Part shown: positions 1 through 42,488 of the stretch, piece after piece | How the letters are laid out: each line of letters starts with the position of its first letter | Numbering within the stretch: the stretch's first letter is position 1 | Virus record (IMG/VR): IMGVR_UViG_3300002460_000010 | Coordinates: 1 to 42,488 of that record | Direction: 5' to 3' (one strand) | Origin: a virus | Length of the DNA stretch: 42,488 nt | The notes under the pieces: model-generated | Databases searched by the model: none | What the model saw: the letters and a program-made list of their open reading frames with translations, nothing else | What the model was told of the DNA's origin: nothing | Position numbers and translations under genes: made by a program

Positions 1-52
1 ATTAACACCCCTCTGATATGGGTCTAAACCATCTGGTCACGTAAAAGAGGAA
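1..52. repeat. 52-bp terminal direct repeat, copy 1 (identical to 42437..42488); circular-assembly overlap or short DTR
   Basis: attaacacccctctgatatgggtctaaaccatctggtcacgtaaaagaggaa occurs at both extreme ends of the window. Confidence 0.95.
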
Positions 53-81
53 AGTCACTCAAGACTATAAAATGGAAATGT

Positions 82-744
82 ATGGGATTTTTACAAGACG
101 AAGAAGTCAAAGTGGAATCTGAAACCACTGAAAAAACAGAGGAAGCTCCGGTTGAGAGCGAGGTGAAAACACCTGAAGAACAACCAAAAGAGGAAGAGGT
201 TAAGTCTGAGGAAGTGCCAGCGTCCTTCCAAAAAAGGATTGATGAGCTTACTTACAAGTATAAATCTGAGCGTGAAGCAAGAGTTAAACTTGATGAGGAG
301 CTTAAAAAATCCCGGCAAAACCCCGCTCAGCCCACTTCGGAAGAAGAAAAGCGTGAGCAAAGCGCCCGTGAGTATCTTCGGAACCTTTTAAAAGAAGAAC
401 TTGCCGCCACCAAATCTCAAGAAGAAGAGGAAGACAGAAAGTTAAATGAAGAGTTGGATCACGTATCTGCTCTTTATCCCGATTTTAAAAGAGAAGATGT
501 TTTAAAAGTAATGGAGAAGTTCGGCATAGATAATGTTGAAAAGGCTTATCTGGCTTCTAAAGAAATGAATCGAGTAGTTGAAGAAACGAAAGAGAAAACT
601 AAGAAAGAAGTTCTGTCTAAGCCAAAATCTCCGTCATCTGTTAAAACCGTGGATGGACCGGCCACTAAGTTTTCCGATAAGGATATTAGTGAATTGTCCA
701 TGCAGGAACTTGCGGAGCGAGCGAAACAAGAAGCTGGATTTTAG
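82..744 (+). CDS. putative capsid scaffolding protein
   Basis: 220-aa Glu/Lys-rich ORF with coiled-coil-like composition. It lies between portal (across the circular junction) and the capsid gene, the classic scaffold position. No SD upstream of ATG 82. Confidence 0.5.
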   Translation: MGFLQDEEVKVESETTEKTEEAPVESEVKTPEEQPKEEEVKSEEVPASFQKRIDELTYKYKSEREARVKLDEELKKSRQNPAQPTSEEEKREQSAREYLRNLLKEELAATKSQEEEEDRKLNEELDHVSALYPDFKREDVLKVMEKFGIDNVEKAYLASKEMNRVVEETKEKTKKEVLSKPKSPSSVKTVDGPATKFSDKDISELSMQELAERAKQEAGF

Positions 745-762
745 TTAACAGGAGGCAATAAC

Positions 763-1782
763 ATGGCAAGACCAGTATCAGCATTTAGCGATTTTGTCCT
801 GTCTGTTACAAATCAAACCTACGTAAAGAAAGTGGTTGACAACATTCTTAATGGTAACTTTGGATTAATGAGATTTCTCAGTAATTCACAGCCTTGGAAT
901 GGCGGCGATCAGATTCTTATGCCCATCAAAATACAGAAGGGCACATCAAATGGTTCTTATTCCGGTTTAGATACTTTGAGCACAGCTCAGACTTCTGACC
1001 GAATATTAGCGGCTATTGACACCAGACAGTATTACGCTTCAGTCGTAATCTCAGGTATTCAACAGGCCGTGAACTCAGGCGATGGACGTGTGTTGGATTT
1101 GTTAGCAACAGAGATGGAATCAAAAGCGGCAGATTTGAAAGACACAATGGGAGATGGTTTCTATTCAGACGGAACAGGCAATTCCAACAAGGATATTGTC
1201 GGTCTCCGGGCTGCGGTAGACGATTCAACTTTTGTGACGACTTATGAGGGTATTTCTCGTGCAACTTACACCCAGTGGAGGTCAACTATTACCAGCGACG
1301 CTACGGTAACTCTTCCTGACTTTGCTACGGACTTTAACGCAGCTAAGGTTGGAGCGGAAGATCCTACTCTTATGTTAAGTACTCCAGCAATCTTCAACAT
1401 TTATGAAGCATTGATGGACCAGGATGTAAGATATAACCTTTCCTTTACCGGTTATGACCAGATTTATGGAAAAGGACTTCCGAGAAAGAGCGGCAATCTC
1501 GCACAGGGACAGGGCTTTAACTCTCTGTACTTCCGAGGTATTCCGTTCGTAGCTGACGAGAAATGTACAACCGGACGCTTGTACACCTTGAATGAGAATC
1601 ATATTTTCTTCAAGACATTTAGAAAGCATCCTAAACACAACGCAGAGAAGCACGGCTTCTTCTGGACCGGTTTGAAAGAACCCGTTAACCAGGATGGAGA
1701 TGTGGGTCAATTTCTGTGGTATGGAAACTTAGCCTCTGATGGACCGAGATTCTCGGCTCTCAGATACTCTATAACTGGCTAA
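763..1782 (+). CDS. putative major capsid protein (HK97-fold type)
   Basis: 339 aa with AGGAGG 7 nt upstream of the ATG, directly after the scaffold-like ORF. Size and composition fit tailed-phage major capsid proteins. Called by synteny and general resemblance, not a verified alignment. Confidence 0.65.
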   Translation: MARPVSAFSDFVLSVTNQTYVKKVVDNILNGNFGLMRFLSNSQPWNGGDQILMPIKIQKGTSNGSYSGLDTLSTAQTSDRILAAIDTRQYYASVVISGIQQAVNSGDGRVLDLLATEMESKAADLKDTMGDGFYSDGTGNSNKDIVGLRAAVDDSTFVTTYEGISRATYTQWRSTITSDATVTLPDFATDFNAAKVGAEDPTLMLSTPAIFNIYEALMDQDVRYNLSFTGYDQIYGKGLPRKSGNLAQGQGFNSLYFRGIPFVADEKCTTGRLYTLNENHIFFKTFRKHPKHNAEKHGFFWTGLKEPVNQDGDVGQFLWYGNLASDGPRFSALRYSITG

Positions 1783-1811
1783 TTATAGCTAGATAATAAG
1801 GAGGTAAAATT

Positions 1812-2558
1812 ATGCCAAGTATAACAGGACCAAAATTTCTCACGGGTAGTGAGATTAGAGATGCAGGAACTACTCAGGATGTTGTCGGAGTATTAGGCTC
1901 ACGAGCTGAAACTGCTGATGGACGAGTTTTCCGAGCGATGGAAGTAGGCGGGGTGGCCCTTACAAGAGGTAATCTTTTGCAGGGACCGGCTAACGAAGCC
2001 AACCATATCAACCAAGTAGTTGGTGATGCGGCCGCGGTCAACGATATGTTTATTAACGTAGACCTCGGAGCAACGGCTTTAACCGCTAATCAGTACGGCG
2101 ACGGATTCATTGTCATAAATGATGCGGCCGGAGAAGGTATCGCTTACCATGTAGGCGGCCATGCTGCAGCTTCTCTTTCGGCAACTTCAGTAAGAATAAA
2201 TCTTACCGAAGGAGTCCAGGTAGCTCTTACTGCAGATACTTCTGAATATTCTCTTCATTCAATCTGGAGAGACGTAATTCAGAATCCTACGACCTCTACC
2301 AATATGGTAGTCGGTGTTGCTGACTTTGCTTATGCAATTAATGATTACATTTGGGGACAAGTCCTCGGAGTAGTCTCGGTTTTGCAGGAAGCAACTTCGG
2401 CTAATACCGTCATTGATGGTGGAGTCGTAGGTTCGGACACTACGGCCGGAGCTGTTGAGAACACCGCTAACGGAGTTACTACGCACCAAGAAATTGGTAA
2501 AGCGATAGTGGCTAACGTAGATGGTGAGCATAACGGCATTTGGTTGTCAGTCAATTAA
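1812..2558 (+). CDS. hypothetical head-associated protein (possible decoration/auxiliary capsid protein)
   Basis: 248 aa, Gly/Ala/Val/Thr-rich, strong SD (taaggaggtaaaattATG), immediately downstream of the capsid gene. Confidence 0.35.
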   Translation: MPSITGPKFLTGSEIRDAGTTQDVVGVLGSRAETADGRVFRAMEVGGVALTRGNLLQGPANEANHINQVVGDAAAVNDMFINVDLGATALTANQYGDGFIVINDAAGEGIAYHVGGHAAASLSATSVRINLTEGVQVALTADTSEYSLHSIWRDVIQNPTTSTNMVVGVADFAYAINDYIWGQVLGVVSVLQEATSANTVIDGGVVGSDTTAGAVENTANGVTTHQEIGKAIVANVDGEHNGIWLSVN

Positions 2559-2582
2559 CAATTAAATAAAGGAGGAAAGATA

Positions 2583-2927
2583 ATGGCAATTAACGAAGCG
2601 ATAAAGTTTTATAATCCCACCGATGAGAATTATGTAGGCACTTGGGATGGTGAGTCCTACGATATACCTGCCAAATCAACAAAATATTTCGCAATTCATA
2701 TTGCGGAACACTTTGCCAAGCATTTGGTAAACAAGATCTTATTAAATCAATTTGATGAGCTTTGTAAAAAGCACTCAAAATCTGATAAGGATCTTTTAAA
2801 AACTTGTAAGAATTGCAAATTGCGTTCGGACAAGTTAGGAAGTTTCTATGAGGCTCCCGAAAGGAAAGAACTCTTAGAACAAATTTTGCCGAAAGACGTT
2901 CCTCAAGAACCGAAAGCGGCGGAATAG
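2583..2927 (+). CDS. hypothetical protein
   Basis: 114-aa ORF with SD aaaggaggaaagataATG, inside the head module. Confidence 0.6.
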   Translation: MAINEAIKFYNPTDENYVGTWDGESYDIPAKSTKYFAIHIAEHFAKHLVNKILLNQFDELCKKHSKSDKDLLKTCKNCKLRSDKLGSFYEAPERKELLEQILPKDVPQEPKAAE

Positions 2928-2937
2928 TCAGGCTCTT

Positions 2938-3021
2938 AGGGGCCTGAACTGAGATTGGAATAAAGGAATCTAAGATCCTCCTCTTAGTAGTAGTTTTATC
3001 CCAATCTCTACTCAGGCCCCT
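2938..3021 (+). promoter_or_regulatory. long imperfect RNA hairpin (10 bp + 3x3 internal loop + 8 bp, 42-nt apical region); possible RNA processing or 3'-stabilising site
   Basis: aggggcctgaactgagattgg (2938..2958) pairs with ccaatctctactcaggcccct (3001..3021). No U-tract follows, so it is not a canonical terminator. It sits in a 147-nt gap after the head genes. Confidence 0.5.
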
Positions 3022-3074
3022 TGGATAATCAGGTGAGTTGCTCAATATAACGTAGCGACTGGCCTTAAAAACTA

Positions 3075-3455
3075 ATGGCAAAACAATTTGGCGAGAATAT
3101 TGCGAAAAGAGTACGGCAAGGCGTTGTTATTGTTACATCCGGAGAATGGCGTTTGCTGGTCTCCAGTGGTAGCACTAATTATCCTGACCGGACTCATGTT
3201 CGTTTGCAAGCGAAAGGAAAAGTTGGAAATACGGTAGCAGTTGAATATATTAACGGCACGACTATAAATGGCGTTGATTATACTTTTGCTTCTTCTTCAA
3301 CTCTTCCGGGCAGTGTTAAAAATAGTACGCAGTTTCGGGGCACTTCAACGTGGGTCGAACCGGTAGGAGATAAAGTACAAATTTGGGCTCGTATGGACAA
3401 CAAGGCCGCTGCAACGGAAAATTCCGTTAAGGTCGTTGTCACCGAGTTCGCATAA
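3075..3455 (+). CDS. hypothetical beta-rich protein (possible virion protein)
   Basis: 126-aa ORF in the structural operon. Its stop lies 2 nt before the ATG of the Ser/Thr ORF. Confidence 0.5.
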   Translation: MAKQFGENIAKRVRQGVVIVTSGEWRLLVSSGSTNYPDRTHVRLQAKGKVGNTVAVEYINGTTINGVDYTFASSSTLPGSVKNSTQFRGTSTWVEPVGDKVQIWARMDNKAAATENSVKVVVTEFA

Positions 3456-3457
3456 AT

Positions 3458-3667
3458 ATGGCAGAATTTGCATTTGAAAACGAAACAACTCTTACCTGGA
3501 CTTCCACGTCTAGCTCCACTTCAACTTCGTCTACGACCTCAACTACGACTTCAACTAGTTCTACGACTAGCACTTCGTCTACGACTTCAACTACGACCTC
3601 AACGTCTTCCAGTACTTCGACTTCAACCAGTACTTCCAGTTCTTCAACTACAACGATGGCAGCATAG
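3458..3667 (+). CDS. 69-aa protein that is almost entirely Ser/Thr (residues 15-66 contain only S and T)
   Basis: Sequence is MAEFAFENETTLTW + 52 S/T residues + MAA. Codons are varied (tca/tcg/tct/tcc/agt/agc, act/acg/acc/aca), so it is not a simple DNA microsatellite. It shares a 21-residue S/T pattern with the tail of 10760..11908. No SD; stop-start coupled to the upstream ORF. Confidence 0.5.
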   Translation: MAEFAFENETTLTWTSTSSSTSTSSTTSTTTSTSSTTSTSSTTSTTTSTSSSTSTSTSTSSSSTTTMAA

Positions 3668-3668
3668 T

Positions 3669-4157
3669 ATGGATAAAGAATTTTGGAATATAACCTGGAG
3701 TAAGAGATACGAGAGATATAACCGCCATCATCAGGAGATATGGAGCTACCTGCATTCTCTTGATGTCTGGCGGGGCAATATAGTTGATTTAGGATGCGGT
3801 CCGTGTGTGATGTATGAAGGTAAGACTGTTTCACTAATTGGTGTCGATTGGTCGGTTGAGGCTCTGAAGCAAGCCAGAATACACTATCCTTATGGAGTAT
3901 ATATTCAAGGCGATGCTTCAAATACGGGGCTTCCTACTGGCCAATTCGATACCGTAGTGAGCTGTGGATTACTTGATTATTTTAATGACTGGAATCCTGT
4001 TATAATAGAGGCAAAGAGATTATTAAAACCTGGCGGGAAATTCTACGCGACTTTATTGCAAGGTTTTAATAATCACGACTGGTCAAGTTATCCACATATT
4101 GTGGGTAATTGGCACCTTGCCGTGTTTTCTAAGGAGGATGTCAACTTTAGAGAATAG
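3669..4157 (+). CDS. class I SAM-dependent methyltransferase
   Basis: Uses internal ATG 3669 of track ORF 3468..4157; the upstream part of that ORF is the out-of-frame read of the S/T tract. Motif I 'VDLGCGPC', then 'LKPGGKFY'. Confidence 0.7.
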   Translation: MDKEFWNITWSKRYERYNRHHQEIWSYLHSLDVWRGNIVDLGCGPCVMYEGKTVSLIGVDWSVEALKQARIHYPYGVYIQGDASNTGLPTGQFDTVVSCGLLDYFNDWNPVIIEAKRLLKPGGKFYATLLQGFNNHDWSSYPHIVGNWHLAVFSKEDVNFRE

Positions 4158-5007
4158 GATTAGGAATGAGGCCGCTAAATTAGATGGTGTGCCCTTGGCT
4201 TTGTCGGGTGGCGTGGACAGCAGTTTATTAGCGGTTCTTATAAGGCCTAAGTTCGCTATCTCTGTACAATTACCGGGGGATGAAAAATATAATGAGATTC
4301 AATACTCTACTTTAGTGGCGCAACACGTAGGTATAAAACAAGTTATTGTTGAATTGGATGAAAGTAAGTTTGATGAAGATGTAGCAATGGCGGTAAAAGC
4401 TATCGGCAGACCAATCCCCCATTTTAATATTTTCCCGCTTTTTCAGATGTATAAGAAACTGGCCGAGATGGGCGAGACTAAACTGGTTGTAGGAGACGGA
4501 CCCGACGAAATTATGTGCGGGTATGGAAGAGATTTAATCTTTAATTATTTGTATAAAGTTTATGAATTTGAAGCATTTAAAAACTATAAACCCTTGATAG
4601 ATAAATTACTTATTCCTCAAGCGTTAGCAGTTAGAGCTGTGACCAATATGGATGTAGACACGATAATAGAAGCTAATATCTTAATGAGAAAAGATATGGA
4701 CGATATGAGCAACGGTATTGCTAAACATTTCGGCATTACTAACTTCCGCCCTTATCAGGACAATCCTGAGCTTGATAACTTTATGAAAGATTTGCCGGAC
4801 GGGCAAAAAATCAAGGATGTAGAGTTTGGTAAATATGCCCTCAGAGAAATTGCCGCTAAGTACTTACCTCACGAGATTGCTTGGAGAAAGAAGAAGGTTG
4901 GCGGACCGGTCTTTCCTGTAAATATTTTTAAAGGTTGGACGGAAACTGACGGAGAGTTCGGTAAATCTAAGTGGATGGAATATCAAGAAGCTATTTTAAA
5001 TGGATAA
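4138..5007 (+). CDS. asparagine-synthetase-like PP-loop ATP pyrophosphatase (amidotransferase synthetase domain only)
   Basis: 'LALSGGVDSS' is the SGGxDS PP-loop in AsnB-type context. There is no N-terminal glutaminase domain. ATG 4138 preferred over the track's TTG 4099. Confidence 0.65.
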   Translation: MSTLENRIRNEAAKLDGVPLALSGGVDSSLLAVLIRPKFAISVQLPGDEKYNEIQYSTLVAQHVGIKQVIVELDESKFDEDVAMAVKAIGRPIPHFNIFPLFQMYKKLAEMGETKLVVGDGPDEIMCGYGRDLIFNYLYKVYEFEAFKNYKPLIDKLLIPQALAVRAVTNMDVDTIIEANILMRKDMDDMSNGIAKHFGITNFRPYQDNPELDNFMKDLPDGQKIKDVEFGKYALREIAAKYLPHEIAWRKKKVGGPVFPVNIFKGWTETDGEFGKSKWMEYQEAILNG

Positions 5008-5704
5008 AATTAGCATCATAATGACCCATTGGGCCCAGGATTCATTAAGATCCCACACTTTGCGTATTTGTCTTGAGTCTCTGATAAGAACTACGAGACA
5101 TCTGCTGGTGGAGATTATTGTAATTGATAATGGAGGCAGTATAGAAGATTCAAACTATTTATTAAATCTTTGCCATGAAAATAAGATTCAATTCTATCTT
5201 AGAAACTCTGCGAATTTATACTTTGGTTTTGCTCGAAATCTTGGGGTTGATATTTCTATTGGTAATTTTGTGGTATTTTCTGATAATGATATTGAGTATT
5301 ATCCTGGTTGGCTTGATAAATGTGTTCAGGTCTTAAATGCTTATCCTGATAGAAAGATAGCGATTACACCCTTAAGAACAGATAAAGTTCACCGTAAGGA
5401 TAATCATTATTTTGGAGAGCTTACATTGGGCGAGGAGAGGTTTCCCCTGAATATCCGAGCCGGTTCTAATTCGTGGGTTATTAGAAGAAAGGATTTTGAT
5501 GTAATAGGTAAGTTTTTAAATCACCGTGTAGCCGGAACTAAATGGACTGATAAATTTGTTAGGGACGGCTATTTAATGGCTACAATGGATTATTCACCCC
5601 TTGCTGCTGATATGGGTTATTCTTACGGGTATAATTTTACGGAGCAGGTTATTTTAAAGAGACAATTTGCTGACGGTAGTGAGGTAATTATTAATGAAAC
5701 ATGA
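5000..5704 (+). CDS. glycosyltransferase family 2 (GT-A fold)
   Basis: 'EIIVIDNGGS', 'FGFARNLG', 'FSDNDIEY' (DxD). Confidence 0.75.
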   Translation: MDKISIIMTHWAQDSLRSHTLRICLESLIRTTRHLLVEIIVIDNGGSIEDSNYLLNLCHENKIQFYLRNSANLYFGFARNLGVDISIGNFVVFSDNDIEYYPGWLDKCVQVLNAYPDRKIAITPLRTDKVHRKDNHYFGELTLGEERFPLNIRAGSNSWVIRRKDFDVIGKFLNHRVAGTKWTDKFVRDGYLMATMDYSPLAADMGYSYGYNFTEQVILKRQFADGSEVIINET

Positions 5705-6165
5705 AGTTAAGTATAGGTTCTGGTCGTAAAAGTTACCCAGGATACAAAACCATAGATGTAGAATCCTACGCTAATCCTGACTATTTAGGAGATTTTAGAA
5801 CGATGTCTTTCTCAGACTTAGACGAAATAAGAGCCCATCACTTACTGGAACACTTTAGCCGACAGGAAGGAGAGAAAGTAATAAAACTATGGTATTCTTG
5901 GTTAAAAACAGACGGCATGTTGATAGTTGAGACTCCTGATTTTGAAGGAATATGCGATAATTTTAGGAAGGATAAGTACTGGATGACTAGGCATGCTTAT
6001 GGTTCTCAGGAGGCGGAATGGGCCTATCATCGGGATGGTTGGTATCAAGAGAAGTTTGAGTTTATTCTACCAAAACTAGGTTTTAATATTATAGAAATAA
6101 GAAAATCGGTATCTCGCAAGATACTGCCGAATATAACGGTAATTGCTAAAAAATATGAAATATAA
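5701..6165 (+). CDS. class I SAM-dependent methyltransferase (Methyltransf_11/23-like)
   Basis: 'LSIGSG' glycine loop, 'HHLLEHF', '[12 protein letters not shown]'. ATGA-type overlap with the upstream GT. Confidence 0.6.
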
Positions 6166-7087
6166 AAAAGTATTAGTTACGGGTGGAGCGGGTTTTCTCG
6201 GCTCTATTGTGGTGGAAAAACTTATAAAAAGAGGAGTGCTTAAAAAGAATATTCTAATCCCCCGTTCTAAAAATATGGATTTAAGGAAATGGGAGAATTG
6301 TGTTAAGGCGGTTAAGGGTCGGGATTTGGTAATTCATTTAGCCGGTGATGTGGGCGGGATAGGGTATAATAGGGAGAACCCCGGTTCAATGGTTTTTAAT
6401 AATTTGATGATGGGGATTCAATTAATGGAGACGGCTAGGCAGGCAAAAGTTAAGAAATTTGTAACAGTCGGGACTATCTGTGGATATCCTAAGTTTACTC
6501 CCGTTCCTTTCAAAGAAAAAGATTTTTGGAATGGGTATCCCGAAGAGACTAATGCTCCTTATGGTTTAGCTAAGAAAATGTTATTAGTTCAAGGTCAGGC
6601 TTACCGGCAACAATATGGTTTTAATTCTATTTATCTTATTCCCGTTAATCTTTATGGGCCGGGAGATAACTTTGATCCAGCTTCTTCTCATGTTATTCCG
6701 GCTCTTATCAGAAAGGTTGATAAGGCTATTAAGAATAAGGATAAATATATAGAAGTTTGGGGTGACGGCAGCGCTTCCAGGGAATTTTTGTATGTTGATG
6801 ACGCGGCTGAGGGGATTGTTTTAGCTGCCGAGAAATACAATAAATCGGAACCTATAAATTTAGGAGTAGGTTCAGAGATTACTATTAAAAAATTGGTTAC
6901 TCTGATTTGTCATTTAATGTCGTTTAAAGGAAAGATAAAATGGGACAAGTCAAAACCTAACGGTCAGCCCCGCAGAGTGCTGGATATTTCCAGGGCTAAG
7001 AAAGAATTTGGGTTTGAGGCTAAGCAGAATTTGATAATAGGGTTGTATAATACTATTAAGAAATACCATGAAATATACGGGAAATAA
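6155..7087 (+). CDS. fcl: GDP-L-fucose synthase-like NAD(P)-dependent epimerase/reductase
   Basis: '[13 protein letters not shown]' Rossmann loop, 'NAPYGLAKK' (YxxxK), and '[23 protein letters not shown]', which closely matches the conserved Fcl/WcaG/GMER block. ATG 6155 preferred over TTG 6143. Confidence 0.75.
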
Positions 7088-7610
7088 TAGCCCTGATTAC
7101 TGGGACAATAGTTGGAGGAATAATGTGAAGAAATTTCCAAGATATACAATGAACCGGGTTTTTGGGTTAATTCCTGATAATGTTTCGGTGCTGGATATAG
7201 GTTCCGGTGATGGCACTTTTTTAAAAAGATTACAGACTAAGAAAAATTGTCAGGTCTATGGTATTGATATTTCTTTTATCGGCATTGAGAAAGGTAAGAA
7301 TATTGGAGTTCCCGGAGAGGTGAGAAGCGCGGAAGAAATGGATGATTTTGATAAAGAAGCCGATGTGGTTATTTGCAGTCACCTATTGGAACACGTCGGA
7401 GATGACAAGGGGGTGGTAAGAAATATTGCCAGACTGGCTAAGCAATTTGCTGTTATAGCTGTCCCTAATAATTGTTCTTATCCGGAAGAGACGGGAGAAC
7501 ACGTCAGGAAGTATACTAAAGAATCATTGAAAGAACTACTTTCGGGTTTCTTTCGGGTGGTGGAAAATCACACTCTCGGTAATCACTTAATATTCAAATG
7601 TCTAAAATAG
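7068..7610 (+). CDS. class I SAM-dependent methyltransferase
   Basis: '[11 protein letters not shown]' motif I, '[11 protein letters not shown]'. Confidence 0.7.
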
Positions 7611-8278
7611 TTTCACACACTCTTTGTCGGAACGGCCAACCCTTTATAGGAGAGGTTCTTAAAGCTGCTCTACCGATTGTGGATAGAATGATAATAACCA
7701 TTTCTAAGCGGTCAAATGACGGGACAAGGGGGGTTATAGAGGCCCTGAATAGCCCTAAGATTGAGCTATACGAGGAGGAAGTCAGTAATCTTGGCTTGCT
7801 TACCCAAGAACGTCAAAAACAGGTAGATATGACCGATAAAGGTGATATAATCTGGTTTTTAGATGATGATGATTTTTGGCAAGAAGAACACGCCAGGGCT
7901 TGTATTGGAGTGTTGCAAACTAATGATTTTGATGCAGTCAGTGTCAATCCTTATCAGGTGATTGGGAAAAATATGCAAGATGCAAACTGGATCAGTAGGA
8001 AATATTTTACTAAATTCTTTAAGAATGTGGATATTAATTACAGGCATCCCTGGCCCAGAGATATAATATTTAAGGGCGACCAGCATCTTTATTGGAAAGT
8101 TAACAGGAGAAACCCAAGAGTGCCGTTTAAGTTTTTTCACCTTGCTGAAGTAAAGGGGCATTCTTTCAGGAATTATGAACTAAAGGATTTCAAATATCCT
8201 GATGTTAAACCCACTTCTTTAGTGGCAGAATTACCTAAGCCAATATATGAAATTCTCAATAATCGCGCCAATATTTAA
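7598..8278 (+). CDS. putative glycosyltransferase (GT-A-like)
   Basis: 'RMIITISKRSNDGT' and acidic 'IIWFLDDDDFW' (DxD-like). Resemblance is weaker than for its neighbours. Confidence 0.45.
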   Translation: MSKIVSHTLCRNGQPFIGEVLKAALPIVDRMIITISKRSNDGTRGVIEALNSPKIELYEEEVSNLGLLTQERQKQVDMTDKGDIIWFLDDDDFWQEEHARACIGVLQTNDFDAVSVNPYQVIGKNMQDANWISRKYFTKFFKNVDINYRHPWPRDIIFKGDQHLYWKVNRRNPRVPFKFFHLAEVKGHSFRNYELKDFKYPDVKPTSLVAELPKPIYEILNNRANI

Positions 8279-8897
8279 CGAAGAGAAGTATATAAAAAGA
8301 ATGATAGATTCTGTTTTTGAGCAGGGAGTTGACTTTGAATTGATTTTAATGGATGGAGGCTCTACGGATAAGACACATGAAATTATTAATACTTATCATG
8401 ATCCCCGGCTCAAGTTGATAATTATGCCTCATAGATTTTGGAACGAAGAAGATAAAATAAACAGTGTCCAGACCAGGGCTAATATAGGGATATCTTTGGC
8501 CGAAGGGGATATATTCTTTTTGTCTTCGGGTCACGATTGGTTTTTCCCGGGAGCTTTGAAGATAGTAGAAAAAGAAATAGGAGACAGTATTTGGTTAATG
8601 GGCAGATTGGCAAAAGTTGATGAAAATGGTAGAATTGTTAAAAAGATAGCTAATATCCGTTATTCATGCGGTTTTATCAAGCTTGATTTTATCAGAAAAT
8701 ACGGCATAAAACTTGATATTTCCCTGGCTGCCGCGGATTATGACTTGTTTATGCAGGTTCGCAAGTATGCCGGAGAGCCTAAGAGAATTGAGGATTATTT
8801 ATATAAATATATGCTACATCCGTCGGCTTTGAGTAAAAAATTCAACGGAAGAATGAAGAGAGAAAGGAAGAAATTGGATTACCTGTATGGGGTTTGA
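8247..8897 (+). CDS. glycosyltransferase family 2
   Basis: 'FSIIAPIFNEEKYIKRMIDSV', 'ELILMDGGSTDKT'. Paralogous to the N-terminal half of 9422..10744. Confidence 0.7.
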   Translation: MKFSIIAPIFNEEKYIKRMIDSVFEQGVDFELILMDGGSTDKTHEIINTYHDPRLKLIIMPHRFWNEEDKINSVQTRANIGISLAEGDIFFLSSGHDWFFPGALKIVEKEIGDSIWLMGRLAKVDENGRIVKKIANIRYSCGFIKLDFIRKYGIKLDISLAAADYDLFMQVRKYAGEPKRIEDYLYKYMLHPSALSKKFNGRMKRERKKLDYLYGV

Positions 8898-8946
8898 TTT
8901 GATATAATAAATATGGTCGATTAATTAATTAAAGGAGGAAAATATA

Positions 8947-9414
8947 ATGTCAAAGAATTTTGTGGCTTTAAAAATAGCTATAGTAAAACCAAGTTATCTG
9001 AATTTACCGACTCATCCTTCCGGGCATGATGGTTATGAAATAGATCAGCACGGTATTGGTATGCATTATGATAAGGGTTGCTGTGATTTTGACGATAATG
9101 GTTTTCGTTATGCGGTAACAGCTTTGCCGGAGGAAAGAGCGAATGCTTATATAGCTAGAGGCCAGGGTAGAGTTGTTAAAATGACTGAAGCGGAAGCGGA
9201 AGCTTTCTTTGTTGAGCATTGTAAATATGAGCCGGAAGAAGTGTTTGATTTGGACAGATTGCAAGCTATCAAATTAAAGAAGGATTTTGGTTTGCCTTTA
9301 ACGGAAGATGATAATAATGCTATTAATCCTGATAATGCTTTTGTCAGGGGTATTTCTAAGAATTTGAAAAAGGGATTTAGAAATAAACTTCCTAAAGACG
9401 CGATAGTTTTATAA
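8947..9414 (+). CDS. hypothetical protein inside the sugar-enzyme island
   Basis: 155-aa ORF with strong SD (taaaggaggaaaatataATG). No motif recognised. Confidence 0.6.
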   Translation: MSKNFVALKIAIVKPSYLNLPTHPSGHDGYEIDQHGIGMHYDKGCCDFDDNGFRYAVTALPEERANAYIARGQGRVVKMTEAEAEAFFVEHCKYEPEEVFDLDRLQAIKLKKDFGLPLTEDDNNAINPDNAFVRGISKNLKKGFRNKLPKDAIVL

Positions 9415-9421
9415 CTCAATT

Positions 9422-10744
9422 ATGGAGGAAAGTAAATTAAAAATTACTTGTGTAATACCCGTTTTAAACGGAGCTAAGTACATCGCCAAAGCTATTCAAA
9501 GCGTTCAACAGCAGGAAGAACCTTGGGAATTAATGATAGTAGATGGCGGTTCAACTGATAATACGGAAGAAATTGTAAGGGAATTTAATGACCCAAGAAT
9601 AAGGTTTGTCTCAATACCAAACTGTGAAGGTCCGTATGTTCAAGAAGACGAAGGTATCAAATTAGCTACCGGAGACATCTATCACAATATGGGCTGTGAC
9701 GATACGGTCCTTCCTGGTGCTTATAAGACGGTTCGTGAGAACATTGGTGATGCAGAATGGATGTACGGAAATATGGTCGTCTACAATGAGGACTATCAGT
9801 TCAAGCGCGAGAATCATTCCCCTATTTTCAACTATCATCACTATATGGAGGGTAATATGCTCGGAACTCCCTGTTCGTTTATAAGGCTGGACTTTATTAA
9901 AAAGCATAACCTAAAACATACAGGCAGGTGGTTAAACGCTGATTACTATTTTTTACGACTTTGCGCCCAGAAGGCAAAACCGAAACAGATTGGTGATATG
10001 TTGATAGGGATTATGGCTAGAAAAGACTCTATTACTGGTCAAAATTCTAAACAATTTTCTGAATGGAAATTAGAGATGATGGAAGAGCTTAATCAGCTTC
10101 CTTTGCCCGATTATGCTAAAGAAGAGGTGGTTAACCCTAAAGTTCTGATAGCTATAGGCCATCACGGGACGGTTAGAACCGAGATGCTACAGGTTGTGGC
10201 AACTATGATAACTGACGGGAGATGTAGAATAAAGATAATCTATCCTGGTGATAGAATGACTGAAGAGAGGTTCGCCAAGCTAGGAAAAAAGGTGGTTAAA
10301 GAGGGCTGGGACTTTTTATTGAGTATTGATGCTGATAATCCGCCTATTAAAAATCCATTGGATTTAGTCTTCCTAAACAAGGATGTTATGGGCTTGCCGA
10401 CTCCACAATGGTATAATGAAGATAAATACCCAATATTTTGGACAGCTTTAAAGAAAGTACCTAATGGCTGGGATCAGTGGGAAAATAGAAAAGGTTTACA
10501 ACAAGTAGATGCAGTTGGTTCAGGATGTATTATAATTAAGAGAAAGGTGTTCGAGGCCCTTCCAGACGCTCCCTTTGAAAGGAAATGGAATAAGGACGGA
10601 ACACAGGAGTCGGGTGCAGATTTCAACTTCTGTGAAAGAGCAAAATCAAAGGGATTTGAGATTTGGACCCACTTCGACTATCCATGTTCGCACTTTAAGG
10701 AACTGGACTTACTGGAAGTGCTGAAGTTCAAACATAGAGATTAA
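9422..10744 (+). CDS. two-domain glycosyltransferase (GT2 N-half fused to a second GT-A-like C-half)
   Basis: N-half: 'ITCVIPVLNGAKYIAKAIQSV', 'ELMIVDGGSTDNT'. C-half: 'LLSIDADNPP' (DxD), 'GSGCIIIKRKVFE', 'GADFNFCERAKSKGFEIW'. Confidence 0.65.
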   Translation: MEESKLKITCVIPVLNGAKYIAKAIQSVQQQEEPWELMIVDGGSTDNTEEIVREFNDPRIRFVSIPNCEGPYVQEDEGIKLATGDIYHNMGCDDTVLPGAYKTVRENIGDAEWMYGNMVVYNEDYQFKRENHSPIFNYHHYMEGNMLGTPCSFIRLDFIKKHNLKHTGRWLNADYYFLRLCAQKAKPKQIGDMLIGIMARKDSITGQNSKQFSEWKLEMMEELNQLPLPDYAKEEVVNPKVLIAIGHHGTVRTEMLQVVATMITDGRCRIKIIYPGDRMTEERFAKLGKKVVKEGWDFLLSIDADNPPIKNPLDLVFLNKDVMGLPTPQWYNEDKYPIFWTALKKVPNGWDQWENRKGLQQVDAVGSGCIIIKRKVFEALPDAPFERKWNKDGTQESGADFNFCERAKSKGFEIWTHFDYPCSHFKELDLLEVLKFKHRD

Positions 10745-10759
10745 GAGGAGGAATGGCTA

Positions 10760-11908
10760 ATGCCGGCATTTTTATCGGGCAACCTGGTATATTCTGATTT
10801 AACTGGTTCCGCTAAGAGGACATCTGCTTTTACTTCTACGGTTCAGGCTTCTTTTACTGCAACCGGAATAACCGGAGCAACTACGGATGCTGCGGATTTT
10901 TATGGTTGCGTTGATTCAACCGATAAACATACCAGATATTCAGGTTTTACTTCAACGGTAAAAAGTTCATTTACAGCGGCTAATAATAATTTAGGTATTA
11001 CTTGGGATGGAAAATCTCCTGCTAGATATTATACGGGAGACAACACTAATACTAAAATAAAGAAGTTTTCAGGCTTTACTTCAACTGTAGCTTCTAGCGT
11101 AACTAGCTTAGACTCTCCTTGGGATGTTACGTTTGATGAAACTGATTGTTATTATTCTGATTTTACCGGTACTGTTAGATTAGTAAGGTTATCTGCTTTT
11201 ACATCTACGGTTAAAGCTTCCATAGCATCTCCTGGCACTGGTCCTAGAGGTATTTCTATTCAAGAGAGTAATTTGCTTTCATCGAACGCTGCGGCTGACC
11301 CAAATAATAAGGTATATCAACATAGTGCTTTTACTACGACTATAAAAGTTTCTTTTCAAAGAAGTGACGTTCACGGTATGGAGTGGGATGATTATGCTAC
11401 TAGAGCTCAGGATGCAACTACTACTTCTTCGTCTACTAGTACGTCAACCTCCACTAGTACAAGTACATCAACTTCTACTTCAACTTCTACCTCTACGTCT
11501 ACTAGCACTAGTTCTACATCTACCAGCACGAGTACGTCAACTTCTACTTCTACTTCCACTAGTACAAGTACGTCAACATCTTCTTCTACTACTTCAAACA
11601 CTTCTTCTTCTACATCATCATCTACTTCAAGTTCGACGACTTCTAATACCGAATCAACTACTTCTTCGACAACTACTTCTACTTCTACCTCTACTTCTAC
11701 TTCTACCTCTACTTCTACTAGTACCTCTACAAGTACAAGTTCTACTACCTCTACTTCTACTTCTACTTCCTCTACAACTTCTACTTCTTCCACAACTTCT
11801 ACAACAACTTCCACCAGTTCTTCCAGTTCTACTACTACCCAACCGCCCTATATGGTGCCGCAAGTAGACATCCAGGAGTTTAAGCCAATTATAGATACTA
11901 TGGTATAA
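10760..11908 (+). CDS. repeat-domain protein with a ~140-aa poly-Ser/Thr ('mucin-like') tract and short C-terminal tail; candidate glycosylated virion fibre/decoration
   Basis: SD gaggagg lies 8 nt upstream. The N-terminal 215 aa hold 5-6 copies of S(A/G)FTSTV(K/Q)(A/S)SF spaced about 39-44 aa apart. Residues ~220-360 are S/T with only a few N/E. The protein ends QPPYMVPQVDIQEFKPIIDTMV. It lies between the last GT and the tail genes. Confidence 0.6.
   Translation: MPAFLSGNLVYSDLTGSAKRTSAFTSTVQASFTATGITGATTDAADFYGCVDSTDKHTRYSGFTSTVKSSFTAANNNLGITWDGKSPARYYTGDNTNTKIKKFSGFTSTVASSVTSLDSPWDVTFDETDCYYSDFTGTVRLVRLSAFTSTVKASIASPGTGPRGISIQESNLLSSNAAADPNNKVYQHSAFTTTIKVSFQRSDVHGMEWDDYATRAQDATTTSSSTSTSTSTSTSTSTSTSTSTSTSTSTSSTSTSTSTSTSTSTSTSTSTSTSSSTTSNTSSSTSSSTSSSTTSNTESTTSSTTTSTSTSTSTSTSTSTSTSTSTSSTTSTSTSTSSTTSTSSTTSTTTSTSSSSSTTTQPPYMVPQVDIQEFKPIIDTMV
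11417..11839 (+). repeat. coding low-complexity Ser/Thr tract (varied codons) within 10760..11908
   Basis: Read directly from the translation. Other frames give artefactual LRLQ (+) and VEVE (-) ORFs. Confidence 0.9.
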
Positions 11909-11930
11909 TTAGTTAAAAGGAGGTAAATAA

Positions 11931-13328
11931 ATGCTGGTTAGAATTAAGAACGAAACATTAATAGATAAAAGAGAGGGGACGTATTTAACCGCAGCTGTCG
12001 CCGCCGCCGGGACTTCTCTTACGGTCCAGGATAATAACCAATTCTTAGCTGATAATGAATTTTATTTACTGGGTCCGATAGGTTCGGAAACTTCGGAAAT
12101 TATACAGAAAAACGGAGCTGGAACTCTTGGAGTTACGATAGCGGTTGATGCTATTACTTTTGCTCACCCGATTAATACTCCTCTCTACCGGCTTGACTAT
12201 AACCAATTTCGTTTAGCTCATTCTACGACTACTTCCACTAATGATATAGACGCAGCTAATGTAACAACCGCATCTCTTCAGTTTGATGACACCTATACCC
12301 GTTATCAGGATTCTACCTATACTACGGGTTATTTCTTTGTCCGTTTCTATAACTCTCAAACTACTACGTTTTCCGATTATTCTGCTCCTATTCCGGTGGG
12401 AGGACATACTCAGCTTTCCCTGTGGGAAATAGCCAGGAGAGTTTATAAGCATATCGGTTTTTTGAATAATGATGATATGGATGAGAGCCAAGTCAAATTT
12501 GCCGAAGTCAGGAGGGCTATAAATGATAAGCAGAGAGATATAGTTCACGATAGGCTTTGGAATTTTGCCGAGGGCGAACGGAGCTTTGCTACCGTAGCTA
12601 ATCAATTCCGGTATGTTCCTGATTCTACCAGAGTAGGGATTATTAATACGGTTATTTCTGATTCTAAACCGTTAAAATACATTGACAGGCAGACCTGGGA
12701 GTTGACTCATATCGATTCTGATACGACCTCTTCTTATGCGACGCACTTCTCTATCTGGAATAATGAGATTCATTTATATCCTAAGCCGTCAACGGCTGCT
12801 TCTTCTACTACTATGAATGATTCCGGCGGTATCAGCGCGACTGATACTTCGGTTATTCTTACTTCAGCTTCGGGGTTCAGAGCTATCGGCGGGTTTTACA
12901 GGTTTATAATTGATTCTGAGGTTATCTATTCTCCGGCCTTATCCAGCGTCACGTTTTCGGGACTTTTAAGAGGCCGGGAAGGCACAACTGCCGCTGCTCA
13001 TTCTGACGGAGCGACTGTAACTGAGAGAGATATTGTTTATACGTATCAAGTAGAACCGACTGACTTGTCTGATATAACTGATGAAACGATCGTGCCTGAA
13101 CCTGAAGTAATAGCGGTTGGCGTGGCGGCGGACTTCGCCAGAGGCTCTATCGGAGACAATGCTTTAGCTGACCGATTGGATAAGCTCTATAAAGAAGGGT
13201 ATCAGAAACTCATTACAAAATATTCTAAGAAAGTAAAGACGACTTTTAATGCAGTTAAAGATGTTGAGAATACCGTAGATTCAAGAAATCTCTTGAATCC
13301 CAATGATTATCCTCAAAATCTCTCTTAA
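11931..13328 (+). CDS. putative virion structural protein (tail/adaptor region)
   Basis: 465 aa, SD aaaggaggtaaataaATG, first large ORF after the glyco-island. Stop overlaps the next ATG (TAATG). Confidence 0.4.
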   Translation: MLVRIKNETLIDKREGTYLTAAVAAAGTSLTVQDNNQFLADNEFYLLGPIGSETSEIIQKNGAGTLGVTIAVDAITFAHPINTPLYRLDYNQFRLAHSTTTSTNDIDAANVTTASLQFDDTYTRYQDSTYTTGYFFVRFYNSQTTTFSDYSAPIPVGGHTQLSLWEIARRVYKHIGFLNNDDMDESQVKFAEVRRAINDKQRDIVHDRLWNFAEGERSFATVANQFRYVPDSTRVGIINTVISDSKPLKYIDRQTWELTHIDSDTTSSYATHFSIWNNEIHLYPKPSTAASSTTMNDSGGISATDTSVILTSASGFRAIGGFYRFIIDSEVIYSPALSSVTFSGLLRGREGTTAAAHSDGATVTERDIVYTYQVEPTDLSDITDETIVPEPEVIAVGVAADFARGSIGDNALADRLDKLYKEGYQKLITKYSKKVKTTFNAVKDVENTVDSRNLLNPNDYPQNLS

Positions 13329-15043
13329 TGCGGCCAATTCCGGATAAAATTTATCGTGATTTTTCCGGGGGTATAAGAAGAGATAAAAGCCCCTATGATT
13401 TAAAAGATAATGAACTCCAGCGAGGGAGGAATTTTGAGATAGATGACCAGGGGAGGATAAGGAAGAGAAGAGGATCTCTTCAATTCGGGCAGGATGTGGC
13501 TAATATAATTAACTTTCATTGCGATGCTAATGGACTATTTGCAGCTAATTATCATGCCACTCAGTTAGTCGTATACAGATTAAGAAGTTCTACAAATGAT
13601 TCGGCTTTAACCACGGCCACCAGTTCTATAGCCGTTTCACCTTCAGGACAATTTATTGCCGGACCTTCCAGTGCAGAAGTTAATGGAGATGAGTTTAGCT
13701 ATGGTTCCGGCGGCGGTGGATCACCTTTAGCTACGGTTACGGGTATCAGTGAATCTCATGCGGCCCGCAGTGTTATTCAACAATGGGTTTCGATAGGAAC
13801 TCTTAATTCTACCCGAACTCACGTCAGCATTGACGGCTGTTGGTTTACCTATCTTAACGGTTTGACGGTGATTTTAAGCAACGATAGCGCTAGTAATTCT
13901 GATATGTCTACCTGGGATGCCTCATCTATAGCCGATGTTCCGACTATGGATGTTAATGCCAGACTGTTAGAAACATTCAGGGATAGGGTTTTTACGGTCC
14001 TAACTAATGGCAGCAGAGTATATTATTCAAATCTTGGAGTTGTTGCTTTCCCTACGACTATTGAAGATAATTCTTTTGATATAGAAGACCAATTAGGAGA
14101 ACCGATTACGGCTATAAAACAGTATCGTAAGAATTTAATTATTTCAAAACAATCATCGGTATATGCTTATTCCGGTTCTCTGCCGGTCAGGCAACTTACA
14201 ACTACTTGGGGAGTTTATAATGAGAATTGTTTGCAGGAAATAAGGGGTCTTCTTTATGGAGTAGGACCTGAAGGAGCTTTTGTTTCTAATGGTGTATCTT
14301 TTGTGGATATAGGCAAGCCGGTGCAGGAGTATTTGGAAGCTAATTCTAAAGTTGATTTTAATAGCGGGGGAGATGTTTCAGAGATTCAGCTTACCAGAAC
14401 CGCTCAATGGGATAATAAGTTTATTATTTATATAAATGATTTCACCGATCCCGAAACCGGCTTATCTGCGACTAAATTAGCTCTAGTTTACGACACAATT
14501 AAAAAGAACTGGGTAATCTGGAGAGATATAAGTGCCAGCACGGCTTTCAAATCTCTTAGTAACTTCAGAAGCGGCGGTTCGGTGCTTGGGGATCTGCAGC
14601 AAAGACCGATAGTTTTGTTTTCAGAAGGAACTATAGTTTATAGAATGTTCGAGAATAGGACTATTCAGCGAGTAACTGCCGGAGGCAGAACGGTGGGGAC
14701 CGACAGGTATTCTGATGAATATAAAGATGCAGTAGGCACTCCGATTACAATGAATGTCGTAACTAAGCCATTTGACTTAGGCCAGCCTAATTACCGCAAA
14801 GAGTGGGGCTATTTAAAGGTTTTTTGTGAGCGGCCTCAGGGGATGAGTATCTCGGCAATTATAGACGATGGCGACCCGATACCACTAGGCCAGTGTAATA
14901 GCAGAATCAATAGATTTAAATTTCCTCCTAATACTAAAGGAACCCGTTGCGCTCTCGCGATAGATGAATCTTCTATCAATTCTTCGGCTATCTTTAATGG
15001 CTGTATCTTTGAGGAGTGTAAGGTAATAGACCAAAATGTCTAA
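13328..15043 (+). CDS. putative tail (nozzle/tubular-type) structural protein
   Basis: 571 aa, translationally coupled to the upstream ORF. Position is typical of podovirus tail proteins. No motif verified. Confidence 0.35.
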   Translation: MRPIPDKIYRDFSGGIRRDKSPYDLKDNELQRGRNFEIDDQGRIRKRRGSLQFGQDVANIINFHCDANGLFAANYHATQLVVYRLRSSTNDSALTTATSSIAVSPSGQFIAGPSSAEVNGDEFSYGSGGGGSPLATVTGISESHAARSVIQQWVSIGTLNSTRTHVSIDGCWFTYLNGLTVILSNDSASNSDMSTWDASSIADVPTMDVNARLLETFRDRVFTVLTNGSRVYYSNLGVVAFPTTIEDNSFDIEDQLGEPITAIKQYRKNLIISKQSSVYAYSGSLPVRQLTTTWGVYNENCLQEIRGLLYGVGPEGAFVSNGVSFVDIGKPVQEYLEANSKVDFNSGGDVSEIQLTRTAQWDNKFIIYINDFTDPETGLSATKLALVYDTIKKNWVIWRDISASTAFKSLSNFRSGGSVLGDLQQRPIVLFSEGTIVYRMFENRTIQRVTAGGRTVGTDRYSDEYKDAVGTPITMNVVTKPFDLGQPNYRKEWGYLKVFCERPQGMSISAIIDDGDPIPLGQCNSRINRFKFPPNTKGTRCALAIDESSINSSAIFNGCIFEECKVIDQNV

Positions 15044-15632
15044 CGAAGAATTACAAATAGATGCTTCGGATTATGAGGGAGATGTTTTCTCTGATGATTT
15101 AGAATTTGATTTAGATGAAGATTTAGAAACAGATGCGATAGATACATTATCTGAAGAAGGTGATTCGGTAGATTCTTACCAAACTATATTTGCCGTAGCT
15201 CCGCAGGTTATCTTAGCGGCAGCAAGTATTATACGCCCCGAAGCGACAGTAATGAACATAATAGCTACAATAGGTGGAGGAGCTGTTACGCTGACTTCTA
15301 ACCCGTCCATAGCTGATGGTATTAACGGACAACTGCTCGTCTTGAGAGGAAGCTCAGCAACTGATACAATTACATTAACGGACGGTAACGGGATGTTGTT
15401 AGCTGGGGATGTCACACTGGGCTTAAACGATACGATTACATTATATTATGACGGATTAATAACTAATGATTGGGTGGAGCTAGCTAGGAATTTAAATACA
15501 GTACAAACCTATGCAGCTACTAATGTAACGACTGACCGAGCTTATGACGCTGACACGGTAGTAGTAGCGGAATTAGCCGATGTTGTGGGAACATTAATAG
15601 CGGACTTAAGAGCATGGGGGATAGTAAAATAG
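15036..15632 (+). CDS. virion-module protein with highly acidic N-terminus and beta-rich C-terminal domain
   Basis: The first ~48 aa are D/E-rich (…DYEGDVFSDDLEFDLDEDLETDAIDTLSEEGDSVDSY). The C-terminus 'ELADVVGTLIADLRAWGIV' resembles endings seen in some phage fibre proteins (recollection only). Confidence 0.3.
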   Translation: MSNEELQIDASDYEGDVFSDDLEFDLDEDLETDAIDTLSEEGDSVDSYQTIFAVAPQVILAAASIIRPEATVMNIIATIGGGAVTLTSNPSIADGINGQLLVLRGSSATDTITLTDGNGMLLAGDVTLGLNDTITLYYDGLITNDWVELARNLNTVQTYAATNVTTDRAYDADTVVVAELADVVGTLIADLRAWGIVK

Positions 15633-15643
15633 GAGGGTAAAAA

Positions 15644-17113
15644 ATGGCGCTAAATACAAGCACATCGGTCGTAGACTTCTTAAAATTGCAGAATAAACCT
15701 TCTGATTTTAACTCACGTTTAGCTTTATATGAGTCCTCCGGCCTTAAGGATGCTTTTGGCGATTATAGGGGAACGGCGGAGCAGAATAGTACACTATTAC
15801 AAAAGTTATCCGCAACTCAACAACAAGCTCCAGCAGCACCTTTACCACCCTTACCTTCCGGTGGCTTAACTGAAAAAGACATTATTGATCAGACAGGGCC
15901 AGGCACTGTTTCTAATATCAACGACCTAGATCAGCCTGAAGAGTCAGTAGAAGAAAAACAAGCCAGAATAGAAGCTGAAGGACAGTTAGCTAGAGGCGGA
16001 GAAGGGCTTACAAGGGGAGTAGCTGGTTTACAGGCAGGAGCGGAAGCAACTATTTCCGGATTAGCAAAGAAAGGTACTCAAATACAAGAACAAATAGGTG
16101 AACAAGCGGCCGGATTTGGCGGTGCTTTTTCTGGTAAAACTAAGAAATCTCAAGCTGAAGTAGCTCAAGAAGTAGCAGAAAAACAGGCCCTTACCAGACA
16201 AAAACTCGGCGATGATATTTATAATTTATTCAGTAAAGAAGAACAAGCATTAGGAACAGAGTTCTTATCTCGTTTATCTATACCCGAAGCTCAGGAATTT
16301 GCCTCTAAAATACCCGCTCCAATTAGAGGGGTAGTTATGAACACTTATCAACAGGCTGTTGAAAAAGCTCAAGAGAAGGCCCAAAAGAGTGCTGCTGATA
16401 CGCTTGAGAAGCTAGGTTATGTTGTTGTTGGTGGAAAACTTGTATCTACATTAGCTGGTAGGACAGCAGAAAGAGCGGATGAAGCGGCAGTAAGAGCAGA
16501 AAGGACTGCCGAAAGACAAGATGCGATGTTAGAAATTTCGGAGAGAAGATTACAATTAGCAGAACGAGCAGCTCAAAATGCTTTGACTACTAATAATCTA
16601 ACCCCAAGACAGAACGCTACCTTCCTTAGAATCTCTGATAATTTTCAGAAGGATTCGGTTATTAAAAGTGCGGGTGCGGCGGTTAATGCTAGGACTATAG
16701 CTGACCAAGTTATTGCTAATCCTGGTAGTGCTGGTAATCAATTAAAGATACTCTACACTTTAGTTAAATCGTTAGACCCAGATACGGCCGTTAGAGAAGG
16801 TGAGTTATCACTTGTTCAAAGCACTCAAAGCTATATTGGCAGATGGGAGACTACTCTTGAAAAGTTATCAACAGGTAAACTTGTGGATAATAAAACAGCT
16901 CTTGAGCTGGCTAAGGCAACTAAGGAACTTGCTGATATGTGGGACGCTTCAGCAAAACGAAGAACTGTATTCTATAATTCTCAAGCTAAGACTGGCGGTA
17001 TCGGAAAGGCTTGGGGTGAGTATACTGGCGGGATAGAAGCCGGGATGGCTGAATTAGATGCTGGGGGCGGAGGAGGAGCGGATGGAGGAAACAATAACCC
17101 ATTAGGAATATAA
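15644..17113 (+). CDS. putative internal virion / ejection protein
   Basis: 489 aa, Ala/Glu/Gln-rich coiled-coil-like middle and Gly-rich C-terminus. The N-terminal 'VVDFLKLQNKPSDFNSRLALYESSGL…GTAEQNSTLLQKL' resembles LysM-like wall-binding modules (recollection, unverified). Confidence 0.35.
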   Translation: MALNTSTSVVDFLKLQNKPSDFNSRLALYESSGLKDAFGDYRGTAEQNSTLLQKLSATQQQAPAAPLPPLPSGGLTEKDIIDQTGPGTVSNINDLDQPEESVEEKQARIEAEGQLARGGEGLTRGVAGLQAGAEATISGLAKKGTQIQEQIGEQAAGFGGAFSGKTKKSQAEVAQEVAEKQALTRQKLGDDIYNLFSKEEQALGTEFLSRLSIPEAQEFASKIPAPIRGVVMNTYQQAVEKAQEKAQKSAADTLEKLGYVVVGGKLVSTLAGRTAERADEAAVRAERTAERQDAMLEISERRLQLAERAAQNALTTNNLTPRQNATFLRISDNFQKDSVIKSAGAAVNARTIADQVIANPGSAGNQLKILYTLVKSLDPDTAVREGELSLVQSTQSYIGRWETTLEKLSTGKLVDNKTALELAKATKELADMWDASAKRRTVFYNSQAKTGGIGKAWGEYTGGIEAGMAELDAGGGGGADGGNNNPLGI

Positions 17114-17114
17114 T

Positions 17115-18911
17115 ATGCCAAACCCACAGGAATTTAAACAATTACTCTTACAGAAATACCCTGCTGGGGTGGCTTCTGATGGGAGAAAATACTCTGATAT
17201 ACCCGACGCAGAATTAACTCAGATGGTTGTGGATAAGTTTCCGACTGGCGTAACTTCGGGGGGAGTTGCGTATAAAGATTACTTGTCTCAGCCAGGCTAT
17301 TTAGAACGAGTGACAACTGGAGTTAGAGAAGACTTAAATAGGCGAGCTGACCGAACTTCTCAAATCGTTGGTCGTGATACTAATCCTTTATTAAAAAGTT
17401 TTCAGGCTTTTGGTCAAGGTGCGGGAGCAGCGGCTAATACTCTGGAAACCTTAGTTGGTGAAATACCAGTAGTTAAAAAGATAACTGAACCTATTGGAAA
17501 AGCGATTGGTTGGGCGACAGCTCCCAGTCAGGGTGCAATCCAAAAAGTCAGCCAAGCCTATAGTCAATTAAAACCCAACGTTAAGGACACAGTTGAGGGG
17601 GCAGGTAATATTATTCGTTTAGGCACAGATATTGAAACGGTAGCTAAAGTAGCTAAGAGTATGCCGGCTGGCTTAAAGAGTGTAGAAACGTTAGGAGCTA
17701 ATGTTAAAGAAAAAGTTGGAGCGACCGTAGCTTCGGGAACAAAAAATCTGCAAACTAAATATGTTGATGACTTAGCCAATACATACAGAGAAGTCGCGGG
17801 GCAAAAGAAAACTACAACTAAAATATTAAATAAATCTTCTGCTAGAGGCTATGATGATTCTCAGTTTTTAGCTGAAAGAAATATAACTCCCGATATTGAA
17901 AAGGGACGGATAAGAACGACAGGTGCGGATCACGGAGCCAATCTTAAAAAACTAAACACTCAAGCTGAGCCACTTAATAAACATTTAAATATGGCCTTGA
18001 AAGAGTTAGATCCAGGCACACCTCCAACAGCATTATCTGAAATGAGAAGAGATGCTTTGAGCGGGGTAGATAATATGCGTAATCTTACGGAAACGGCTAG
18101 GAAGTCCCTAAAAGGACATATAAATCAAGAATTTAATTTATTAGATGTTAAATATAAATCTAGTGGTGGGAAAGTAAATCTCGAACAAAAACAAAACATA
18201 AAGCAATCTAGCTGGGCGGCTACACCTTTCGACAGTACTAAGCCTTATATGAAGGACGCTAATTATCAAATTGGAAAATCGGCCCAAAAAGCTATAGAAA
18301 AAGCAGTACCCAAAGATGTTTTTGATGTCCATGAATTAAACCGTGAGATAGGAAAATATAAATCAGCCGAACAGTTTTTGGAATCTTTAGAGGGTAGCGT
18401 GGTTAAACATGGGAAATTAGGTGGTCACTTTAATAGGGTTATTGGAGCTGTTGCGGGACATTCTGTTGGTGGACCAATAGGAGCGATCTTCGGATCAATG
18501 GGCGGAGAAACGATAACAAATATACTACAAAGTCATACATTCTCTAATCCTTTAAAACAACGAATCCTTAGAAATTTACAAGTAGCCGACCCGGTAGCTT
18601 TTAGACAAGCAGTAGAATTTATTAAAAAATCAGGACTAGAAAGAGAACTGAGATTGGCTCTTCCGGCACCCAAATATATTGAAGGACAACCATATAAGGG
18701 TGGCCCTAGTAAAATCTCAACCCAAGGACAAGCTCAACAACTATTAGAAAAATTGGGCGTAGACTTAGAATTTAAAAAACAGGGAAATATTCCATTACCA
18801 AAAGATATGTTGAACTTAAGGGGACCGTTGTTGAATTTGAGAAATTTACCTAAAAAGGCCGGAGATACTGGCAGAAAGTTAAGTATAGAAAGGTTGCTTA
18901 AAAAACCTTAA
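17115..18911 (+). CDS. putative internal virion / ejection protein
   Basis: 598-aa Lys/Gly/Ala-rich ORF starting 1 nt after the previous stop. Last large ORF before the lysis genes. Confidence 0.35.
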   Translation: MPNPQEFKQLLLQKYPAGVASDGRKYSDIPDAELTQMVVDKFPTGVTSGGVAYKDYLSQPGYLERVTTGVREDLNRRADRTSQIVGRDTNPLLKSFQAFGQGAGAAANTLETLVGEIPVVKKITEPIGKAIGWATAPSQGAIQKVSQAYSQLKPNVKDTVEGAGNIIRLGTDIETVAKVAKSMPAGLKSVETLGANVKEKVGATVASGTKNLQTKYVDDLANTYREVAGQKKTTTKILNKSSARGYDDSQFLAERNITPDIEKGRIRTTGADHGANLKKLNTQAEPLNKHLNMALKELDPGTPPTALSEMRRDALSGVDNMRNLTETARKSLKGHINQEFNLLDVKYKSSGGKVNLEQKQNIKQSSWAATPFDSTKPYMKDANYQIGKSAQKAIEKAVPKDVFDVHELNREIGKYKSAEQFLESLEGSVVKHGKLGGHFNRVIGAVAGHSVGGPIGAIFGSMGGETITNILQSHTFSNPLKQRILRNLQVADPVAFRQAVEFIKKSGLERELRLALPAPKYIEGQPYKGGPSKISTQGQAQQLLEKLGVDLEFKKQGNIPLPKDMLNLRGPLLNLRNLPKKAGDTGRKLSIERLLKKP

Positions 18912-18982
18912 GAATTTTGTCGTTTCCAGTCCAAATACCACCAAAGGAGTATGAGAGCGATTATTGTAAGCATAAAGATAAT

Positions 18983-19165
18983 TTATAAAGAGTCATCTAC
19001 AAGATAACCAATAAATTCAAAGACAAGCCATAAAAACCCAAAGAATAACCCAAACCCCCAGTGGCCGAATATAAATGAAATACCCGTTAATAAGAAGGCA
19101 ATAGCAACCATAATAATACCAGTATAATAGATAGTAGAGGAACTGTCAATAGTATATGAAGGCAC
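18983..19165 (-). CDS. possible small membrane protein (antisense to flanking operon)
   Basis: 60 aa with two hydrophobic segments (…IIMVAIAFLLTGISFIF…GLFFGFLWLVFEFIGYL). GTG start with no SD. Fills an otherwise 244-nt gap. Confidence 0.3.
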   Translation of the reverse strand: MPSYTIDSSSTIYYTGIIMVAIAFLLTGISFIFGHWGFGLFFGFLWLVFEFIGYLVDDSL

Positions 19166-19347
19166 AAGAACTAGAGAAATGGATACAAGAAGTAGATAAG
19201 AAACTGGAAAATCACTTAGTCCATGTTTCGGCGGACATAGCCCAGATTAAGAATGATATTGATTGGATTAAAAGATTCTTTTGGTTAGTAGCCGGGGTTT
19301 CGGTAACTTCTATTTTGGGAGCTTTAATTAGTTTATTATGGCGTTAA
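19156..19347 (+). CDS. small tail-anchored membrane protein of the lysis cassette (holin/antiholin/spanin-like)
   Basis: 63 aa with an amphipathic N-half and a C-terminal TM 'FFWLVAGVSVTSILGALISLLW'. Overlaps the endolysin start. Confidence 0.4.
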   Translation: MKAQELEKWIQEVDKKLENHLVHVSADIAQIKNDIDWIKRFFWLVAGVSVTSILGALISLLWR

Positions 19348-20273
19348 ATCAACAGGAGTTGTTTATTAAGTGGAACGGTAAATTCAATAATTTTGATAAT
19401 GGTTTTGGTCCCCAGTGTGTGGATATTATAAAGCAATATTTTCAGGATGTTCTCGAGCTCCCTCCTATAGCCGGTAATGCCATAGATTATTGGCGGGATA
19501 TTCCAGGTTTTACTAGAATCTCTAAGGGCTGGTTTAATACTCCAAAGCCAGGCGATCTTATTATTTGGGGACCAACTCTAAGCAATCCTTATGGTCATAT
19601 TGCTATCTGTAATTGGGTCCGTAGTTTTGACCTGGGTGTCTTTGAACAAAACAATCCTATCGGTTCTCCCTGCCACTTTGATGTCCACAGTTATAAAGGA
19701 ATAGTTGGTTGGCTCAGACCCAACCAACTCCCCGTAGAAGCTCCCAGACCCCCTAGACCTAGCACTCAGGAACGAATATACATTAAGGCAGTATATCTAA
19801 GCGATACTGACGATATTGCCGAATCTATGGCTTATTGTGACAAGAAGCTTCAGGAATTTACAGGAGGCAGACTTGGAGTGGAGTACGAGTTTAAACAGAT
19901 TACTCCGGTTAATGCTTTGGTAGGATTAGACCTGTCTCAACAGACATCTTCTGATATTGTAGACAGTCAAACTTATTATAAACCTTTTCATTGGGTTGTT
20001 CTGGGGTATCACGGATTCAGCTCTTCACCGGGGTATTTTACGGTTACAAGCTTCTTTAAGAATATCTGGTTTACTTCCGGGTATAAGCCCTTTCCTAAAG
20101 AGGTTCTTTTATTTGAACTAAAACACTTTGCCGTCCGATTCTATAACCAGTATAGAGGCACAAGTCCTTTTATTGATAACTATGATAATTACAAATCTGC
20201 TGATGGCGGATTAGCCAAGGTCGAGGAGCAGATAAAAGCATTAATTCCTTATTTAGAAGTATTTAAAATATGA
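19338..20273 (+). CDS. endolysin with N-terminal CHAP peptidase/amidase domain
   Basis: 'GPQCVDIIKQYF' (Cys), 'GDLIIWG', 'YGHIAIC' (His), 'FEQN'. A C-terminal ~170 aa is unassigned (possible wall-binding domain). Confidence 0.7.
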   Translation: MALNQQELFIKWNGKFNNFDNGFGPQCVDIIKQYFQDVLELPPIAGNAIDYWRDIPGFTRISKGWFNTPKPGDLIIWGPTLSNPYGHIAICNWVRSFDLGVFEQNNPIGSPCHFDVHSYKGIVGWLRPNQLPVEAPRPPRPSTQERIYIKAVYLSDTDDIAESMAYCDKKLQEFTGGRLGVEYEFKQITPVNALVGLDLSQQTSSDIVDSQTYYKPFHWVVLGYHGFSSSPGYFTVTSFFKNIWFTSGYKPFPKEVLLFELKHFAVRFYNQYRGTSPFIDNYDNYKSADGGLAKVEEQIKALIPYLEVFKI

Positions 20274-20482
20274 GTAAAGTATTTATAATCACAATAGCTA
20301 AGCGTTTTGGAAAAGCTTTTTTAGCTGGAGGACTTGTTTCTTTATCAGCTCAGTTAGCTAGTTCTCCACAACCTACTTTTGATAATTTAGCTAGTTTGAA
20401 AGTGTGGGGGATTGCATTGTTTTATGCCTTTTTTGTTGGCGGTATTTTAGCTATGGAAAAAGCTTCCAGGTGGACAAACTAG
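20270..20482 (+). CDS. putative holin (two TM segments, r1t-holin-like)
   Basis: 70 aa: 'AFLAGGLVSLSAQLA' and 'VWGIALFYAFFVGGILAM'. ATGA overlap with the endolysin. Confidence 0.5.
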   Translation: MSKVFIITIAKRFGKAFLAGGLVSLSAQLASSPQPTFDNLASLKVWGIALFYAFFVGGILAMEKASRWTN

Positions 20483-20520
20483 ATTGAAACTTGACTTTAT
20501 TTGTGTTACCTTTAAAGGGT

Positions 20521-20547
20521 AAACGACGTTCTTGCGGGACGTCGTTT
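20521..20547 (+). terminator. 9-bp perfect hairpin (aaacgacgt / acgtcgttt, 9-nt loop), weak terminator/attenuator candidate
   Basis: Read from sequence. It is followed only by cgttatat, so the U-tract is poor. Confidence 0.3.
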
Positions 20548-20580
20548 CGTTATATGGAGGACTATAAGTGGAGTACAATT

Positions 20581-20997
20581 ATGTTAAAACTATATACAGC
20601 TATCCTATTAGGCCTTATTTGGGCCCTGATTGTGGTTAACCAGGCCGGAGGAGAAGATATAGTGGCTTGCTATGAGAACGCTACGCCTAGCCCAAAGTCT
20701 ATGCAAATAGAAGGTAAGTCTATGCAGGCTATGGTTCTGGGGATGGTGGAGATGGCAGGATTTGACCCTATAATCGCTGATAAGGTAATACGGTGTGAGA
20801 GTGGGTGGAATCCTGAAGCTATAGGCGATTCGGGCCAGAGTTGGGGCTTATGGCAAATTCATCAACCGGCTCATAACTTAGGTTCAGCTAGTTTTGATCC
20901 CTACTTATCCACAGTTTATGCGATTGAGTTGCTTAAAAAGAGTGGCTGGTCTCCTTGGACCTGTGCTAGAAACTTAATTCAACCCGTGGATTCTTAG
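20581..20997 (+). CDS. secreted/membrane-anchored lysozyme-like (SLT-type) transglycosylase
   Basis: 'IRCESGWNPEAIGDSGQSWGLWQI' catalytic-Glu block and an N-terminal hydrophobic 'AILLGLIWALIVV'. ATG 20581 has GGAG 7 nt upstream; the track start 20491 is an upstream alternative codon. Confidence 0.65.
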   Translation: MLKLYTAILLGLIWALIVVNQAGGEDIVACYENATPSPKSMQIEGKSMQAMVLGMVEMAGFDPIIADKVIRCESGWNPEAIGDSGQSWGLWQIHQPAHNLGSASFDPYLSTVYAIELLKKSGWSPWTCARNLIQPVDS

Positions 20998-21319
20998 GGT
21001 CTTTATCCACCATCTGAATACGGGTCATAATATACCGGTCATCTGTGCATAAACCACCCTTCTCTAGGGCATCACAAAGGAGCTTGAGGTAGTTATGAGA
21101 GTCGGCATTAGAACGAGTAAGGAAGAACCTTAAGTCTAAATGGAAGAAATAGTTATACGGCTTTATTTTATTATTATTGCAGTATACCCAAACTAGCTTG
21201 GAAGCATCTAATAACCAGTCTCTAGCTTCAGTTGAGAGTATTTGAAAACCAGTAGTTCTACTGCGTATCATTCTCCTATTCGTTGACGGCGGGAGAGGGA
21301 GGATCAGAGAGTGGTTCAT
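20966..21319 (-). CDS. rusA: RusA-family Holliday junction resolvase
   Basis: 'LPLPPSTN', 'NADSHNYLKLLCDAL', 'DDRYI'. The 3' end overlaps the convergent 20581..20997 by 32 nt. Confidence 0.7.
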   Translation of the reverse strand: MNHSLILPLPPSTNRRMIRSRTTGFQILSTEARDWLLDASKLVWVYCNNNKIKPYNYFFHLDLRFFLTRSNADSHNYLKLLCDALEKGGLCTDDRYIMTRIQMVDKDPKNPRVELSF

Positions 21320-21945
21320 TTCCCTTTAATAATACCATATAATTGTATTGCCTTATGTTGATAAGTATCTGTTTCTTTATGACAACTTTTACACAGGGTT
21401 CTGCCATTAGAAACCTTAAATCTTAATTTAGGGAAATAAGCAAAGGGTAAAATATGGTCAGCTTCTAGTTTTCCACCCCTCTTTTTACACCATACGCAAG
21501 TCCAGTTATCTCTTTTAAAAACCTTTCTGCGCCATATTTTATATTTTAAGCTTTTTCTAATTAAATTATTAATAGAAGTAACTCCTCCCCTCCATGCTCT
21601 ATTATTACTTCCTAAATTCCAATATGCAGATTTTCCTACCCTTGCTTCTTTTAATTTTTTGACATAACTATCAGAAAATTTTTTATTTAACCAATATCTT
21701 ATTTTTGGCCTTAATTTATTTTTATAAAGAAACTTTTGTTTGGCACTAATTTTCTTTTTAGTTTTAGTTGTCTTTAACCTCCCTTTATTACTATCAGATA
21801 AAGCTTTTAATCTACATAAATGAGAGCAGTATTTATTAGGATTATACTTCTGAAGCTTTTTAATTTCAAATATATTATTGCACCTGTGGCAAGTTGTTTT
21901 TGTCATATTTATCTTTCTTATAAACATAGTCCCATAATTCTTCAA
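21316..21945 (-). CDS. HNH endonuclease with Cys-rich N-terminal repeats
   Basis: 'CVWCKKRGGKLEADHILP…NGRTLCKSCHKE', with N-terminal 'CHRCNN…YCSHLC'. The likely true start is ATG 21927 or 21906; the track start is TTG. Confidence 0.75.
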   Translation of the reverse strand: MKNYGTMFIRKINMTKTTCHRCNNIFEIKKLQKYNPNKYCSHLCRLKALSDSNKGRLKTTKTKKKISAKQKFLYKNKLRPKIRYWLNKKFSDSYVKKLKEARVGKSAYWNLGSNNRAWRGGVTSINNLIRKSLKYKIWRRKVFKRDNWTCVWCKKRGGKLEADHILPFAYFPKLRFKVSNGRTLCKSCHKETDTYQHKAIQLYGIIKGK

Positions 21946-23053
21946 TTATAAACTTATTTAAATCTTTTTGATATATTGAATTTTCATAAGCTTCTTTTGC
22001 GGGTCCTGCGGATTCTTTTAAAAGTTGGAGCCAAGTAGGATGATAAATCAACATAGATGAATTAGTTTTACCATGTTTTTCCATATTCCATTTATCCCAA
22101 GGCCGCTGAACGATTAATTCATTAAATGTCATTTTCCTGCGGTTCTCAATAGTAGCTCTTCTTTTTACCATTTCTATTTTTGCCTCTGCCATCATTTGGT
22201 CTAATGTATCTTTCCTTCCTTTCCTTAAATAGTTTATATATGCTCTCTCAATCCAATCATCAGCTCCTAAAGCCCAGCCACAATTAAAGATATTGTGGAT
22301 ATATGAATCGTGATGATAAACATAATTTCTACCTGAAGATAGATGATAACCGATTGCATTAGGGTCAGTAACTACAGTAGAACCATACATCCACCAAAGA
22401 CAATCGACGAATACTTCACCCCCGCCATAAGTCCTGTGAACTTCCGGATAGCCGCCAAAATCTAAGAACTGATCTCTCTGAACCATCACTCCCCAATGGC
22501 CTTGTCCGGCTACAGCAAAGGGAGTATCGGCAACTTTGTAGTTATTCCAAGTCATCTTCCATTCTTCCCCTAATTTAAAAGTATAACCATAACCCATACC
22601 CCCATGATGGGGTGGATAAGCTCCCATCCATTGTACTGAACCATGTACAATTCCTCCTGTGTCTTGACAGGTCTTAATTATAGATTTAAAAAATCCTGGC
22701 TTAAAAGCAATATGAGCATCTGAGAAGTATAAATATTCTCCTCTAGCTATCTGGGCTCCTTTGTTCCGCGCGGAATGATTACCTGCTATTGGGTCGTACA
22801 AAACTCTAACTTGCCTAGACCAAAACATTCCTCGTGGCATAAAGTAAGAGGTAGTTCCTTTCGTTCCTTTTTGAGGCCAGAAATTATTATCAGTAGAACA
22901 ATTATCAACAACTATAATTTCCCAATCTTCAGGAGAGAATCCATCTGCCTCAAGGCAATGAATAGCGGAGTAGATCGTATGAACGATGTTCGGAAATTCG
23001 TTACGGGCGGGAATGATGACGCTTAGTTTTAGTGTGGGTTTAGGTGGTAACAT
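21875..23053 (-). CDS. GT-A fold glycosyltransferase (GT2-like, DxH variant)
   Basis: 'LSVIIPARNE', 'IIVVDNCSTDN', 'YFSDAHI', 'YGGGEVFVDCLWWMYG'. Confidence 0.65.
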   Translation of the reverse strand: MLPPKPTLKLSVIIPARNEFPNIVHTIYSAIHCLEADGFSPEDWEIIVVDNCSTDNNFWPQKGTKGTTSYFMPRGMFWSRQVRVLYDPIAGNHSARNKGAQIARGEYLYFSDAHIAFKPGFFKSIIKTCQDTGGIVHGSVQWMGAYPPHHGGMGYGYTFKLGEEWKMTWNNYKVADTPFAVAGQGHWGVMVQRDQFLDFGGYPEVHRTYGGGEVFVDCLWWMYGSTVVTDPNAIGYHLSSGRNYVYHHDSYIHNIFNCGWALGADDWIERAYINYLRKGRKDTLDQMMAEAKIEMVKRRATIENRRKMTFNELIVQRPWDKWNMEKHGKTNSSMLIYHPTWLQLLKESAGPAKEAYENSIYQKDLNKFIIEELWDYVYKKDKYDKNNLPQVQ

Positions 23054-23324
23054 TTAATTTTAACCATAAGTTGGCTATTGCTGCTTCGGGAGTTGAGCCG
23101 AAGGTAAAACATAATTCCAGATCACCTTCGGCCATCCATTTATCAAGTGCATCTTGCCTGTAATTGAGAGCCTTAAATCTATTTCCACACGCTTCTATAA
23201 GTTCAGAGAGAGTCGGGAATCTCTCGTTAAAGGTAACCTTAGTTCCGTCGGGTAATTCCATAACGCCAAAAGAAATTGGTTTAAACCCCGCGTCTTTTAA
23301 TTGTTTTGCTAATTCGTAGTTCAT
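23040..23324 (-). CDS. hypothetical protein
   Basis: ATG 23324 forms an ATGA overlap with the stop of 23321..24340 (MNYELAKQLKDAGF…). The track start 23345 is less likely. Confidence 0.55.
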   Translation of the reverse strand: MNYELAKQLKDAGFKPISFGVMELPDGTKVTFNERFPTLSELIEACGNRFKALNYRQDALDKWMAEGDLELCFTFGSTPEAAIANLWLKLNVTT

Positions 23325-24340
23325 ATATTTTTTGGGAATCTGCATTTTGCTAATAAAGGTGTGTGGGTTGTATCAATTCCTGTCGGTTCACCTGCGGCTG
23401 AGAAGAACTGCACCTCTTCAAAGAAATGAGAGAGGACGGCATGGAACTCCTGGCTCGTGAACTCGCGGACGTGATAGATATTTCTGGGCTTATCCTTTTG
23501 GATCGTCTTATGATTCCTATTAGGCGTAGATATGAAATACTCTGTAGGGTTATCTTTGCTTTTAGTATCAAACTTCTTGGTTATCTGCTCCAAGAACTTA
23601 TAACAATCCGCTATATGCTCTATTATCTCTATCGCCACGACTATATCAAACTTCATCGTCTCTCTATTCTCATTTACAATATCAAAGACATCAAAACTAA
23701 CTTGACTATTGTAATAAACACCATTCTTAACCCTAGTAAATGCTTCTTTAGCGAACTGAACACTAAGCTCATTCTTATCTATGCCCCATACAAAATCAGC
23801 TTCTTGAGAAATAACATTAGAACCAACACCCGAACCACAACCCACATCTACGACTGTCGGCTTCCAAATAAACTTAGGGTATTGAGGATGCTGGGTAGCC
23901 TTCCACATACAGTGGTTCTTGATGAACTCATACATCAACCGTGTCGGCTTCCACAATAAAACACCATTGTGCATAAATAAATCTATATTAGCCTTCACCT
24001 GGTTCTTATCCGGCATCTCCGGATTTTCCTGATAATCAGGATCTGAAATAAGGGTGTTGGGAGTCGCGACCTCAGTTTTACTCTCGTTTAAAGGCATCGT
24101 AGGAGCTTGTTTTTCCTCGGTTTGGGTATTTTCTAAGGATAAGGCCGCTTTGCCGGAAGGTTCATCTATAGGCTGAGTTTGAACTATATTTTGAGGTTGC
24201 TGTCTCAATTCTTCTTCTTCTTTCTTCTTATCCTCTATCTCTTTGGCTTGTCGGTCATAACAGACATAGCAAAGAAGATTAACAAAGTCATCCGGTATAG
24301 GGCTTTCGCATACATCGCATTTTTTATTTTGTTCCGACAT
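23321..24340 (-). CDS. zinc-ribbon + class I SAM-dependent methyltransferase fusion
   Basis: N-terminal 'CDVCESPIP…CYVCYD', an E/K/Q-rich linker, then 'VVDVGCGSGVG' motif I and 'IVVAIEIIEHI'. No DPPY/SPPY motif, so probably not a DNA amino-methyltransferase. Confidence 0.65.
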   Translation of the reverse strand: MSEQNKKCDVCESPIPDDFVNLLCYVCYDRQAKEIEDKKKEEEELRQQPQNIVQTQPIDEPSGKAALSLENTQTEEKQAPTMPLNESKTEVATPNTLISDPDYQENPEMPDKNQVKANIDLFMHNGVLLWKPTRLMYEFIKNHCMWKATQHPQYPKFIWKPTVVDVGCGSGVGSNVISQEADFVWGIDKNELSVQFAKEAFTRVKNGVYYNSQVSFDVFDIVNENRETMKFDIVVAIEIIEHIADCYKFLEQITKKFDTKSKDNPTEYFISTPNRNHKTIQKDKPRNIYHVREFTSQEFHAVLSHFFEEVQFFSAAGEPTGIDTTHTPLLAKCRFPKNI

Positions 24341-24460
24341 ATTTTAATAAGTAATTAGTTAATTTATTACAAAGAAATAATAAAAACTCAACAAAAAAAC
24401 TACCTCGTTTATAAACCTGCCTACCTTCTGCTCCTTTTAACCACATTTGAAATTCTTTTA

Positions 24461-24655
24461 TCATGATAATTGATGACCGCACATTGGGCATAGCTTCTTT
24501 TCTTCCGGGTTGCATTTATGGCATAGTCGATCAGCAAAGAAGATGCCCGTGCACTCATGGGTTAATTGTTTCCAGGGTATATTCTTATGACAGATCGTGC
24601 AGTGCTTAGGCTTTGGGAGTATTTTATTTTTTGTTTTGGTTAAGAAGTTTAGCAT
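24461..24655 (-). CDS. small Cys/His-rich (zinc-finger-like) protein
   Basis: Internal ATG 24655 lies 2 nt after the upstream stop. Motifs 'HCTICHKN…HEC…CHKCNPEEKKLCPMCGH'. Confidence 0.45.
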   Translation of the reverse strand: MLNFLTKTKNKILPKPKHCTICHKNIPWKQLTHECTGIFFADRLCHKCNPEEKKLCPMCGHQLS

Positions 24656-24657
24656 TG

Positions 24658-25275
24658 TTATAGTACTAGTCTCCACTTTCCCCTCGTTACTTTCTCTATA
24701 CCGCAATGTACCCAAGCCTTCCTGCAAGAACCCCACTTTTTTTGATATATGCCCATAGAGTGAGGAAAACCATTTAGTCGCTCTGGGTAGCGATCTCTTT
24801 CTTTGATTTCCTTTTTGAGTTTGCGATTAAACTCTGGTGGATAAGGGAGATAGCTTCGTCCATCAATCCAGCGTGGATGGTCTTCTTTTTTTCTTTTACC
24901 TTCTTTAACCCATTTGTCATAGCATAACCTGGAACAAAATTTACATGGTTTTTTATTAATTTGAGCAGGAAATCGGTAGAAGTTTTTTTTACACTGAATA
25001 CAAGCTCTACTAATCTTACCTCCTTTCCATCCTGCACGGCTTTTACTACCTCTGTAATTTTCTGAAATAAATTGATAGGCACATTTTCTCGTGCAGAATT
25101 TCTTTTGATGACTTGGGAATGTCCAGTATTTTTTGCCACATATTTGACATTTTGTTTCATATTTTCTTTTAAGTGTCGTCCAATAACATTCTACTGAACA
25201 AAATTTAGACCTTTTCTTTCTCGGTTTTTTGCACCCCACGCATAGAAATGAGTTTGTTGTTATATTCATCAGCAA
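24658..25275 (-). CDS. Cys-rich paralog of the HNH-endonuclease N-terminal region, no recognisable HNH core (possibly decayed)
   Basis: Three 'C-x2-C … (F)C(S/T)xxC' repeats as in 21316..21945, and 'RWIDGRSYLPYPPEFNRKLKKEIKERDRY'. No CxxC…HH…N…H nuclease motif follows in any of the three frames I translated. Confidence 0.45.
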   Translation of the reverse strand: MLMNITTNSFLCVGCKKPRKKRSKFCSVECYWTTLKRKYETKCQICGKKYWTFPSHQKKFCTRKCAYQFISENYRGSKSRAGWKGGKISRACIQCKKNFYRFPAQINKKPCKFCSRLCYDKWVKEGKRKKEDHPRWIDGRSYLPYPPEFNRKLKKEIKERDRYPERLNGFPHSMGIYQKKWGSCRKAWVHCGIEKVTRGKWRLVL

Positions 25276-26008
25276 TATCTAATAAGCTCATTTTAGCAAC
25301 TTTTTTGAGGGCTTGCAAGTCTTTCGGCAAACACTTGGACTCCTTAATTGTTCCATACCCTCTATAGCCTTTATGAAAGATGACGGAATGTGAATCTCCA
25401 ATCCATCTATTCTGGACGAGGACTTCACGAATAGTCTCATAATCCGCTCCCACCTCTTTACTAGCATCGTATAGTTGGTTGAACCAGGTGACCTTAAGAG
25501 CGTAATACGAGTTTTGAGCATGTTTAAGTAGCTCAGCATCAAGCGGTGATACGACTCTTTTGACAGGGGCTTCGGGTAAGATTTTGAAGATTTCATGTAC
25601 TAGTGATAACGACTGCTGAGGACAACCAAGTATCTGGAATTGAGGCTTGGTAAAGTCTTCCCAGGCAGTCATTTCGGTTAAAAATTCACAATTATAAACA
25701 AATCTTAAATGGGGATATTTTTCTTGGAACCAATCTAGCGTGCCGGGGATAAATGTGCTCTTGATAATAACGATGCTACCTTTCTCCATCGTGGCGAAGT
25801 AGTTATTAAGAGCTGACTTACTGTCTTCACTTGCACAATTATCCTGGAAGTTAGCGCAAACAAAGAATACTTCGGCTTTTCTGACTTCTTCCCAGGAATC
25901 GCAGGGACCTCGGACATCATAGCCTTTAGCATCGGGATAGTATCTCTTAAGTATCTGGCCTATAAAACCATTACTTCCTATTATCCCGATTGTTTTTTTT
26001 GTGTCCAT
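25205..26008 (-). CDS. truncated UDP-glucose/GDP-mannose 6-dehydrogenase-family protein
   Basis: 'IGIIGSNGFIG' NAD loop, 'NCEFLTE' (cf. NPEFLREG), 'AELLKHAQNSYYALKVTWFNQ', 'KCLPKD' catalytic-Cys block. At 267 aa the C-terminal nucleotide-sugar-binding domain is absent. Confidence 0.6.
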   Translation of the reverse strand: MDTKKTIGIIGSNGFIGQILKRYYPDAKGYDVRGPCDSWEEVRKAEVFFVCANFQDNCASEDSKSALNNYFATMEKGSIVIIKSTFIPGTLDWFQEKYPHLRFVYNCEFLTEMTAWEDFTKPQFQILGCPQQSLSLVHEIFKILPEAPVKRVVSPLDAELLKHAQNSYYALKVTWFNQLYDASKEVGADYETIREVLVQNRWIGDSHSVIFHKGYRGYGTIKESKCLPKDLQALKKVAKMSLLDIADEYNNKLISMRGVQKTEKEKV

Positions 26009-26136
26009 TTTCGTGTAGTTTCTCTTTTACGTTTTGTTTTACAGTCGAAGCAGGTAATCATTATTCCTCTGTTGCTACGCGTCATTATACTTTTACAATA
26101 ACGGCATTTAACTTTGTAACGGTTTATCTTTCTCAT
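25981..26136 (-). CDS. unlisted 51-aa zinc-ribbon ORF (CxxC-x17-CxxC)
   Basis: MRKINRYKVKCRYCKSIMTRSNRGIMITCFDCKTKRKRETTRKWTQKKQSG. GGAGG lies 6 nt upstream of the ATG. It bridges the 99-nt gap between GroEL and the dehydrogenase, overlapping each by about 28 nt. Below the ORF-track size cutoff. Confidence 0.45.
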   Translation of the reverse strand: MRKINRYKVKCRYCKSIMTRSNRGIMITCFDCKTKRKRETTRKWTQKKQSG

Positions 26137-27571
26137 CGTTGGCCTCCACCAAAATTCCTTTAGTTGTAATTAACAACGACACAATAGACACGGCAGATTC
26201 CACGCCCGCAATCAGCACCTCCACCGGATCTATAATATCTTCTCCAACTTCTAATTCTTTTACCTCCATATTCTCTAACAATTGTTGGTGAGGATATTTA
26301 AGAGCAGCATTTAAAATACCGCTGGATGTTTTAATCTCGCCTAAAGTAACACCCGCACCCATTACTACACCATCTTTAAACGCTACCTTGGTTGCATTAA
26401 CCGCGTCTTCCACCTTGTACCTTAAGGCCTTCATTTCATTCTCCGTAGCGCCACCGACCTTTATAACCGCTACGCCGGAAGTTAGCTTGGCTAACCGGTC
26501 CTTCATCTTATCTTTCTTTAACTCTGATTCTGTAGTTTCAATAATAGCTTTGAGCTTGGTAACATACTCATCTATCTTCTTGCCGTGTCCTCCGACTATA
26601 GTTGTAGAATCCTTAGTAAGAATTACTTTGTCGGCCATACCCAGGTCCTCTAATTGCACATCCTCTATCTTCTTCCCTAAGTCGCCGGCAATAAAGCTGG
26701 AACCGGTAAGCTCGGCTACATCCATTAAGAACTCATACTTATCATTGGAATAGTATGGAGCTTTAACAGCAGGGAAGAGGCCGACACCCTTTACGTAATT
26801 TATTACTAATGTGGCCAAGGCCTCTCCCCTGATGTCATCAGCTATAATGAGGAGCTGCCTGTTCCCCGACGCCACTACTTTGTTCATTAATGGAACTAAC
26901 TCCTTTACATCTACCAGCTCCCTATCAGTTACGAATATATAGGGCTTATCCAATATCGTCTCGGCCTTCTCCGGGCTATTAATAAAATAAGGAGAAGCAA
27001 AACCACGGGGGAACTGGAGGCCTTTTACTACGGTATGGGTCGTCTCCATCGAGCGGGATTCTTCTATAGTAACAATGGCTTCATGGCCGAGTTCAGATAG
27101 AATCTCGGAAATAACCTCAGCCATCTTTTCGTTATTAAAAGATATATAAGCTACTTGCTTGAGGTCTTCTTTGCTTGTTATCTGTCTGGCTTTGGCTTTT
27201 ATCTGAACCTTGAACTCTTCTAACCCTTGTTGTAAGTCAGCTATAACTTCACGGGCTTTGTAAGATTCCAGTGCCTTGATTTCTTTCATCAACGCTTGAA
27301 GCATTATAAGAGAGGACGTTGTGCCGTCACCAACGCGATCATTGGTCTTCACGGCTACTTCTTTTACTAGCTGAACTACGGAGTTCTCAAACTCATCCGG
27401 TAATTCAAACTCTTTAGCCGTAGCAACGCCATCATCTATTACTTCTTGGCGATTACCACGTTGGAGGATTACTTTATTCTGAGCCGGGCCGTAAGTAGGT
27501 TTTACAAAATCACAGAGCTTATCAACGGCGTCAAAGATTAATGGGTTTAGTTTTTGGGTGTATTTTTTCAT
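26108..27571 (-). CDS. groEL: group I chaperonin GroEL/Cpn60 homolog (short, 487 aa)
   Basis: 'VGDGTTSS', 'QFPRGFASPYFIN', 'LLIIADDIRGEALATLVIN', 'AVKAP', 'GVAVIKVGGATENEMKALRYKVEDAVNATKVAFKDGVVMGAG' all align with conserved E. coli GroEL blocks. It lacks the GGM tail and about 45 aa of the C-terminal equatorial region. Confidence 0.9.
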   Translation of the reverse strand: MKKYTQKLNPLIFDAVDKLCDFVKPTYGPAQNKVILQRGNRQEVIDDGVATAKEFELPDEFENSVVQLVKEVAVKTNDRVGDGTTSSLIMLQALMKEIKALESYKAREVIADLQQGLEEFKVQIKAKARQITSKEDLKQVAYISFNNEKMAEVISEILSELGHEAIVTIEESRSMETTHTVVKGLQFPRGFASPYFINSPEKAETILDKPYIFVTDRELVDVKELVPLMNKVVASGNRQLLIIADDIRGEALATLVINYVKGVGLFPAVKAPYYSNDKYEFLMDVAELTGSSFIAGDLGKKIEDVQLEDLGMADKVILTKDSTTIVGGHGKKIDEYVTKLKAIIETTESELKKDKMKDRLAKLTSGVAVIKVGGATENEMKALRYKVEDAVNATKVAFKDGVVMGAGVTLGEIKTSSGILNAALKYPHQQLLENMEVKELEVGEDIIDPVEVLIAGVESAVSIVSLLITTKGILVEANDEKDKPLQS

Positions 27572-28917
27572 TCGTAGTAAAGTGGCTCAACCTGGTGCTT
27601 AAAGATATGGTCAAGCGAATAATTCTTGAGCAACTCTCTCTGCCCCAATAGAGGTTTATTTATATTCATTTGGTTTTCTATAATCGCCGCCCAGTCAGCG
27701 TAATACTTGTCTTCATCAGTATAATTAACTACGGTGTCTTTACTCCCAAACTCCATATATAAAGAATGGTCTCCACCAAATTCTCTAAGCTGAGGGACAT
27801 TGGCATTTAAAACGAGGAGGTTCTTTGATAACATAGCCTCCAATAATATCAGCGAACAGTTCTCACTAATTGTAGGAAATACGAATAAGTTTGACAAGAG
27901 GAAAAGTTGAGAAACTATCTCTCTACTTACCCCAGCTTCATACTTCGGGATTTCTTCAAGAGACGTAAAGATAACTTCATCAGGATCAAGCCCCCAAGAA
28001 GCAAATGTAGCTTGTAAACTTTGAATATTTTTCTTTTCCCTTTCATGATTAGCGTGAGCATTGGCGATAATATATTTAACTTTGTGTCCTCTGGCTTTGA
28101 GTTTAGCGAATACTCTAACCGCTTTCTGAACCTGTTTACCATCCACCATCCGAGTAGAAGAAAGAGGATAAATCCCCATGTAATCAGCAGATAATAAATC
28201 ATATTTATTAATTAAGTTTATAACAAAAGGGTCAAGTTGCCAAAAGGTTCTGGGGTCTACTACATTGTGGACAACCCGGACTTCGGATAACCAAGTTCCA
28301 TACATTTCAGCTAAAGCCAGGGCATGATAGTTGTTTAAGTAAATTATCTTAGCGTTGCGGGGTTTGTTAAATCTAAAGCTATGTATACCGGTAGGTTCTC
28401 TTACTGATGGAGCTGAATGAGTCCAGAGAAGCCATTTGGCTTTAATCAAATCATACTGGCAAATCTCGTGAATAGCTCCGCAATAAGGAATATAGGTGTC
28501 AATGAAGTGCATATCATGAGCAATCATCACATCTATGTCGGCAGCGAACTGTCTCAGAGCGCTCACGACAAGCTTAACCTCGTCCTTAAATTCTTCTGGT
28601 TGGCCGAAGCTCTTGTATTTTTCCAGTATTAATTGAGGGATGACTTTTCTAATCTCCACTCCTTTAGGTATTTTGTCATCATCTTTAAATGACGGCAGAA
28701 CGAATAAGACACATTTATATCCGTGCTTGAGGTTCATTTCGAGTTGGTCATGGATAACCGAAGTAACTGAATAAGCCCTACTCCAGTCGTAGTGCGTGGT
28801 CATAAAACCGATTGTCTTCTTAAGTTCCTCCATAGTTTGATACTTTCTCCTGGCAGTGAAGCCAGAGAGCGGGGATTTCTCCCTCCCCCAGTAGATTGCT
28901 CTACCAGGAGAAAACAT
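27568..28917 (-). CDS. GT-B fold glycosyltransferase (GT4-like)
   Basis: 'FVFPTISENCSLILLEAMLSKNLLVLN' (GT4 C-terminal EX7E-type block). Its stop overlaps the GroEL ATG (ATGA). ATG 28917 overlaps the upstream TGA (TGATG); ATG 28833 (MEELKK…) is an alternative. Confidence 0.65.
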   Translation of the reverse strand: MFSPGRAIYWGREKSPLSGFTARRKYQTMEELKKTIGFMTTHYDWSRAYSVTSVIHDQLEMNLKHGYKCVLFVLPSFKDDDKIPKGVEIRKVIPQLILEKYKSFGQPEEFKDEVKLVVSALRQFAADIDVMIAHDMHFIDTYIPYCGAIHEICQYDLIKAKWLLWTHSAPSVREPTGIHSFRFNKPRNAKIIYLNNYHALALAEMYGTWLSEVRVVHNVVDPRTFWQLDPFVINLINKYDLLSADYMGIYPLSSTRMVDGKQVQKAVRVFAKLKARGHKVKYIIANAHANHEREKKNIQSLQATFASWGLDPDEVIFTSLEEIPKYEAGVSREIVSQLFLLSNLFVFPTISENCSLILLEAMLSKNLLVLNANVPQLREFGGDHSLYMEFGSKDTVVNYTDEDKYYADWAAIIENQMNINKPLLGQRELLKNYSLDHIFKHQVEPLYYE

Positions 28918-29288
28918 CAAATCTCATATTTCTTGATCCAGTTGCAGTTAGCGCATAATAGCTGATACCGGTTCTTATCTACTTCTCCTTTTATAATTTT
29001 TAAATATATTTTACGCTTACTTAAACCGTATTTCTTCCTGTCTTCCGGTGCATCATCGTTAACATGGTCTAGCTGTAATACTCTGTAATCAGAATTATCA
29101 CACCTTTTACATTTACCACCATACATTTCAAGCAATAATAACCTTACTCGTTGTTCGCGACTCAGTGACCGTACCTTAGTCATTACCTCATCATAGTCCT
29201 CCCTAGATGCTTTTCTAATGGGGACTTTCGTCACCATTATATTATACAATAAATCTTGATATATGTTATCAACAAGCTTAATTTCCAC
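28917..29288 (-). CDS. HNH endonuclease
   Basis: 'CKRCDNSDYRVLQLDHVND' and 'LLCANCNWIK'. The start is uncertain: GTG 29288 directly abuts GGGAGG, and ATG 29237 is the alternative. Confidence 0.7.
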   Translation of the reverse strand: MEIKLVDNIYQDLLYNIMVTKVPIRKASREDYDEVMTKVRSLSREQRVRLLLLEMYGGKCKRCDNSDYRVLQLDHVNDDAPEDRKKYGLSKRKIYLKIIKGEVDKNRYQLLCANCNWIKKYEI

Positions 29289-29471
29289 CTCCCGCCACCT
29301 TATCCAAGGTTTGAATTTAATCAGGCGGAGGGGTGCGGCATGGCTAAACCTTTTCAGGTTCGCATTCCTCTGTTAGCCTCTAGAGCCAGACCCCGTAGGA
29401 TTATCGTGTCTGGTGCTATCCGTAGTTTCCCCCTTCACTTGCCGAAGTTACAGATGGGATAGTCGGATAGC
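29288..29471 (-). other. GC-rich structured RNA region (three consecutive hairpins) upstream of the HNH ORF; ncRNA or structured 5' leader
   Basis: Plus-strand coordinates. H1: 29415..29422 pairs with 29464..29471 (8 bp), with inner TCCC/GGGG and CTTC/GAAG stems. H2: 29330..29338 pairs with 29386..29394, with an inner GGCTAA/TTAGCC stem. H3: 29288..29296 pairs with 29324..29331 (CCTCCGCC/GGCGGGAGG), burying the SD-like GGGAGG. Confidence 0.4.
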
Positions 29472-29480
29472 TAATATGAG

Positions 29481-29801
29481 TTACTTACCTTCCTTTACTT
29501 TCTCTACTTTCCATTCAACCTTAGTTCCTTTAGTAGAAACTCTGGTAACTTTAACCTTACCTCCCTCAACGACTCCGGCGTCTAAAATCATCCGGGCTAG
29601 TCTAACTCCGCTTGTGGTCTTGTCTTTACCATTAACATTAAAGGTCATTTCTATTGACTCCTGTTCAGGATCAAATCGTGACTGAACTTTCATGGCGCTG
29701 ACAAACACACCTTCAAAGCTCTCCCCATCCTTTAGTGTTATAAAATCCGATATATCATTTAAGATATCTCCTAAACCCTGCGCTTTTACTTCTTCTGCCA
29801 T
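29481..29801 (-). CDS. hypothetical protein
   Basis: 106-aa ORF whose start lies 1 nt after the upstream stop. Confidence 0.55.
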   Translation of the reverse strand: MAEEVKAQGLGDILNDISDFITLKDGESFEGVFVSAMKVQSRFDPEQESIEMTFNVNGKDKTTSGVRLARMILDAGVVEGGKVKVTRVSTKGTKVEWKVEKVKEGK

Positions 29802-29802
29802 T

Positions 29803-30693
29803 TTATACGGCCAGTAGTTCGGCTAACGTAGCAGTCGGGGACGGCTCCGCAGCTTTCATACTAGCTTTATTAATTTCTAATTTAACTTGGTCAAATAATT
29901 TATTTAACTTATGCAAATGGACTGATGACTTAAACGCTGCTCTGAAATCATCCACGTAATCCAGTATAATCGGGTTAAAATCTTCCTGCCCGAATGGTGC
30001 TACGCAATATGCTTGTATCGGCCCAGGGAGCGTAAAGGTCTTCTCCCCTTCAGCATCATAGCCTCCGTTTTCACTTAACATAATATCATAACCACCCACT
30101 TGGATGAACTGGCTGAAGTAGACATCTTTACTGCTTTTAAAGTCACCGGCTATTATGCGGTCCTGCATATCAAGCCAGCCAGTGTCTCCAATACCACCCG
30201 TCCATAATGGCTCTGAAAAACAATGAACCTCACTCCATAAAAATCTTTTGACATTCTTCTTGGCCCATTCGCAGAAGACCTCTACGCCTTCGGCAGTGCC
30301 GGTAGGAACACCTCCGTATTTTTCCATACATTCTTTAATCCATATCTCCAATACTAAATGTCTATCGGTCCCGGCCACAGCCGCATCATCCTTCTTCTTA
30401 TTGTGATTCTTATAACAGCTATCTAAATAATCCAGCCACACTTTAGGTTTCATTTCTCTAATACCTCGGAGCACTGTCTCTATCTCCGGCAACCTTTCCT
30501 TATCCGGCACAATCTTATACTTCCCGTTTACCTTCTTATTATACTTCTGCCACCCTAACGGTTTAAGTGTTTGCTCTGCAACCCACCAGCCAAGGGGCTT
30601 GTTAATAATACCAACAACAGTCGAGCAACCCATTAATGGTTCTTCTTTGAAATAGTGAATGTGTTTTATTTTATCGAAATGATACTGGTTCAT
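29803..30693 (-). CDS. PD-(D/E)XK superfamily nuclease (RecB/Cas4/exonuclease-like)
   Basis: 'IGDTGWLD', 'IIAGDFKSSK' (D…(D/E)xK), 'QFIQVGGYD' (QxxxY). Confidence 0.6.
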   Translation of the reverse strand: MNQYHFDKIKHIHYFKEEPLMGCSTVVGIINKPLGWWVAEQTLKPLGWQKYNKKVNGKYKIVPDKERLPEIETVLRGIREMKPKVWLDYLDSCYKNHNKKKDDAAVAGTDRHLVLEIWIKECMEKYGGVPTGTAEGVEVFCEWAKKNVKRFLWSEVHCFSEPLWTGGIGDTGWLDMQDRIIAGDFKSSKDVYFSQFIQVGGYDIMLSENGGYDAEGEKTFTLPGPIQAYCVAPFGQEDFNPIILDYVDDFRAAFKSSVHLHKLNKLFDQVKLEINKASMKAAEPSPTATLAELLAV

Positions 30694-30729
30694 ATATTCT
30701 CGTTGGTTATGATAAGTTATTTAAAATTT

Positions 30730-30760
30730 TAGAGGAGGGATTAACTAGTCACCTCCTCTA
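30730..30760 (-). promoter_or_regulatory. perfect 9-bp inverted repeat tagaggagg/cctcctcta (13-nt loop); a third copy of cctcctcta lies at 30764..30772
   Basis: Read from sequence. On the - strand transcript GAGGAGG pairs with CCTCCTC and is followed by AAAATTTTAA. Confidence 0.5.
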
Positions 30761-30833
30761 AAACCTCCTCTATCTTTCTTATTAAAACATAGATACTAGC
30801 TAAAAGAACTAACACTACGACTGTCTTTTTCAT
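30741..30833 (-). CDS. possible 30-aa single-TM micro-protein
   Basis: MKKTVVVLVLLASIYVLIRKIEEVLEEVTS. Its ATG overlaps the stop of the upstream micro-ORF (ATGA). Below the track cutoff. Confidence 0.3.
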   Translation of the reverse strand: MKKTVVVLVLLASIYVLIRKIEEVLEEVTS

Positions 30834-30916
30834 CCTGCCTCGTTTCTTATTAAATCCCAAATTAAAATCATCACTATTACTGATACTATTCCAAAAAATA
30901 CATATTTGTACTCCAT
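30830..30916 (-). CDS. possible 28-aa single-TM micro-protein
   Basis: MEYKYVFFGIVSVIVMILIWDLIRNEAG. Below the track cutoff. Confidence 0.3.
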   Translation of the reverse strand: MEYKYVFFGIVSVIVMILIWDLIRNEAG

Positions 30917-31014
30917 ATTATTTAGGTAAGAGGCTGGGCTGAGGAAGGGTCTGTCATTAGTTTCCCGCCGACAACTATCGCCTAGGCTTCTATCCGCTTC
31001 CTCAACGCAACCTC

Positions 31015-31773
31015 CTATCCCTTTAATCCGTTAAAAGAGGGGGGGGTTAATCTATTTTTAATTATCTCCACATATTCGGCTTCTTTCTCTATCAGTATAA
31101 AGTTTCTTTTAATGTTTCTACAAGCCACGCCAGTCGTTCCTGAACCTGCACAGTTATCTAAAACTAAATCTCCTTCATTGGTGTAGGTCTTAATAAGATA
31201 TTCAAAGAGGGCTACTGGTTTTTGAGTGGGGTGGAGTTTAGATTTATCTCTACAAAAGTATTGAATTGTTTTTGGGTGTCTTAATCCACTTTCATTATTT
31301 GTTTCAAAGTTTTCTACTGTTCCACCTTTCCAATTTTTACTTTGTTTTCCTGATACACATTTGTAAGGTTTACCCTCTGTTTTTTGTGGAGTATACTTCA
31401 TAAACTTTCCTGTTGGAGTATAAGTAACAGCAGATTTTCCAAATATAAAAACTTGTTCGTGGATTCTTAGTGGTTGATGATTCGCCGCTACTACATTTGT
31501 TCCATTATCCTTTTCCCATATCCAATCGTATTTGTATAAATGTGGTGCTTGTAGGTAAAGTTGAGTGCCAAACTTAAATGTCCCAGTAAGGACTATTGCC
31601 CCGTCATCTTTTATTATTCGTTCATATTCTGACCATAATAATTTTGGGTTGATAGGAAAATCCCACTTATTACCAGTTTCGGCATAAGGTAAATCACAAA
31701 GTATCATATCAATACTCTTATCAGGTATCTTAGTCATTTCTATAAGGCAGTCGCCTTGGATTATTTCTTCCAT
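31015..31773 (-). CDS. DNA amino-methyltransferase, beta class (probably N6-adenine)
   Basis: 'ILCDLPYA' (motif IV, DPPY-like) precedes 'LVLDNCAGSGTTGVA' (motif I). The coding strand has a C8 run 12 codons from the stop. Confidence 0.75.
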   Translation of the reverse strand: MEEIIQGDCLIEMTKIPDKSIDMILCDLPYAETGNKWDFPINPKLLWSEYERIIKDDGAIVLTGTFKFGTQLYLQAPHLYKYDWIWEKDNGTNVVAANHQPLRIHEQVFIFGKSAVTYTPTGKFMKYTPQKTEGKPYKCVSGKQSKNWKGGTVENFETNNESGLRHPKTIQYFCRDKSKLHPTQKPVALFEYLIKTYTNEGDLVLDNCAGSGTTGVACRNIKRNFILIEKEAEYVEIIKNRLTPPSFNGLKG

Positions 31774-31821
31774 ATTATTTCATCTTAGTTAGTAACTCTA
31801 TGGCTCGGTCATCTATTCTAT

Positions 31822-32028
31822 TCATCTTCTTTGGGGGTTAAAAGTTAGTTTAGTCCATTGATAAAATCCACAAGCTCCAAAAAATCCCATCACTATGTTC
31901 CAACGGGTAATTCCCCAAACATCCTGCCAAACAATTCCGCATATCATCCAAAAAGTAAGGAACAAAAAGACTTTCCATACAACCTTTAGATATTTCGTAA
32001 AATTTTCAGTTTCTATTATTGTTTTCAT
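31822..32028 (-). CDS. small membrane protein
   Basis: 68 aa with two hydrophobic segments (VFLFLTFWMICGIVW; VMGFFGACGFY). ATGA-type overlap with the upstream gene. Confidence 0.5.
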   Translation of the reverse strand: MKTIIETENFTKYLKVVWKVFLFLTFWMICGIVWQDVWGITRWNIVMGFFGACGFYQWTKLTFNPQRR

Positions 32029-32753
32029 TCTTCTTTATTGATAAAGGTTTTTATGTCGGTGAGGGCTTGATTGTAGCCATCTCTTTTTCCGTATTCCTTT
32101 TGGTAGTGCAATTTTCCTTCTGGTGTTCCTTGCTGACAAACTCCTAATTGGATAATACTACTATGTCTTTTATTATTCTCCTCCGCCCACTTCAGTATCT
32201 CCCCATCCCTCTGCTTCTTAGCTTCGGCTAGGAGGGATGATAATTTTTCTAACAATGAATTACAGGTCTCCTCTATCCCTATTCCGCCATTTCTATGTGG
32301 GTCAATTAATCTGGCGAATATCTCTTTCCATTCTTTCTCCCAATCACTAGGCTTTTCGGGCTTCCCGTGAGAACACCAATCATCAAACGGGCAACCACAT
32401 TCAGGCAGATTAGCTTCGTGGCAGGGGCAGACTAAATCAGAACAGACAGACTGATAACCACAACAACCACAGGCTGCGAATCCATTTACATCTGACTTGC
32501 AAGTGTGTATTAACTTTGATGCCTTACATTTTTCGCAACAGTTTTTCATATTCTCCGAGGGGGGCGTATCTTTACACCGACAATCGTCAAACGGACACTT
32601 GAACTCCTTGGGGTTCTGTTGGGAGTCTAATTCTTTGCCAAATCTCATAAGAAAACCCTCGGCATATCCGAACATACGACCCTCTTCTTCATTATTGGCT
32701 AGCTTAGGATTTTTTATTATAAAATCTTCTGCTAGTTTTTGATATTTGTTCAT
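32025..32753 (-). CDS. hypothetical protein with very Cys-rich central domain
   Basis: About 20 Cys in ~80 aa, with 'CPFDDC' and 'CGCPFDDWC' repeated. Confidence 0.55.
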   Translation of the reverse strand: MNKYQKLAEDFIIKNPKLANNEEEGRMFGYAEGFLMRFGKELDSQQNPKEFKCPFDDCRCKDTPPSENMKNCCEKCKASKLIHTCKSDVNGFAACGCCGYQSVCSDLVCPCHEANLPECGCPFDDWCSHGKPEKPSDWEKEWKEIFARLIDPHRNGGIGIEETCNSLLEKLSSLLAEAKKQRDGEILKWAEENNKRHSSIIQLGVCQQGTPEGKLHYQKEYGKRDGYNQALTDIKTFINKEE

Positions 32754-32762
32754 AAATTAAAT

Positions 32763-32948
32763 TTACTCATTAAACACCGCATCCTGGCATTTAACACAGG
32801 CCCCGGAAATTAAATATTCTTTAAAACCTAAAGTATTATCCTCAAATTCAGTTTCTATATCTATCTCCTTAGCGCAAAGGGGACACTTGCCTTCGTCTAT
32901 ACGTTCCGCCATTTCGGGGAAGAGGGTTTTGATTATTTCTTTGTTCAT
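32763..32948 (-). CDS. small zinc-ribbon-like protein
   Basis: ATG 32948 makes an ATGA overlap with the upstream stop. Motifs 'CPLCAKE…CVKCQD'. Confidence 0.5.
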   Translation of the reverse strand: MNKEIIKTLFPEMAERIDEGKCPLCAKEIDIETEFEDNTLGFKEYLISGACVKCQDAVFNE

Positions 32949-33253
32949 TTGATTGGCTCCGGACGCTTTGACCAGCAGTCCTCGCACATTTTAGCCATAA
33001 CCTTGCCTTTCTTAATTAACGAATAAAGGGAGTCGTTAGGTCTGTGTTCTAAGCAGAAGTTACAGAGCGGTTCCTTAGCCCGGCGAGACTGATACTGCCC
33101 TGACTTCTTCCATATCTTCCATATCCTTGTGTGATCTATCTCCTCATACCCGGCCTTGATAAGCAACTCCCGAACCTCTCTCAGCGACTTACCCATAGTC
33201 ATATGAGCGATTATAAACTCGTTGCGGTCTGTTTTTGTAGTTGTTTCGTACAT
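32945..33253 (-). CDS. putative HTH + zinc-ribbon DNA-binding protein
   Basis: 'GKSLREVRELLIKAGY' helix-turn-helix-like segment and C-terminal 'CNFC…CEDC'. Confidence 0.4.
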   Translation of the reverse strand: MYETTTKTDRNEFIIAHMTMGKSLREVRELLIKAGYEEIDHTRIWKIWKKSGQYQSRRAKEPLCNFCLEHRPNDSLYSLIKKGKVMAKMCEDCWSKRPEPIK

Positions 33254-33261
33254 ATTGTGAG

Positions 33262-34812
33262 TTAAAATGGTTTGTTATTATCTATATTACTCTTATCCAT
33301 ATCGGTGTCAATATCTTTATCTACGGAGTTATCCACAGGAACTTCAACTTCAGCCCGGATGTTGTATTTTTCTAATAAACGAGGCAGAAGATCAGCTAAG
33401 GACCCTAATTTTATATAACTCTTATTCTGATAGCGTTCCACTTCAAAACCTAAATCCATTAAATCTCTTTTTATTCGTTTAGGGTTCCAAGTCTTCTTAA
33501 AATCAAAATCAGACATATCGCTACCAAAAGAACTTTTAGCCTCGTTTATTATTTCAGTAAGACTTATTCTGGCTGCCGGAGAACCTAGCAAGTTGTTTTC
33601 TCTAACTGCTTCGGTTAAGTTAAAGATGAGACGTATAATCTGAATGCGTTGCTCATCACTAGCTGAATCAATAGCAACTTTCTCTTGTTTACGCATATAA
33701 TCAATCATTACAACTCTATCTTCCAAATTACCCATTTTTAAAAGAGGCATAATCGTATCATTAAAACGAGCAATCATACCAGGAACAATTAAAATACGGT
33801 CCTCTAAAAAGATATTCTGCCAACGCCATTTAAGCAATAAATTAACAATTACTTGAAACTCCAAACGTCTTTCGTTGTGCCACCAACTCTCATCATTCCT
33901 TCTCATAACATCTTGGAGATCCTTATCTCTTGGAGTGAGCTTAAAAGGAATAACGCGGGAAGCGAGGGCATCATCGCGAATCATATTACGCTTAACTAAT
34001 ATCTTAGGTTGGTCTACTCTAAAAGATGATGGCTTAAACTTCTTACCCTCTTGTTCCGCTACAATGTAGTGGCCGCCTTCACGATAACCATTACGAAGGA
34101 TTGTATTCATTTTCTCTGAATCTTGCCGGTAATCTATCTTATCAAGCTCATCTAACATAACCGTAGAGCCGGTCATCTCTAATATACGGGCCAAAGAAGG
34201 AGCGGAGATGTCATCAGTTATAAGTCCATTCTGGCAAAGCTGAGTGATAAACTTACCCCACTCGGTCTTACCAGTCCCATAGTCCCCGAAGATTAACAGA
34301 TAAGGACGGCGGTAGAAGCGCTCATAAACCCAAGTAAATTTAATGTAGTTGCGGGCTATAACGAAGTAGTCGTCAGGGTGAGCATGCCACGCCTTTAAGA
34401 ACTCAGTTATCTTTTGATCTATTATATCTGTTGGCACGAGGTCTTCAATTATGGTATCGGGGAAGATAATATCATCGTAGAAACCACGATAGAATTGATC
34501 AATTATCGGAGGAACCTTAATTAAAAGTCCGTCTATTGTTTTAAACTCTTTACATAGTTCATAACTCTCTCCATTCCATTTAACAAAGGTAGGGGTCTTA
34601 GCTCCGGTCTTAGGGTCAACCGAAACCATAGTATTAACACAGATTTTATTTTTTAAATCAACGTAATTAAAGCGATAGACAAAATCATCTTTGTCTTGTT
34701 TCTCTTTTAATTTCTTTTCAACTTTCTTTTCTAAAGAAGTTAAACCAAGAGCTTGGTCAACCTCCTCGCTTGTTTCAGAATCTATTAAAGAGTTTAATTC
34801 GTAATCATTCAT
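33262..34812 (-). CDS. P-loop NTPase, putative replicative (SF3/primase-associated type) helicase
   Basis: 'LLIFGDYGTGKT' Walker A and 'VMLDELD' Walker B. At 516 aa it is the largest early ORF. Confidence 0.45.
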   Translation of the reverse strand: MNDYELNSLIDSETSEEVDQALGLTSLEKKVEKKLKEKQDKDDFVYRFNYVDLKNKICVNTMVSVDPKTGAKTPTFVKWNGESYELCKEFKTIDGLLIKVPPIIDQFYRGFYDDIIFPDTIIEDLVPTDIIDQKITEFLKAWHAHPDDYFVIARNYIKFTWVYERFYRRPYLLIFGDYGTGKTEWGKFITQLCQNGLITDDISAPSLARILEMTGSTVMLDELDKIDYRQDSEKMNTILRNGYREGGHYIVAEQEGKKFKPSSFRVDQPKILVKRNMIRDDALASRVIPFKLTPRDKDLQDVMRRNDESWWHNERRLEFQVIVNLLLKWRWQNIFLEDRILIVPGMIARFNDTIMPLLKMGNLEDRVVMIDYMRKQEKVAIDSASDEQRIQIIRLIFNLTEAVRENNLLGSPAARISLTEIINEAKSSFGSDMSDFDFKKTWNPKRIKRDLMDLGFEVERYQNKSYIKLGSLADLLPRLLEKYNIRAEVEVPVDNSVDKDIDTDMDKSNIDNNKPF

Positions 34813-34987
34813 ATAATTCCAATAAATCTAAATACTCCCGCTCAAATTGTTTATACTCTTTTTTGTTTTCTTCTATGTGTTTCTTTGATTGATTAATTAA
34901 ATCTAAATGAGTTTTAATAAAGAGCCGCCGTAAATCCATCTTAGCTTTAAGAATATTCCTCCGAGATAATAATTCTTTTTTATCCAT
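34805..34987 (-). CDS. hypothetical coiled-coil protein
   Basis: 60-aa Lys/Glu/Leu-rich ORF that overlaps the helicase start by 8 nt. Confidence 0.45.
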   Translation of the reverse strand: MDKKELLSRRNILKAKMDLRRLFIKTHLDLINQSKKHIEENKKEYKQFEREYLDLLELYE

Positions 34988-35003
34988 ATACTAATAAAGA
35001 AAA

Positions 35004-35045
35004 GAGCTTTCGGGGAACGCTATTGCGAGTATTCCCCAAAAGCTC
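35004..35045 (-). terminator. 14-bp (1 mismatch) hairpin followed on the - strand by TTTTCTTTATT; terminator/attenuator
   Basis: gagctttcggggaa pairs with ttccccaaaagctc. The loop 9-mer gctattgcg (35019..35027) is complementary to cgcaatagc (35055..35063). Confidence 0.55.
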
Positions 35046-35179
35046 ATCTCTTCACGCAATAGCTAACTAATTAATTATAACACCAACACCAAAAGGACCC
35101 CCTGTGCATAACTTTATTATTATGCGACTAAGCAATTAAGGGGAAAAGACCCTCAATATATCCAACTCCAAAACCAAAA

Positions 35180-35196
35180 CCCCGAATACTCCGGGG
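35180..35196. terminator. short bidirectional terminator-like hairpin
   Basis: aaaaCCCCGaatactcCGGGGcttttg, with A/T runs on both sides. Confidence 0.45.
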
Positions 35197-35397
35197 CTTT
35201 TGAGAAAATTCAGGGCGGGGAAATATATGGAAATTGATTTTCCCCTGGTCTGTAATTTTTCTGGGATTATATTTTAATAATCTGATTCTATTTTATCTAT
35301 CCGGCCTGGCTTGGACAATTAAAATGAATTAAAATGTTATCCGCCTTGCCGGACAGGTAAGAGAGAACCAACAGGCCGGCGCAGTTTTTAGGTAAAC

Positions 35398-35437
35398 AAA
35401 AAAGCGCCTTAGATCAATGCGGGTTGATCATGTGCGC
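35398..35437 (-). terminator. rho-independent terminator of the 36.5-35.45 kb early operon
   Basis: On the - strand GCGC-acat-GATCAA-cccgca-TTGATC-taag-GCGC is followed by TTTTTTGTTT, about 15 nt after the stop of 35453..35845. Confidence 0.6.
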
Positions 35438-35452
35438 CTTTTCGCTTTTTGG

Positions 35453-35845
35453 CTATTCTCTGCCTTCAGTAGTAAACATTTTGTCTACCGCTTCATTCAG
35501 TTTATCGCCTTTTTGCCTTTTGGCTTTTGTGTCATCTATGCCGTGATAACTTATATTGTGTTTTCCATTAAGATTACAATAGCATAACTCATCTGTTGAT
35601 TCTTCCATCCATTCTCCCTCCGAACATGCTTGAGTGTTATCTTCCGGAGGATATGCTATCAAGGTTTTAGCTGTTCTATCATCACCCATTAAGAACATTT
35701 TAGCTTGTATACCGTCATCTTGTGCGAGTTCTACATCTATACAGATAAGAGGCAGTTTATCTTCTCCACATATCTCTATATTGAGGTATTTGCCGCCCTG
35801 GCCTTTTGTAGCTCGCTCGCTTGTTATTGTGGCGTATAGTTTCAA
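35453..35845 (-). CDS. hypothetical protein
   Basis: 130-aa ORF with an ATGA-type overlap with the upstream ORF. Confidence 0.55.
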   Translation of the reverse strand: MKLYATITSERATKGQGGKYLNIEICGEDKLPLICIDVELAQDDGIQAKMFLMGDDRTAKTLIAYPPEDNTQACSEGEWMEESTDELCYCNLNGKHNISYHGIDDTKAKRQKGDKLNEAVDKMFTTEGRE

Positions 35846-36051
35846 AATGGTAACGCTTCTTTTTGTTTTGGGAATTTAACATAAACCATTGATTTATGAT
35901 CTATAACCTCGCAATTAAGGAAAGCGGAATAATAAGCAAAATTATCTTTTTCTAGCTGAATCCAGCCGATAGATTTACCTTCAACAATCAAGGCGATTGC
36001 CAAGTGGTTTTTATATCTTTTGGTTTTTGCTTGTAATTTAGTCATTTTCAA
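35842..36051 (-). CDS. hypothetical protein
   Basis: 69-aa ORF in the early operon. Confidence 0.5.
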   Translation of the reverse strand: MKMTKLQAKTKRYKNHLAIALIVEGKSIGWIQLEKDNFAYYSAFLNCEVIDHKSMVYVKFPKQKEALPF

Positions 36052-36583
36052 TTAAAGATACTGCCTTTTTAAGCAATTCCTCGCGGCCTTGCTCTAATTG
36101 AAAAGCATTCTCCATTACACTATACGCGCCGATATCTTGAGAGGGGGCTTGTTCCATGTGATAGCGATCCCATAATCCCATTAAAAGAGTAAACAAGTTC
36201 TTATCTATAAAATAATGCTTTAACTCTTTTTCCTGGTGCTGACCGGCTGAGCCGGATTCAAAGATATAACTCTTGCCGTCAACAATTATCTCGTCAGACA
36301 TGAGCGAATTGTCAATCATGTTTATTTCTCCATCAGTATCTATTACATAATCAATCCACTCATTAAGGCCGAGTTCAGTCTGTTTTGCTTGTACAGCTTC
36401 ACGCCATAGATAACCGCCGTCATCTTCTAGTCTTTCACGGCTTTGAGTAACAGCGTCACCATAGGTTAATGGCCTATTAGTCTCGCCGGACATGGTAAGT
36501 CTTCCCTCGTTTAGTTTTAGATTAATCGTGTATATCTCATTATCTTGAGTTATACCGGCGATAATCTCTTTTTCTTTATTCAA
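36038..36583 (-). CDS. hypothetical early protein
   Basis: 181-aa ORF with a TTG start at 36583; GGAGG lies 14 nt upstream, so the start is uncertain. Confidence 0.5.
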   Translation of the reverse strand: MNKEKEIIAGITQDNEIYTINLKLNEGRLTMSGETNRPLTYGDAVTQSRERLEDDGGYLWREAVQAKQTELGLNEWIDYVIDTDGEINMIDNSLMSDEIIVDGKSYIFESGSAGQHQEKELKHYFIDKNLFTLLMGLWDRYHMEQAPSQDIGAYSVMENAFQLEQGREELLKKAVSLIEND

Positions 36584-36665
36584 TTAATTTTTAAAGACCT
36601 CCCGCACGATCTTATTATGGTGCTTATTAACACCCGAATTGGCCCATAAAGGCCAATACCGGCTA

Positions 36666-36800
36666 TTAGTTAGCAAAAGACGATAATATCAACGCTAGAA
36701 CAAAAACCACGCCAACAAGCCAGATATATACACGATTCCGGCGCGTATATTGCTCTATTTGGTAGTTCTCTAGCTCTTTTTGTTTATGTTTGTATATCAT
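36666..36800 (-). CDS. unlisted 44-aa tail-anchored membrane ORF, apparently leaderless
   Basis: MIYKHKQKELENYQIEQYTRRNRVYIWLVGVVFVLALILSSFAN. The ATG lies 6 nt after a TATACT -10 box and there is no SD. Confidence 0.4.
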   Translation of the reverse strand: MIYKHKQKELENYQIEQYTRRNRVYIWLVGVVFVLALILSSFAN

Positions 36801-36806
36801 AATTAG

Positions 36807-36835
36807 AGTATACTCCGATGATGTTTAGGTGTCAA
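36807..36835 (-). promoter_or_regulatory. sigma70-type early promoter (leftward)
   Basis: The - strand reads TTGACA-17 nt-TATACT-ctaatt-ATG. Confidence 0.6.
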
Positions 36836-36890
36836 TAGAGTATGCTTGTGGATAACCAAAACCAACGCCACGAAATGCTAAAAAAACGCA

Positions 36891-36926
36891 CGTTAACGGA
36901 CGTTAACGGACGTTAACACGTTAACG
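36891..36926. repeat. iteron/operator cluster 1: CGTTAACGGA x2, CGTTAACA, CGTTAACG (10, 10, 8-bp spacing)
   Basis: Four GTTAAC cores. CGTTAACG is an 8-bp palindrome. Confidence 0.9.
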
Positions 36927-36963
36927 AACTTAGTCCACAAAATACCGCTTTTTACCCCCTTTC

Positions 36964-36979
36964 CGTTAACATGTTAACG
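36964..36979. repeat. 16-bp perfect palindrome CGTTAACATGTTAACG (two more GTTAAC cores)
   Basis: The reverse complement equals the sequence itself. Confidence 0.9.
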
Positions 36980-37033
36980 TTATTAAGGTATATGATATTG
37001 TATATAAAAGATTTTATATATATATATGTTTTC
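36980..37033. other. AT-rich core with a (TA)6 run (37015..37027); candidate DNA-unwinding element
   Basis: tattaaggtatatgatattgtatataaaagattttatatatatatatgttttc lies between the two GTTAAC clusters. Confidence 0.4.
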
Positions 37034-37078
37034 TCTCCTGGGAGCTTTATAAATTGACAGGCAATAGTGATTTGTCAG

Positions 37079-37104
37079 GTTAACGGACGTTAACGGATGT
37101 TAAC
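37079..37104. repeat. iteron/operator cluster 2: GTTAACGGAC, GTTAACGGAT, GTTAAC (10-bp phasing)
   Basis: Read from sequence. Degenerate CGTTAAT x2 at 37141..37155 and ACGTTAGG at about 37115. Confidence 0.9.
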
Positions 37105-37440
37105 AGAAAATATGACGTTAGGCCGCATTTTACGGAATTACGTTAATACGTTAATAAATACTCCATAACCATGGCCATAACTAGCCAAAAGAACTCCCCA
37201 TTATTGTAAAAACATAGATAAATACTGGGTTACTTGATGTCATGTCGCATAATACATATTGTCGGACGTATCAAAAGTGTAATGAATACCTGGTATACCT
37301 CGCCTAGAGCGTTATATCGCGACGCGTGAAGTCGTATAAATTTATGCCGGTATGGTGTCCCCCCCACCCGTTTCCGTAGCGATTTGTGCGTTTACCTATT
37401 ATACGCAAGAATTACGTTTTTCACTTTTGAAAAAAAAGGG

Positions 37441-37487
37441 GGGGGTATATGCTCCTCCGGGGTGTAATTATTTATAGGGAGCCTATC
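37441..37487 (+). repeat. imperfect direct repeat A (partner 37839..37884) upstream of the LAGLIDADG cassette
   Basis: GGGGGTATATGCTCC…TTATTTATAGGGAGCCTATC versus GGGGGTATGCTCC…TTATTCATATGGAGCCTATC, roughly three-quarters identical by hand alignment. Confidence 0.7.
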
Positions 37488-37494
37488 CATAGAT

Positions 37495-37524
37495 TTGACA
37501 GTGTTGTGCGACAAGTGGTAGAAT
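37495..37524 (+). promoter_or_regulatory. sigma70-type promoter with extended -10 (rightward), leaderless geometry
   Basis: TTGACA-18 nt-(TGG)TAGAAT-ctaatt-ATG(37531). The post -10 string CTAATTATG is the same as in the leftward promoter. Confidence 0.6.
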
Positions 37525-37530
37525 CTAATT

Positions 37531-37839
37531 ATGGACATAAAACTTGCTTATTTAGCCGGTATCATAGACGGGGAGGGGCATATTAAGAATTACACCTGTG
37601 TTAATGGTCGTGGCGAGAAGCATATATATCCCAGGGTTATAGTTACACAAAAAGACGAACGTCTCATAATTTGGCTAAAGGATAATTATGGTGGATGTAA
37701 GACTTCAAGTGTAGATAAGAGAAACGGTCATACATATTGGCGTTGGCAACTTCAGGGTAAGAAGGTTCTCGAACTGGCCCGACAGATGTACCCTATGCTT
37801 AATGTTAAAAAGGAACAGGTAGATAAACTTATCCCCTAG
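37531..37839 (+). CDS. LAGLIDADG homing endonuclease (single-motif, 102 aa)
   Basis: 'LAYLAGIIDGEGH' near the N-terminus. No SD; the ATG lies 6 nt after the -10. Confidence 0.75.
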   Translation: MDIKLAYLAGIIDGEGHIKNYTCVNGRGEKHIYPRVIVTQKDERLIIWLKDNYGGCKTSSVDKRNGHTYWRWQLQGKKVLELARQMYPMLNVKKEQVDKLIP

Positions 37840-37884
37840 GGGGTATGCTCCCTATATGGTATACTTATTCATATGGAGCCTATC
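37839..37884 (+). repeat. imperfect direct repeat B (partner 37441..37487); contains the real start of 37873..38112
   Basis: See repeat A. Copy B reads cATATGGAGCCTATC (ATG intact); copy A reads tATAGGGAGCCTATC (ATG changed to AGG). Confidence 0.7.
37857..37865 (+). promoter_or_regulatory. extended -10 promoter candidate (TGGTATACT) 7 nt before ATG 37873
   Basis: tggtatact-tattcat-ATG. No SD and no good -35. Confidence 0.35.
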
Positions 37885-38112
37885 TCTATTTTTCTGGGAG
37901 CCTCATTCCTATTTCTAGTAGCTTTCGCTTTAGGTTTAGCTTTTGGCTATCAAATAGGGTATGCCACTTTCCATTATGAGAATTTAAAAAATCTCATCTC
38001 CAATTTTAAAAAAAATACAATTTCAAATTTTACTCCTCGTCAGAAAGTTGTTATACTTAATAGTAAAGATTCGTATTTACCGGACCCAGATGAAGAGGAG
38101 GAACCTAAATGA
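37873..38112 (+). CDS. small membrane protein
   Basis: 79 aa with N-terminal TM 'ISIFLGASFLFLVAFALGLAFGY' and an acidic C-terminus. Confidence 0.55.
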   Translation: MEPISIFLGASFLFLVAFALGLAFGYQIGYATFHYENLKNLISNFKKNTISNFTPRQKVVILNSKDSYLPDPDEEEEPK

Positions 38113-38321
38113 TAAATAAAAAAACAGTTGATGAAGTTGTGCAACTGATTGATGCGGCTCATGAGGTTGAAAACATAAAACAACTTTCCGCTACGTCAAG
38201 TAACGATGGTGTTCGTTTAGCTGCTGCGACTAAATTGCTTGAAATCACCGGTGTTATTAGTAAGGAACCTAAGAAAACAAGCGTGTCCGGCTCTAATATT
38301 CAGCTTGTGATAGAAGAGTAG
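38109..38321 (+). CDS. small protein, possibly a minimal terminase small-subunit-like factor
   Basis: 70 aa, directly upstream of TerL. 'DGVRLAAATKLLEITGV' resembles the C-terminal helix motif of some small terminases (recollection, weak). Confidence 0.25.
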   Translation: MINKKTVDEVVQLIDAAHEVENIKQLSATSSNDGVRLAAATKLLEITGVISKEPKKTSVSGSNIQLVIEE

Positions 38322-38416
38322 AACCTTAACCCTCAATCGCAAGATTGAGTTTTTGGCTTTACTCCTAATCGTGCCTCAGCTCAGCGACCAGTGAGGCGTG
38401 ATTGGGGGCTAAGGTT
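38322..38416 (+). promoter_or_regulatory. three-helix structured RNA filling the gap before the large terminase gene
   Basis: P1: 38322..38331 pairs with 38407..38416 (9/10). P2: ctcaatc-gcaa-gattgag. P3: 38364..38378 pairs with 38392..38406, 15 bp including 3 G-U pairs, so it is + strand specific. Confidence 0.5.
38332..38354 (+). terminator. rho-independent terminator (7-bp stem, GCAA tetraloop, TTTTT)
   Basis: ctcaatcGCAAgattgagttttt, 11 nt after the stop of 38109..38321. Confidence 0.6.
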
Positions 38417-38424
38417 TTACTTAA

Positions 38425-39912
38425 TTGTTCTCTATGGGAAATAACATCCCAACTAAAAAACTAAAGTTCCGCAATTTAGATACGGGAGAAATTCTGAAGG
38501 AGTTTGATTTATCTTTAAAGCAGCATCAGTTTGTAAAGGACGAAGGCCATCGCTACGCTCTTTATAGCGGTGGTTTTGGTGCTGGTAAAACTTTAGCTTT
38601 AGAATTAAAGATTCTCTACTTAGCATTAAAATATCCCAAGAACACTATATTAGTAGGTCGTCAACATTATCAAGATCTAAGAGATACTGTCCAAAAAGAG
38701 TTTTTTGAGCTTTGTCCCGAGGAATACATAGCTAACTTTATCAAGTCGGAACGTAAAGCCGTCCTCACTAATGGTTCTGAAATCCTCTTCCGTCACTTAG
38801 ATAAAGTATCGGAAAAAGAAATCCGCTCTCTTAACTTAGGAGCGTTTGCTATTGATCAGATGGAAGACGTGGCAGAGCCGGTCTATCTTGCCCTTAAAGG
38901 TAGATTAAGAAAAGCCGGGACATCCCAGCAGGGTTTTGGCACATCTAACCCCGCTCCTAGTTGGATATTCAGGGAATTTAAACAGCAATCTAAACCTGAA
39001 AATCTCCTCTTGGAAACCTCTACACTGGAAAACCCGCACCTCAGCCAGGCCTATATAGATGACTTAATGAAATATCCCGATTACTGGAAAAAGCAGTTTG
39101 TTTTCGGGGAATGGGACACGGCGATTATGGGCGACCGTAACGTCTATCACTTGGATATAACTAGGGAATTGGAGAAGAATATAATATTACCCGAGAAAGC
39201 TACGATACTTGATGACATCAGAATTTACAAAACTAAATTTGACAATGATGATTTCTTGCAGATGGGTGTGGATATCTCGGAAGGAGTCGGGGGCGATGCG
39301 TCCGTCATCTCTGTTGTTAATTGTAAGGATGGAGAAGAGATAGCATTTTGGCAAGGCCAGCTCCCTCCTGATATTTTAGTAGAGAAAGCCCTCCGGGTAA
39401 TTGAATACTTAAACGCGAGAACCAAAAGGCCGATGCTTATTGTGCCTGAGATTAACGGTCTTGGCATAGCGTTCTTAACCCATATAAAAAAATCTTATAA
39501 TCAGATATATAAACGTGAAGTATTCTTAAAGCAAAGCAAGGAAAGAAAGGAAGTGTTAGGATGGAAAACCAGTGTCAGCACTAAACCGTTGCTTATTAAT
39601 AATCATGTAGACCTGCTCCGAAACCAACACCTCACGGTCCATACTCCGGAAATTATTGAGCAAATGAAGACGTTTGTTTATACGGATGATGCTAAGAAGA
39701 GCGGCATGGGGGCGGACCCTGGCTTTCACGATGATGCGGTTATCGGTCACGCTCTGGCCTGCTTTTTTCAGCCGGCGATTAAAATGCAATTAATTTCATC
39801 GGTAAAAAATATTAATAAAAGTGGTCTGGTCAGAGAGGCTTACAACCCTTTGGGGGAATCCATTAAGGATTTATTTGCGAAGCCTGAATCTGACTGGATG
39901 ACTAATTCATAG
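38425..39912 (+). CDS. terL: terminase large subunit
   Basis: 'LYSGGFGAGKTLAL' Walker A, 'FAIDQMED' Walker B-like, and a C-terminal nuclease-type 'MGVDISEGVGGDAS'. The track start is TTG 38425; ATG 38434 is the alternative. Confidence 0.8.
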   Translation: MFSMGNNIPTKKLKFRNLDTGEILKEFDLSLKQHQFVKDEGHRYALYSGGFGAGKTLALELKILYLALKYPKNTILVGRQHYQDLRDTVQKEFFELCPEEYIANFIKSERKAVLTNGSEILFRHLDKVSEKEIRSLNLGAFAIDQMEDVAEPVYLALKGRLRKAGTSQQGFGTSNPAPSWIFREFKQQSKPENLLLETSTLENPHLSQAYIDDLMKYPDYWKKQFVFGEWDTAIMGDRNVYHLDITRELEKNIILPEKATILDDIRIYKTKFDNDDFLQMGVDISEGVGGDASVISVVNCKDGEEIAFWQGQLPPDILVEKALRVIEYLNARTKRPMLIVPEINGLGIAFLTHIKKSYNQIYKREVFLKQSKERKEVLGWKTSVSTKPLLINNHVDLLRNQHLTVHTPEIIEQMKTFVYTDDAKKSGMGADPGFHDDAVIGHALACFFQPAIKMQLISSVKNINKSGLVREAYNPLGESIKDLFAKPESDWMTNS

Positions 39913-40173
39913 ATGAATATACAACCGTTAAATGAGAATGTGTTGGTTCGGGTCCTTAAAGATGAAGAAGAAGGCGGCAGCGTAATCCTCCCCGATATGC
40001 ACGAGGCCCAGAAGTTTGGTGCAGGCGAGGTGTTAGCGGTAGAGGAAGATATGCCGATAAAGGTTGGCGATGTTGTTTTATTTGACACAGTTCTGTTAAT
40101 TCATGTTAAAATGAAAGGAGAAGATTTAAGGTTTATTAAATTTACTGATATACTTGGTTATGAGCAGCGATAA
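39913..40173 (+). CDS. groES: GroES/Cpn10-type co-chaperonin
   Basis: MNIQPLNENVLVRV…GGSVILPD…GAGEVLAV…VGDVVLFD parallels E. coli GroES MNIRPLHDRVIVKR…GGIVLTG…RGEVLAV…VGDIVIFN. The ATG directly abuts the TerL stop. Confidence 0.8.
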   Translation: MNIQPLNENVLVRVLKDEEEGGSVILPDMHEAQKFGAGEVLAVEEDMPIKVGDVVLFDTVLLIHVKMKGEDLRFIKFTDILGYEQR

Positions 40174-40519
40174 GGAAAAGGAAGAATATATTAAAGGGAT
40201 AGAGAAGAAGTATAAAGGCAGGCGCGGGTTTGGCTTCTTGTTCAAAAAAGCTCAGCGTGAAACTTACAAAGACGATATCCTCCAACCTTATCAGCCCAAA
40301 TTTAAACAACGCTGGTATAAAGCATGGAAAGACCGGCAGTTAATGTATGATGCGGTCGACCGTAAGGTAGCGAGAGATGAACAGGAAATTGAAAATATTT
40401 ATAGGCGGAATAAGATTAAAGGAAATGTGGTTACTTTAGAAAAAAAGATATTAAAGGATATACACCTTGAACACCCGACAATGATGTCGGAATCTGATAT
40501 AATTAAACATGATGGCTGA
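40160..40519 (+). CDS. hypothetical basic protein
   Basis: ATG 40160 (the track start is TTG 40154). Lys/Arg-rich, lying between GroES and portal. Confidence 0.5.
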   Translation: MSSDKEKEEYIKGIEKKYKGRRGFGFLFKKAQRETYKDDILQPYQPKFKQRWYKAWKDRQLMYDAVDRKVARDEQEIENIYRRNKIKGNVVTLEKKILKDIHLEHPTMMSESDIIKHDG

Positions 40520-40530
40520 GGAGGAATAAT

Positions 40531-42219
40531 ATGGAAGATACAATTAATCAGGAGGGGCAGGTTGCATCTGACGCTAAGGATGTTTTAGATGTTCTGCCTG
40601 ACGACTCCGAGCTTGTCACTAAGATAAATTCTTGGTTAGCGGAATCCAAGGACTTTTATACTACTCTATATGAAGCTCAAAAAAAGTCGGAGGATTATTA
40701 TTTAGGCAAACAAACTAAACGTGATCAAGTCCCTAATCACCTTTCTAATTTTGTCCAAAATAGAATCTTTGAATCAGTAGAAACCATCCTCCCTATCATT
40801 ACTTCCAAACCGGCGGAGTTTATTGTTAAGTCACCAGATGTCTCCGAACTCGGACCGATGAAAGCCAGGAAAGTTCAGATGGAACTTTCCGACTTATACG
40901 ACAGGTTACAAATATCTCAAAAACTTGAAGATGCTTCCCGTAGCGCTCTCAACTATCGTTTCGGTGTTTTAAAGGCGGAGTGGGACACTAACACGGATAA
41001 GCCAAACCTAAAGTTCGTCCGCTCCCAGCGTATTCGTATTCCTAATTATGGCGGGAGATTTGTTAAAGGTTTACCTTATTTAATTGAAAAGATTGATATG
41101 GATTTTCAGGAGATCAAGGATTTCTTCGGCGAAGCGACGGCTAACGAATTAGCCTCTATGTCAAAACCCGAAGGCGGGGCCGAGGAGGACATGCCGGTTA
41201 ATAAAAGAGTTTGGACTATTAATGAAGTCTGGACCGATTGGTGGAGGTGTTGGAAATATGAGAATAAAATTTTAAAAAAGGAAAAGAACCCTTACTGGAA
41301 TTTTGATGACGTTACTAAAAACCATTTAGATAAACCCGCCAAACCCTATTTCTTAATTGCTCCCTTCTCTCTCGGCAAATCTCCCATCCCCGAAACTTCT
41401 TTGGTCGAACAAGCCATCCCGATTCAGGATGGTTTAAATGTTGTTTCCCGCATTATTATCAATCATGCTACTAAAACCGGTAATGGCGCTTGGCTGGTGG
41501 ATTCTAATACAATGACTAAGGAAGAAGCTGACCAGATTCGTAACGAACCCGGCATTATCATATATGGCAACGGCGTGGCTAATCCGAACAATGTCCGCCG
41601 CGACTCTCCTCCCCCTCTTCCCGCTTATCTGGCTCAGCTCTGGGATTCTTTGAACGCTACCCTCGATAACCTCTTCGGTGTACATTCTACTACCCGTGGA
41701 GAACGGCAGGGCAAGGAAACGGCGAGAGGACGTATCTTACTTAAGAACGCTGACCTGGGCCGTTTGGATTATATCGTCCGCGAGATTGACCGCGCTGTCC
41801 AGGATGTCGGTAATTACTTTGTTCAGATGATGAAGATGTATTACACCGATGCCCGAAAGCTTAAATACTCTGGCGCAGCTCAGGGTGTGGATGATATGGA
41901 GAGCGACACTATTTCTAATGAAGATGTTGAAGATGGAGTTGAGATATTTGTAACGGCCGGTTCTACTCTGCCGAAAGATGAAGTCTCGGAAGCTGACCAA
42001 GCTCTTCGTTTATGGGAACTCGGCGCGATTGACCCGATCTCTTTATATGAAAAATTACTGTTTAAGAATCCTGAACAATCAGCAGAAAGATTAATGAAGT
42101 GGAAGATGGGCACGCTTATACCTTCAGCCGTCCCGGCTCCTGCCGGCGCTCCTGTAGGTGGAGGAAGTGAGGTCGTCCCGTCTCCGTTAGCAGGAATATT
42201 ACCAACGGGAGGGCAATAG
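40531..42219 (+). CDS. putative portal protein
   Basis: 562 aa, SD gaggaggaataatATG, downstream of TerL and upstream (across the junction) of scaffold and capsid. Called on size and position. Confidence 0.6.
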   Translation: MEDTINQEGQVASDAKDVLDVLPDDSELVTKINSWLAESKDFYTTLYEAQKKSEDYYLGKQTKRDQVPNHLSNFVQNRIFESVETILPIITSKPAEFIVKSPDVSELGPMKARKVQMELSDLYDRLQISQKLEDASRSALNYRFGVLKAEWDTNTDKPNLKFVRSQRIRIPNYGGRFVKGLPYLIEKIDMDFQEIKDFFGEATANELASMSKPEGGAEEDMPVNKRVWTINEVWTDWWRCWKYENKILKKEKNPYWNFDDVTKNHLDKPAKPYFLIAPFSLGKSPIPETSLVEQAIPIQDGLNVVSRIIINHATKTGNGAWLVDSNTMTKEEADQIRNEPGIIIYGNGVANPNNVRRDSPPPLPAYLAQLWDSLNATLDNLFGVHSTTRGERQGKETARGRILLKNADLGRLDYIVREIDRAVQDVGNYFVQMMKMYYTDARKLKYSGAAQGVDDMESDTISNEDVEDGVEIFVTAGSTLPKDEVSEADQALRLWELGAIDPISLYEKLLFKNPEQSAERLMKWKMGTLIPSAVPAPAGAPVGGGSEVVPSPLAGILPTGGQ

Positions 42220-42220
42220 T

Positions 42221-42427
42221 ATGCCGTTTCAAAGCGAAGCCCAAAGAAGGTTCTTATATGCTAAGCATCCCGAGATAGCTAAACGTTGGTCAATGGAGGA
42301 AAAAAATATGGAACATGGTAAACATATGATGCCGGTCAAAGATATGAAAGGAATGGCCGGTATTGGAAAAGACAAGAAAGAAATGAGAAAGAAAGCAGTT
42401 AAACGTGCATTGAAAAAGAAAAAGTAA
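42221..42427 (+). CDS. small basic head-module protein of unknown function
   Basis: 68 aa with N-terminal 'FQSEAQRRFLYAKHPEIAKRW' and a Lys-rich tail. Starts 1 nt after the portal stop. Confidence 0.5.
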   Translation: MPFQSEAQRRFLYAKHPEIAKRWSMEEKNMEHGKHMMPVKDMKGMAGIGKDKKEMRKKAVKRALKKKK

Positions 42428-42436
42428 TATAATTAA

Positions 42437-42488
42437 ATTAACACCCCTCTGATATGGGTCTAAACCATCTGGTCACGTAAAAGAGGAA
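42437..42488. repeat. 52-bp terminal direct repeat, copy 2
   Basis: Identical to 1..52. Confidence 0.95.

Follow-up and report, generated by a model that had tools for sequence, protein, structure and literature searches.

A candidate O-glycosylation island between two Ser/Thr-tract genes in the virion operon of an uncultured podovirus-like phage

The uncultured, podovirus-like phage described here carries a glycan-enzyme island inside its virion-gene operon, at 3458-11908 of the window (the whole 42,488-nt stretch of DNA analysed). The island is bracketed by a mini-ORF composed largely of Ser and Thr (S/T) and by a 382-aa protein that is modular and fibre-like, with a propeller head, an S/T stalk and a C-terminal peptide that is a candidate docking motif. 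We regard it as moderately probable that the island is a system for the cytoplasmic O-glycosylation of the phage's own S/T-tract proteins, which would be displayed on the virion. If true, this points to mucin-like virion hairs or stalks, so far demonstrated in no more than a few mycobacteriophages and giant viruses.

Layout of the enzyme island

Head genes, the island on the plus strand and further virion genes (11931-18911) follow one another along the window (Table 1). As the preliminary description had stated, co-oriented and mostly overlapping ORFs lie between head and tail genes, and two S/T ORFs bracket the enzymes; the latter is upheld by S/T content and by positions kept among relatives. 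Besides the 69-aa mini-ORF and the 382-aa protein, the island holds a 155-aa gene and nine enzyme genes, which comprise three to four methyltransferases, an AsnB-like amidotransferase, an Fcl-like reductase and five glycosyltransferase (GT) domains. Pfam agrees with the earlier calls of the AsnB-like protein, two GT2s, methyltransferase 3 and the N-terminal half of the two-domain GT, whose C-terminal half matched phrog_1574 (E=5.5e-10), and it identifies the gene formerly called GT-like as a divergent GT2.

Other calls had to be adjusted. Methyltransferase 1 kept its identity, but its true start is the ATG at 3669 directly past the mini-ORF stop, not 3468; the TTG at 3468 was rejected as an out-of-frame reading of S/T DNA. 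The second methyltransferase (5701..6165) is probable on a weak PHROG match, with none in Pfam or NCBIfam. GDPFucSynFcl is indeed the best NCBIfam match of the protein called GDP-fucose synthase (E=5e-78), but its 263 bits lie below the cutoff of 500, and the product is therefore Fcl-like rather than an equivalog. Sugar and methyl enzymes occupy 10,908 nt, or 25.7% of the window, instead of the close to 30% given earlier. The AsnB-like gene probably starts at about 4138, and its counterpart in the related lineage L030 is distant (25% identity) and has extra GATase domains. Methyltransferase 3 showed a weak NCBIfam match to the mycofactocin oligosaccharide methyltransferase MftM, and none of the GTs reached a curated protein-O-GT family.

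The second enzyme cluster lies on the opposite strand among non-structural genes. Its GT1/GT4-like protein had no match to PDB sequences at E<=1. A 252-aa ORF of L011, close in size to the dehydrogenase-like protein, lies upstream of a GT2 and of the gene trio described below.

Among relatives with 90-94% MCP identity, the 5' end of the island (mini-ORF, methyltransferase, AsnB) and its 3' end (155-aa gene, GT-GT, stalk protein) are constant, and the epimerases and GTs between them vary. Methyltransferase 1 is 62-77% identical in relatives and follows the mini-ORF directly every time. Strong AGGAGG sites precede structural genes only, among them the 155-aa gene (AAGGAGG) and the 382-aa gene (GAGGAGG).

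Table 1. Features of the window discussed in the text
Feature	Position	Strand	Evidence or remark
Scaffold	82-744		head gene before the island
MCP	763-1782		phrog_9953 E=5e-52
126-aa protein, ends ..VTEFA	3075..3455	+	directly precedes the S/T mini-ORF in every case
S/T mini-protein gene, 69 aa	3458..3667	+	ends conserved in six lineages
Methyltransferase 1 (SAM-dependent)	3669..4157	+	Pfam Methyltransf_11 E=2e-15
AsnB-like amidotransferase, synthetase domain only	4099..5007	+	Pfam Asn_synthase E=3e-23
GT2 glycosyltransferase	5000..5704	+	Pfam PF00535 E=1.5e-15
Small SAM methyltransferase (probable)	5701..6165	+	phrog_5399 E=4e-5 (weak)
Fcl-like (GDP-L-fucose synthase-like) SDR epimerase/reductase	6143..7087	+	Pfam Epimerase E=1.5e-51
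SAM methyltransferase 3	7068..7610	+	Pfam Methyltransf_23 E=3e-18
GT2 glycosyltransferase (divergent)	7598..8278	+	Pfam PF00535 E=1.2e-8, 35.5 bits vs cutoff 23.3
GT2 glycosyltransferase	8247..8897	+	Pfam PF00535 E=3e-18
155-aa protein, first gene of trio	8947..9414	+	homologs in L002, L014, L017
Two-domain glycosyltransferase	9422..10744	+	N-terminal half: Pfam GT2 E=1e-20, residues 10-136
Five-bladed beta-propeller domain, residues 1-219	10760..11416	+	AF2 pLDDT 88, pTM 0.86, 20 strands
Poly-(Ser/Thr) stalk, 141 residues (220-360)	11417..11839	+	S/T tract of the 382-aa protein
C-terminal peptide QPPYMVPQVDIQEFKPIIDTMV (22 aa) and stop codon	11840..11908	+	motif kept in relatives
GT2 glycosyltransferase	21875..23053	-	Pfam PF00535 E=7e-18
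SAM methyltransferase with N-terminal extension	23321..24340	-	Pfam Methyltransf_31 E=3e-12
UDP-glucose/GDP-mannose dehydrogenase-like protein, short	25205..26008	-	Pfam UDPG_MGDP_dh E=2.5e-10
GT1/GT4-like glycosyltransferase	27568..28920	-	Pfam Glycos_transf_1 E=4e-6; phrog_2170 E=1.6e-8

The Ser/Thr proteins and the conserved trio

The mini-protein, annotated by none of the public gene callers, is 80% S/T and consists of a conserved N-terminal segment, MAEFAFENETTLTW, and an unbroken, pure S/T core of 52 residues, ending in TTTMAA. The 382-aa protein is 53% S/T overall, with a longest run of 62. Since S/T runs never exceed six residues in the other 43 ORFs, chance is ruled out for the runs of both proteins. 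The mini-ORF begins 2 nt past the upstream stop codon, and it is not an assembly artefact: four independent public assemblies agree exactly on its DNA. In six related lineages the ends of the mini-ORF are the same while its length ranges from 57 to 86 aa (at least 175 aa in one strain variant), and its position is fixed between the 126-aa gene and the methyltransferase-AsnB start of the island. For the 126-aa protein 13 homologs were found; identity among relatives is 55-64%, whereas that of the MCP is 90-94%, and Pfam, PHROG and PDB gave no match. It is a candidate surface-exposed partner in the head module.

The 219 N-terminal residues of the 382-aa protein were considered as acceptor-like sequence and rejected, as AF2 and Foldseek indicate a folded five-bladed beta-propeller. 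Foldseek retrieved YVTN and NHL propellers, with the five-bladed 3mbr at TM 0.64. Each blade carries one S-[AG]-F-T-S-T-[VI] motif, and the propeller family, for which Pfam and PHROG hold no model, comprises 3812 representatives at E<=1e-3. The last ~140 residues had been described as almost pure Ser/Thr; such a tract does exist at residues 220-360, followed by the non-S/T peptide QPPYMVPQVDIQEFKPIIDTMV. Compared with L009, the codons of the stalk are identical at 42 positions, synonymous at 78, exchanged between Ser and Thr at 19 and otherwise different at 2 (66% nucleotide identity), and all 10 S/T codons are in use, matching the genome background. A 22-aa S/T pattern is common to the mini-protein and the 382-aa protein (codons identical at 6 of 22; p about 0.001-0.005). 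Conservation of the mini-ORF among lineages and the codon changes in the stalk show that the two S/T ORFs are genuine genes, selected at the level of the protein.

The C-terminal motif ..P.[VI]D.[QR]E[FY]KPI[IV].. also ends the propeller protein of L009 and, in L031 and L029 (cut in L029), S/T proteins with other N-terminal domains. Stalk and C-terminal peptide thus form a module that in relatives is fused to unrelated N-terminal domains; in one case the product has 852 aa, about 430 of them in the S/T tract. Instead of the dedicated carrier proposed earlier, a propeller, a stalk and a candidate docking peptide were found.

The propeller gene is the third member of a trio with the 155-aa gene and the two-domain GT. 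The C-terminal half of this GT (about 10124-10744) is a GT-A-like domain with a DxD motif, here called KWNKDGT; the best PDB match of its profile, the GT25 procollagen galactosyltransferase, was not significant (E about 0.5). In 8 lineages the KWNKDGT domain directly precedes the propeller, and the trio, which travels as a unit, was seen in eight diverged phages. L002 has it at a different genomic position (53/41/39% identity in gene order) with a propeller that lacks any S/T tail, so that dependence of the conserved GT on the tail alone is excluded. In L006-L008 the propeller is present with no GT nearby, so that, together with L002, neither tail nor GT is obligatory for it. Homologs of the 155-aa protein are distant in L014 (E=2e-7) and L017 (E=2e-4), and its AF2 model (pLDDT 74) gave no Foldseek match below 1e-3. 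The Ser-rich tails on the propeller are of three unrelated types, (TS)n, (SSISSSP)n and poly-S, and judged from these sequences they evolved independently. S/T/P-rich tracts occur in only about 6 of the top 150 family representatives.

Proposed glycosylation and its alternatives

Late in infection, the KWNKDGT-type GT would place the first sugar on Ser/Thr residues of the propeller protein and the small S/T protein, possibly assisted by the 155-aa protein, which would be abundant. The chain would be lengthened by the variable GT2 and GT1 enzymes. Deoxyhexose and uronamide-type sugars, made from nucleotide-sugar precursors of the host, would come from the Fcl-like reductase, the dehydrogenase-like protein and the AsnB-like amidotransferase, and the methyltransferases would cap the glycan, which may contain methylated deoxyhexose. 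Once densely glycosylated, the S/T tracts would become stiff and hydrophilic rods that resist proteases. Stalk proteins would be anchored to the particle by their C-terminal peptide, the small protein by its N-terminal MAEF..TLTW segment. The outcome would be a propeller kept at a distance together with a layer of glycan "hair", and strain variation of the cassette would resemble that of O-antigen loci. Gene position and Shine-Dalgarno strength, the whole basis for this point, suggest that the S/T proteins are located on the virion. Against this reading it has to be said that GT2 and GT1 families mostly use lipid-linked or sugar acceptors, and that S/T/P-rich tracts can be plain linkers. The tail-less trio, the propellers with no GT nearby, the scarcity of S/T/P-rich tracts in the propeller family and the setting of the second cluster among non-structural genes weigh against it as well.

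It is unlikely, but the strongest of the alternatives, that the S/T tracts are unmodified linkers or spacers and the enzymes act elsewhere, most plausibly on host envelope polysaccharide or teichoic-acid-like polymers, serving superinfection exclusion, receptor masking or progeny release through host lipid-carrier and export machinery. GT2, GT1, Fcl-like reductases, UDP-sugar dehydrogenases and AsnB-like amidotransferases are typical of O-antigen and capsule loci, the best NCBIfam matches are GTs for EPS, colanic acid and teichuronic acid, the nearest PHROGs are labelled "moron/host takeover" and "GtrB-like O-antigen conversion", and a few other members of the propeller family have S/T/P linkers. 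However, Pfam and NCBIfam scans found no initiating phosphoglycosyl transferase, flippase, polymerase, lipid-carrier or export gene in either cluster. Neither cluster encodes a membrane protein; within the island the 19-residue hydropathy maximum is <=1.65, and the lysis ORFs of the same window reach 1.9-2.3. The island, moreover, belongs to the late virion operon and does not occupy a moron or lysogeny position. Acting on host glycans would leave unexplained why the S/T mini-ORF and stalk proteins keep their brackets while the enzymes change, and why a specific GT is tied to the propeller gene in 8 lineages.

Distinctly less probable is a genuine virion glycosylation in which folded proteins are the acceptors (propeller loops with the GFTST motif, the capsid protein, or the 126-aa or 248-aa head proteins) and the S/T tracts only spacers. 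The tail-less trio of L002, the invariant F-T-S-T loop motif of each blade and the Manatee Spring phage MW202711.1, where a KWNKDGT-type GT lies between the MCP and an adaptor-like gene in the absence of a propeller, are in line with it, the last of these also with glycosylation of the S/T tracts. Given that GFTST is kept across >3800 representatives and that the L006-L008 member has no GT nearby, the motif is more likely structural or ligand-binding. Folded acceptors would moreover explain neither the strong selection for pure S/T composition nor the free-standing mini-protein that heads the island.

A RiPP-like role of the mini-ORF is quite improbable. Here, the adjacent methyltransferase, AsnB-like and GT enzymes would recognise a conserved leader of 14 residues, and a heavily glycosylated non-virion peptide with adhesive, protective or signalling function would be freed at lysis. 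In its favour, tailoring enzymes directly follow a short ORF that is conserved at its N-terminal end and variable in its core. NCBIfam also likens the AsnB-like protein to lasso and macrolactam cyclases and the GT2s to SunS-type peptide glycosyltransferases, but these matches are weak and far under the family cutoffs. The core can exceed 175 residues, a large structural-module protein shares the S/T pattern and TTT ending, and there is no protease or exporter gene. Glycosylation of phage DNA bases as protection from restriction is scarcely credible: phage GTs are classically DNA-modifying (reviewed in PMC12619734) and the window encodes a DNA N6/N4 methylase, but no hydroxymethylase, thymidylate-synthase-like enzyme, DNA kinase or other hypermodification gene was found among the ORFs scanned, the genes sit in the virion operon, and seven GT domains with O-methyltransferases and sugar-nucleotide enzymes imply an oligosaccharide rather than a mono- or di-glycosylated base.

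The selection on the S/T proteins, the kept bracket, the recurrent cassette and the lack of membrane, lipid-carrier and DNA-hypermodification genes together make a functional link between S/T proteins and enzymes much more likely than the first, sequence-only reading could show. Of that reading, virion O-glycosylation by a dedicated carrier system, the link is supported and the carrier is not.

Comparison with known systems

According to the accounts in PMC12363180 and PMC12619734 of Freeman et al. (2023, Cell Host Microbe 31:1216), virion proteins of the mycobacteriophages Che8, Corndog and Myrna are glycosylated by phage GTs. Phage-encoded GTs and O-linked glycans added in the cytoplasm to the phage's own virion proteins, putative in our case, are common to both. 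The acceptors described in these accounts are the C-termini of major capsid and tail-tube subunits. In contrast, the MCP of the present phage has no S/T extension, its candidate acceptors are a separate, free S/T mini-protein and modular stalk proteins, and its enzymes form a far bigger set, taking up about 26% of the genome. Among 50,697 phage records searched by tblastn with the conserved GT, no mycobacteriophage homolog appeared.

Giant viruses likewise encode their own GTs, methyltransferases and nucleotide-sugar enzymes (chlorovirus Vp54 glycans; mimivirus/Megavirinae fibrils), in clade-specific gene clusters, and carry rare, methylated, bacterial-like sugars on capsid or fibrils (PMC9614988, PMC10117803). 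These are viruses of eukaryotes with genomes of 0.3-1.2 Mb, and in place of poly-S/T tracts they glycosylate the MCP (with atypical N-glycans) or GMC-oxidoreductase fibril proteins. The propeller has the same fold as YVTN/NHL-type five-bladed propellers and the Xanthomonas glutaminyl cyclase 3mbr (Foldseek probability 1.0, TM 0.56-0.66) at only 10-17% sequence identity, and the per-blade S-G-F-T-S-T-[VI] motif marks a separate metagenomic family.

In its proposed form the system resembles the serine-rich repeat glycoproteins (SRRPs) of bacteria (Fap1, GspB, PsrP, L. reuteri SRRP), which combine a long Ser-rich repeat with a folded binding domain, strain-variable soluble GTs encoded alongside, cytoplasmic glycosylation and a stalk that projects the binding domain (PMC6973325, PMC5207161). 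A GtfA/GtfB pair was not detected here, and unlike SRRP loci the phage island has no accessory Sec system, signal peptide or LPXTG anchor. The phage repeats follow a (T/S)n pattern, whereas SRRPs have SxSx dipeptides with A/V/E. The product would be a component of the virion instead of the cell wall, with a conserved C-terminal peptide, a candidate docking motif, in place of the wall anchor.

Genome context and the two Ser/Thr-rich proteins

The window (42.5 kb) represents essentially the entire genome of a podovirus-like phage and contains no tRNA genes. A megablast search of GenBank phages gave no near match; the closest GenBank major capsid proteins (MCPs), those of Manatee Spring phages, a TM7 phage, Mx8/Mx9 and BUCT555, are 25-31% identical, and no relatives were found in the GTDB genomes scanned with MCP and glycosyltransferase (GT) profiles. 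The same phage occurs in several public assemblies, among them a 44,230-bp contig and an ANAN16-1 assembly (SAMN03842440); SRR2090157 and the assemblies ERZ27254756 and ERZ4903185 contain it as well. Its relatives derive mostly from Hainich groundwater and other metagenomes. The genome carries both a GroEL-like chaperonin and a GroES-like Cpn10, an unusual phage-borne pair at 42 kb; Cpn10 directly follows the terminase gene in relatives too. By eye, and from sequence only, LAYLAGIIDGEGHI in a 102-aa ORF resembles the LAGLIDADG homing-endonuclease motif.

Features of the phage genome in order of position
Feature	Position	Strand	Details
Scaffold-like gene	82-744	+
MCP	763-1782	+	phrog_9953, E=5e-52
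126-aa gene	3075-3455	+
V/E-rich ORF (wrong public call)	3439-3921	-	over S/T DNA
Glycan-enzyme island	3458-11908	+
Mini-ORF	3458-3667	+	69 aa
Wrong-frame methyltransferase extension (wrong public call)	3468-4157	+	over S/T DNA
Methyltransferase	5701-6165		weak PHROG match only
155-aa protein	8947-9414	+
Two-domain GT	9422-10744	+
382-aa protein	10760-11908	+
V/E-rich ORF (wrong public call)	11407-11814	-	over S/T DNA
Downstream virion genes	11931-18911	+
CHAP endolysin	19338-20273	+
Replication and accessory genes	about 20966-36583	-
Cys-rich HNH/zinc-ribbon-like ORF	21316-21945	-
Second cluster of sugar enzymes	21875-28920	-
Cys-rich HNH/zinc-ribbon-like ORF	24658-25275	-
UDP-glucose/GDP-mannose dehydrogenase-like	25205-26008	-	267 aa
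GroEL-like chaperonin	26108-27571	-	Pfam Cpn60_TCP1, E=5e-31
Sole GT-B candidate	27568-28920	-	weak Glycos_transf_1
Cys-rich HNH/zinc-ribbon-like ORF	28917-29288	-
102-aa ORF	37531-37839	+
Terminase	38425-39912	+
Cpn10 (GroES-like)	39913-40173	+	E=4e-12
Portal	40531-42219	+

Long runs of Ser/Thr (S/T) are confined to two ORFs of the window, with 52 and 62 consecutive residues, and no other ORF exceeds six. A preliminary description of this DNA had headed both as Ser/Thr-only ORFs and had described the 382-aa protein as almost pure Ser/Thr in its C-terminal ~140 residues. This protein, which begins with MPAFLSGN and finishes with IIDTMV, is modular and consists of a propeller head, an S/T stalk and a C-terminal peptide. 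Structure prediction, one of the checks proposed in that description, modelled residues 1-219 as a five-bladed beta-propeller of 20 strands (AlphaFold2 with an 11-homolog alignment; pLDDT 88, pTM 0.86), and Foldseek matched it with probability 1.0 to propellers (YVTN, NHL and the five-bladed 3mbr); being generic, these matches speak neither for nor against a tachylectin-like lectin. The S-G-F-T-S-T-V repeat, acceptor-like in appearance, forms one loop-plus-strand per blade and marks a large metagenomic family (3812 representatives at E<=1e-3), of which only about 4% of the top representatives carry S/T/P-rich tracts. The S/T tract follows at residues 220-360 (141 residues) and the terminal peptide, QPPYMVPQVDIQEFKPIIDTMV, at residues 361-382; neither a signal peptide nor an LPXTG anchor was found on the protein.

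In comparison with the homolog in the related contig L009, the codons of the tract are identical at 42 positions, synonymous at 78, exchanged between Ser and Thr at 19 and otherwise different at 2. Nucleotide identity to L009 drops from 78% in the propeller to 66% in the tract; the neighbouring GT is 79% identical, and the tract uses all ten S/T codons in genome-typical proportions. These codon changes and the codon usage together show that selection at the protein level strongly favours S/T residues in this frame. As explanations of the tracts, microsatellite DNA and artefacts of assembly were rejected in view of the ten codons, a longest exact repeat of 29 nt, the agreement of the DNA across four assemblies and the dominance of synonymous divergence. 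The other frames of this DNA, which gene callers prefer (L/R/Q/P-rich on the plus strand, V/E-rich on the minus strand), are not conserved; the S/T frame is the sole conserved one and the sole one continuous from the propeller to the conserved C-terminal peptide. The mini-protein and the 382-aa protein share an identical 22-residue S/T pattern (p about 0.001-0.005 under two null models), in which only 6 of the 22 codons are identical.

The mini-ORF is a real, conserved and unannotated gene. Only 2 nt separate its start from the stop of the 126-aa gene, and 1 nt its end from the first methyltransferase ATG (3669). Four independent assemblies agree exactly in its DNA. A small S/T ORF of 57-86 aa in total length occupies the same site in five further lineages, the pattern across lineages being M[AS]EF..E.TLTW, a pure S/T core and TTTM[APV]. 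In these relatives the MCP, wherever it is on the contig, is 90-94% identical to that of the window, whereas the 126-aa protein is only 55-64% identical. In the strain variant L026/L027, which has an identical 126-aa protein, the next ORF reads MAEFAFTQLTASNFSFTTTSSS... and remains S/T for at least 175 aa up to the contig end, which indicates that the 'mini' protein differs greatly in length across the population. Assemblies apparently break within such tracts. An origin of the mini-ORF as an extension of the 126-aa protein by frameshift or readthrough was rejected because the frame relation is not constant: the window mini-ORF lies in the -1 frame, which opens just 27 nt before the upstream stop with no slippery site, while in lineages L019 and L028 it lies in frame directly after TAA. 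This marks the mini-ORF as an ORF in its own right rather than a product of recoding. The 126-aa protein itself, when compared with L018, L019, L028, L029 and L030, has its variable positions concentrated in mid-protein and a conserved C-terminus, ..V(I/V)VTEF(A/S). It looks like a fast-evolving, surface-exposed head protein; profile searches of PDB and PHROGs returned nothing below E=0.02, and no fold or family was found.

The stalk and the terminal peptide recur in relatives. Contig L031 encodes a 155-aa protein 75% identical to that of the window, a propeller protein of the same architecture and a second S/T protein of 852 aa (6561-9119), in which an N-terminal domain of about 390 aa, starting MARLWSCGFE..., leads into about 430 aa of S/T tract with regular SSNTES punctuation, ending ..IPEIDLQEFKPIINLD.. 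A 125-aa ORF lies between the 852-aa gene and the propeller-stalk gene. In L029, an S/T tract comes after an unrelated N-domain of about 560 aa and leads to ..LGPYMTPEVDTQ, where the contig stops. The same C-terminal peptide behind different N-domains shows that the peptide is constant and the head domains are interchangeable, and we infer that it is a candidate docking motif.

In public records the mini-ORF is replaced by a TTG-extended methyltransferase or a minus-strand V/E-rich ORF, with similar miscalls in L022-L027 and L031; in the latter, minus-strand ORFs of 104, 112 and 495 aa have been annotated over about 4 kb of S/T-protein genes. No entry for the exact 382-aa product exists in the gene-position index, which is consistent with miscalling. 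Since the examined public records have these S/T regions called in the wrong frame or on the wrong strand, surveys at present cannot see such systems.

Enzyme complement and the conserved cassette

The ORF order and the enzyme calls of the preliminary description were borne out by Pfam, which assigned to the island three methyltransferases, an Asn_synthase-only amidotransferase, four GT2 domains and an SDR epimerase/reductase. The interval from the MCP to the downstream virion genes holds five GT domains in all. The SDR had been named a GDP-fucose synthase, and the best NCBIfam match is indeed NF047922 (Fcl, GDP-L-fucose synthase; E=5e-78), but its 262.7 bits remain below the equivalog cutoff of 500, so that the enzyme is Fcl-like only. 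The sugar and methyl enzymes of both clusters together occupy 25.7% of the window and not close to 30% as estimated before. Among close relatives, the 5' end of the island (mini-ORF, methyltransferase, AsnB-like) and its 3' end (155-aa protein, GT-GT, stalk proteins) are kept, and the middle enzymes vary, with other epimerases, extra GT2s, an AsnB with a glutaminase domain and a large methyltransferase-containing protein. Such fixed ends with swapped middle enzymes are the behaviour of a surface-glycan locus. A canonical AGGAGG precedes the MCP, the 248- and 114-aa head genes, the portal, the 465- and 489-aa virion genes and the 155-aa and 382-aa genes; it precedes none of the enzyme genes, only one of which has a weak GAGG. 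Across the whole window, AGGAGG is almost confined to abundant structural genes, and most enzyme and early genes overlap their neighbours and have no such site.

The second cluster comprises a GT2, a methyltransferase, a short UDP-sugar dehydrogenase-like protein and a GT1, with GroEL and HNH-like genes interspersed. One of its three Cys-rich ORFs matches Pfam HNH at E about 1e-4, and these interspersed HNH/zinc-ribbon-like ORFs suggest homing-endonuclease-type mosaicism. UDP-glucose/GDP-mannose dehydrogenases are generally considerably longer than 267 aa, and the dehydrogenase-like protein, matched by Pfam in the N-terminal and central domains only, may be a truncated or repurposed enzyme; a 252-aa ORF in L011 (77-835) is of similar size. 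As a GtfA-like initiating enzyme, the sole GT-B candidate was rejected, having no PDB sequence match at E<=1.

A metagenome synteny search, likewise proposed beforehand, revealed that the order 155-aa protein, GT with 'KWNKDGT' domain and propeller recurs in eight diverged lineages.

Forms of the three-gene cassette by contig or lineage
Lineage	GT and setting	Propeller C-terminus
Window	two-domain GT	(TS)n tail
L009		(TS)n tail
L031/L032		(TS)n tail
L002-5/L013	53/41/39% identity; adjoins portal, other genomic position	without S/T tail
L010		propeller cut by contig end
L011/L012		(SSISSSP)n tail, about 210 aa
L014	GT domain fused to methyltransferase	propeller cut by contig end
L017	stand-alone GT domain, 207 aa	poly-Ser tail, about 100 aa

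The components also occur separately: the complete Manatee Spring phage MW202711.1 has a KWNKDGT-type GT between the MCP and an adaptor-like gene and no propeller, and L006-8 have the propeller in structural modules without a nearby GT. The KWNKDGT domain, at about 10124-10744 in the window, contains an invariant D..D(A/D)DN (DxD-type) motif and weak GT-A signals. It matched phrog_1574 (E=5.5e-10) and phrog_12406 'glycosyltransferase' (E=0.002), four of eight members matched Pfam Glyco_tranf_2_3 (best E=0.005), and the best PDB match of its profile, a procollagen galactosyltransferase (GT25), was not significant (E about 0.5). For the 155-aa protein, the AF2 model had a pLDDT of 74 and no Foldseek match below 1e-3.

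Proposed glycosylation of the Ser/Thr proteins

TM-like segments are absent from all enzymes of both clusters (a 19-residue hydropathy window never exceeded 1.65), and searches of Pfam and NCBIfam gave no phosphoglycosyl transferase, flippase (Wzx/GtrA), polymerase, ABC or other exporter, or Gtr component. Among the window ORFs scanned, there were neither genes for hydroxymethyl-pyrimidine or other hypermodified-base synthesis nor SecA2/SecY2/Asp export domains. Given this lack of membrane segments and of lipid-carrier, export, Gtr and base-hypermodification genes, cytoplasmic, carrier-independent glycosylation of protein acceptors from the same operon is the simplest reading.

What had been observed beforehand was confirmed and its interpretation partly supported, and we infer the steps that follow, including the glycan itself and its location on the virion. 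The conserved KWNKDGT GT would start the glycan, the variable GTs would lengthen it, the nucleotide-sugar enzymes and the amidotransferase would diversify it and the methyltransferases would cap it, and the glycosylated tracts would form stiff stalks or hairs held by their terminal peptides. We tentatively raise the possibility that aquatic and bioreactor podovirus-like phages build mucin-like glycoprotein appendages from a modular kit. In this kit, interchangeable heads (the beta-propeller, the ~390-aa domain and others) would sit on poly-S/T stalks of hypervariable length, one conserved docking peptide, ..P.VD.QEFKPI(I/V).., would end every stalk protein, and a free S/T 'hair' protein would have a conserved N-terminal anchor. 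A strain-variable, O-antigen-like enzyme cassette would glycosylate all S/T proteins. Initiation would fall to the KWNKDGT GT-A domain, acting as a polypeptide O-glycosyltransferase of a kind not recognised before, together with the 155-aa partner of putatively novel fold.

Among the alternatives, it is unlikely that the S/T tracts serve as unmodified linkers and that the enzymes remodel host polysaccharide. Folded virion proteins could be the acceptors in place of the tracts, for which the L002 cassette without an S/T tail speaks; we give this quite a low chance. A RiPP-like secreted glycopeptide appears very improbable, and DNA glycosylation is scarcely credible, as hypermodified-base synthesis genes were not detected among the scanned window ORFs.

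Novelty and comparison with known systems

That phages glycosylate their own virions is an already known idea, and Freeman reportedly found in 2023 little evidence for it outside mycobacteriophages. In the literature searched and the GenBank phage collection, we found no phage module that combines a poly-S/T stalk with a conserved, putative docking peptide, no free S/T mini-protein heading a glycan island and no GT-propeller cassette. If the modular-kit reading is true, self-glycosylation extends to an unrelated, environmentally widespread phage group and works differently there, through mucin-like S/T proteins dedicated to the purpose rather than capsid tails, and phages can spend a quarter of a 42-kb genome on their own glycocalyx. 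It would also flag a candidate new polypeptide O-GT domain and offer bacterial O-glycoengineering a compact enzyme set free of membrane segments, together with a minimal acceptor (57-86 aa).

Unlike Und-P polysaccharide, O-antigen or Gtr loci, the phage clusters are devoid of an initiating phosphoglycosyl transferase, flippase, polymerase and membrane proteins. The glycosylation of SRRPs in Gram-positive bacteria is cytoplasmic and carrier-independent, with protein acceptors from the same operon (PMC6973325, PMC5207161). Like SRRPs, the 382-aa protein has a long Ser-rich region beside a folded domain (propeller and 141-residue tract), an analogy and not a homology; unlike them, it comes with no GtfA/GtfB initiating O-GlcNAc transferase pair, accessory-Sec genes, signal peptide or LPXTG. 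Virion glycosylation in mycobacteriophages is also cytoplasmic and carrier-independent, with acceptors from the same operon, as recounted in PMC12363180 and PMC12619734. Phage virion glycosylation has been demonstrated in a few mycobacteriophages only, and the papers found to mention it cite that work alone. A tblastn search of 50,697 phage records with the two-domain GT gave no mycobacteriophage, and hence no homology of this GT to Che8 gp110 or Corndog gp38, and only generic matches of the GT2 N-domain. The mycobacteriophage acceptors are the C-termini of the MCP and the tail tube, whereas the S/T tracts of the window are on separate proteins; its MCP contains 17% S/T and ends ..RYSITG without an extension, and no tail-tube gene was recognised in the window. 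As in the mycobacteriophage type, the phage-encoded GTs are sited with the virion structural genes.

Follow-up and report, generated by a model that had tools for sequence, protein, structure and literature searches.

The window analysed here, a single 42,488-nucleotide stretch, is podophage-like and represents a genome of about 42 kb. The explanation that best fits it as a whole, to which we assign a probability of about 0.6, is that the open reading frame at 3458..3667 is a genuine gene, that its Ser/Thr tract and that of a second, larger protein would be glycosylated virion stalks, and that a 22-aa string common to the two tracts is coincidental.

The poly-Ser/Thr mini-gene and its relatives

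The mini-gene (3458..3667, + strand, ATG to TAG) encodes a predicted 69-aa protein that begins with a conserved, non-repetitive N-terminal module of 14 aa, MAEFAFENETTLTW (3458..3499, +), ending in the family-wide motif [L/F]TW. The module is followed by 52 aa of Ser and Thr only (3500..3655, +), a putative O-glycosylation acceptor stalk that closes with the terminator S-S-T-T-T (3641..3655, +), and then by MAA and the stop codon. Within the tract, an internal duplication at 3518..3610 (+) comprises two 15-aa units, TSTSSTTSTTTSTSS (nt 3518-3562 and 3566-3610; TRF period 48, 76% matches), that share 9/15 codons and 10/15 third positions; TRF arrays within 3518..3645 reach only 62-76% matches. 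A tract scan of the window found two Ser/Thr tracts in all, at 3482..3664 and 11408..11848.

The gene upstream, part of the structural module (3075..3455, +), encodes 126 aa and stops 2 nt before the mini-gene ATG. Its product is beta-rich (AF2 model with 8 strands, pLDDT 59); a Foldseek search of this model against the PDB returned nothing at E<=0.001, and generic jelly-roll or GOLD-like matches above 0.001. In 9/9 lineages examined, the mini-gene ATG directly adjoins the upstream stop or overlaps it, and no Shine-Dalgarno sequence precedes 3458, whereas AGGAGG precedes the major genes; several cassette genes likewise lack one. We read the mini-gene as translationally coupled to the preceding structural-module gene. 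A programmed frameshift extending the 126-aa protein was considered and rejected: relative to the 126-aa gene, the mini-gene is in frame +2 in the window and in frame +1 in L005, a stop codon lies in frame ahead of the mini-gene ATG, and there is no slippery heptamer. A scan of the window called no terminator 3' of the mini-gene. In L008, a 9-bp GC stem lies 3' of the mini-gene stop; it has no T run, and hence was not called by the scan.

We observed 11 distinct versions of the mini-gene in contigs of related podophages from groundwater and soil, with capsid identity as low as 48%. Its position was identical wherever context was available: a homologue of the small upstream gene lies on its 5' side and, in contigs that extend far enough, a glycosylation cassette on its 3' side. 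This context comes from eight lineages (L003, L004, L005/6, L008, L011/12, L013, L014/15 and L016); the short contigs L021-L023 also carry the mini-gene and are counted outside these eight. Each version has an N-terminal module of 12-22 aa ending in [L/F]TW, then 42-70 aa of pure Ser/Thr, then the invariant S-S-T-T-T, and the 11 orthologous tracts contain 562 residues, of which none is other than Ser or Thr. Codon differences in the N-terminal module (synonymous:nonsynonymous) were 5:0 between L003 and L008, 3:0 between L004 and L005, and 4:2 between the window and L004. L002 is identical to the window at the DNA level over 1900..11400 and is of no use as a dN/dS partner. The order of Ser and Thr and the length of the tract differ among relatives, even those with identical N-terminal modules.

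These comparisons indicate that 3458..3667 is a genuine, conserved small gene, in which selection is on the Ser/Thr-only composition, the two boundaries and the N-terminal module of the protein, and not on bulk S/T order. The original prediction that both tracts belong to genuine coding sequences under selection is borne out; for the mini-gene, this is seen in its 11 versions and in the synonymous-only change of the N-terminal module between close relatives. For the same two reasons the mini-gene is neither slippage junk nor, as the prediction had also allowed, a decaying remnant; near-perfect DNA repeats are absent, and all 11 versions retain the frame, the start codon, the N-terminal module and the terminator. 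The mini-gene is free-standing, and nothing in the analysis favoured the further suggestion of a decoy peptide.

A degenerate DNA pattern for the N-terminal module gave 0 matches in IMG/VR; in metagenome contigs it gave 5, and 4 of these proved to belong to the family. Searching IMG/VR for the locus with the 126-aa protein gave no match, and with the capsid protein one contig, which ends short of the mini-gene site. Megablast of 1..12000 against GenBank phages gave no match, and tblastn with the capsid protein gave identities of at most 31% (Manatee Spring contigs, a TM7 phage and Mx8/Mx9).

In one lineage, L005/L006, the tract runs on through TTTM into SDKRLKKNI. With one T removed from a TTTT run (at about 12978-12981 of the contig), a complete Peptidase_S74 domain follows directly after TTTM (E=5.5e-18, profile positions 1-57 of 58), a link that depends on this 1-nt frame correction in a single lineage. 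Mini-proteins of the window type end where S74 begins in L005/L006 (TTTMAA, TTTMP, TTTMA). The window mini-protein stops 3 residues past TTT and has no Pfam match, including no C-terminal PF13884. The fusion suggests that the mini-protein may have a fibre-like build.

The large Ser/Thr protein and the glycosylation cassette

The second tract belongs to a 382-aa protein encoded at 10760..11908 (+), downstream of a strong Shine-Dalgarno sequence (AGGAGG). Its N-terminal domain (10760..11407, +) is a predicted beta-propeller carrying six motifs of the type FT[ST]T[VI] (consensus [HY]SGFTSTVxxSF); the AF2 model (pLDDT 89, pTM 0.87) matched YVTN, YWTD and WD40 propellers in Foldseek at about E=1e-7 to 1e-8. 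The 141-aa Ser/Thr tract (11417..11839, +) is interrupted only by N280, N296 and E298, contains the island SSSTTSNTESTTSS at nt 11627-11668, and ends in its own S-S-T-T-T (11825..11839, +). The protein closes with a conserved peptide, QPPYMVPQVDIQEFKPIIDTMV (11840..11905, +), a putative anchor, and in L003, L006, L008, L014 and L016 the large Ser/Thr protein terminates in a P.VD....[KR]PI-like motif. Propeller homologues without the tract exist, and the two phage contigs examined that carry such homologues, L017 and L019, have neither a Ser/Thr tract nor the mini-gene.

Between the two Ser/Thr genes lies a glycosylation cassette (3669..10744, +), opened by the mini-gene and closed by the large protein. 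In order, it encodes a methyltransferase, an AsnB-like amidotransferase, a GT2, an unknown protein, an Fcl-like epimerase/reductase, a methyltransferase, two GT2 proteins, a second unknown protein and a 440-aa GT2. The overall count for the cassette is 5 GT2, two methyltransferases and the AsnB-like and Fcl-like enzymes, from Pfam and NCBIfam; the matched domain of the 440-aa GT2 covers only about its first 136 aa, and the Fcl-like protein matches NCBIfam GDP-L-fucose synthase at E=4.7e-78, below the curated cutoff. No transmembrane-like segments were found in the cassette proteins, all of which are soluble. The five GT2 genes and the sugar-modifying enzymes sit between head-module genes and downstream virion genes, and a second sugar set at 21875..28920 includes GT2, GT1, a methyltransferase and a UDP-glucose dehydrogenase-like protein. 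Relatives swap cassette genes and keep the Ser/Thr genes on both flanks. Assignment of a protein O-glycosyltransferase was attempted and abandoned: NCBIfam and PDB sequence searches gave generic GT2 similarity only, and every glycosyltransferase is of a generic GT2 or GT1 kind that sequence alone cannot assign to protein O-glycosylation.

Proposed role of the Ser/Thr tracts

We infer that both Ser/Thr tracts are O-glycosylation acceptor stalks of virion appendages. The tract of the mini-protein would be the acceptor for the soluble phage glycosyltransferases and sugar-modifying enzymes encoded directly downstream, and the 141-aa stalk of the large propeller protein would be the acceptor for the same cassette enzymes. 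Glycosylation would occur in the cytoplasm, before or during assembly, and would yield extended sugar-coated filaments on the virion, with the mini-protein as a bare stalk anchored via its N-terminal module and the large protein as a propeller head on a stalk. The mini-protein itself is probably a sugar-coated virion filament. Gene context makes the term "acceptor module", which the original prediction applied to the tracts, plausible. The two tracts are modules of one kind, near-pure Ser/Thr with an S-S-T-T-T end; the shared string does not speak for conserved paralogy.

We also put forward, tentatively and as a possibility that we consider somewhat unlikely in its full detail, that the mini-proteins form an unannotated family of free-standing poly-Ser/Thr "mini-mucins", heavily O-glycosylated by phage enzymes and displayed by groundwater podophages as glycopeptide filaments at the capsid or neck. 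A cleavable S74 chaperone would fold or trimerise them in some lineages, and SSTTT and the SSSTTSNTESTTSS islands would be recognition or priming sites for the glycosyltransferases. If true, this would be a virion component made almost wholly of sugar on a two-letter peptide backbone.

The alternative that survives best, although unlikely, is that the Ser/Thr tracts carry no sugar and act as flexible linkers or entropic bristles, and that the cassette has another target, such as phage DNA or host envelope polysaccharide. Consistent with this, no cassette enzyme can be linked to a protein substrate, and phage glycosyltransferases elsewhere are described as modifying DNA and host surface polysaccharides (account in PMC12619734). 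However, every lineage keeps Ser/Thr genes on the two sides of the cassette while the cassette genes themselves turn over, and there are the tract-free homologues of the propeller protein, with the two examined contigs that carry them (L017, L019) having neither Ser/Thr feature. Neither a base-hydroxymethylase nor a thymidylate-synthase-like gene was present among the ORFs scanned, and no lipid-carrier, flippase or membrane enzyme was found.

It is less likely still that the mini-gene encodes a RiPP-like precursor, a leader with a Ser/Thr core of glycocin or lasso type, that gives rise to a free glycopeptide outside the virion (for example a signal, a glycosyltransferase decoy or a host-surface mimic). 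The short conserved N-terminal module, hypervariable core and adjoining tailoring enzymes fit such a precursor, as do the Asn-synthase homologue, with weak matches to lasso/macrolactam cyclase models (E=4.7e-6, 4.8e-4), and weak GT2 matches to the SunS peptide S-glycosyltransferase model (E about 1e-4). By contrast, the Asn-synthase homologue is far nearer to asparagine synthase (E=6e-23, versus 4.8e-4 for lasso cyclase), and in relatives it stands together with UDP-glucose dehydrogenase, a pairing typical of uronamide sugar pathways. The core contains no Cys, and Pfam and NCBIfam searches of the cassette and most window ORFs found no leader protease, RRE/PqqD, YcaO or transporter family. Moreover, the gene lies within a structural module, its type of tract is shared with a clearly structural protein, and in one lineage it carries a fibre-type S74 chaperone.

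The string shared by the two tracts

The original prediction drew attention to a 21-aa string, STSSTTSTSSTTSTTTSTSSS, found in both proteins, and we confirmed it at aa 32-52 of the mini-protein (nt 3551-3613) and aa 335-355 of the large protein (nt 11762-11824). In full, the identical stretch has one residue more, making a 22-mer, TSTSSTTSTSSTTSTTTSTSSS, with copy A at 3548..3613 (+) in the mini-gene tract and copy B at 11759..11824 (+). As had been noted, only 5/21 codons are identical (6/22 over the full 22-mer) and serines switch between TCN and AGY, four times in the 22-mer. Nucleotide identity is 43/66, with 7/22 third positions identical, and the identity of both codons and third positions equals the random expectation from codon usage.

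Both copies owe part of their length to duplication. Copy A spans the junction of the 48-nt internal duplication, and nt 11759-11802 of copy B lie in an 18-nt tandem array (TRF period 18, 2.4 copies, 92% matches), with the first 6 residues of copy B derived from that tandem duplication. The match thus spans a recent duplication junction in one copy and a 92%-identical tandem copy in the other, so the 22-mer cannot be ancient. The probability of a shared string of at least 22 aa was 0.0005 under an iid model, 0.002-0.016 under Markov models of orders 1-3 and 0.006-0.065 under orders 4-6; once the duplications were collapsed, the remaining 16-mer had a probability of 0.02-0.18. Among 48 non-cognate pairings of mini and large tracts from relatives, 5 shared at least 22 aa (maximum 27) and 8 shared at least 20 aa, and cognate pairs scored no higher overall than non-cognate ones. 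The 22-mer and the 15-aa core unit are absent from every relative except the DNA-identical L002. As paralogous blocks the two copies did not hold up: the string is not retained in orthologues, and its length does not exceed that of matches in non-cognate pairs. A DGR-type or gene-conversion origin was also rejected, since long matches are not enriched in cognate pairs and there is no DNA similarity.

The 22-aa identity is most likely a coincidence of a restricted two-letter grammar, lengthened by independent recent duplications in each tract. The earlier claim that selection has held the S/T order of the string since a duplication finds no support, given the absence of the string from relatives other than L002, its chance-level codon identity and its duplication-made length. 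The S/T shuffling in relatives that had been named as speaking against it is what we observed, with identical N-terminal modules followed by tracts of different order and length. Conservation of S/T order despite codon divergence does hold for two shorter elements: SSTTT, which closes 17/17 tracts in mini and large proteins and is encoded by varied codons, and the 14-aa island SSSTTSNTESTTSS, present in 8 exact copies in the window and L008 with 1-8 of 14 codons identical.

These elements, together with the chance-level codon identity, the four TCN/AGY switches and the low probabilities from low-order models (0.0005-0.016), are what can be said for descent of both tracts from one duplicated acceptor module, with purifying selection on exact S/T order keeping 21-22 residues while synonymous sites became saturated. 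We regard this as very unlikely, given that string and core are missing from relatives other than L002, that orthologues with identical N-terminal modules vary in S/T order and length, that recent duplications underlie the match in both copies, and that 5/48 non-cognate pairs match over at least 22 aa with cognate pairs no higher overall. A more limited event, an old duplication of the 16-aa unit, is conceivable, given the 22-mer probabilities of about 0.0005-0.016 under naive models. Under the preferred explanation, coincidence, the 22-mer is a cautionary case, since long exact matches of two-letter tracts recur between unrelated tracts.

Gene callers and the reading frame

Gene callers miss the mini-gene family in most contigs examined, calling either antisense ORFs (L008, L011, L013, L014, L016) or an alternative frame fused to the next gene, the extended methyltransferase of L002 and L004. 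It is hardly credible that the callers are right and the S/T frame is untranslated, the DNA being instead a methyltransferase extension (TTG 3468..4157, rich in Leu, Arg, Pro and Gln), an antisense ORF (3439..3921) or non-coding repeat DNA: apart from the callers' choices in those seven contigs, this has in its favour the missing Shine-Dalgarno sequence before 3458, but methyltransferase orthologues (151-161 aa) have no extension and Pfam covers that of the window from ATG 3669, the S/T frame, its ATG and N-terminal module persist where the next gene is a GT2 (L003, L008) or an S74 domain (L005), changes in the N-terminal module are synonymous when read in the S/T frame, and the tract DNA is no simple repeat, its codons being scrambled. 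The true methyltransferase start is ATG 3669, and the extension from TTG 3468 is an alternative-frame artefact. The antisense and fused calls therefore give a wrong methyltransferase start and leave a conserved gene unrecorded.

Comparison with known systems

A search of one literature library found no paper on poly-Ser/Thr phage proteins. Several systems resemble parts of the locus. In the serine-rich repeat glycoproteins of Gram-positive bacteria (Fap1, GspB, SraP), a Ser-rich region is encoded beside the cytoplasmic glycosyltransferases that decorate it, and a stalk carries a binding domain. The window likewise has a long low-complexity tract beside several soluble glycosyltransferases, and a stalk with a head domain. 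Unlike these proteins, its repeats are pure S/T and not SASx dipeptides, and they occur within a virion module of a phage. Scanning the cassette and most window ORFs with Pfam and NCBIfam returned GT2, one weak GT1, methyltransferases and sugar-nucleotide enzymes only, with no GtfA/GtfB-type protein and no Sec components; neither Ser/Thr protein has an LPXTG motif. A weak generic GT2 match to GalT1 (5hea, E=2e-6) gave no sign of membership in the serine-rich repeat system.

Phage fibres and spikes such as endosialidase and the T5 L-shaped tail fibre end in a Peptidase_S74 domain, an intramolecular chaperone that starts at the autocleavage Ser. The L005/L006 mini-protein also ends in a full S74 domain, and the window protein stops at the equivalent point. 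By contrast with such fibres, the window gene has no S74, and in L005/L006 a disordered-looking Ser/Thr tract precedes the chaperone in place of a beta-helix or coiled coil. Mucins and fungal adhesins of the Als and Flo types combine a binding head, an O-glycosylated Ser/Thr stalk and a C-terminal anchor. The large protein has the same layout, with propeller head, 141-aa Ser/Thr stalk and short conserved C-terminal peptide, but the likeness is one of analogy and not of homology, and in the window the context is viral and glycosylation would take place in the cytoplasm.

The closest phage parallel is in mycobacteriophages, in which, according to the accounts of Freeman et al. (2023, Cell Host Microbe) in PMC12619734 and PMC13313380, phage-encoded glycosyltransferases and methyltransferases have their genes next to structural ones, with virion proteins as targets that are either proposed or shown. 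The glycans are described as lying on the C-termini of capsid and tail-tube subunits (PMC12619734). As far as those accounts go, the two systems are alike in having glycosyltransferases within or next to the structural gene module. They differ in that the 339-aa capsid protein of the window (763..1782; phrog_9953 aligned over residues 12-332) has no Ser/Thr tail and no tail-tube gene was identified. The candidate acceptors in the window are dedicated proteins, the 69-aa poly-Ser/Thr protein and the propeller-stalk protein, unlike the subunit tails of the mycobacteriophages. If our reading holds, about a quarter of a 42-kb genome is given to sugar chemistry and chaperonins, in addition to dedicated acceptor proteins, one of them little more than a Ser/Thr string. 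Phage virion glycosylation would then extend beyond actinobacteriophages, and would include a new substrate design, in which dedicated stalk proteins replace the tails of capsid and tail-tube subunits.

Origin of a 22-residue Ser/Thr string shared by two genes

The mini-ORF at 3458..3667 runs from an ATG start to a TAG stop and encodes a 69-aa protein consisting of MAEFAFENETTLTW, 52 pure Ser/Thr residues and MAA. The large Ser/Thr protein encoded by 10760..11908 (382 aa) contains a Ser/Thr tract of 141 aa at 11417..11839, in which N280, N296 and E298 are the only other residues. The original prediction held that the two tracts share a 21-residue Ser/Thr pattern whose order selection had kept while the codons diverged. 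The 21-mer is indeed present in both tracts with diverged codons (5/21 identical). The exact common string is 22 aa long, TSTSSTTSTSSTTSTTTSTSSS (nt 3548-3613 and 11759-11824), and the two copies are identical at 6/22 codons (27%), 43/66 nucleotides and 7/22 third positions (32%), with four switches between TCN and AGY. Given amino acid identity, codon usage of the two tracts leads to expected identities of ~28% for codons and ~35% for third positions, indicating that any DNA trace of common descent is gone.

The probability of a shared 22-mer was 0.0005 under an iid model, 0.002-0.016 under Markov models of orders 1-3, and 0.006-0.065 under orders 4-6. The length of the match is raised by recent events in each tract. 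The mini-ORF copy crosses the junction between two copies of a 15-16-aa unit (TRF period 48) in which 9/15 codons are still identical, and the first six residues of the large-protein copy come from an 18-nt tandem copy of 92% identity, indicating that neither gene has carried the full 22-mer for long. When both duplications are collapsed, a shared 16-mer is left (P = 0.02-0.18). As an empirical null, we compared nine mini-gene tracts with six large-protein tracts from related contigs. At least 22 residues were shared by 5/48 non-cognate pairs (maximum 27), and at least 20 residues by 8/48; codon identity in the five longest non-cognate matches examined was likewise at chance level. Cognate pairs scored 22, 19, 18, 16, 12 and 11, which does not clearly exceed the mean for non-cognate pairs (14.4). 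A search of the relatives for the 22-mer and for the 15-aa core unit found neither, except in L002, a contig that is DNA-identical to the window across ~1900..11400. The L002 capsid gene (window ~900-1900) is only 78-87% identical, a drop indicative of a recombination boundary. The L002 large-protein tract (window 11417-11839) has three Ser-Thr pairs (18 nt) fewer in an otherwise identical genome, reflecting either tract length variation or an assembly artefact.

The mini-gene is a selected, modular gene

The window genome is of a podophage-like type, with the major head protein at 763..1782 (phrog_9953, E=5e-52). Relatives were found by a search with the capsid protein, and their contigs (groundwater and soil podophages) were then retrieved; in these, a terminase and a P22/SU10-type portal are encoded upstream of the capsid gene, with Cpn10 between them. 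The mini-gene is present in every contig covering the site, 3' of the homologue of 3075..3455, and a glycosylation cassette follows directly or closely 3' wherever the contig extends to one. A DNA-pattern scan added three further members on short contigs, assigned to the family from the mini-gene alone. The eleven distinct versions span capsid identities from 94% to 48%. They have in common a start codon (ATG) abutting or overlapping the stop of the upstream gene, an N-terminal module of 12-22 aa ending in [L/F]TW, and a tract of 42-70 aa that is exclusively Ser/Thr (562 residues in total) and ends in S-S-T-T-T, followed by 2-3 residues (MP, MA, MAA, SA, AGA or AVG).

Between close relatives, codon differences in the N-terminal module are synonymous only, with five between contigs L003 and L008 and three between L004 and L005 (0 nonsynonymous in each pair), and tract order and length differ within both pairs. 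Residual order similarity above the Markov null was seen for the nearest pairs only (z ~2.4-2.9); it was weaker between the window and L005 (z ~2.0-2.3), and at the null between the window and L003. These data indicate that the targets of selection are the composition, the boundaries and the N-terminal module; bulk Ser/Thr order is not among them. Since the relatives' tracts vary in order and length, which the original prediction had itself set as a refuting outcome, a selected 21-residue pattern is not supported. The mini-ORF itself is a real gene: it is selected, coupled and built of modules. It is not a programmed-frameshift tail of the upstream gene, the frame offset being +2 in the window and +1 in L005.

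Order is kept despite scrambled codons in two short elements, SSTTT and SSSTTSNTESTTSS; the 22-mer does not belong with them. The SSTTT terminator stands at 17/17 tract ends, with varied codons. The 14-aa island SSSTTSNTESTTSS has a single copy in the window (nt 11627-11668; a variant lies close by at ~11579-11620) and seven in L008 (at 17733, 17829, 19266, 19341, 19434, 19527 and 19641), spaced 25-38 aa apart inside large-protein Ser/Thr tracts. Its copies are exact at the amino acid level with only 1-8/14 codons identical. Hence, Ser/Thr identity can be strongly selected at particular sites. These fixed-order sites are possibly used for recognition or priming, and the SSSTTSNTESTTSS island may mark a point of recognition or processing.

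Misannotation of the Ser/Thr mini-gene is systematic. Gene callers overlook it in most contigs examined, calling it in L003 only. The calls made at its site include alternative-frame methyltransferase extensions with a false, Leu/Arg/Pro-rich N-terminus (from TTG 3468 in the window, 3468-4157; 3080-3769 in L002; 8781-9425 in L004) and antisense Val/Glu/Asp-rich ORFs (L008, L011, L013, L014 and L016).

In L008, ~130 nt separate the mini-gene from the cassette, and a perfect 9-bp GC-rich hairpin, GGGGGCTGG-GTAA-CCAGCCCCC (12903-12935), lies 3' of the mini-gene stop, where a terminator scan made no call because there is no T run; the layout suggests that in this lineage the mini-gene closes the head-gene transcription unit. 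Major genes of the window are preceded by a strong Shine-Dalgarno sequence, AGGAGG. A 10-bp direct repeat (AACGGACGTT, with variants; 36885-36926, 37079-37104 and 37139-37156) occurs in clusters between leftward and rightward gene blocks; these may be iterons or operator sites. The clade is found mainly in groundwater small-size-fraction metagenomes (ERZ1292632/642/644/660, from 0.1-0.2 um fractions of Hainich H14 and H43; ANAN16; Manatee Spring relatives). Its closest named relatives by capsid protein, a TM7/Saccharibacteria phage among them, are only ~30% identical.

Glycosylation genes follow the mini-gene

The cassette (3669 to 10744) encodes, in order, a methyltransferase, an AsnB-like amidotransferase, a GT2, an unknown protein, an Fcl-like SDR, a methyltransferase, two GT2 proteins, an unknown protein and a 440-aa GT2. 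The SDR matches the GDP-fucose synthase model at E=4.7e-78, below the curated cutoff, and the matched domain of the 440-aa GT2 is limited to approximately the first 136 residues. We found no membrane-like segments in the cassette proteins, and no flippase, lipid-carrier transferase or oligosaccharyltransferase, which fits direct transfer in the cytoplasm. A second set on the minus strand (21875..28920) comprises a GT2, a methyltransferase, a UDP-glucose dehydrogenase-like protein and a GT1, with Cpn60 in between; sugar chemistry and chaperonins make up about a quarter of the window genome. Among relatives, cassette genes are exchanged (DegT aminotransferase, Methyltransf_21, UDP-glucose dehydrogenase, full-length AsnB), the mini-gene is kept at the 5' side, and the 3' side, where sequence reaches it, carries one or more large Ser/Thr proteins.

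The large Ser/Thr protein has a stalk-like tract

Residues 1-216 of the large protein are modelled as a beta-propeller (AF2 pLDDT 89, pTM 0.87), with Foldseek matches to YVTN, YWTD and WD40 propellers (~E=1e-7 to 1e-8). Propeller homologues of 232-253 aa have no Ser/Thr tract, and a short C-terminal peptide follows almost directly after the domain. In relatives, the N-terminal domain is swapped (e.g. for a glycine-rich domain in L003) and the tract, its SSTTT end and the C-terminal motif P.VD....[KR]PI are kept, indicating that the tract is a stalk placed between a head that varies and a terminal peptide that is conserved. The form P.VD....[KR]PI[ILV] ends the large proteins of the window (11840-11905), L003, L006, L008, L014 and L016, independently of the N-terminal domain; this peptide is a candidate virion anchor. 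The long GT2 gene immediately precedes the propeller gene in the window (9422-10744 and 10760-11407), and this pair is conserved even in the unrelated SU10-like phage L017 (8732-10720), where the propeller protein lacks a Ser/Thr tract. Repeated FTSTV motifs of the propeller might be a target of the neighbouring GT2.

In contigs L005 and L006, the tract ...SSSSTTTM runs on as SDKRLKKNIRDF, and deletion of a single T within a TTTT run brings an overlapping ORF into frame with it. The corrected product has a complete Peptidase_S74 intramolecular-chaperone domain (PF13884, E=5.5e-18, profile 1-57 of 58) that starts at the Ser immediately after TTTM. Peptidase_S74 domains are self-cleaving and occur at the ends of trimeric phage fibres and spikes. 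Cleavage in L005/L006 would leave ...TTTM, and window-type proteins end at the equivalent point (TTTMAA, TTTMP, TTTMA). The fusion, frame-corrected and from one lineage, is the best clue to a fibre-like virion appendage. Two replicate assemblies agree on the one-base frame break (L005 12973-12985, likewise L006), which may be a genuine frameshift, mark a pseudogene or stem from a systematic error.

Proposed role and comparison with known systems

The mini-gene is co-located with glycosylation genes, and its tract is of a type common with a structural stalk protein. We propose that both Ser/Thr tracts would be O-glycosylated in the cytoplasm by cassette enzymes and would form sugar-coated filaments on display at the virion. 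The N-terminal module would anchor the mini-protein, and the large protein would probably be attached through the C-terminal peptide and present its propeller distally as a binding head. A further function in adhesion, shielding or colloidal stability is speculation.

The mini-gene behind the 22-mer is real and moderately interesting, and the literature searched yielded no account of poly-Ser/Thr proteins in phages. The closest known systems, none of which fits as a family, are bacterial serine-rich repeat glycoprotein islands, S74-chaperoned fibres, mucin/adhesin stalks and mycobacteriophage virion glycosylation, in which glycans are carried on the C-termini of capsid and tail-tube proteins (as cited in PMC12619734).

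Follow-up and report, generated by a model that had tools for sequence, protein, structure and literature searches.

A phage GroEL gene lodged in a predicted sugar-enzyme operon looks like a passenger

Introduction

Chaperonins encoded by phages are already known, and so is the glycosylation of phage virions. GroES, GroEL and the T4 protein gp31 function in phage head assembly, and both T4 gp31 and the dependence of phage lambda on groE represent a co-chaperonin function in head morphogenesis. Pseudomonas phage EL encodes a group I chaperonin, gp146. In eukaryotes, polypeptide N-acetylgalactosaminyltransferases (CAZy family GT27) initiate mucin-type O-glycosylation. Mycobacteriophages are said to carry virion glycosylation cassettes in which glycosyltransferases and O-methyltransferases lie beside structural genes. 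The mycobacteriophage glycosylation work of Freeman et al. 2023 is referred to in passages of PMC11256854 and PMC11600133. GroEL/GroES operons of virioplankton were described by Marine et al. 2017, and viromes often contain phage GroEL/GroES gene pairs (PMC5649160). Glycosyltransferase neighbours of phage GroEL are not mentioned in that paper (0 occurrences of 'glycosyl') and were absent in the cultured phages checked.

The stretch of DNA analysed here (the window) comprises positions 1 to 42,488 of the IMG/VR record IMGVR_UViG_3300002460_000010 and is a complete 42-kb phage genome from groundwater-type samples. It was compared with about 80 related loci, labelled L001, L002 and so on. A preliminary description of the window had reported a GroEL gene interlocked by start/stop overlaps with a glycosyltransferase operon.

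Gene content and order of the operon

The operon lies on the - strand, the replication and recombination strand, where RusA, an exonuclease and a DNA methylase are encoded too. Its genes run in the order HNH, GT4, GroEL, a 51-aa zinc ribbon, a short UDP-glucose-dehydrogenase-like enzyme, Cys-rich ORFs, a zinc-ribbon methyltransferase, a 94/101-aa ORF, a glycosyltransferase first labelled GT2 and a second HNH; every gene listed in the preliminary description was found in its place, with family assignments. The upstream HNH endonuclease (28917..29288, -; phrog_2255 HNH, 3e-10) starts at GTG 29288 or ATG 29237 and is present in L001 and L002 and absent in L003 and L005. The downstream one (21316..21945, -) was identified by Pfam HNH/HNH_5.

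The first enzyme is a GT4-type retaining GT-B glycosyltransferase (27568..28833, -), identified by Pfam, AF2 and Foldseek. A start at 28920, overlapping the HNH gene, was set aside since homologs favour ATG 28833 (MEELKK...), which leaves a structured spacer of 83 nt after the HNH gene and no overlap. This spacer (28834..28916, -), near-identical in the alignment with L001, is predicted to form a long imperfect hairpin (RNA fold -43.3 kcal/mol, z = -4.4) with the 3' arm stopping 3 nt ahead of the GT4 ATG. The Pfam match of GT4 is marginal (Glycos_transf_1, 26.9 bits against a cut-off of 26.4); its EX7E pair E324/E332 (E324-x7-E332) is invariant, and its AF2 model (pLDDT 90) shows the GT-B fold of two Rossmann domains, with BshA, MshA and WaaG as top Foldseek matches.

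GroEL (26108..27571, -) is a divergent, short protein of 487 aa (Cpn60_TCP1, PF00118, 4.7e-31, 108.5 bits against a cut-off of 34.3; phrog_5725 (groEL) 5e-100). It matches PDB GroELs at about 1e-90, with about 37% identity to cellular GroEL, and in the alignment with E. coli GroEL all the ATP-site residues (G32, P33, D52, D87-G-T-T, D398 and D495) are conserved. The following ORF of 51 aa (25981..26136, -), recognized in the ORF list by its CxxC...CxxC zinc-ribbon motif, has the sole good Shine-Dalgarno (GGAGG) in the region and weak homologs in the same position in L001 and L002.

The short UDP-glucose/GDP-mannose-dehydrogenase-like enzyme (25205..26008, -; 267 aa) comprises just the N-terminal NAD-binding and central UDPG_MGDP_dh domains (PF03721 and PF00984, both above threshold). 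The C-terminal UDP/GDP-sugar-binding domain (PF03720) was absent by Pfam from this protein and from neighbouring ORFs, and in the PDB alignment the short enzyme stops at the position that matches about residue 295 of enzymes of 440-450 aa. The catalytic residues T85, E108, E112, K162, N166, C226, K229 and D230 are all kept in PDB and homolog alignments, and the short form is stable, with homologs in or after the triad described below in about 15 loci.

Two Cys-rich ORFs follow. The larger (24658..25275, -; 205 aa, repeated zinc fingers) matches the zinc-finger part of phrog_1271 (HNH endonuclease, 2e-8), had no homolog among the relatives, being unique to the window, and is probably the remnant of a homing-endonuclease DNA-binding module. 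The smaller (24461..24736, -; 64-91 aa by start choice) was identified by its homologs in relatives and is kept between dehydrogenase and methyltransferase in L001, L003, L005 and L018. The SAM methyltransferase (23321..24340, -; 339 aa; Pfam Methyltransf_31/11/12/23/25) carries a zinc ribbon at its N terminus, and an acidic linker. It is followed by the 94/101-aa ORF (23040..23345, -), whose homolog in L002 is placed upstream of the methyltransferase instead.

The overlaps reported earlier were read directly: 'tacgaATGAaaaaa' at 27568-27571 for the ATGA between GT4 and GroEL, and 'atatATGAacta' at 23321-23324 where the ATG at 23324 of the 94-aa form meets the methyltransferase stop. The 51-aa ORF also overlaps its two neighbours, sharing 29 nt with GroEL and 28 nt with the dehydrogenase. 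The special meaning given to this interlock did not hold: 27 of the 53 same-strand junctions of the genome overlap, eight of them by ATGA, so that the overlaps of GroEL are not special, and small ORFs part GT4 from GroEL in 5 of the 7 members of its sub-lineage. From GT4 to GT2 all junctions are on the same strand and, when small ORFs are included, overlapping or of at most 2 nt. These genes are predicted to form one tightly packed sugar-enzyme operon, no gap being big enough for a terminator plus a promoter; promoter and terminator scans gave signal at chance level.

A conserved triad with a variable slot

The core conserved in relatives is the triad GT4 - methyltransferase - GT2, shared by a broad family of podovirus-like phages of 40-46 kb from groundwater and sediment metagenomes, where it stands at the far end of the transcription block on the replication strand. 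GT4 homologs at 45-80% identity stand first in the triad in more than 25 loci, and methyltransferase homologs were identified in all triads. The slot between GT4 and methyltransferase varies in content, with nothing, a dehydrogenase, five other sugar genes or GroEL in it. It holds the dehydrogenase only in L043 and L053; GroEL only in L021; both in the window, L001, L003, L005 and L018; and two GT2s, an epimerase, a C-methyltransferase and an AsnB-like enzyme in L050. At least 14 relatives have the triad with no GroEL between (L012, L013, L014, L024, L026, L030, L031, L032, L040, L042, L050, L060, L063 and L067).

The order GT4-[small ORFs]-GroEL-...-methyltransferase-GT2 recurs in L001, L003, L005, L018 and L021, and L002 has the same GroEL-containing order as far as the methyltransferase, where the locus ends before GT2. 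Judged by these alignments, the order is inherited, more than chance. GroEL in the slot is confined to this one sub-lineage, whose GroELs form one clade of at least 65% identity, all other GroELs being at 49% or below. The chaperonin is truly inside the operon, as first described, in a position inherited down to about 70% GroEL identity; the triads lacking it and the varied contents of the slot indicate that it is not integral to the sugar module.

The most conserved triad member is the third, a GT-A glycosyltransferase of 392 aa (21875..23053, -; PF00535, 7e-18). In a Foldseek search of the PDB with its AF2 model (pLDDT 87) the best 50 matches were all ppGalNAc-Ts (E 1e-14 to 4e-12; TMq 0.51-0.59), with the caveat that generic viral GT-A proteins also reach 1e-12. 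Its profile match to TgGalNAc-T3 is weak (E = 2e-5), with DxH, GGE and His aligned: D112-A-H114, Y209-G-G-G-E213 and H237, invariant in 24 homologs, align to DAH/DSH, WGGEN and the conserved His of that enzyme. No C-terminal ricin-type lectin domain was identified by Pfam, residues 249-376 being predicted all-helical. On the predicted model, this enzyme is closest, among solved structures, to the eukaryotic polypeptide GalNAc-transferases (GT27), and it is called GT27-like below.

The candidate acceptor (10760..11908, +) is a protein of 382 aa with 53% Ser/Thr and a poly(ST) tail some 150 aa long, identified by composition and sequence and encoded 10 kb from the triad operon on the other strand. 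In L060, L063 and L064 the triad has a poly-S/T ORF beside it, the one in L063 ending 6 nt before GT4, and such an ORF was found in the sequence covered of 4 of about 26 informative loci. A sugar cluster on the late strand (3468..10744, +; Pfam) comprises, in order, a methyltransferase, an AsnB-like amidotransferase, a GT2, an unknown, an epimerase/dehydratase, a methyltransferase, two GT2s, an unknown and a GT2; gene types of this cluster are found within the slot of L050.

GroES (39913..40173, +) was identified by Pfam Cpn10 (46.5 bits against 21.1), by phrog GroES and by hmmsearch with the Cpn10 of relatives. It has the terminase large subunit (38425-39912) on one side and the portal (40531-42219) on the other, 12 kb from GroEL and on the opposite strand, and the window contains no adjacent groES-groEL pair; this GroES is presumably the partner of the window GroEL. 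Within the sub-lineage this placement is known from the window, the loci of other members stopping short of the head module. More distant relatives have adjacent GroES and GroEL, either away from the triad or beside it, and a Cpn10 is directly upstream of GroEL in L006, L007, L008 and L012. The position of GroES, together with these pairs, points to head proteins as the likely clients.

Explanations considered

The reading towards which we lean, if only slightly, is a phage operon for protein O-glycosylation in which a general phage chaperonin is cargo specific to one lineage. The GT27-like enzyme would start the glycan by adding the first sugar to Ser/Thr residues of the phage's poly-S/T proteins, in the window the 382-aa product; further sugars would come from GT4 and the late-strand GT2s, and caps from the methyltransferases. 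The short dehydrogenase, the AsnB-like amidotransferase and the epimerase may diversify the sugars, for example from hexose to uronic acid to uronamide. The GT4/methyltransferase junction would act as a permissive cargo slot into which, in the sub-lineage of the window, the divergent GroEL native to the family was relocated, apart from its GroES and beside the short dehydrogenase. GroEL would most likely be a general phage foldase, made with the middle genes and working with the GroES from the head-morphogenesis operon. Its clients would likely be head proteins and perhaps the numerous alpha/beta sugar enzymes, and it would not be a dedicated subunit of the glycosylation machine.

A rather unlikely alternative is that GroEL was recruited since the glycosyltransferases or their acceptor need it, co-translation from a single mRNA delivering the chaperonin together with its clients. 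GroEL kept its in-operon position over 14-30% divergence while adjacent small ORFs turned over, and every other cargo seen in the slot is sugar-related; this may reflect selection for expressing GroEL together with the glycosyltransferases. The ATGA overlap with GT4 is found in L005 as well as in the window, L012 shows an independent second proximity, with GroES-GroEL two genes downstream of the GT27-like gene, and about 27% of the window genome encodes alpha/beta sugar enzymes, of a fold class typical of GroEL clients. Against this, the triad does without GroEL in the relatives listed above, all in-slot cases represent one inherited event, the small ORFs mostly separate GT4 from GroEL, and GroES is located in the head module. 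Moreover, with a quarter of junctions lying in sugar clusters, a random insertion would have about a 1 in 4 chance of falling among them. A Ser/Thr-rich candidate for the suggested large S/T substrate does exist, and the presumed GT2 is closest to polypeptide O-GalNAc-transferases, but a disordered poly-S/T tail requires no chaperonin.

It is quite improbable that the cluster, expressed early, instead remodels the host envelope (superinfection exclusion, receptor masking) or the phage DNA, with GroEL as unrelated cargo. Such a role would fit the location on the replication strand beside RusA, exonuclease and DNA methylase, the activity of the nearest solved folds of GT4 (BshA, MshA, WaaG) on small molecules or lipid-linked sugars, and the short dehydrogenase homologs of Campylobacter phages, which adjoin QueE-like DNA-modification genes. 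However, protein O-GalNAc-transferases are the nearest match of the most conserved enzyme, which keeps all three metal/UDP motifs, poly-S/T ORFs directly adjoin the triad in relatives, and a membrane-anchored Gtr-type flippase and a hydroxymethylase were looked for in the genes of the window and neither was found.

We consider it very unlikely that GroEL is a single-ring chaperonin acting alone like phage EL gp146, with GroES serving the host GroEL like T4 gp31. In the alignment with E. coli GroEL, residues 431-444 (including E434) and 465-488 are deleted, Q, K, L and E stand in place of the inter-ring contacts R452, E461, S463 and V464, and the protein lacks the C-terminal GGM tail that double-ring GroEL carries; the separation of GroEL from GroES on opposite strands, and a GroES sequence lacking the roof hairpin as in T4 gp31, agree with this. 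However, the apical GroES/substrate-binding residues Y199, Y203, F204, L234, L237, L259, V263 and V264 are conserved as F, Y, F, V, M, L, V and I, all hydrophobic, and the 431-444 deletion is common to phage GroELs linked to an adjacent GroES. The boldest combination, a self-encoded mucin-type O-glycosylation with GT27-like initiator, extending glycosyltransferases and methyltransferases, building a glycan-coated poly-Ser/Thr virion fibre, together with a single-ring GroEL, uncoupled from GroES, recruited as dedicated foldase and a UDP-domain-less dehydrogenase that may act on attached sugars, is a long shot.

In the favoured reading of an O-glycosylation operon with chaperonin cargo, a conserved phage operon is built round an enzyme closest to the eukaryotic mucin-type O-GalNAc-transferases and near poly-Ser/Thr genes, sugar chemistry taking about a quarter of a 42-kb genome. 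If true, bacterial viruses would make mucin-like glycoproteins with their own enzymes, which would bear on how far GT27-like enzymes reach in evolution and on virion evasion of, or attachment to, surfaces. GroEL seems to be a passenger and not a dedicated part of the sugar machinery; the relatives weaken the claim of its interlock with the glycosyltransferases and advise caution on inferring function from overlaps in compact phage genomes. The same triad with and without GroEL provides a natural experiment on the purpose of a phage-encoded chaperonin.

Comparison with described systems

Like the mycobacteriophage cassettes, the window contains phage glycosyltransferases and methyltransferases whose predicted targets are structural proteins of the same phage, and the genes are tightly packed in the phage's operons. 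It differs in its GT27-like initiator, in the core triad being on the replication strand, and in an operon that also holds sugar-diversifying enzymes and a chaperonin. The candidate acceptor has a long poly(S/T) tail whereas theirs have short C-terminal sites on capsid or tail-tube proteins. With GT27 the third triad enzyme shares the GT-A domain, DxH, the Gal/GalNAc-T 'GGE' and the third metal-binding His, and the window also offers a Ser/Thr-repeat candidate acceptor; unlike GT27, this enzyme has a helical C-terminal domain instead of a ricin-type lectin, is cytoplasmic and not in the Golgi, and has 16-19% identity over the aligned part.

The divergent viral GroEL, the viral GroES without roof hairpin and the podovirus-like genome are shared with EL gp146 and the virioplankton chaperonins (PMC5649160); the window differs from these in that GroEL is apart from GroES and embedded in a glycosyltransferase operon, in a small genome of 42 kb. 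As in T4 (gp31) and lambda, the GroES homolog lies in the head module (TerL - GroES - x - portal ... major head protein), whereas this phage also brings its own GroEL, encoded elsewhere. Finally, the dehydrogenase resembles other short phage dehydrogenases (phrog_9148; Campylobacter phage CP220 gp019, cyanophage C48C1) of 250-320 aa with NAD and central domains and conserved catalytic residues, and differs from them in being embedded in a predicted protein-glycosylation operon.

Genome organization and host

Bases 1-51 of the window recur identically at 42438-42488. This 51-bp direct repeat at the two ends shows that the phage genome (~42.4 kb) is complete and closes into a circle. Among its products are a major head protein (763-1782), a large terminase and a portal of the P22/SU10 type. 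The + strand, from ~37.5 kb via the origin to 21 kb, carries the genes for packaging, the head, virion structure and lysis, along with a sugar cluster. The - strand, from ~37.4 kb down to 21.0 kb, comprises a DNA methylase, an exonuclease and RusA, with the GT4-to-GT2 sugar block at its distal end. At the head of the - strand block lies a large non-coding region (36494-37229) with clustered GTTAAC-centred repeats, in which CGTTAACG was identified four times (0.33 expected), plus variants. Consensus-like TTGACA/TATAAT-type promoters near this region face both directions, and it is probably the early control region or origin. In the GT4-to-GT2 region, scans for sigma-70 promoters and terminators gave shuffle-level results only and so did not delimit transcription units. 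No match was obtained with Rfam and no tRNA was found.

The only hint about the host comes from the MAG labels of relatives ('Roizmanbacteria' and 'Woesearchaeota') and their source, Hainich 0.1-um groundwater, which would fit ultra-small hosts. A Bacteroidota host, first suggested by the near absence of Shine-Dalgarno motifs, is made less likely by the consensus-like sites of the control region. Two GTDB genome scans with GT4 profiles, run for host assignment, found nothing.

A conserved triad and its cargo slot

The core of this family is formed by GT4 (27568-28833), a zinc-ribbon methyltransferase (23321-24340) and a protein first named "GT2" (21875-23053), all on the - strand. Searches with GT4 and with "GT2" found the three genes as one contiguous block in many 40-46 kb contigs. 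Deposited phage genomes essentially lack the triad, and literature searches did not find it. Against GenBank phages, megablast of 21-30 kb gave no match, tblastn of GT4 zero matches and tblastn of "GT2" three weak partial ones. IMG/VR scans with GroEL and with GT4 recovered a single relative contig.

The contents of the GT4/methyltransferase junction are varied, and it is therefore described here as a cargo slot. Its contents were counted only in loci spanning the triad, taken from a metagenome scan of 69 loci (largely Hainich groundwater 0.1-um fractions and similar sites) together with loci fetched earlier. GT4 is directly followed by the methyltransferase in 13 of them, and the slot holds just a short dehydrogenase in two (L043 and L053). 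In L050 it contains two GT2s, an epimerase/dehydratase, a C-methyltransferase and an AsnB-like amidotransferase, the gene types that form the separate late-strand cluster of the window (3468-10744). Because one slot holds the gene types of the late cluster, the two sugar clusters of the window are read, from gene content, as one pathway. The AsnB-like amidotransferase adjoins the triad in L013 as well as in L050.

Among triad-spanning loci, GroEL (26108-27571 in the window) was identified in the slot only in a sub-lineage comprising the window and six related loci, and its presence there reads as one inherited insertion. Metagenome GroEL homologs split into this tight clade (65-86% identity) and a large set at 42-49% identity on ~40 kb contigs. 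Four members of the clade (L001, L003, L005 and L018) keep the order GT4-(small ORFs)-GroEL-(small ORFs)-short dehydrogenase-...-methyltransferase-...-GT2; L002 has the same order up to the methyltransferase, where the locus ends, and L021 has GroEL and lacks the dehydrogenase. The direct GT4/GroEL ATGA overlap is present in the window and L005 only; elsewhere in the clade ORFs of 45-114 aa intervene.

The GT27-like enzyme and the predicted sugar pathway

Across the broad set the 392-aa "GT2" keeps 55-64% identity, and no other protein of the family is conserved as well. The top 50 PDB matches of its AF2 model (pLDDT 87) are all polypeptide GalNAc-transferases (E ~1e-14, TMq 0.51-0.59), and the first matches of its sequence profile are Toxoplasma GalNAc-T3 and mammalian GalNAc-T1 (2e-5 to 2e-3). 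Invariant D112-x-H114, Y-G-G-G-E213 and H237 align with the DxH, WGGEN and His ligands of GT27, although the lectin domain is lacking. Since generic viral GT-A proteins match with similar Foldseek E-values, the protein is named GT27-like and not a member of GT27. GT4 carries EX7E and is an ordinary retaining GT-B enzyme; its fold search gave generic GT-B matches only, with TM-scores that are low owing to domain orientation. A GtfA/GtfB-like partner, as in the serine-rich-repeat-protein system, was not seen.

The late cluster (3468-10744, +) and the triad block (21875-28833, -) together contain six glycosyltransferases, three sugar-type methyltransferases, an epimerase/dehydratase, an AsnB-like amidotransferase (4099-5007, +) and the dehydrogenase (25205-26008, -), so that sugar chemistry represents ~27% of the 42-kb genome. 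The dehydrogenase is a stable short form and not a decayed gene. About half of the informative loci have one, placed either in the slot or following the GT27-like gene. The catalytic residues of UDP-glucose dehydrogenase are all invariant, also in gp019 of Campylobacter phage CP220 and in a homolog from a cyanophage, and the UDP-binding domain is missing from every short dehydrogenase examined; no support was found for its being supplied by a neighbouring small ORF. The window protein has a four-residue insertion, TIKE, just before the catalytic Cys (residues ~220-225), where it reads GYGTIKESKCLPKD as opposed to GYGGKCLSKD in all relatives. It is reasonable to propose that dehydrogenase and amidotransferase together would take a hexose through uronic acid to uronamide. 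In CP220 (L009, NC_027997 14033-14803), a phage known for modified DNA, the short UGDH-like protein with the same catalytic residues lies between QueE-like and other radical-SAM genes, and the pathway served by this dehydrogenase family may differ from phage to phage.

Candidate acceptors

Immediately behind the late sugar cluster lies a gene (10760-11908, +) for a 382-aa product with 53% Ser/Thr and a poly(ST) tail of ~150 residues. The N-terminal half of this product, preceding the tail, presents five ~14-aa S[AG]FT[ST]T[VI]..S motifs, ~40 aa apart, and the reading frame is considered genuine because the last 22 residues are ordinary sequence. The tail protein at 11931-13328, used as anchor for orthologs, gave relatives at ~32% identity only, with uninformative flanks. 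Poly-S/T ORFs beside the triad were identified in three distant relatives. In L063 a nearly pure poly-S/T ORF of 121 aa (2536-2901) stops 6 nt before the triad GT4 and looks like a minimal 'mucin' gene within the operon. L064 contains two small proteins with poly-S/T tails ~2 kb upstream of the triad, and L060 a poly-S/T protein of >495 aa, 3 kb downstream. These ORFs along with the GT27-like enzyme support O-glycosylation of Ser/Thr-repeat proteins as the predicted role of the cluster, and they strengthen the earlier suggestion that the enzymes of a sugar operon act on an S/T-rich protein of the phage. Modification of DNA or of the envelope is less likely.

The chaperonin and its neighbours

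The GroEL is authentic, with ATP-site residues and hydrophobic apical residues kept. E. coli residues 431-444 are missing from all aligned phage GroELs of the family, window included, residues 465-488 from the window and some distant relatives, and the GGM tail from all phage GroELs aligned. The inter-ring contacts R452, E461, S463 and V464 are Q, K, L and E in the window, a hint, along with the deletions, of a single-ring assembly or of changed contacts between rings. GroES was identified 12 kb away on the opposite strand (39913-40173, +), between the terminase large subunit and the portal (hmmsearch 2e-6; Pfam Cpn10 46.5 bits; phrog GroES). It is shorter than E. coli GroES, lacking the roof hairpin, an absence described for viral co-chaperonins by Marine et al. 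(PMC5649160).

In the distant set the Cpn10 gene is always just upstream of GroEL, and the pair lies after the portal (L008), upstream of the terminase (L007) or among early genes (L006). As GroES sits in the head module and relatives carry the pair near portal or terminase, the simplest history would be a transfer of GroEL out of the morphogenesis region to its present place in the slot. The L007 terminase large subunit (7245-10787) contains an intein, as indicated by its 1180 aa and Hint/intein-splicing domains; a LAGLIDADG gene is close by.

The preliminary description had GroEL translationally interlocked with a glycosyltransferase operon. Every gene that it listed was found on the - strand, both ATGA overlaps were confirmed by direct reading of the sequence, and the 51-aa CxxC...CxxC ORF overlaps both neighbours. 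Start/stop overlap is, however, the rule throughout this genome (27 of 53 same-strand junctions, 8 as ATGA), so that interlocking describes the whole genome and not the GT4/GroEL junction. A Shine-Dalgarno motif is missing from nearly all genes of 21000-29300 (-), where A/T-rich sequence precedes the starts; the exception is the 51-aa zinc-ribbon ORF, the best of the region, with GGAGG at -6. Homologs place the GT4 start, as corrected, at 28833, leaving after the HNH gene an 83-nt spacer (28834-28916, -) that forms a long hairpin (-43 kcal/mol, z = -4.4) burying an AGGAG upstream of that start. The spacer is nearly identical in L001, where the flanking proteins are just 73-77% identical, and L002 presents one compensatory change, C-G to U-A. 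The hairpin has no U-tract and no Rfam match. A 205-aa Cys-rich ORF showed no significant similarity to the N-terminal part of the downstream HNH.

A functional coupling of GroEL to the glycosyltransferases is unlikely. It would agree with a slot whose other cargo is all sugar enzymes, where GroEL stayed while small ORFs turned over, with the large share of alpha/beta enzymes in the genome (the same ~27%), a kind typically GroEL-assisted, and with a second proximity in L012, where GroEL with Cpn10 lies two genes downstream of the GT27-like gene. Most relatives, however, have the triad without GroEL, the embedding is a single lineage-specific event, the overlaps are generic and GroES lies in the head module. 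Head proteins would be the default clients, by analogy with lambda/groE and T4 gp31, the established phage precedents.

Comparison with known systems

The embedding itself is unusual, as had been proposed, since the neighbours of the cultured phage GroELs checked are GroES or unrelated genes, never glycosyltransferases, and glycosyltransferases go unmentioned in the survey of neighbours in PMC5649160. Neither phage GroEL/GroES nor phage virion glycosylation is new in kind. The new elements are a triad shared across the family, which centres on a GT27-like enzyme and has poly-S/T genes next to it, and a cargo slot that holds a chaperonin in one lineage.

Follow-up and report, generated by a model that had tools for sequence, protein, structure and literature searches.

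The phage genome analysed here encodes a shortened GroEL of 487 residues and a GroES of 86 residues, which would together make up the phage's own group I chaperonin system, and on balance we regard the two as a probable co-adapted pair that folds phage proteins, with a GroEL that probably works as a single ring. A direct repeat of 52 bp at the two ends of the window, i.e., of the whole stretch of DNA that was analysed (42,488 nt), indicates that it is a complete genome of ∼42 kb (42,436 bp), circularly closed or permuted. A preliminary description had located the genes of a shortened GroEL and of a GroES apart from each other, one on either strand, and this is borne out, as both genes pass their Pfam thresholds and their positions are conserved in related phages. 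The features on which the analysis draws are:

1..52, no strand: terminal direct repeat, with an exact copy at 42437-42488
763..1782, plus strand: major head protein (PHROG 9953 'major head protein', 5e-52; homologues 31-37% identical in phages of the sister clade)
26108..27571, minus strand: short GroEL (Cpn60), 487 aa (Pfam, PDB, AF2/Foldseek, NCBIfam subfamily models)
26234..26341, minus strand: pared-down C-terminal equatorial segment of GroEL, codons for residues 411-446 (pairwise and family alignments)
27568..28920, minus strand: glycosyltransferase, GT1 (Pfam and PHROG glycosyltransferase matches)
38425..39912, plus strand: terminase large subunit, TerL (Pfam Terminase_3 and Terminase_6N)
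39913..40173, plus strand: roofless GroES (Cpn10), 86 aa (Pfam, PHROG, PDB, position in relatives)
39958..40011, plus strand: GroES mobile loop, residues 16-33, KDEEEGGSVILPDMHEAQ, in which G22-S-V-I-L corresponds to G-G-I-V-L of E. coli (aligned with GroES of E. coli and of phages)
40042..40053, plus strand: site of the missing roof hairpin of GroES, between E45/D46 and M47 (alignments)
40154..40519, plus strand: conserved 121-aa ORF between GroES and portal (same place in L088, L090 and L093)
40531..42219, plus strand: portal protein, SU10/P22 type (Pfam PF23899 and PF16510)

The two chaperonin genes lie 12.3 kb apart and on opposite strands, so that this genome by itself offers no operon-level argument for their co-function. 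GroEL is found on the leftward arm together with replication and modification genes, where its start overlaps the stop of the GT1 gene in a shared ATGA, and the two genes would thus be translationally coupled. GroES belongs to the rightward morphogenesis arm; its ATG directly abuts the TAG stop of TerL, and its 3' end overlaps by 20 nt the 121-aa ORF, which is 40-59% identical to its counterparts in the related contigs L088, L090 and L093 (blastp or global alignment) and has no family match in Pfam, NCBIfam or PHROG. Promoter and terminator scans of the genome returned counts not above shuffled expectation.

That the ORF at 26108..27571 (minus strand) is a group I chaperonin is confirmed by scores far beyond chance. 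It matches Pfam PF00118 with 108.5 bits (cut-off 34.3, E 4.7e-31), the PHROG 'chaperonin groEL' at 5e-100, and bacterial GroEL structures in the PDB at 1e-96 to 1e-87, and E. coli GroEL, in a reference sequence whose landmarks agree with the PDB alignments, is 38% identical to it in a pairwise alignment. The homology had been called unambiguous from the motifs GDGTT, QFPRGFASPYFIN, LLIIADDIRGEALATLV and VAVIKVGGATENEM...VEDA, all of which are present, and Pfam, PHROG and PDB agree with that call. An AlphaFold2 (AF2) model (pLDDT 88.3, pTM 0.79) confirms, at the level of a prediction, the three-domain fold with equatorial, intermediate and apical parts: it superposes on GroEL chains in Foldseek with TM scores of 0.76-0.88, at 33-37% identity to bacterial GroEL, and the top 50 hits are all chains of group I chaperonins (bacterial GroEL, mitochondrial Hsp60 and similar). 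Among the NCBIfam models, two subfamily cut-offs are passed (NF009487, 399 vs 352; NF000592, 398.1 vs 397 bits), while that of the equivalog TIGR02348 'chaperonin GroEL' is missed (392.2 vs 582.1 bits), the match ending at residue 415. Membership in the chlamydial GroEL2 and GroEL3 groups was rejected, with scores of 174.8 and 103.4 bits for NF038369 and NF038370 against cut-offs of 600.

The protein is 61 residues shorter than E. coli GroEL, and the alignments indicate that this results from two internal deletions and not from a simple C-terminal truncation. Thirty-six residues (411-446) stand for E. coli residues 419-493; in the PDB alignment, residues 411-442 (32) lie opposite 69 target residues. 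The shortening has three layers: 1) the loss, throughout the family, of helix O (E. coli residues 431-444, with E434 and D435), 2) the loss, specific to the clade of the window, of helix Q and of the 474-492 hairpin, which carries Y478, N479, A480 and A481, and 3) the absence of the GGM tail. Judged from the aligned residues, the deletions remove the helices by which two rings touch, as well as the hairpin in contact with the adenine. In the AF2 model, what is left of the segment forms short helices only (408-412, 418-424 and 426-435), followed by a loop (436-446). The tail after the last strand has 11 residues (ANDEKDKPLQS); no GGM repeat occurs in the 11 family sequences displayed, and the listed family tails reach at most 11 residues past E. 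coli residue 525, versus 23 in E. coli itself. The initial account of a 487-residue GroEL with a shortened C-terminal equatorial segment and no GGM tail is therefore accurate.

Residue conservation was scored on 117 aligned family sequences, comprising 34 of the window clade and 83 sister sequences. T30, G32, D52, D87-T90 and D398 are invariant in all 117 and present in the window GroEL, P33 is found in 114 and D495 in 116 (with a gap in the remaining one). At the apical positions for GroES and substrate binding (Y199, Y203, F204, L234, L237, L259, V263 and V264 in E. coli), the residues of the window GroEL are F, Y, F, V, M, L, V and I, all eight hydrophobic; across the 34 window-clade sequences, Y203 and F204 are invariant, L259 is kept in 33, isoleucine is the sole alternative at V263, and position 264 is always I, L or V. 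The adenine-contacting hairpin (Y478, N479, A480, A481), by contrast, is absent from all 34 window-clade sequences and present in 72 of the 83 sister sequences. In a rough neighbour-joining tree, sequences that lack it fall into several separate lineages. K51 is an aspartate across the whole family and G415 an alanine in the window GroEL. Over the 25 residues of the nucleotide site, 16 are identical and 4 deleted.

These losses would suit a GroEL that is no ATP-driven foldase, but a passive holdase or a moonlighting protein tied to the glycosylation genes beside it. Asn479 is one of the principal residues that contact the adenine (PMC3053311), and the loss of N479/A480 takes away one of the strongest hydrogen bonds to ATP observed in simulations (PMC3053311), so that the deletion of Y478-A481 could impair ATP use. 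K51 and G415 are exchanged as well, and, in all members of the window clade, the GroEL gene sits between GT1 and a UDP-glucose-dehydrogenase-like gene. However, members with and without the hairpin alike retain the residues that bind phosphate and Mg and those for catalysis, which is not expected after loss of ATPase function. In the three other hairpin-less lineages examined (L103, L104 and L105), a GroES still lies next to GroEL, the window clade has one at another locus, and the nonsynonymous substitution rate of GroEL is as low as that of TerL and portal. We thus find a holdase or moonlighting role distinctly improbable.

The inter-ring contacts bear on the oligomeric state. All 117 family sequences lack E434 and D435, and in the family alignment K105, A109, R452 and E461 are not conserved, while S463 and V464 are deleted. 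Mutations of R452, E461, S463 and V464 yield a single-ring GroEL, and mitochondrial Hsp60 (mtHsp60) lacks the K105-D435 and E461-R452 salt bridges, in keeping with its single ring (PMC5575113). As the residues behind the two canonical inter-ring salt bridges and the S463/V464 contact are either missing or not conserved, the window GroEL would most likely assemble as a single heptameric ring. The same salt bridges are absent from mtHsp60/Hsp10 and from engineered single-ring GroEL (SR1 and its suppressors), systems that depend on a co-chaperonin and are able to function as one ring (PMC5575113); there, however, substitutions in a protein of full length abolish the interface, whereas here whole secondary-structure elements are deleted. 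A single-ring GroEL paired with an ordinary GroES traps its substrate (PMC5575113), and a single ring would therefore need a weakened interaction with GroES.

The 86-aa gene had been described as GroES-like and located between terminase and portal, and both statements are upheld: it matches Pfam PF00166 with 46.5 bits (cut-off 21.1, E 3.8e-12) over profile positions 1-91 of 93, and is flanked by TerL and the SU10/P22-type portal. It also matches PHROG 3188 'co-chaperonin GroES' at 6e-10 and GroES/Cpn20 structures at 1e-6 to 2e-4, but stays below the cut-offs of all 14 NCBIfam GroES models (best 40.2 bits vs 96). In the mobile loop, G21-G22-S23-V24-I25-L26 aligns with G23-G24-I25-V26-L27 of E. 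coli, a glycine followed by three hydrophobic residues. An unrelated β-barrel head protein was considered for this ORF and discarded, since three libraries call Cpn10/GroES and the mobile-loop motif of a glycine and three hydrophobics is present.

The alignments show a gap of about 10 residues where GroES has its roof β-hairpin, and in a library of 1.84 billion proteins, the closest short relatives lack it as well in about two cases out of three. The hairpin is also missing from T4 gp31 and RB49 CocO and from some virome clusters (PMC5649160), and its absence from gp31/CocO implies that it is not required for co-chaperonin function. A single-sequence AF2 model of the window GroES has a pLDDT of 39, and a word-index protein search recovered the query alone. 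With phmmer, its best match to a sister-clade GroES is 5e-6 (L012), while full-length, roof-bearing GroES in L032 and L048 are matched at 3e-8 to 8e-8. Being only weakly similar to its sister-clade counterparts, it could have been acquired independently and serve the host GroEL. A move out of an ancestral GroES-GroEL operon and a separate acquisition are both compatible with so short and divergent a protein.

Single-protein scans of IMG/VR yielded three distant loci for GroES and one for GroEL, and relatives were found with the family alignment; for the window clade, the GroES region was reached through homologues of the ORF at 33262..34812, which lies halfway between GroEL and GroES. Four related phage contigs (L088, L090, L093 and L094) have the genes split in the same way, and in each of them a Cpn10 is called at the position of the window GroES, and in L088 and L090 the GT1 gene also lies upstream of GroEL. 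Elsewhere, GroES lies 0-1.2 kb upstream of GroEL in 17 of the 19 closest IMG/VR loci, the two exceptions being loci in which the sequence ends less than 331 nt upstream of GroEL. The same pairing is found in the ENA/Logan contigs L103-L105 and the MAG contigs L095-L099, and in L104 the head module reads TerL, portal, x, GroES, GroEL. All short-GroEL relatives whose flanking sequence is long enough thus have their own GroES, pairs of GroEL and GroES are the norm among a large group of uncultured ∼40-kb phages, and the split of the pair is an unusual feature of the window clade, its relatives having GroES directly upstream of GroEL. Short-GroEL relatives in metagenomes form a large family, in which the longest contigs measure 37-46 kb and none is longer. 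The preliminary description's view that a complete pair is uncommon in a genome of ∼42 kb hence stands for cultured phages but not for metagenomes.

The sister clade of uncultured phages (IMG/VR loci L008-L026, ENA/Logan contigs L103-L105 and contigs L095-L099 binned in Patescibacteria MAGs), with contigs of ∼32-46 kb and GroELs of 465-524 aa, shares with the window the helix-O deletion, the lack of a GGM tail, the K51D exchange, a roofless GroES and a similar genome size. Its GroELs are 40-47% identical to that of the window in L008-L025 and 39% in L026, and its portal and major head proteins are distantly related (25-37%). Unlike in the window, its GroES is encoded next to GroEL on the same strand, near the terminase, portal and head genes, and most of its GroELs keep the 'YNxxTGxxG' hairpin that the window clade lacks.

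Both chaperonin genes appear to be under strong purifying selection. Nonsynonymous substitution rates (dN) are 0.12-0.15 for GroEL, as low as those of TerL and portal, and 0.27-0.41 for GroES; since dS is saturated (>1.5 or undefined in the genes of the chaperonins, TerL and portal), the claim is limited to dN being far below dS. In the rough neighbour-joining tree rooted on E. coli, the short-GroEL family branches apart from full-length outgroup GroELs, and the GC content of the chaperonin genes equals that of the genome; on these two grounds, a recent transfer from host to phage was rejected. That the genes might be decaying or passenger genes of host origin without a role in infection, or the contig an assembly chimera, has nothing specific in its favour beyond the facts that host groESL contaminates some 'viral' contigs and that several GroEL loci of 540 aa lie at the very end of the available sequence (e.g., L028 and L029). 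Against it, the genome closes on itself, identical proteins occur on independent contigs from different samples (GroEL on four, GroES on ten), the ORFs are intact, and 34 cluster representatives share the window GroEL architecture. The conserved position, the purifying substitutions and the genome-like composition argue in the same direction, and we consider such an origin exceedingly improbable and effectively refuted by architecture, genome closure, conserved position and purifying selection.

A different proposal is that the two genes have independent functions, the GroES retargeting the host GroEL to phage head proteins in the manner of gp31/CocO and the short GroEL acting without a co-chaperonin, as do those of the jumbo phages EL, OBP and AR9. 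In line with this, the genes are unlinked and lie on opposite transcription arms, the window GroES is placed among head genes and lacks the roof hairpin, as in gp31/CocO, phages with GroES only are common in viromes (PMC5649160), and the phage GroELs studied biochemically are all independent of a co-chaperonin (PMC9598537). T4 gp31 and RB49 CocO, which serve head-protein folding (PMC5649160), indeed resemble the window GroES as phage co-chaperonins without a roof hairpin. T4 and RB49, however, encode no GroEL and use that of the host. The mobile loop of gp31 is the longer one, and the window GroES is a Cpn10 of ordinary length that Pfam recognises. The characterised phage GroELs, EL gp146, OBP gp246 and AR9 gp228, work without a co-chaperonin, and those of OBP and AR9 are single heptameric rings (PMC9598537), as predicted for the window GroEL; they share with the window GroEL that they are phage-encoded GroEL homologues, but they are full-length (AR9, 562 aa in BFVD), are only ∼20% identical to it and come from genomes of >200 kb that encode no co-chaperonin. 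The window GroEL is closer to bacterial GroEL (33-37%) than to AR9 gp228 (20%), and kinship with the jumbo-phage chaperonins was rejected on this identity and on the presence of a Cpn10 gene. Also against two separate functions, all short-GroEL members with enough flank have their own GroES, usually directly upstream of GroEL, a strict co-inheritance that argues for partnership, and the apical GroES-binding residues stay hydrophobic, several of them invariant in the window clade. We therefore regard independent functions as unlikely.

Compared with bacterial GroEL/GroES, the window pair has the same three-domain subunit (TM up to 0.88, 33-38% identity), the GDGTT motif, D52, D398 and D495, the hydrophobic residues of helices H and I, and the Cpn10 mobile loop with its glycine and hydrophobic tripeptide; it departs from them in lacking helix O, helix Q, the 474-492 hairpin, the GGM tail and the inter-ring contacts, in the aspartate at K51, in its roofless GroES, and in genes that are not linked as in the groES-groEL operon. 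Phage pairs of GroEL and GroES, as well as roofless GroES, have already been published. The virioplankton phages of Marine et al. (2017, PMC5649160) likewise combine a phage GroEL, divergent from cellular sequences, with their own GroES, include roofless GroES clusters and have an altered mobile-loop glycine. That study used only GroELs spanning E. coli residues 8-514, in which 21 of the 25 nucleotide-site residues are identical or synonymous (PMC5649160), whereas the window has 16 identical ones, a genome of 42 kb and unlinked genes. In the phage database, the window portal best matches that of the TM7 phage DolZOral124_53_65 (GenBank MG269973, 38.8 kb, host Saccharibacteria), at 26% identity (5e-40), and the head proteins are related (30%). 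This phage encodes a 480-aa Cpn60, 26% identical to the window GroEL and with GDSTT in place of GDGTT, and adjacent to it, upstream, a 100-aa ORF with faint similarity to GroES (E 0.008). In the literature on chaperonins of CPR, Patescibacteria or TM7 phages, we found no description of this short GroEL.

In the reading we prefer, that of a co-adapted pair, the lid on the GroEL ring would be a heptamer of the roofless phage GroES. With GroES on the morphogenesis arm, both components would be at hand during the synthesis of head proteins, a timing suggested by gene position. Its job would most likely be to fold phage structural proteins such as capsid and portal independently of the host chaperonin, with the major head protein (763..1782) as a candidate client; the physical interaction of GroEL with GroES, the dependence on ATP and the clients are what we infer. 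The host is probably a small-genome CPR bacterium, to which the Patescibacteria MAG contigs and the published TM7 phage give hints. More tentatively, and with considerable doubt, one may see here a naturally minimised chaperonin, single-ring, GroES-dependent and driven by an ATP or relaxed-NTP cycle even without the adenine-contacting hairpin, both inter-ring helices and the GGM tail, that evolved in phages of ultra-small CPR bacteria for host-independent capsid assembly.

The published picture, in which phage genomes that carry GroEL exceed 70 kb, is revised by this family of ∼40-kb phages. GroEL is among the molecular machines that have been studied most, and engineered mutants and mitochondrial Hsp60 have been the main means of asking whether a group I chaperonin with a co-chaperonin can act as a single ring and how much of the equatorial domain it needs; the family offers a natural experiment with well over 100 distinct sequences (117 aligned), each one examined being paired with its own roofless GroES, in which the inter-ring elements are physically deleted and, in several lineages, the adenine-contacting hairpin is gone as well. 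The proteins are small, appear soluble and are easy to synthesise, so that ring number, nucleotide use and GroES dependence are directly testable. Should the host hints hold, a conspicuous trait would be added to the poorly known phages of CPR/Patescibacteria, and if the reading as a minimised chaperonin is true, the window GroEL would be the smallest known functional group I chaperonin, and about 60 equatorial residues, including a 'conserved' nucleotide contact, would be dispensable.

The window carries a GroEL and a GroES gene at separate loci and on opposite strands, as the preliminary description had it. The genes on which the analysis turns are:

26108..27571, minus strand: short GroEL, 487 aa, with Pfam (Cpn60_TCP1), PHROG and PDB matches
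33262-34812, minus strand: 516-aa protein, with no Pfam or PHROG match
38425..39912, plus strand: TerL, large terminase
39913..40173, plus strand: GroES (Cpn10), 86 aa, with Pfam (Cpn10), PHROG and PDB matches
40154-40519, plus strand: conserved 121-aa ORF between GroES and portal, overlapping the 3' end of GroES
40531..42219, plus strand: portal, SU10/P22 type

The longer ORF scores 108.5 bits against Pfam Cpn60_TCP1 (cut-off 34.3) and matches PHROG 'chaperonin groEL' (5e-100) and solved bacterial GroEL structures (1e-96 to 1e-87); every GroEL motif quoted previously is found in its translation. It is 38% identical to E. coli GroEL, whose numbering we use and whose landmark residues in the reference sequence match the PDB alignments; we also aligned it with 117 members of its family of short GroELs, comprising 34 cluster representatives of its own clade (the window and close relatives) and 83 others. 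Collinearity with E. coli GroEL extends through the N-terminal equatorial, intermediate and apical parts, and all losses lie C-terminal to residue 410: as had been noticed, the C-terminal equatorial segment is shortened, with residues 411-446 replacing E. coli 419-493, and the 11-residue tail lacks GGM repeats. An independent HMMER alignment pairs residues 10-410 with 13-417 of 9rwr_A and 443-476 with 487-520, so that 69 target residues are represented by 32. The first deletion, E. coli 431-444 (a loop and helix O, including E434 and D435), is common to all 117 sequences. The second removes helix Q and the hairpin 474-492, which contacts adenine, in 34/34 sequences of the window clade and 11 of the 83 others, a 'YNxxTGxxG' hairpin being recognisable in the rest. 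Since the hairpin-less sequences fall into several separate lineages of a rough neighbour-joining tree, including one that branches within hairpin-bearing sequences, the tree suggests that the hairpin was lost repeatedly. A 121-aa ORF antisense to GroEL (26388-26753, plus strand), seemingly 'conserved' in many loci, was rejected as a gene, its apparent conservation merely mirroring that of the GroEL coding sequence on the other strand.

A confident AlphaFold2 model from a 74-sequence alignment (pLDDT 88.3, pTM 0.79) has the usual three domains, with a C-terminal equatorial part pared down to helices 408-412, 418-424 and 426-435, a loop (436-446), a long last helix (450-468) and a terminal strand; its top 50 Foldseek matches consist entirely of group I chaperonins, such as chains of bacterial GroEL and mitochondrial Hsp60 (TM up to 0.88). 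Of 25 nucleotide-site residues, 16 are identical to E. coli, including T30, G32, P33, D52, D87-T90, D398 and D495, which are kept in all or nearly all family sequences; five are substituted (L31Y, K51D, T91S, G415A, I454L) and four deleted (Y478, N479, A480, A481). In simulations, Asn479 is hydrogen-bonded to the adenine ring at high occupancy, and K51 is a weak ATP hydrogen-bond donor (PMC3053311). Position 51 is aspartate throughout the family (117/117), giving an invariant D-D-G instead of K-D-G. Because the catalytic residues are conserved, a loss of ATPase function is unlikely. Hydrophobic residues are also found at the apical GroES- and substrate-binding positions (F199, Y203, F204, V234, M237, L259, V263, I264). 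At the ring interface, E434, D435, S463 and V464 are deleted and K105, A109, R452 and E461 are replaced by A, E, Q and K, respectively, at positions that vary across the family. Mutations of R452, E461, S463 and V464 yield single-ring GroEL, and missing K105-D435 and R452-E461 salt bridges fit the single-ring behaviour of mtHsp60 (PMC5575113); as these inter-ring residues are gone or unconserved here, we infer that the window GroEL forms a single heptameric ring.

The GroES-like gene lies, as described, between terminase and portal, and Pfam identifies its product as Cpn10 (46.5 bits, cut-off 21.1; 91/93 profile positions covered), with further matches to PHROG 'co-chaperonin GroES' and solved GroES/Cpn20 chains. 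It misses the cut-offs of all NCBIfam GroES models and is therefore best described, by profile, as a divergent Cpn10 and not an equivalog. The mobile-loop motif is kept (GGSVIL vs E. coli GGIVL), and alignments place no residues at the roof hairpin, the element of about 10 residues that closes the GroES dome. T4 gp31, RB49 CocO and certain virome clusters are known examples of roofless viral GroES (PMC5649160). Across 1.84 billion representatives, a full HMMER scan returned only 5 clusters at E <=1e-10 and about 100 weak ones, mostly of 80-95 aa, about two thirds of the short ones aligned being roofless.

The exact direct repeat of bases 1-52 at 42437-42488 marks the window as a complete genome of 42,436 bp, circularly closed or permuted, with 39.8% GC, matched by both chaperonin genes, and no tRNA genes over its whole length. 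Its leftward arm (~36.6 to 21.0 kb) encodes a primase-like protein, exonuclease, DNA methyltransferase, HNH-like ORF, GT1, GroEL, UDP-glucose-dehydrogenase-like gene, SAM methyltransferase, GT2 and RusA; its rightward arm, running from 37.5 kb over the genome ends to 21.0 kb, encodes TerL, GroES, the 121-aa ORF, portal, major head protein, tail region, CHAP endolysin and transglycosylase. The GT1 stop overlaps the GroEL ATG (ATGA), and the TerL stop directly abuts the ATG of GroES with no spacer. The arms are divided by the longest interval free of ORFs of at least 100 aa (36584-37530), which holds one sigma-70-like 11/12 match per strand (36835, minus; 37495, plus), with regional promoter-like counts not above shuffled expectation. 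Sugar and modification genes are unusually many for a 42-kb phage (27568-28920, 25205-26008, 23321-24340 and 21875-23053, minus; 9422-10744 and 4099-5007, plus), comprising GT1, a short (267-aa) UDP-glucose/GDP-mannose-dehydrogenase-like protein, a SAM methyltransferase, two GT2 (one within the structural arm) and an asparagine-synthase-like PP-loop protein; the position of GroEL, with GT1 on one side and the dehydrogenase-like gene on the other, is shared by relatives. Translations further reveal a cysteine-rich, zinc-ribbon-like ORF with repeated CxxC...C motifs (24658-25275, minus) and an HNH-endonuclease-like 123-aa ORF directly upstream of GT1 (28917-29288, minus). The 516-aa protein matches neither Pfam nor PHROG; distant similarity is confined to proteins with PriCT_1 or Toprim_2 domains, in the related locus L088 a DnaG zinc-ribbon protein precedes it, and it is probably a replicative primase or a related protein.

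Four contigs of different samples carry the identical GroEL, and ten the identical GroES. Among 21-kb relative loci, fetched via homologues of 33262..34812, which lies midway between the two genes, the order TerL, Cpn10, small ORF, portal recurs in three independent related phages (L088, L090 and L093/L094), and L088 and L090 also have GT1, GroEL, UDPG-DH-like gene and MTase on the opposite strand. Their proteins are 83-89% (TerL), 68-85% (portal), 80% (GroEL) and 50-60% (GroES, by blastp) identical to those of the window. The 121-aa ORF, with no match in the family libraries, keeps its position in L088, L090 and L093 (40-59% identity). With dN at 0.12-0.15 for GroEL and 0.27-0.41 for GroES (dS saturated), both genes are under purifying selection, GroES evolving faster. 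Neither was found in the 21 kb examined of L091, a locus related to the window through a primase-like protein alone (47% identity).

Scanning IMG/VR with the family alignment collected at least 568 relatives. In the best 120 GroEL clusters, the proteins measure 465-524 aa, save a few partial sequences, and no contig exceeds 45,967 bp (longest contigs 37-46 kb in 22). Of the 19 closest loci, 17 have a same-strand GroES 0-1.2 kb upstream of GroEL, and the remaining two are truncated upstream; the genes typically run GroES, GroEL, (MTase), ..., portal, head protein, with portal and head protein 25-37% identical to their window counterparts. Three other hairpin-less members examined (L103, L104, L105) also keep an adjacent GroES. 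Pairing is thus the norm in the family, usually near packaging and head genes. A complete pair in a 42-kb genome had been called uncommon, which does not hold within this family; that such pairs were reported earlier in viromes stands (PMC5649160). The sister clade, to which L103, L104 and L105 belong, consists of uncultured phages whose GroES proteins likewise align without a roof hairpin. Gene order varies: L104 (46-kb contig; 5724-11416) has TerL, portal, small ORF, GroES and GroEL, with the pair inside the head module, and in L097 (5917-7738; a 40.4-kb contig assigned to a Patescibacteria MAG) GroEL precedes GroES. What sets the window clade apart is the separation of the two genes: either GroEL moved away from GroES to the opposite arm, or GroES was re-acquired.

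This unlinked arrangement favours the main rival reading, in which the two proteins act independently, GroES with the host GroEL as T4 gp31 does and GroEL unaided, like those of EL, OBP and AR9 (PMC9598537); family-wide pairing, however, speaks against it, as does the much higher identity of the window GroEL to bacterial GroEL (33-37%) than to AR9 gp228 (20%).

Phage GroEL and GroES pairs (PMC5649160) and single-ring phage chaperonins (PMC9598537) are already known, and a TM7 phage with an annotated Cpn60 is in GenBank. In the literature searched, we found no description of the helix-O, helix-Q and hairpin deletions, of the split arrangement, or of a short-GroEL family restricted to genomes no larger than ~40 kb; this last point contrasts with the genomes >70 kb inferred for GroEL-carrying phages (PMC5649160). 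The TM7 phage, DolZOral124_53_65 (MG269973), has a head protein related to that of the window and, at 14894-16625, a 480-aa Cpn60 with GDSTT where GDGTT is otherwise invariant, preceded by a faintly GroES-like 100-aa ORF (E 0.008), perhaps the same module in a more degenerate form.

The same phage (38.8 kb, host Saccharibacteria) is the best match of the window portal among 50,697 phage records. Among GTDB contigs (one genome per species), five of six strong matches, all phage-like contigs of the sister clade, lie in Parcubacteria/Patescibacteria MAGs, and Hainich groundwater (0.1-µm fraction) is a source of window-clade contigs. One window-clade member is, however, labelled Woesearchaeota in NCBI, and one sister-clade match lies in a Blastocatellia MAG; the signs of a Parcubacteria/Patescibacteria-type host are suggestive only, MAG binning being no proof.

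On sequence grounds, the best-supported reading is a dedicated GroEL-GroES partnership serving phage protein folding, most strongly because the two genes are strictly co-inherited across the family and the apical binding surface is conserved. The GroEL would be a minimised, probably single-ring and still nucleotide-driven chaperonin with the roofless GroES of the same phage as its cap, and the pair would be dedicated to folding phage proteins, most plausibly in head assembly.
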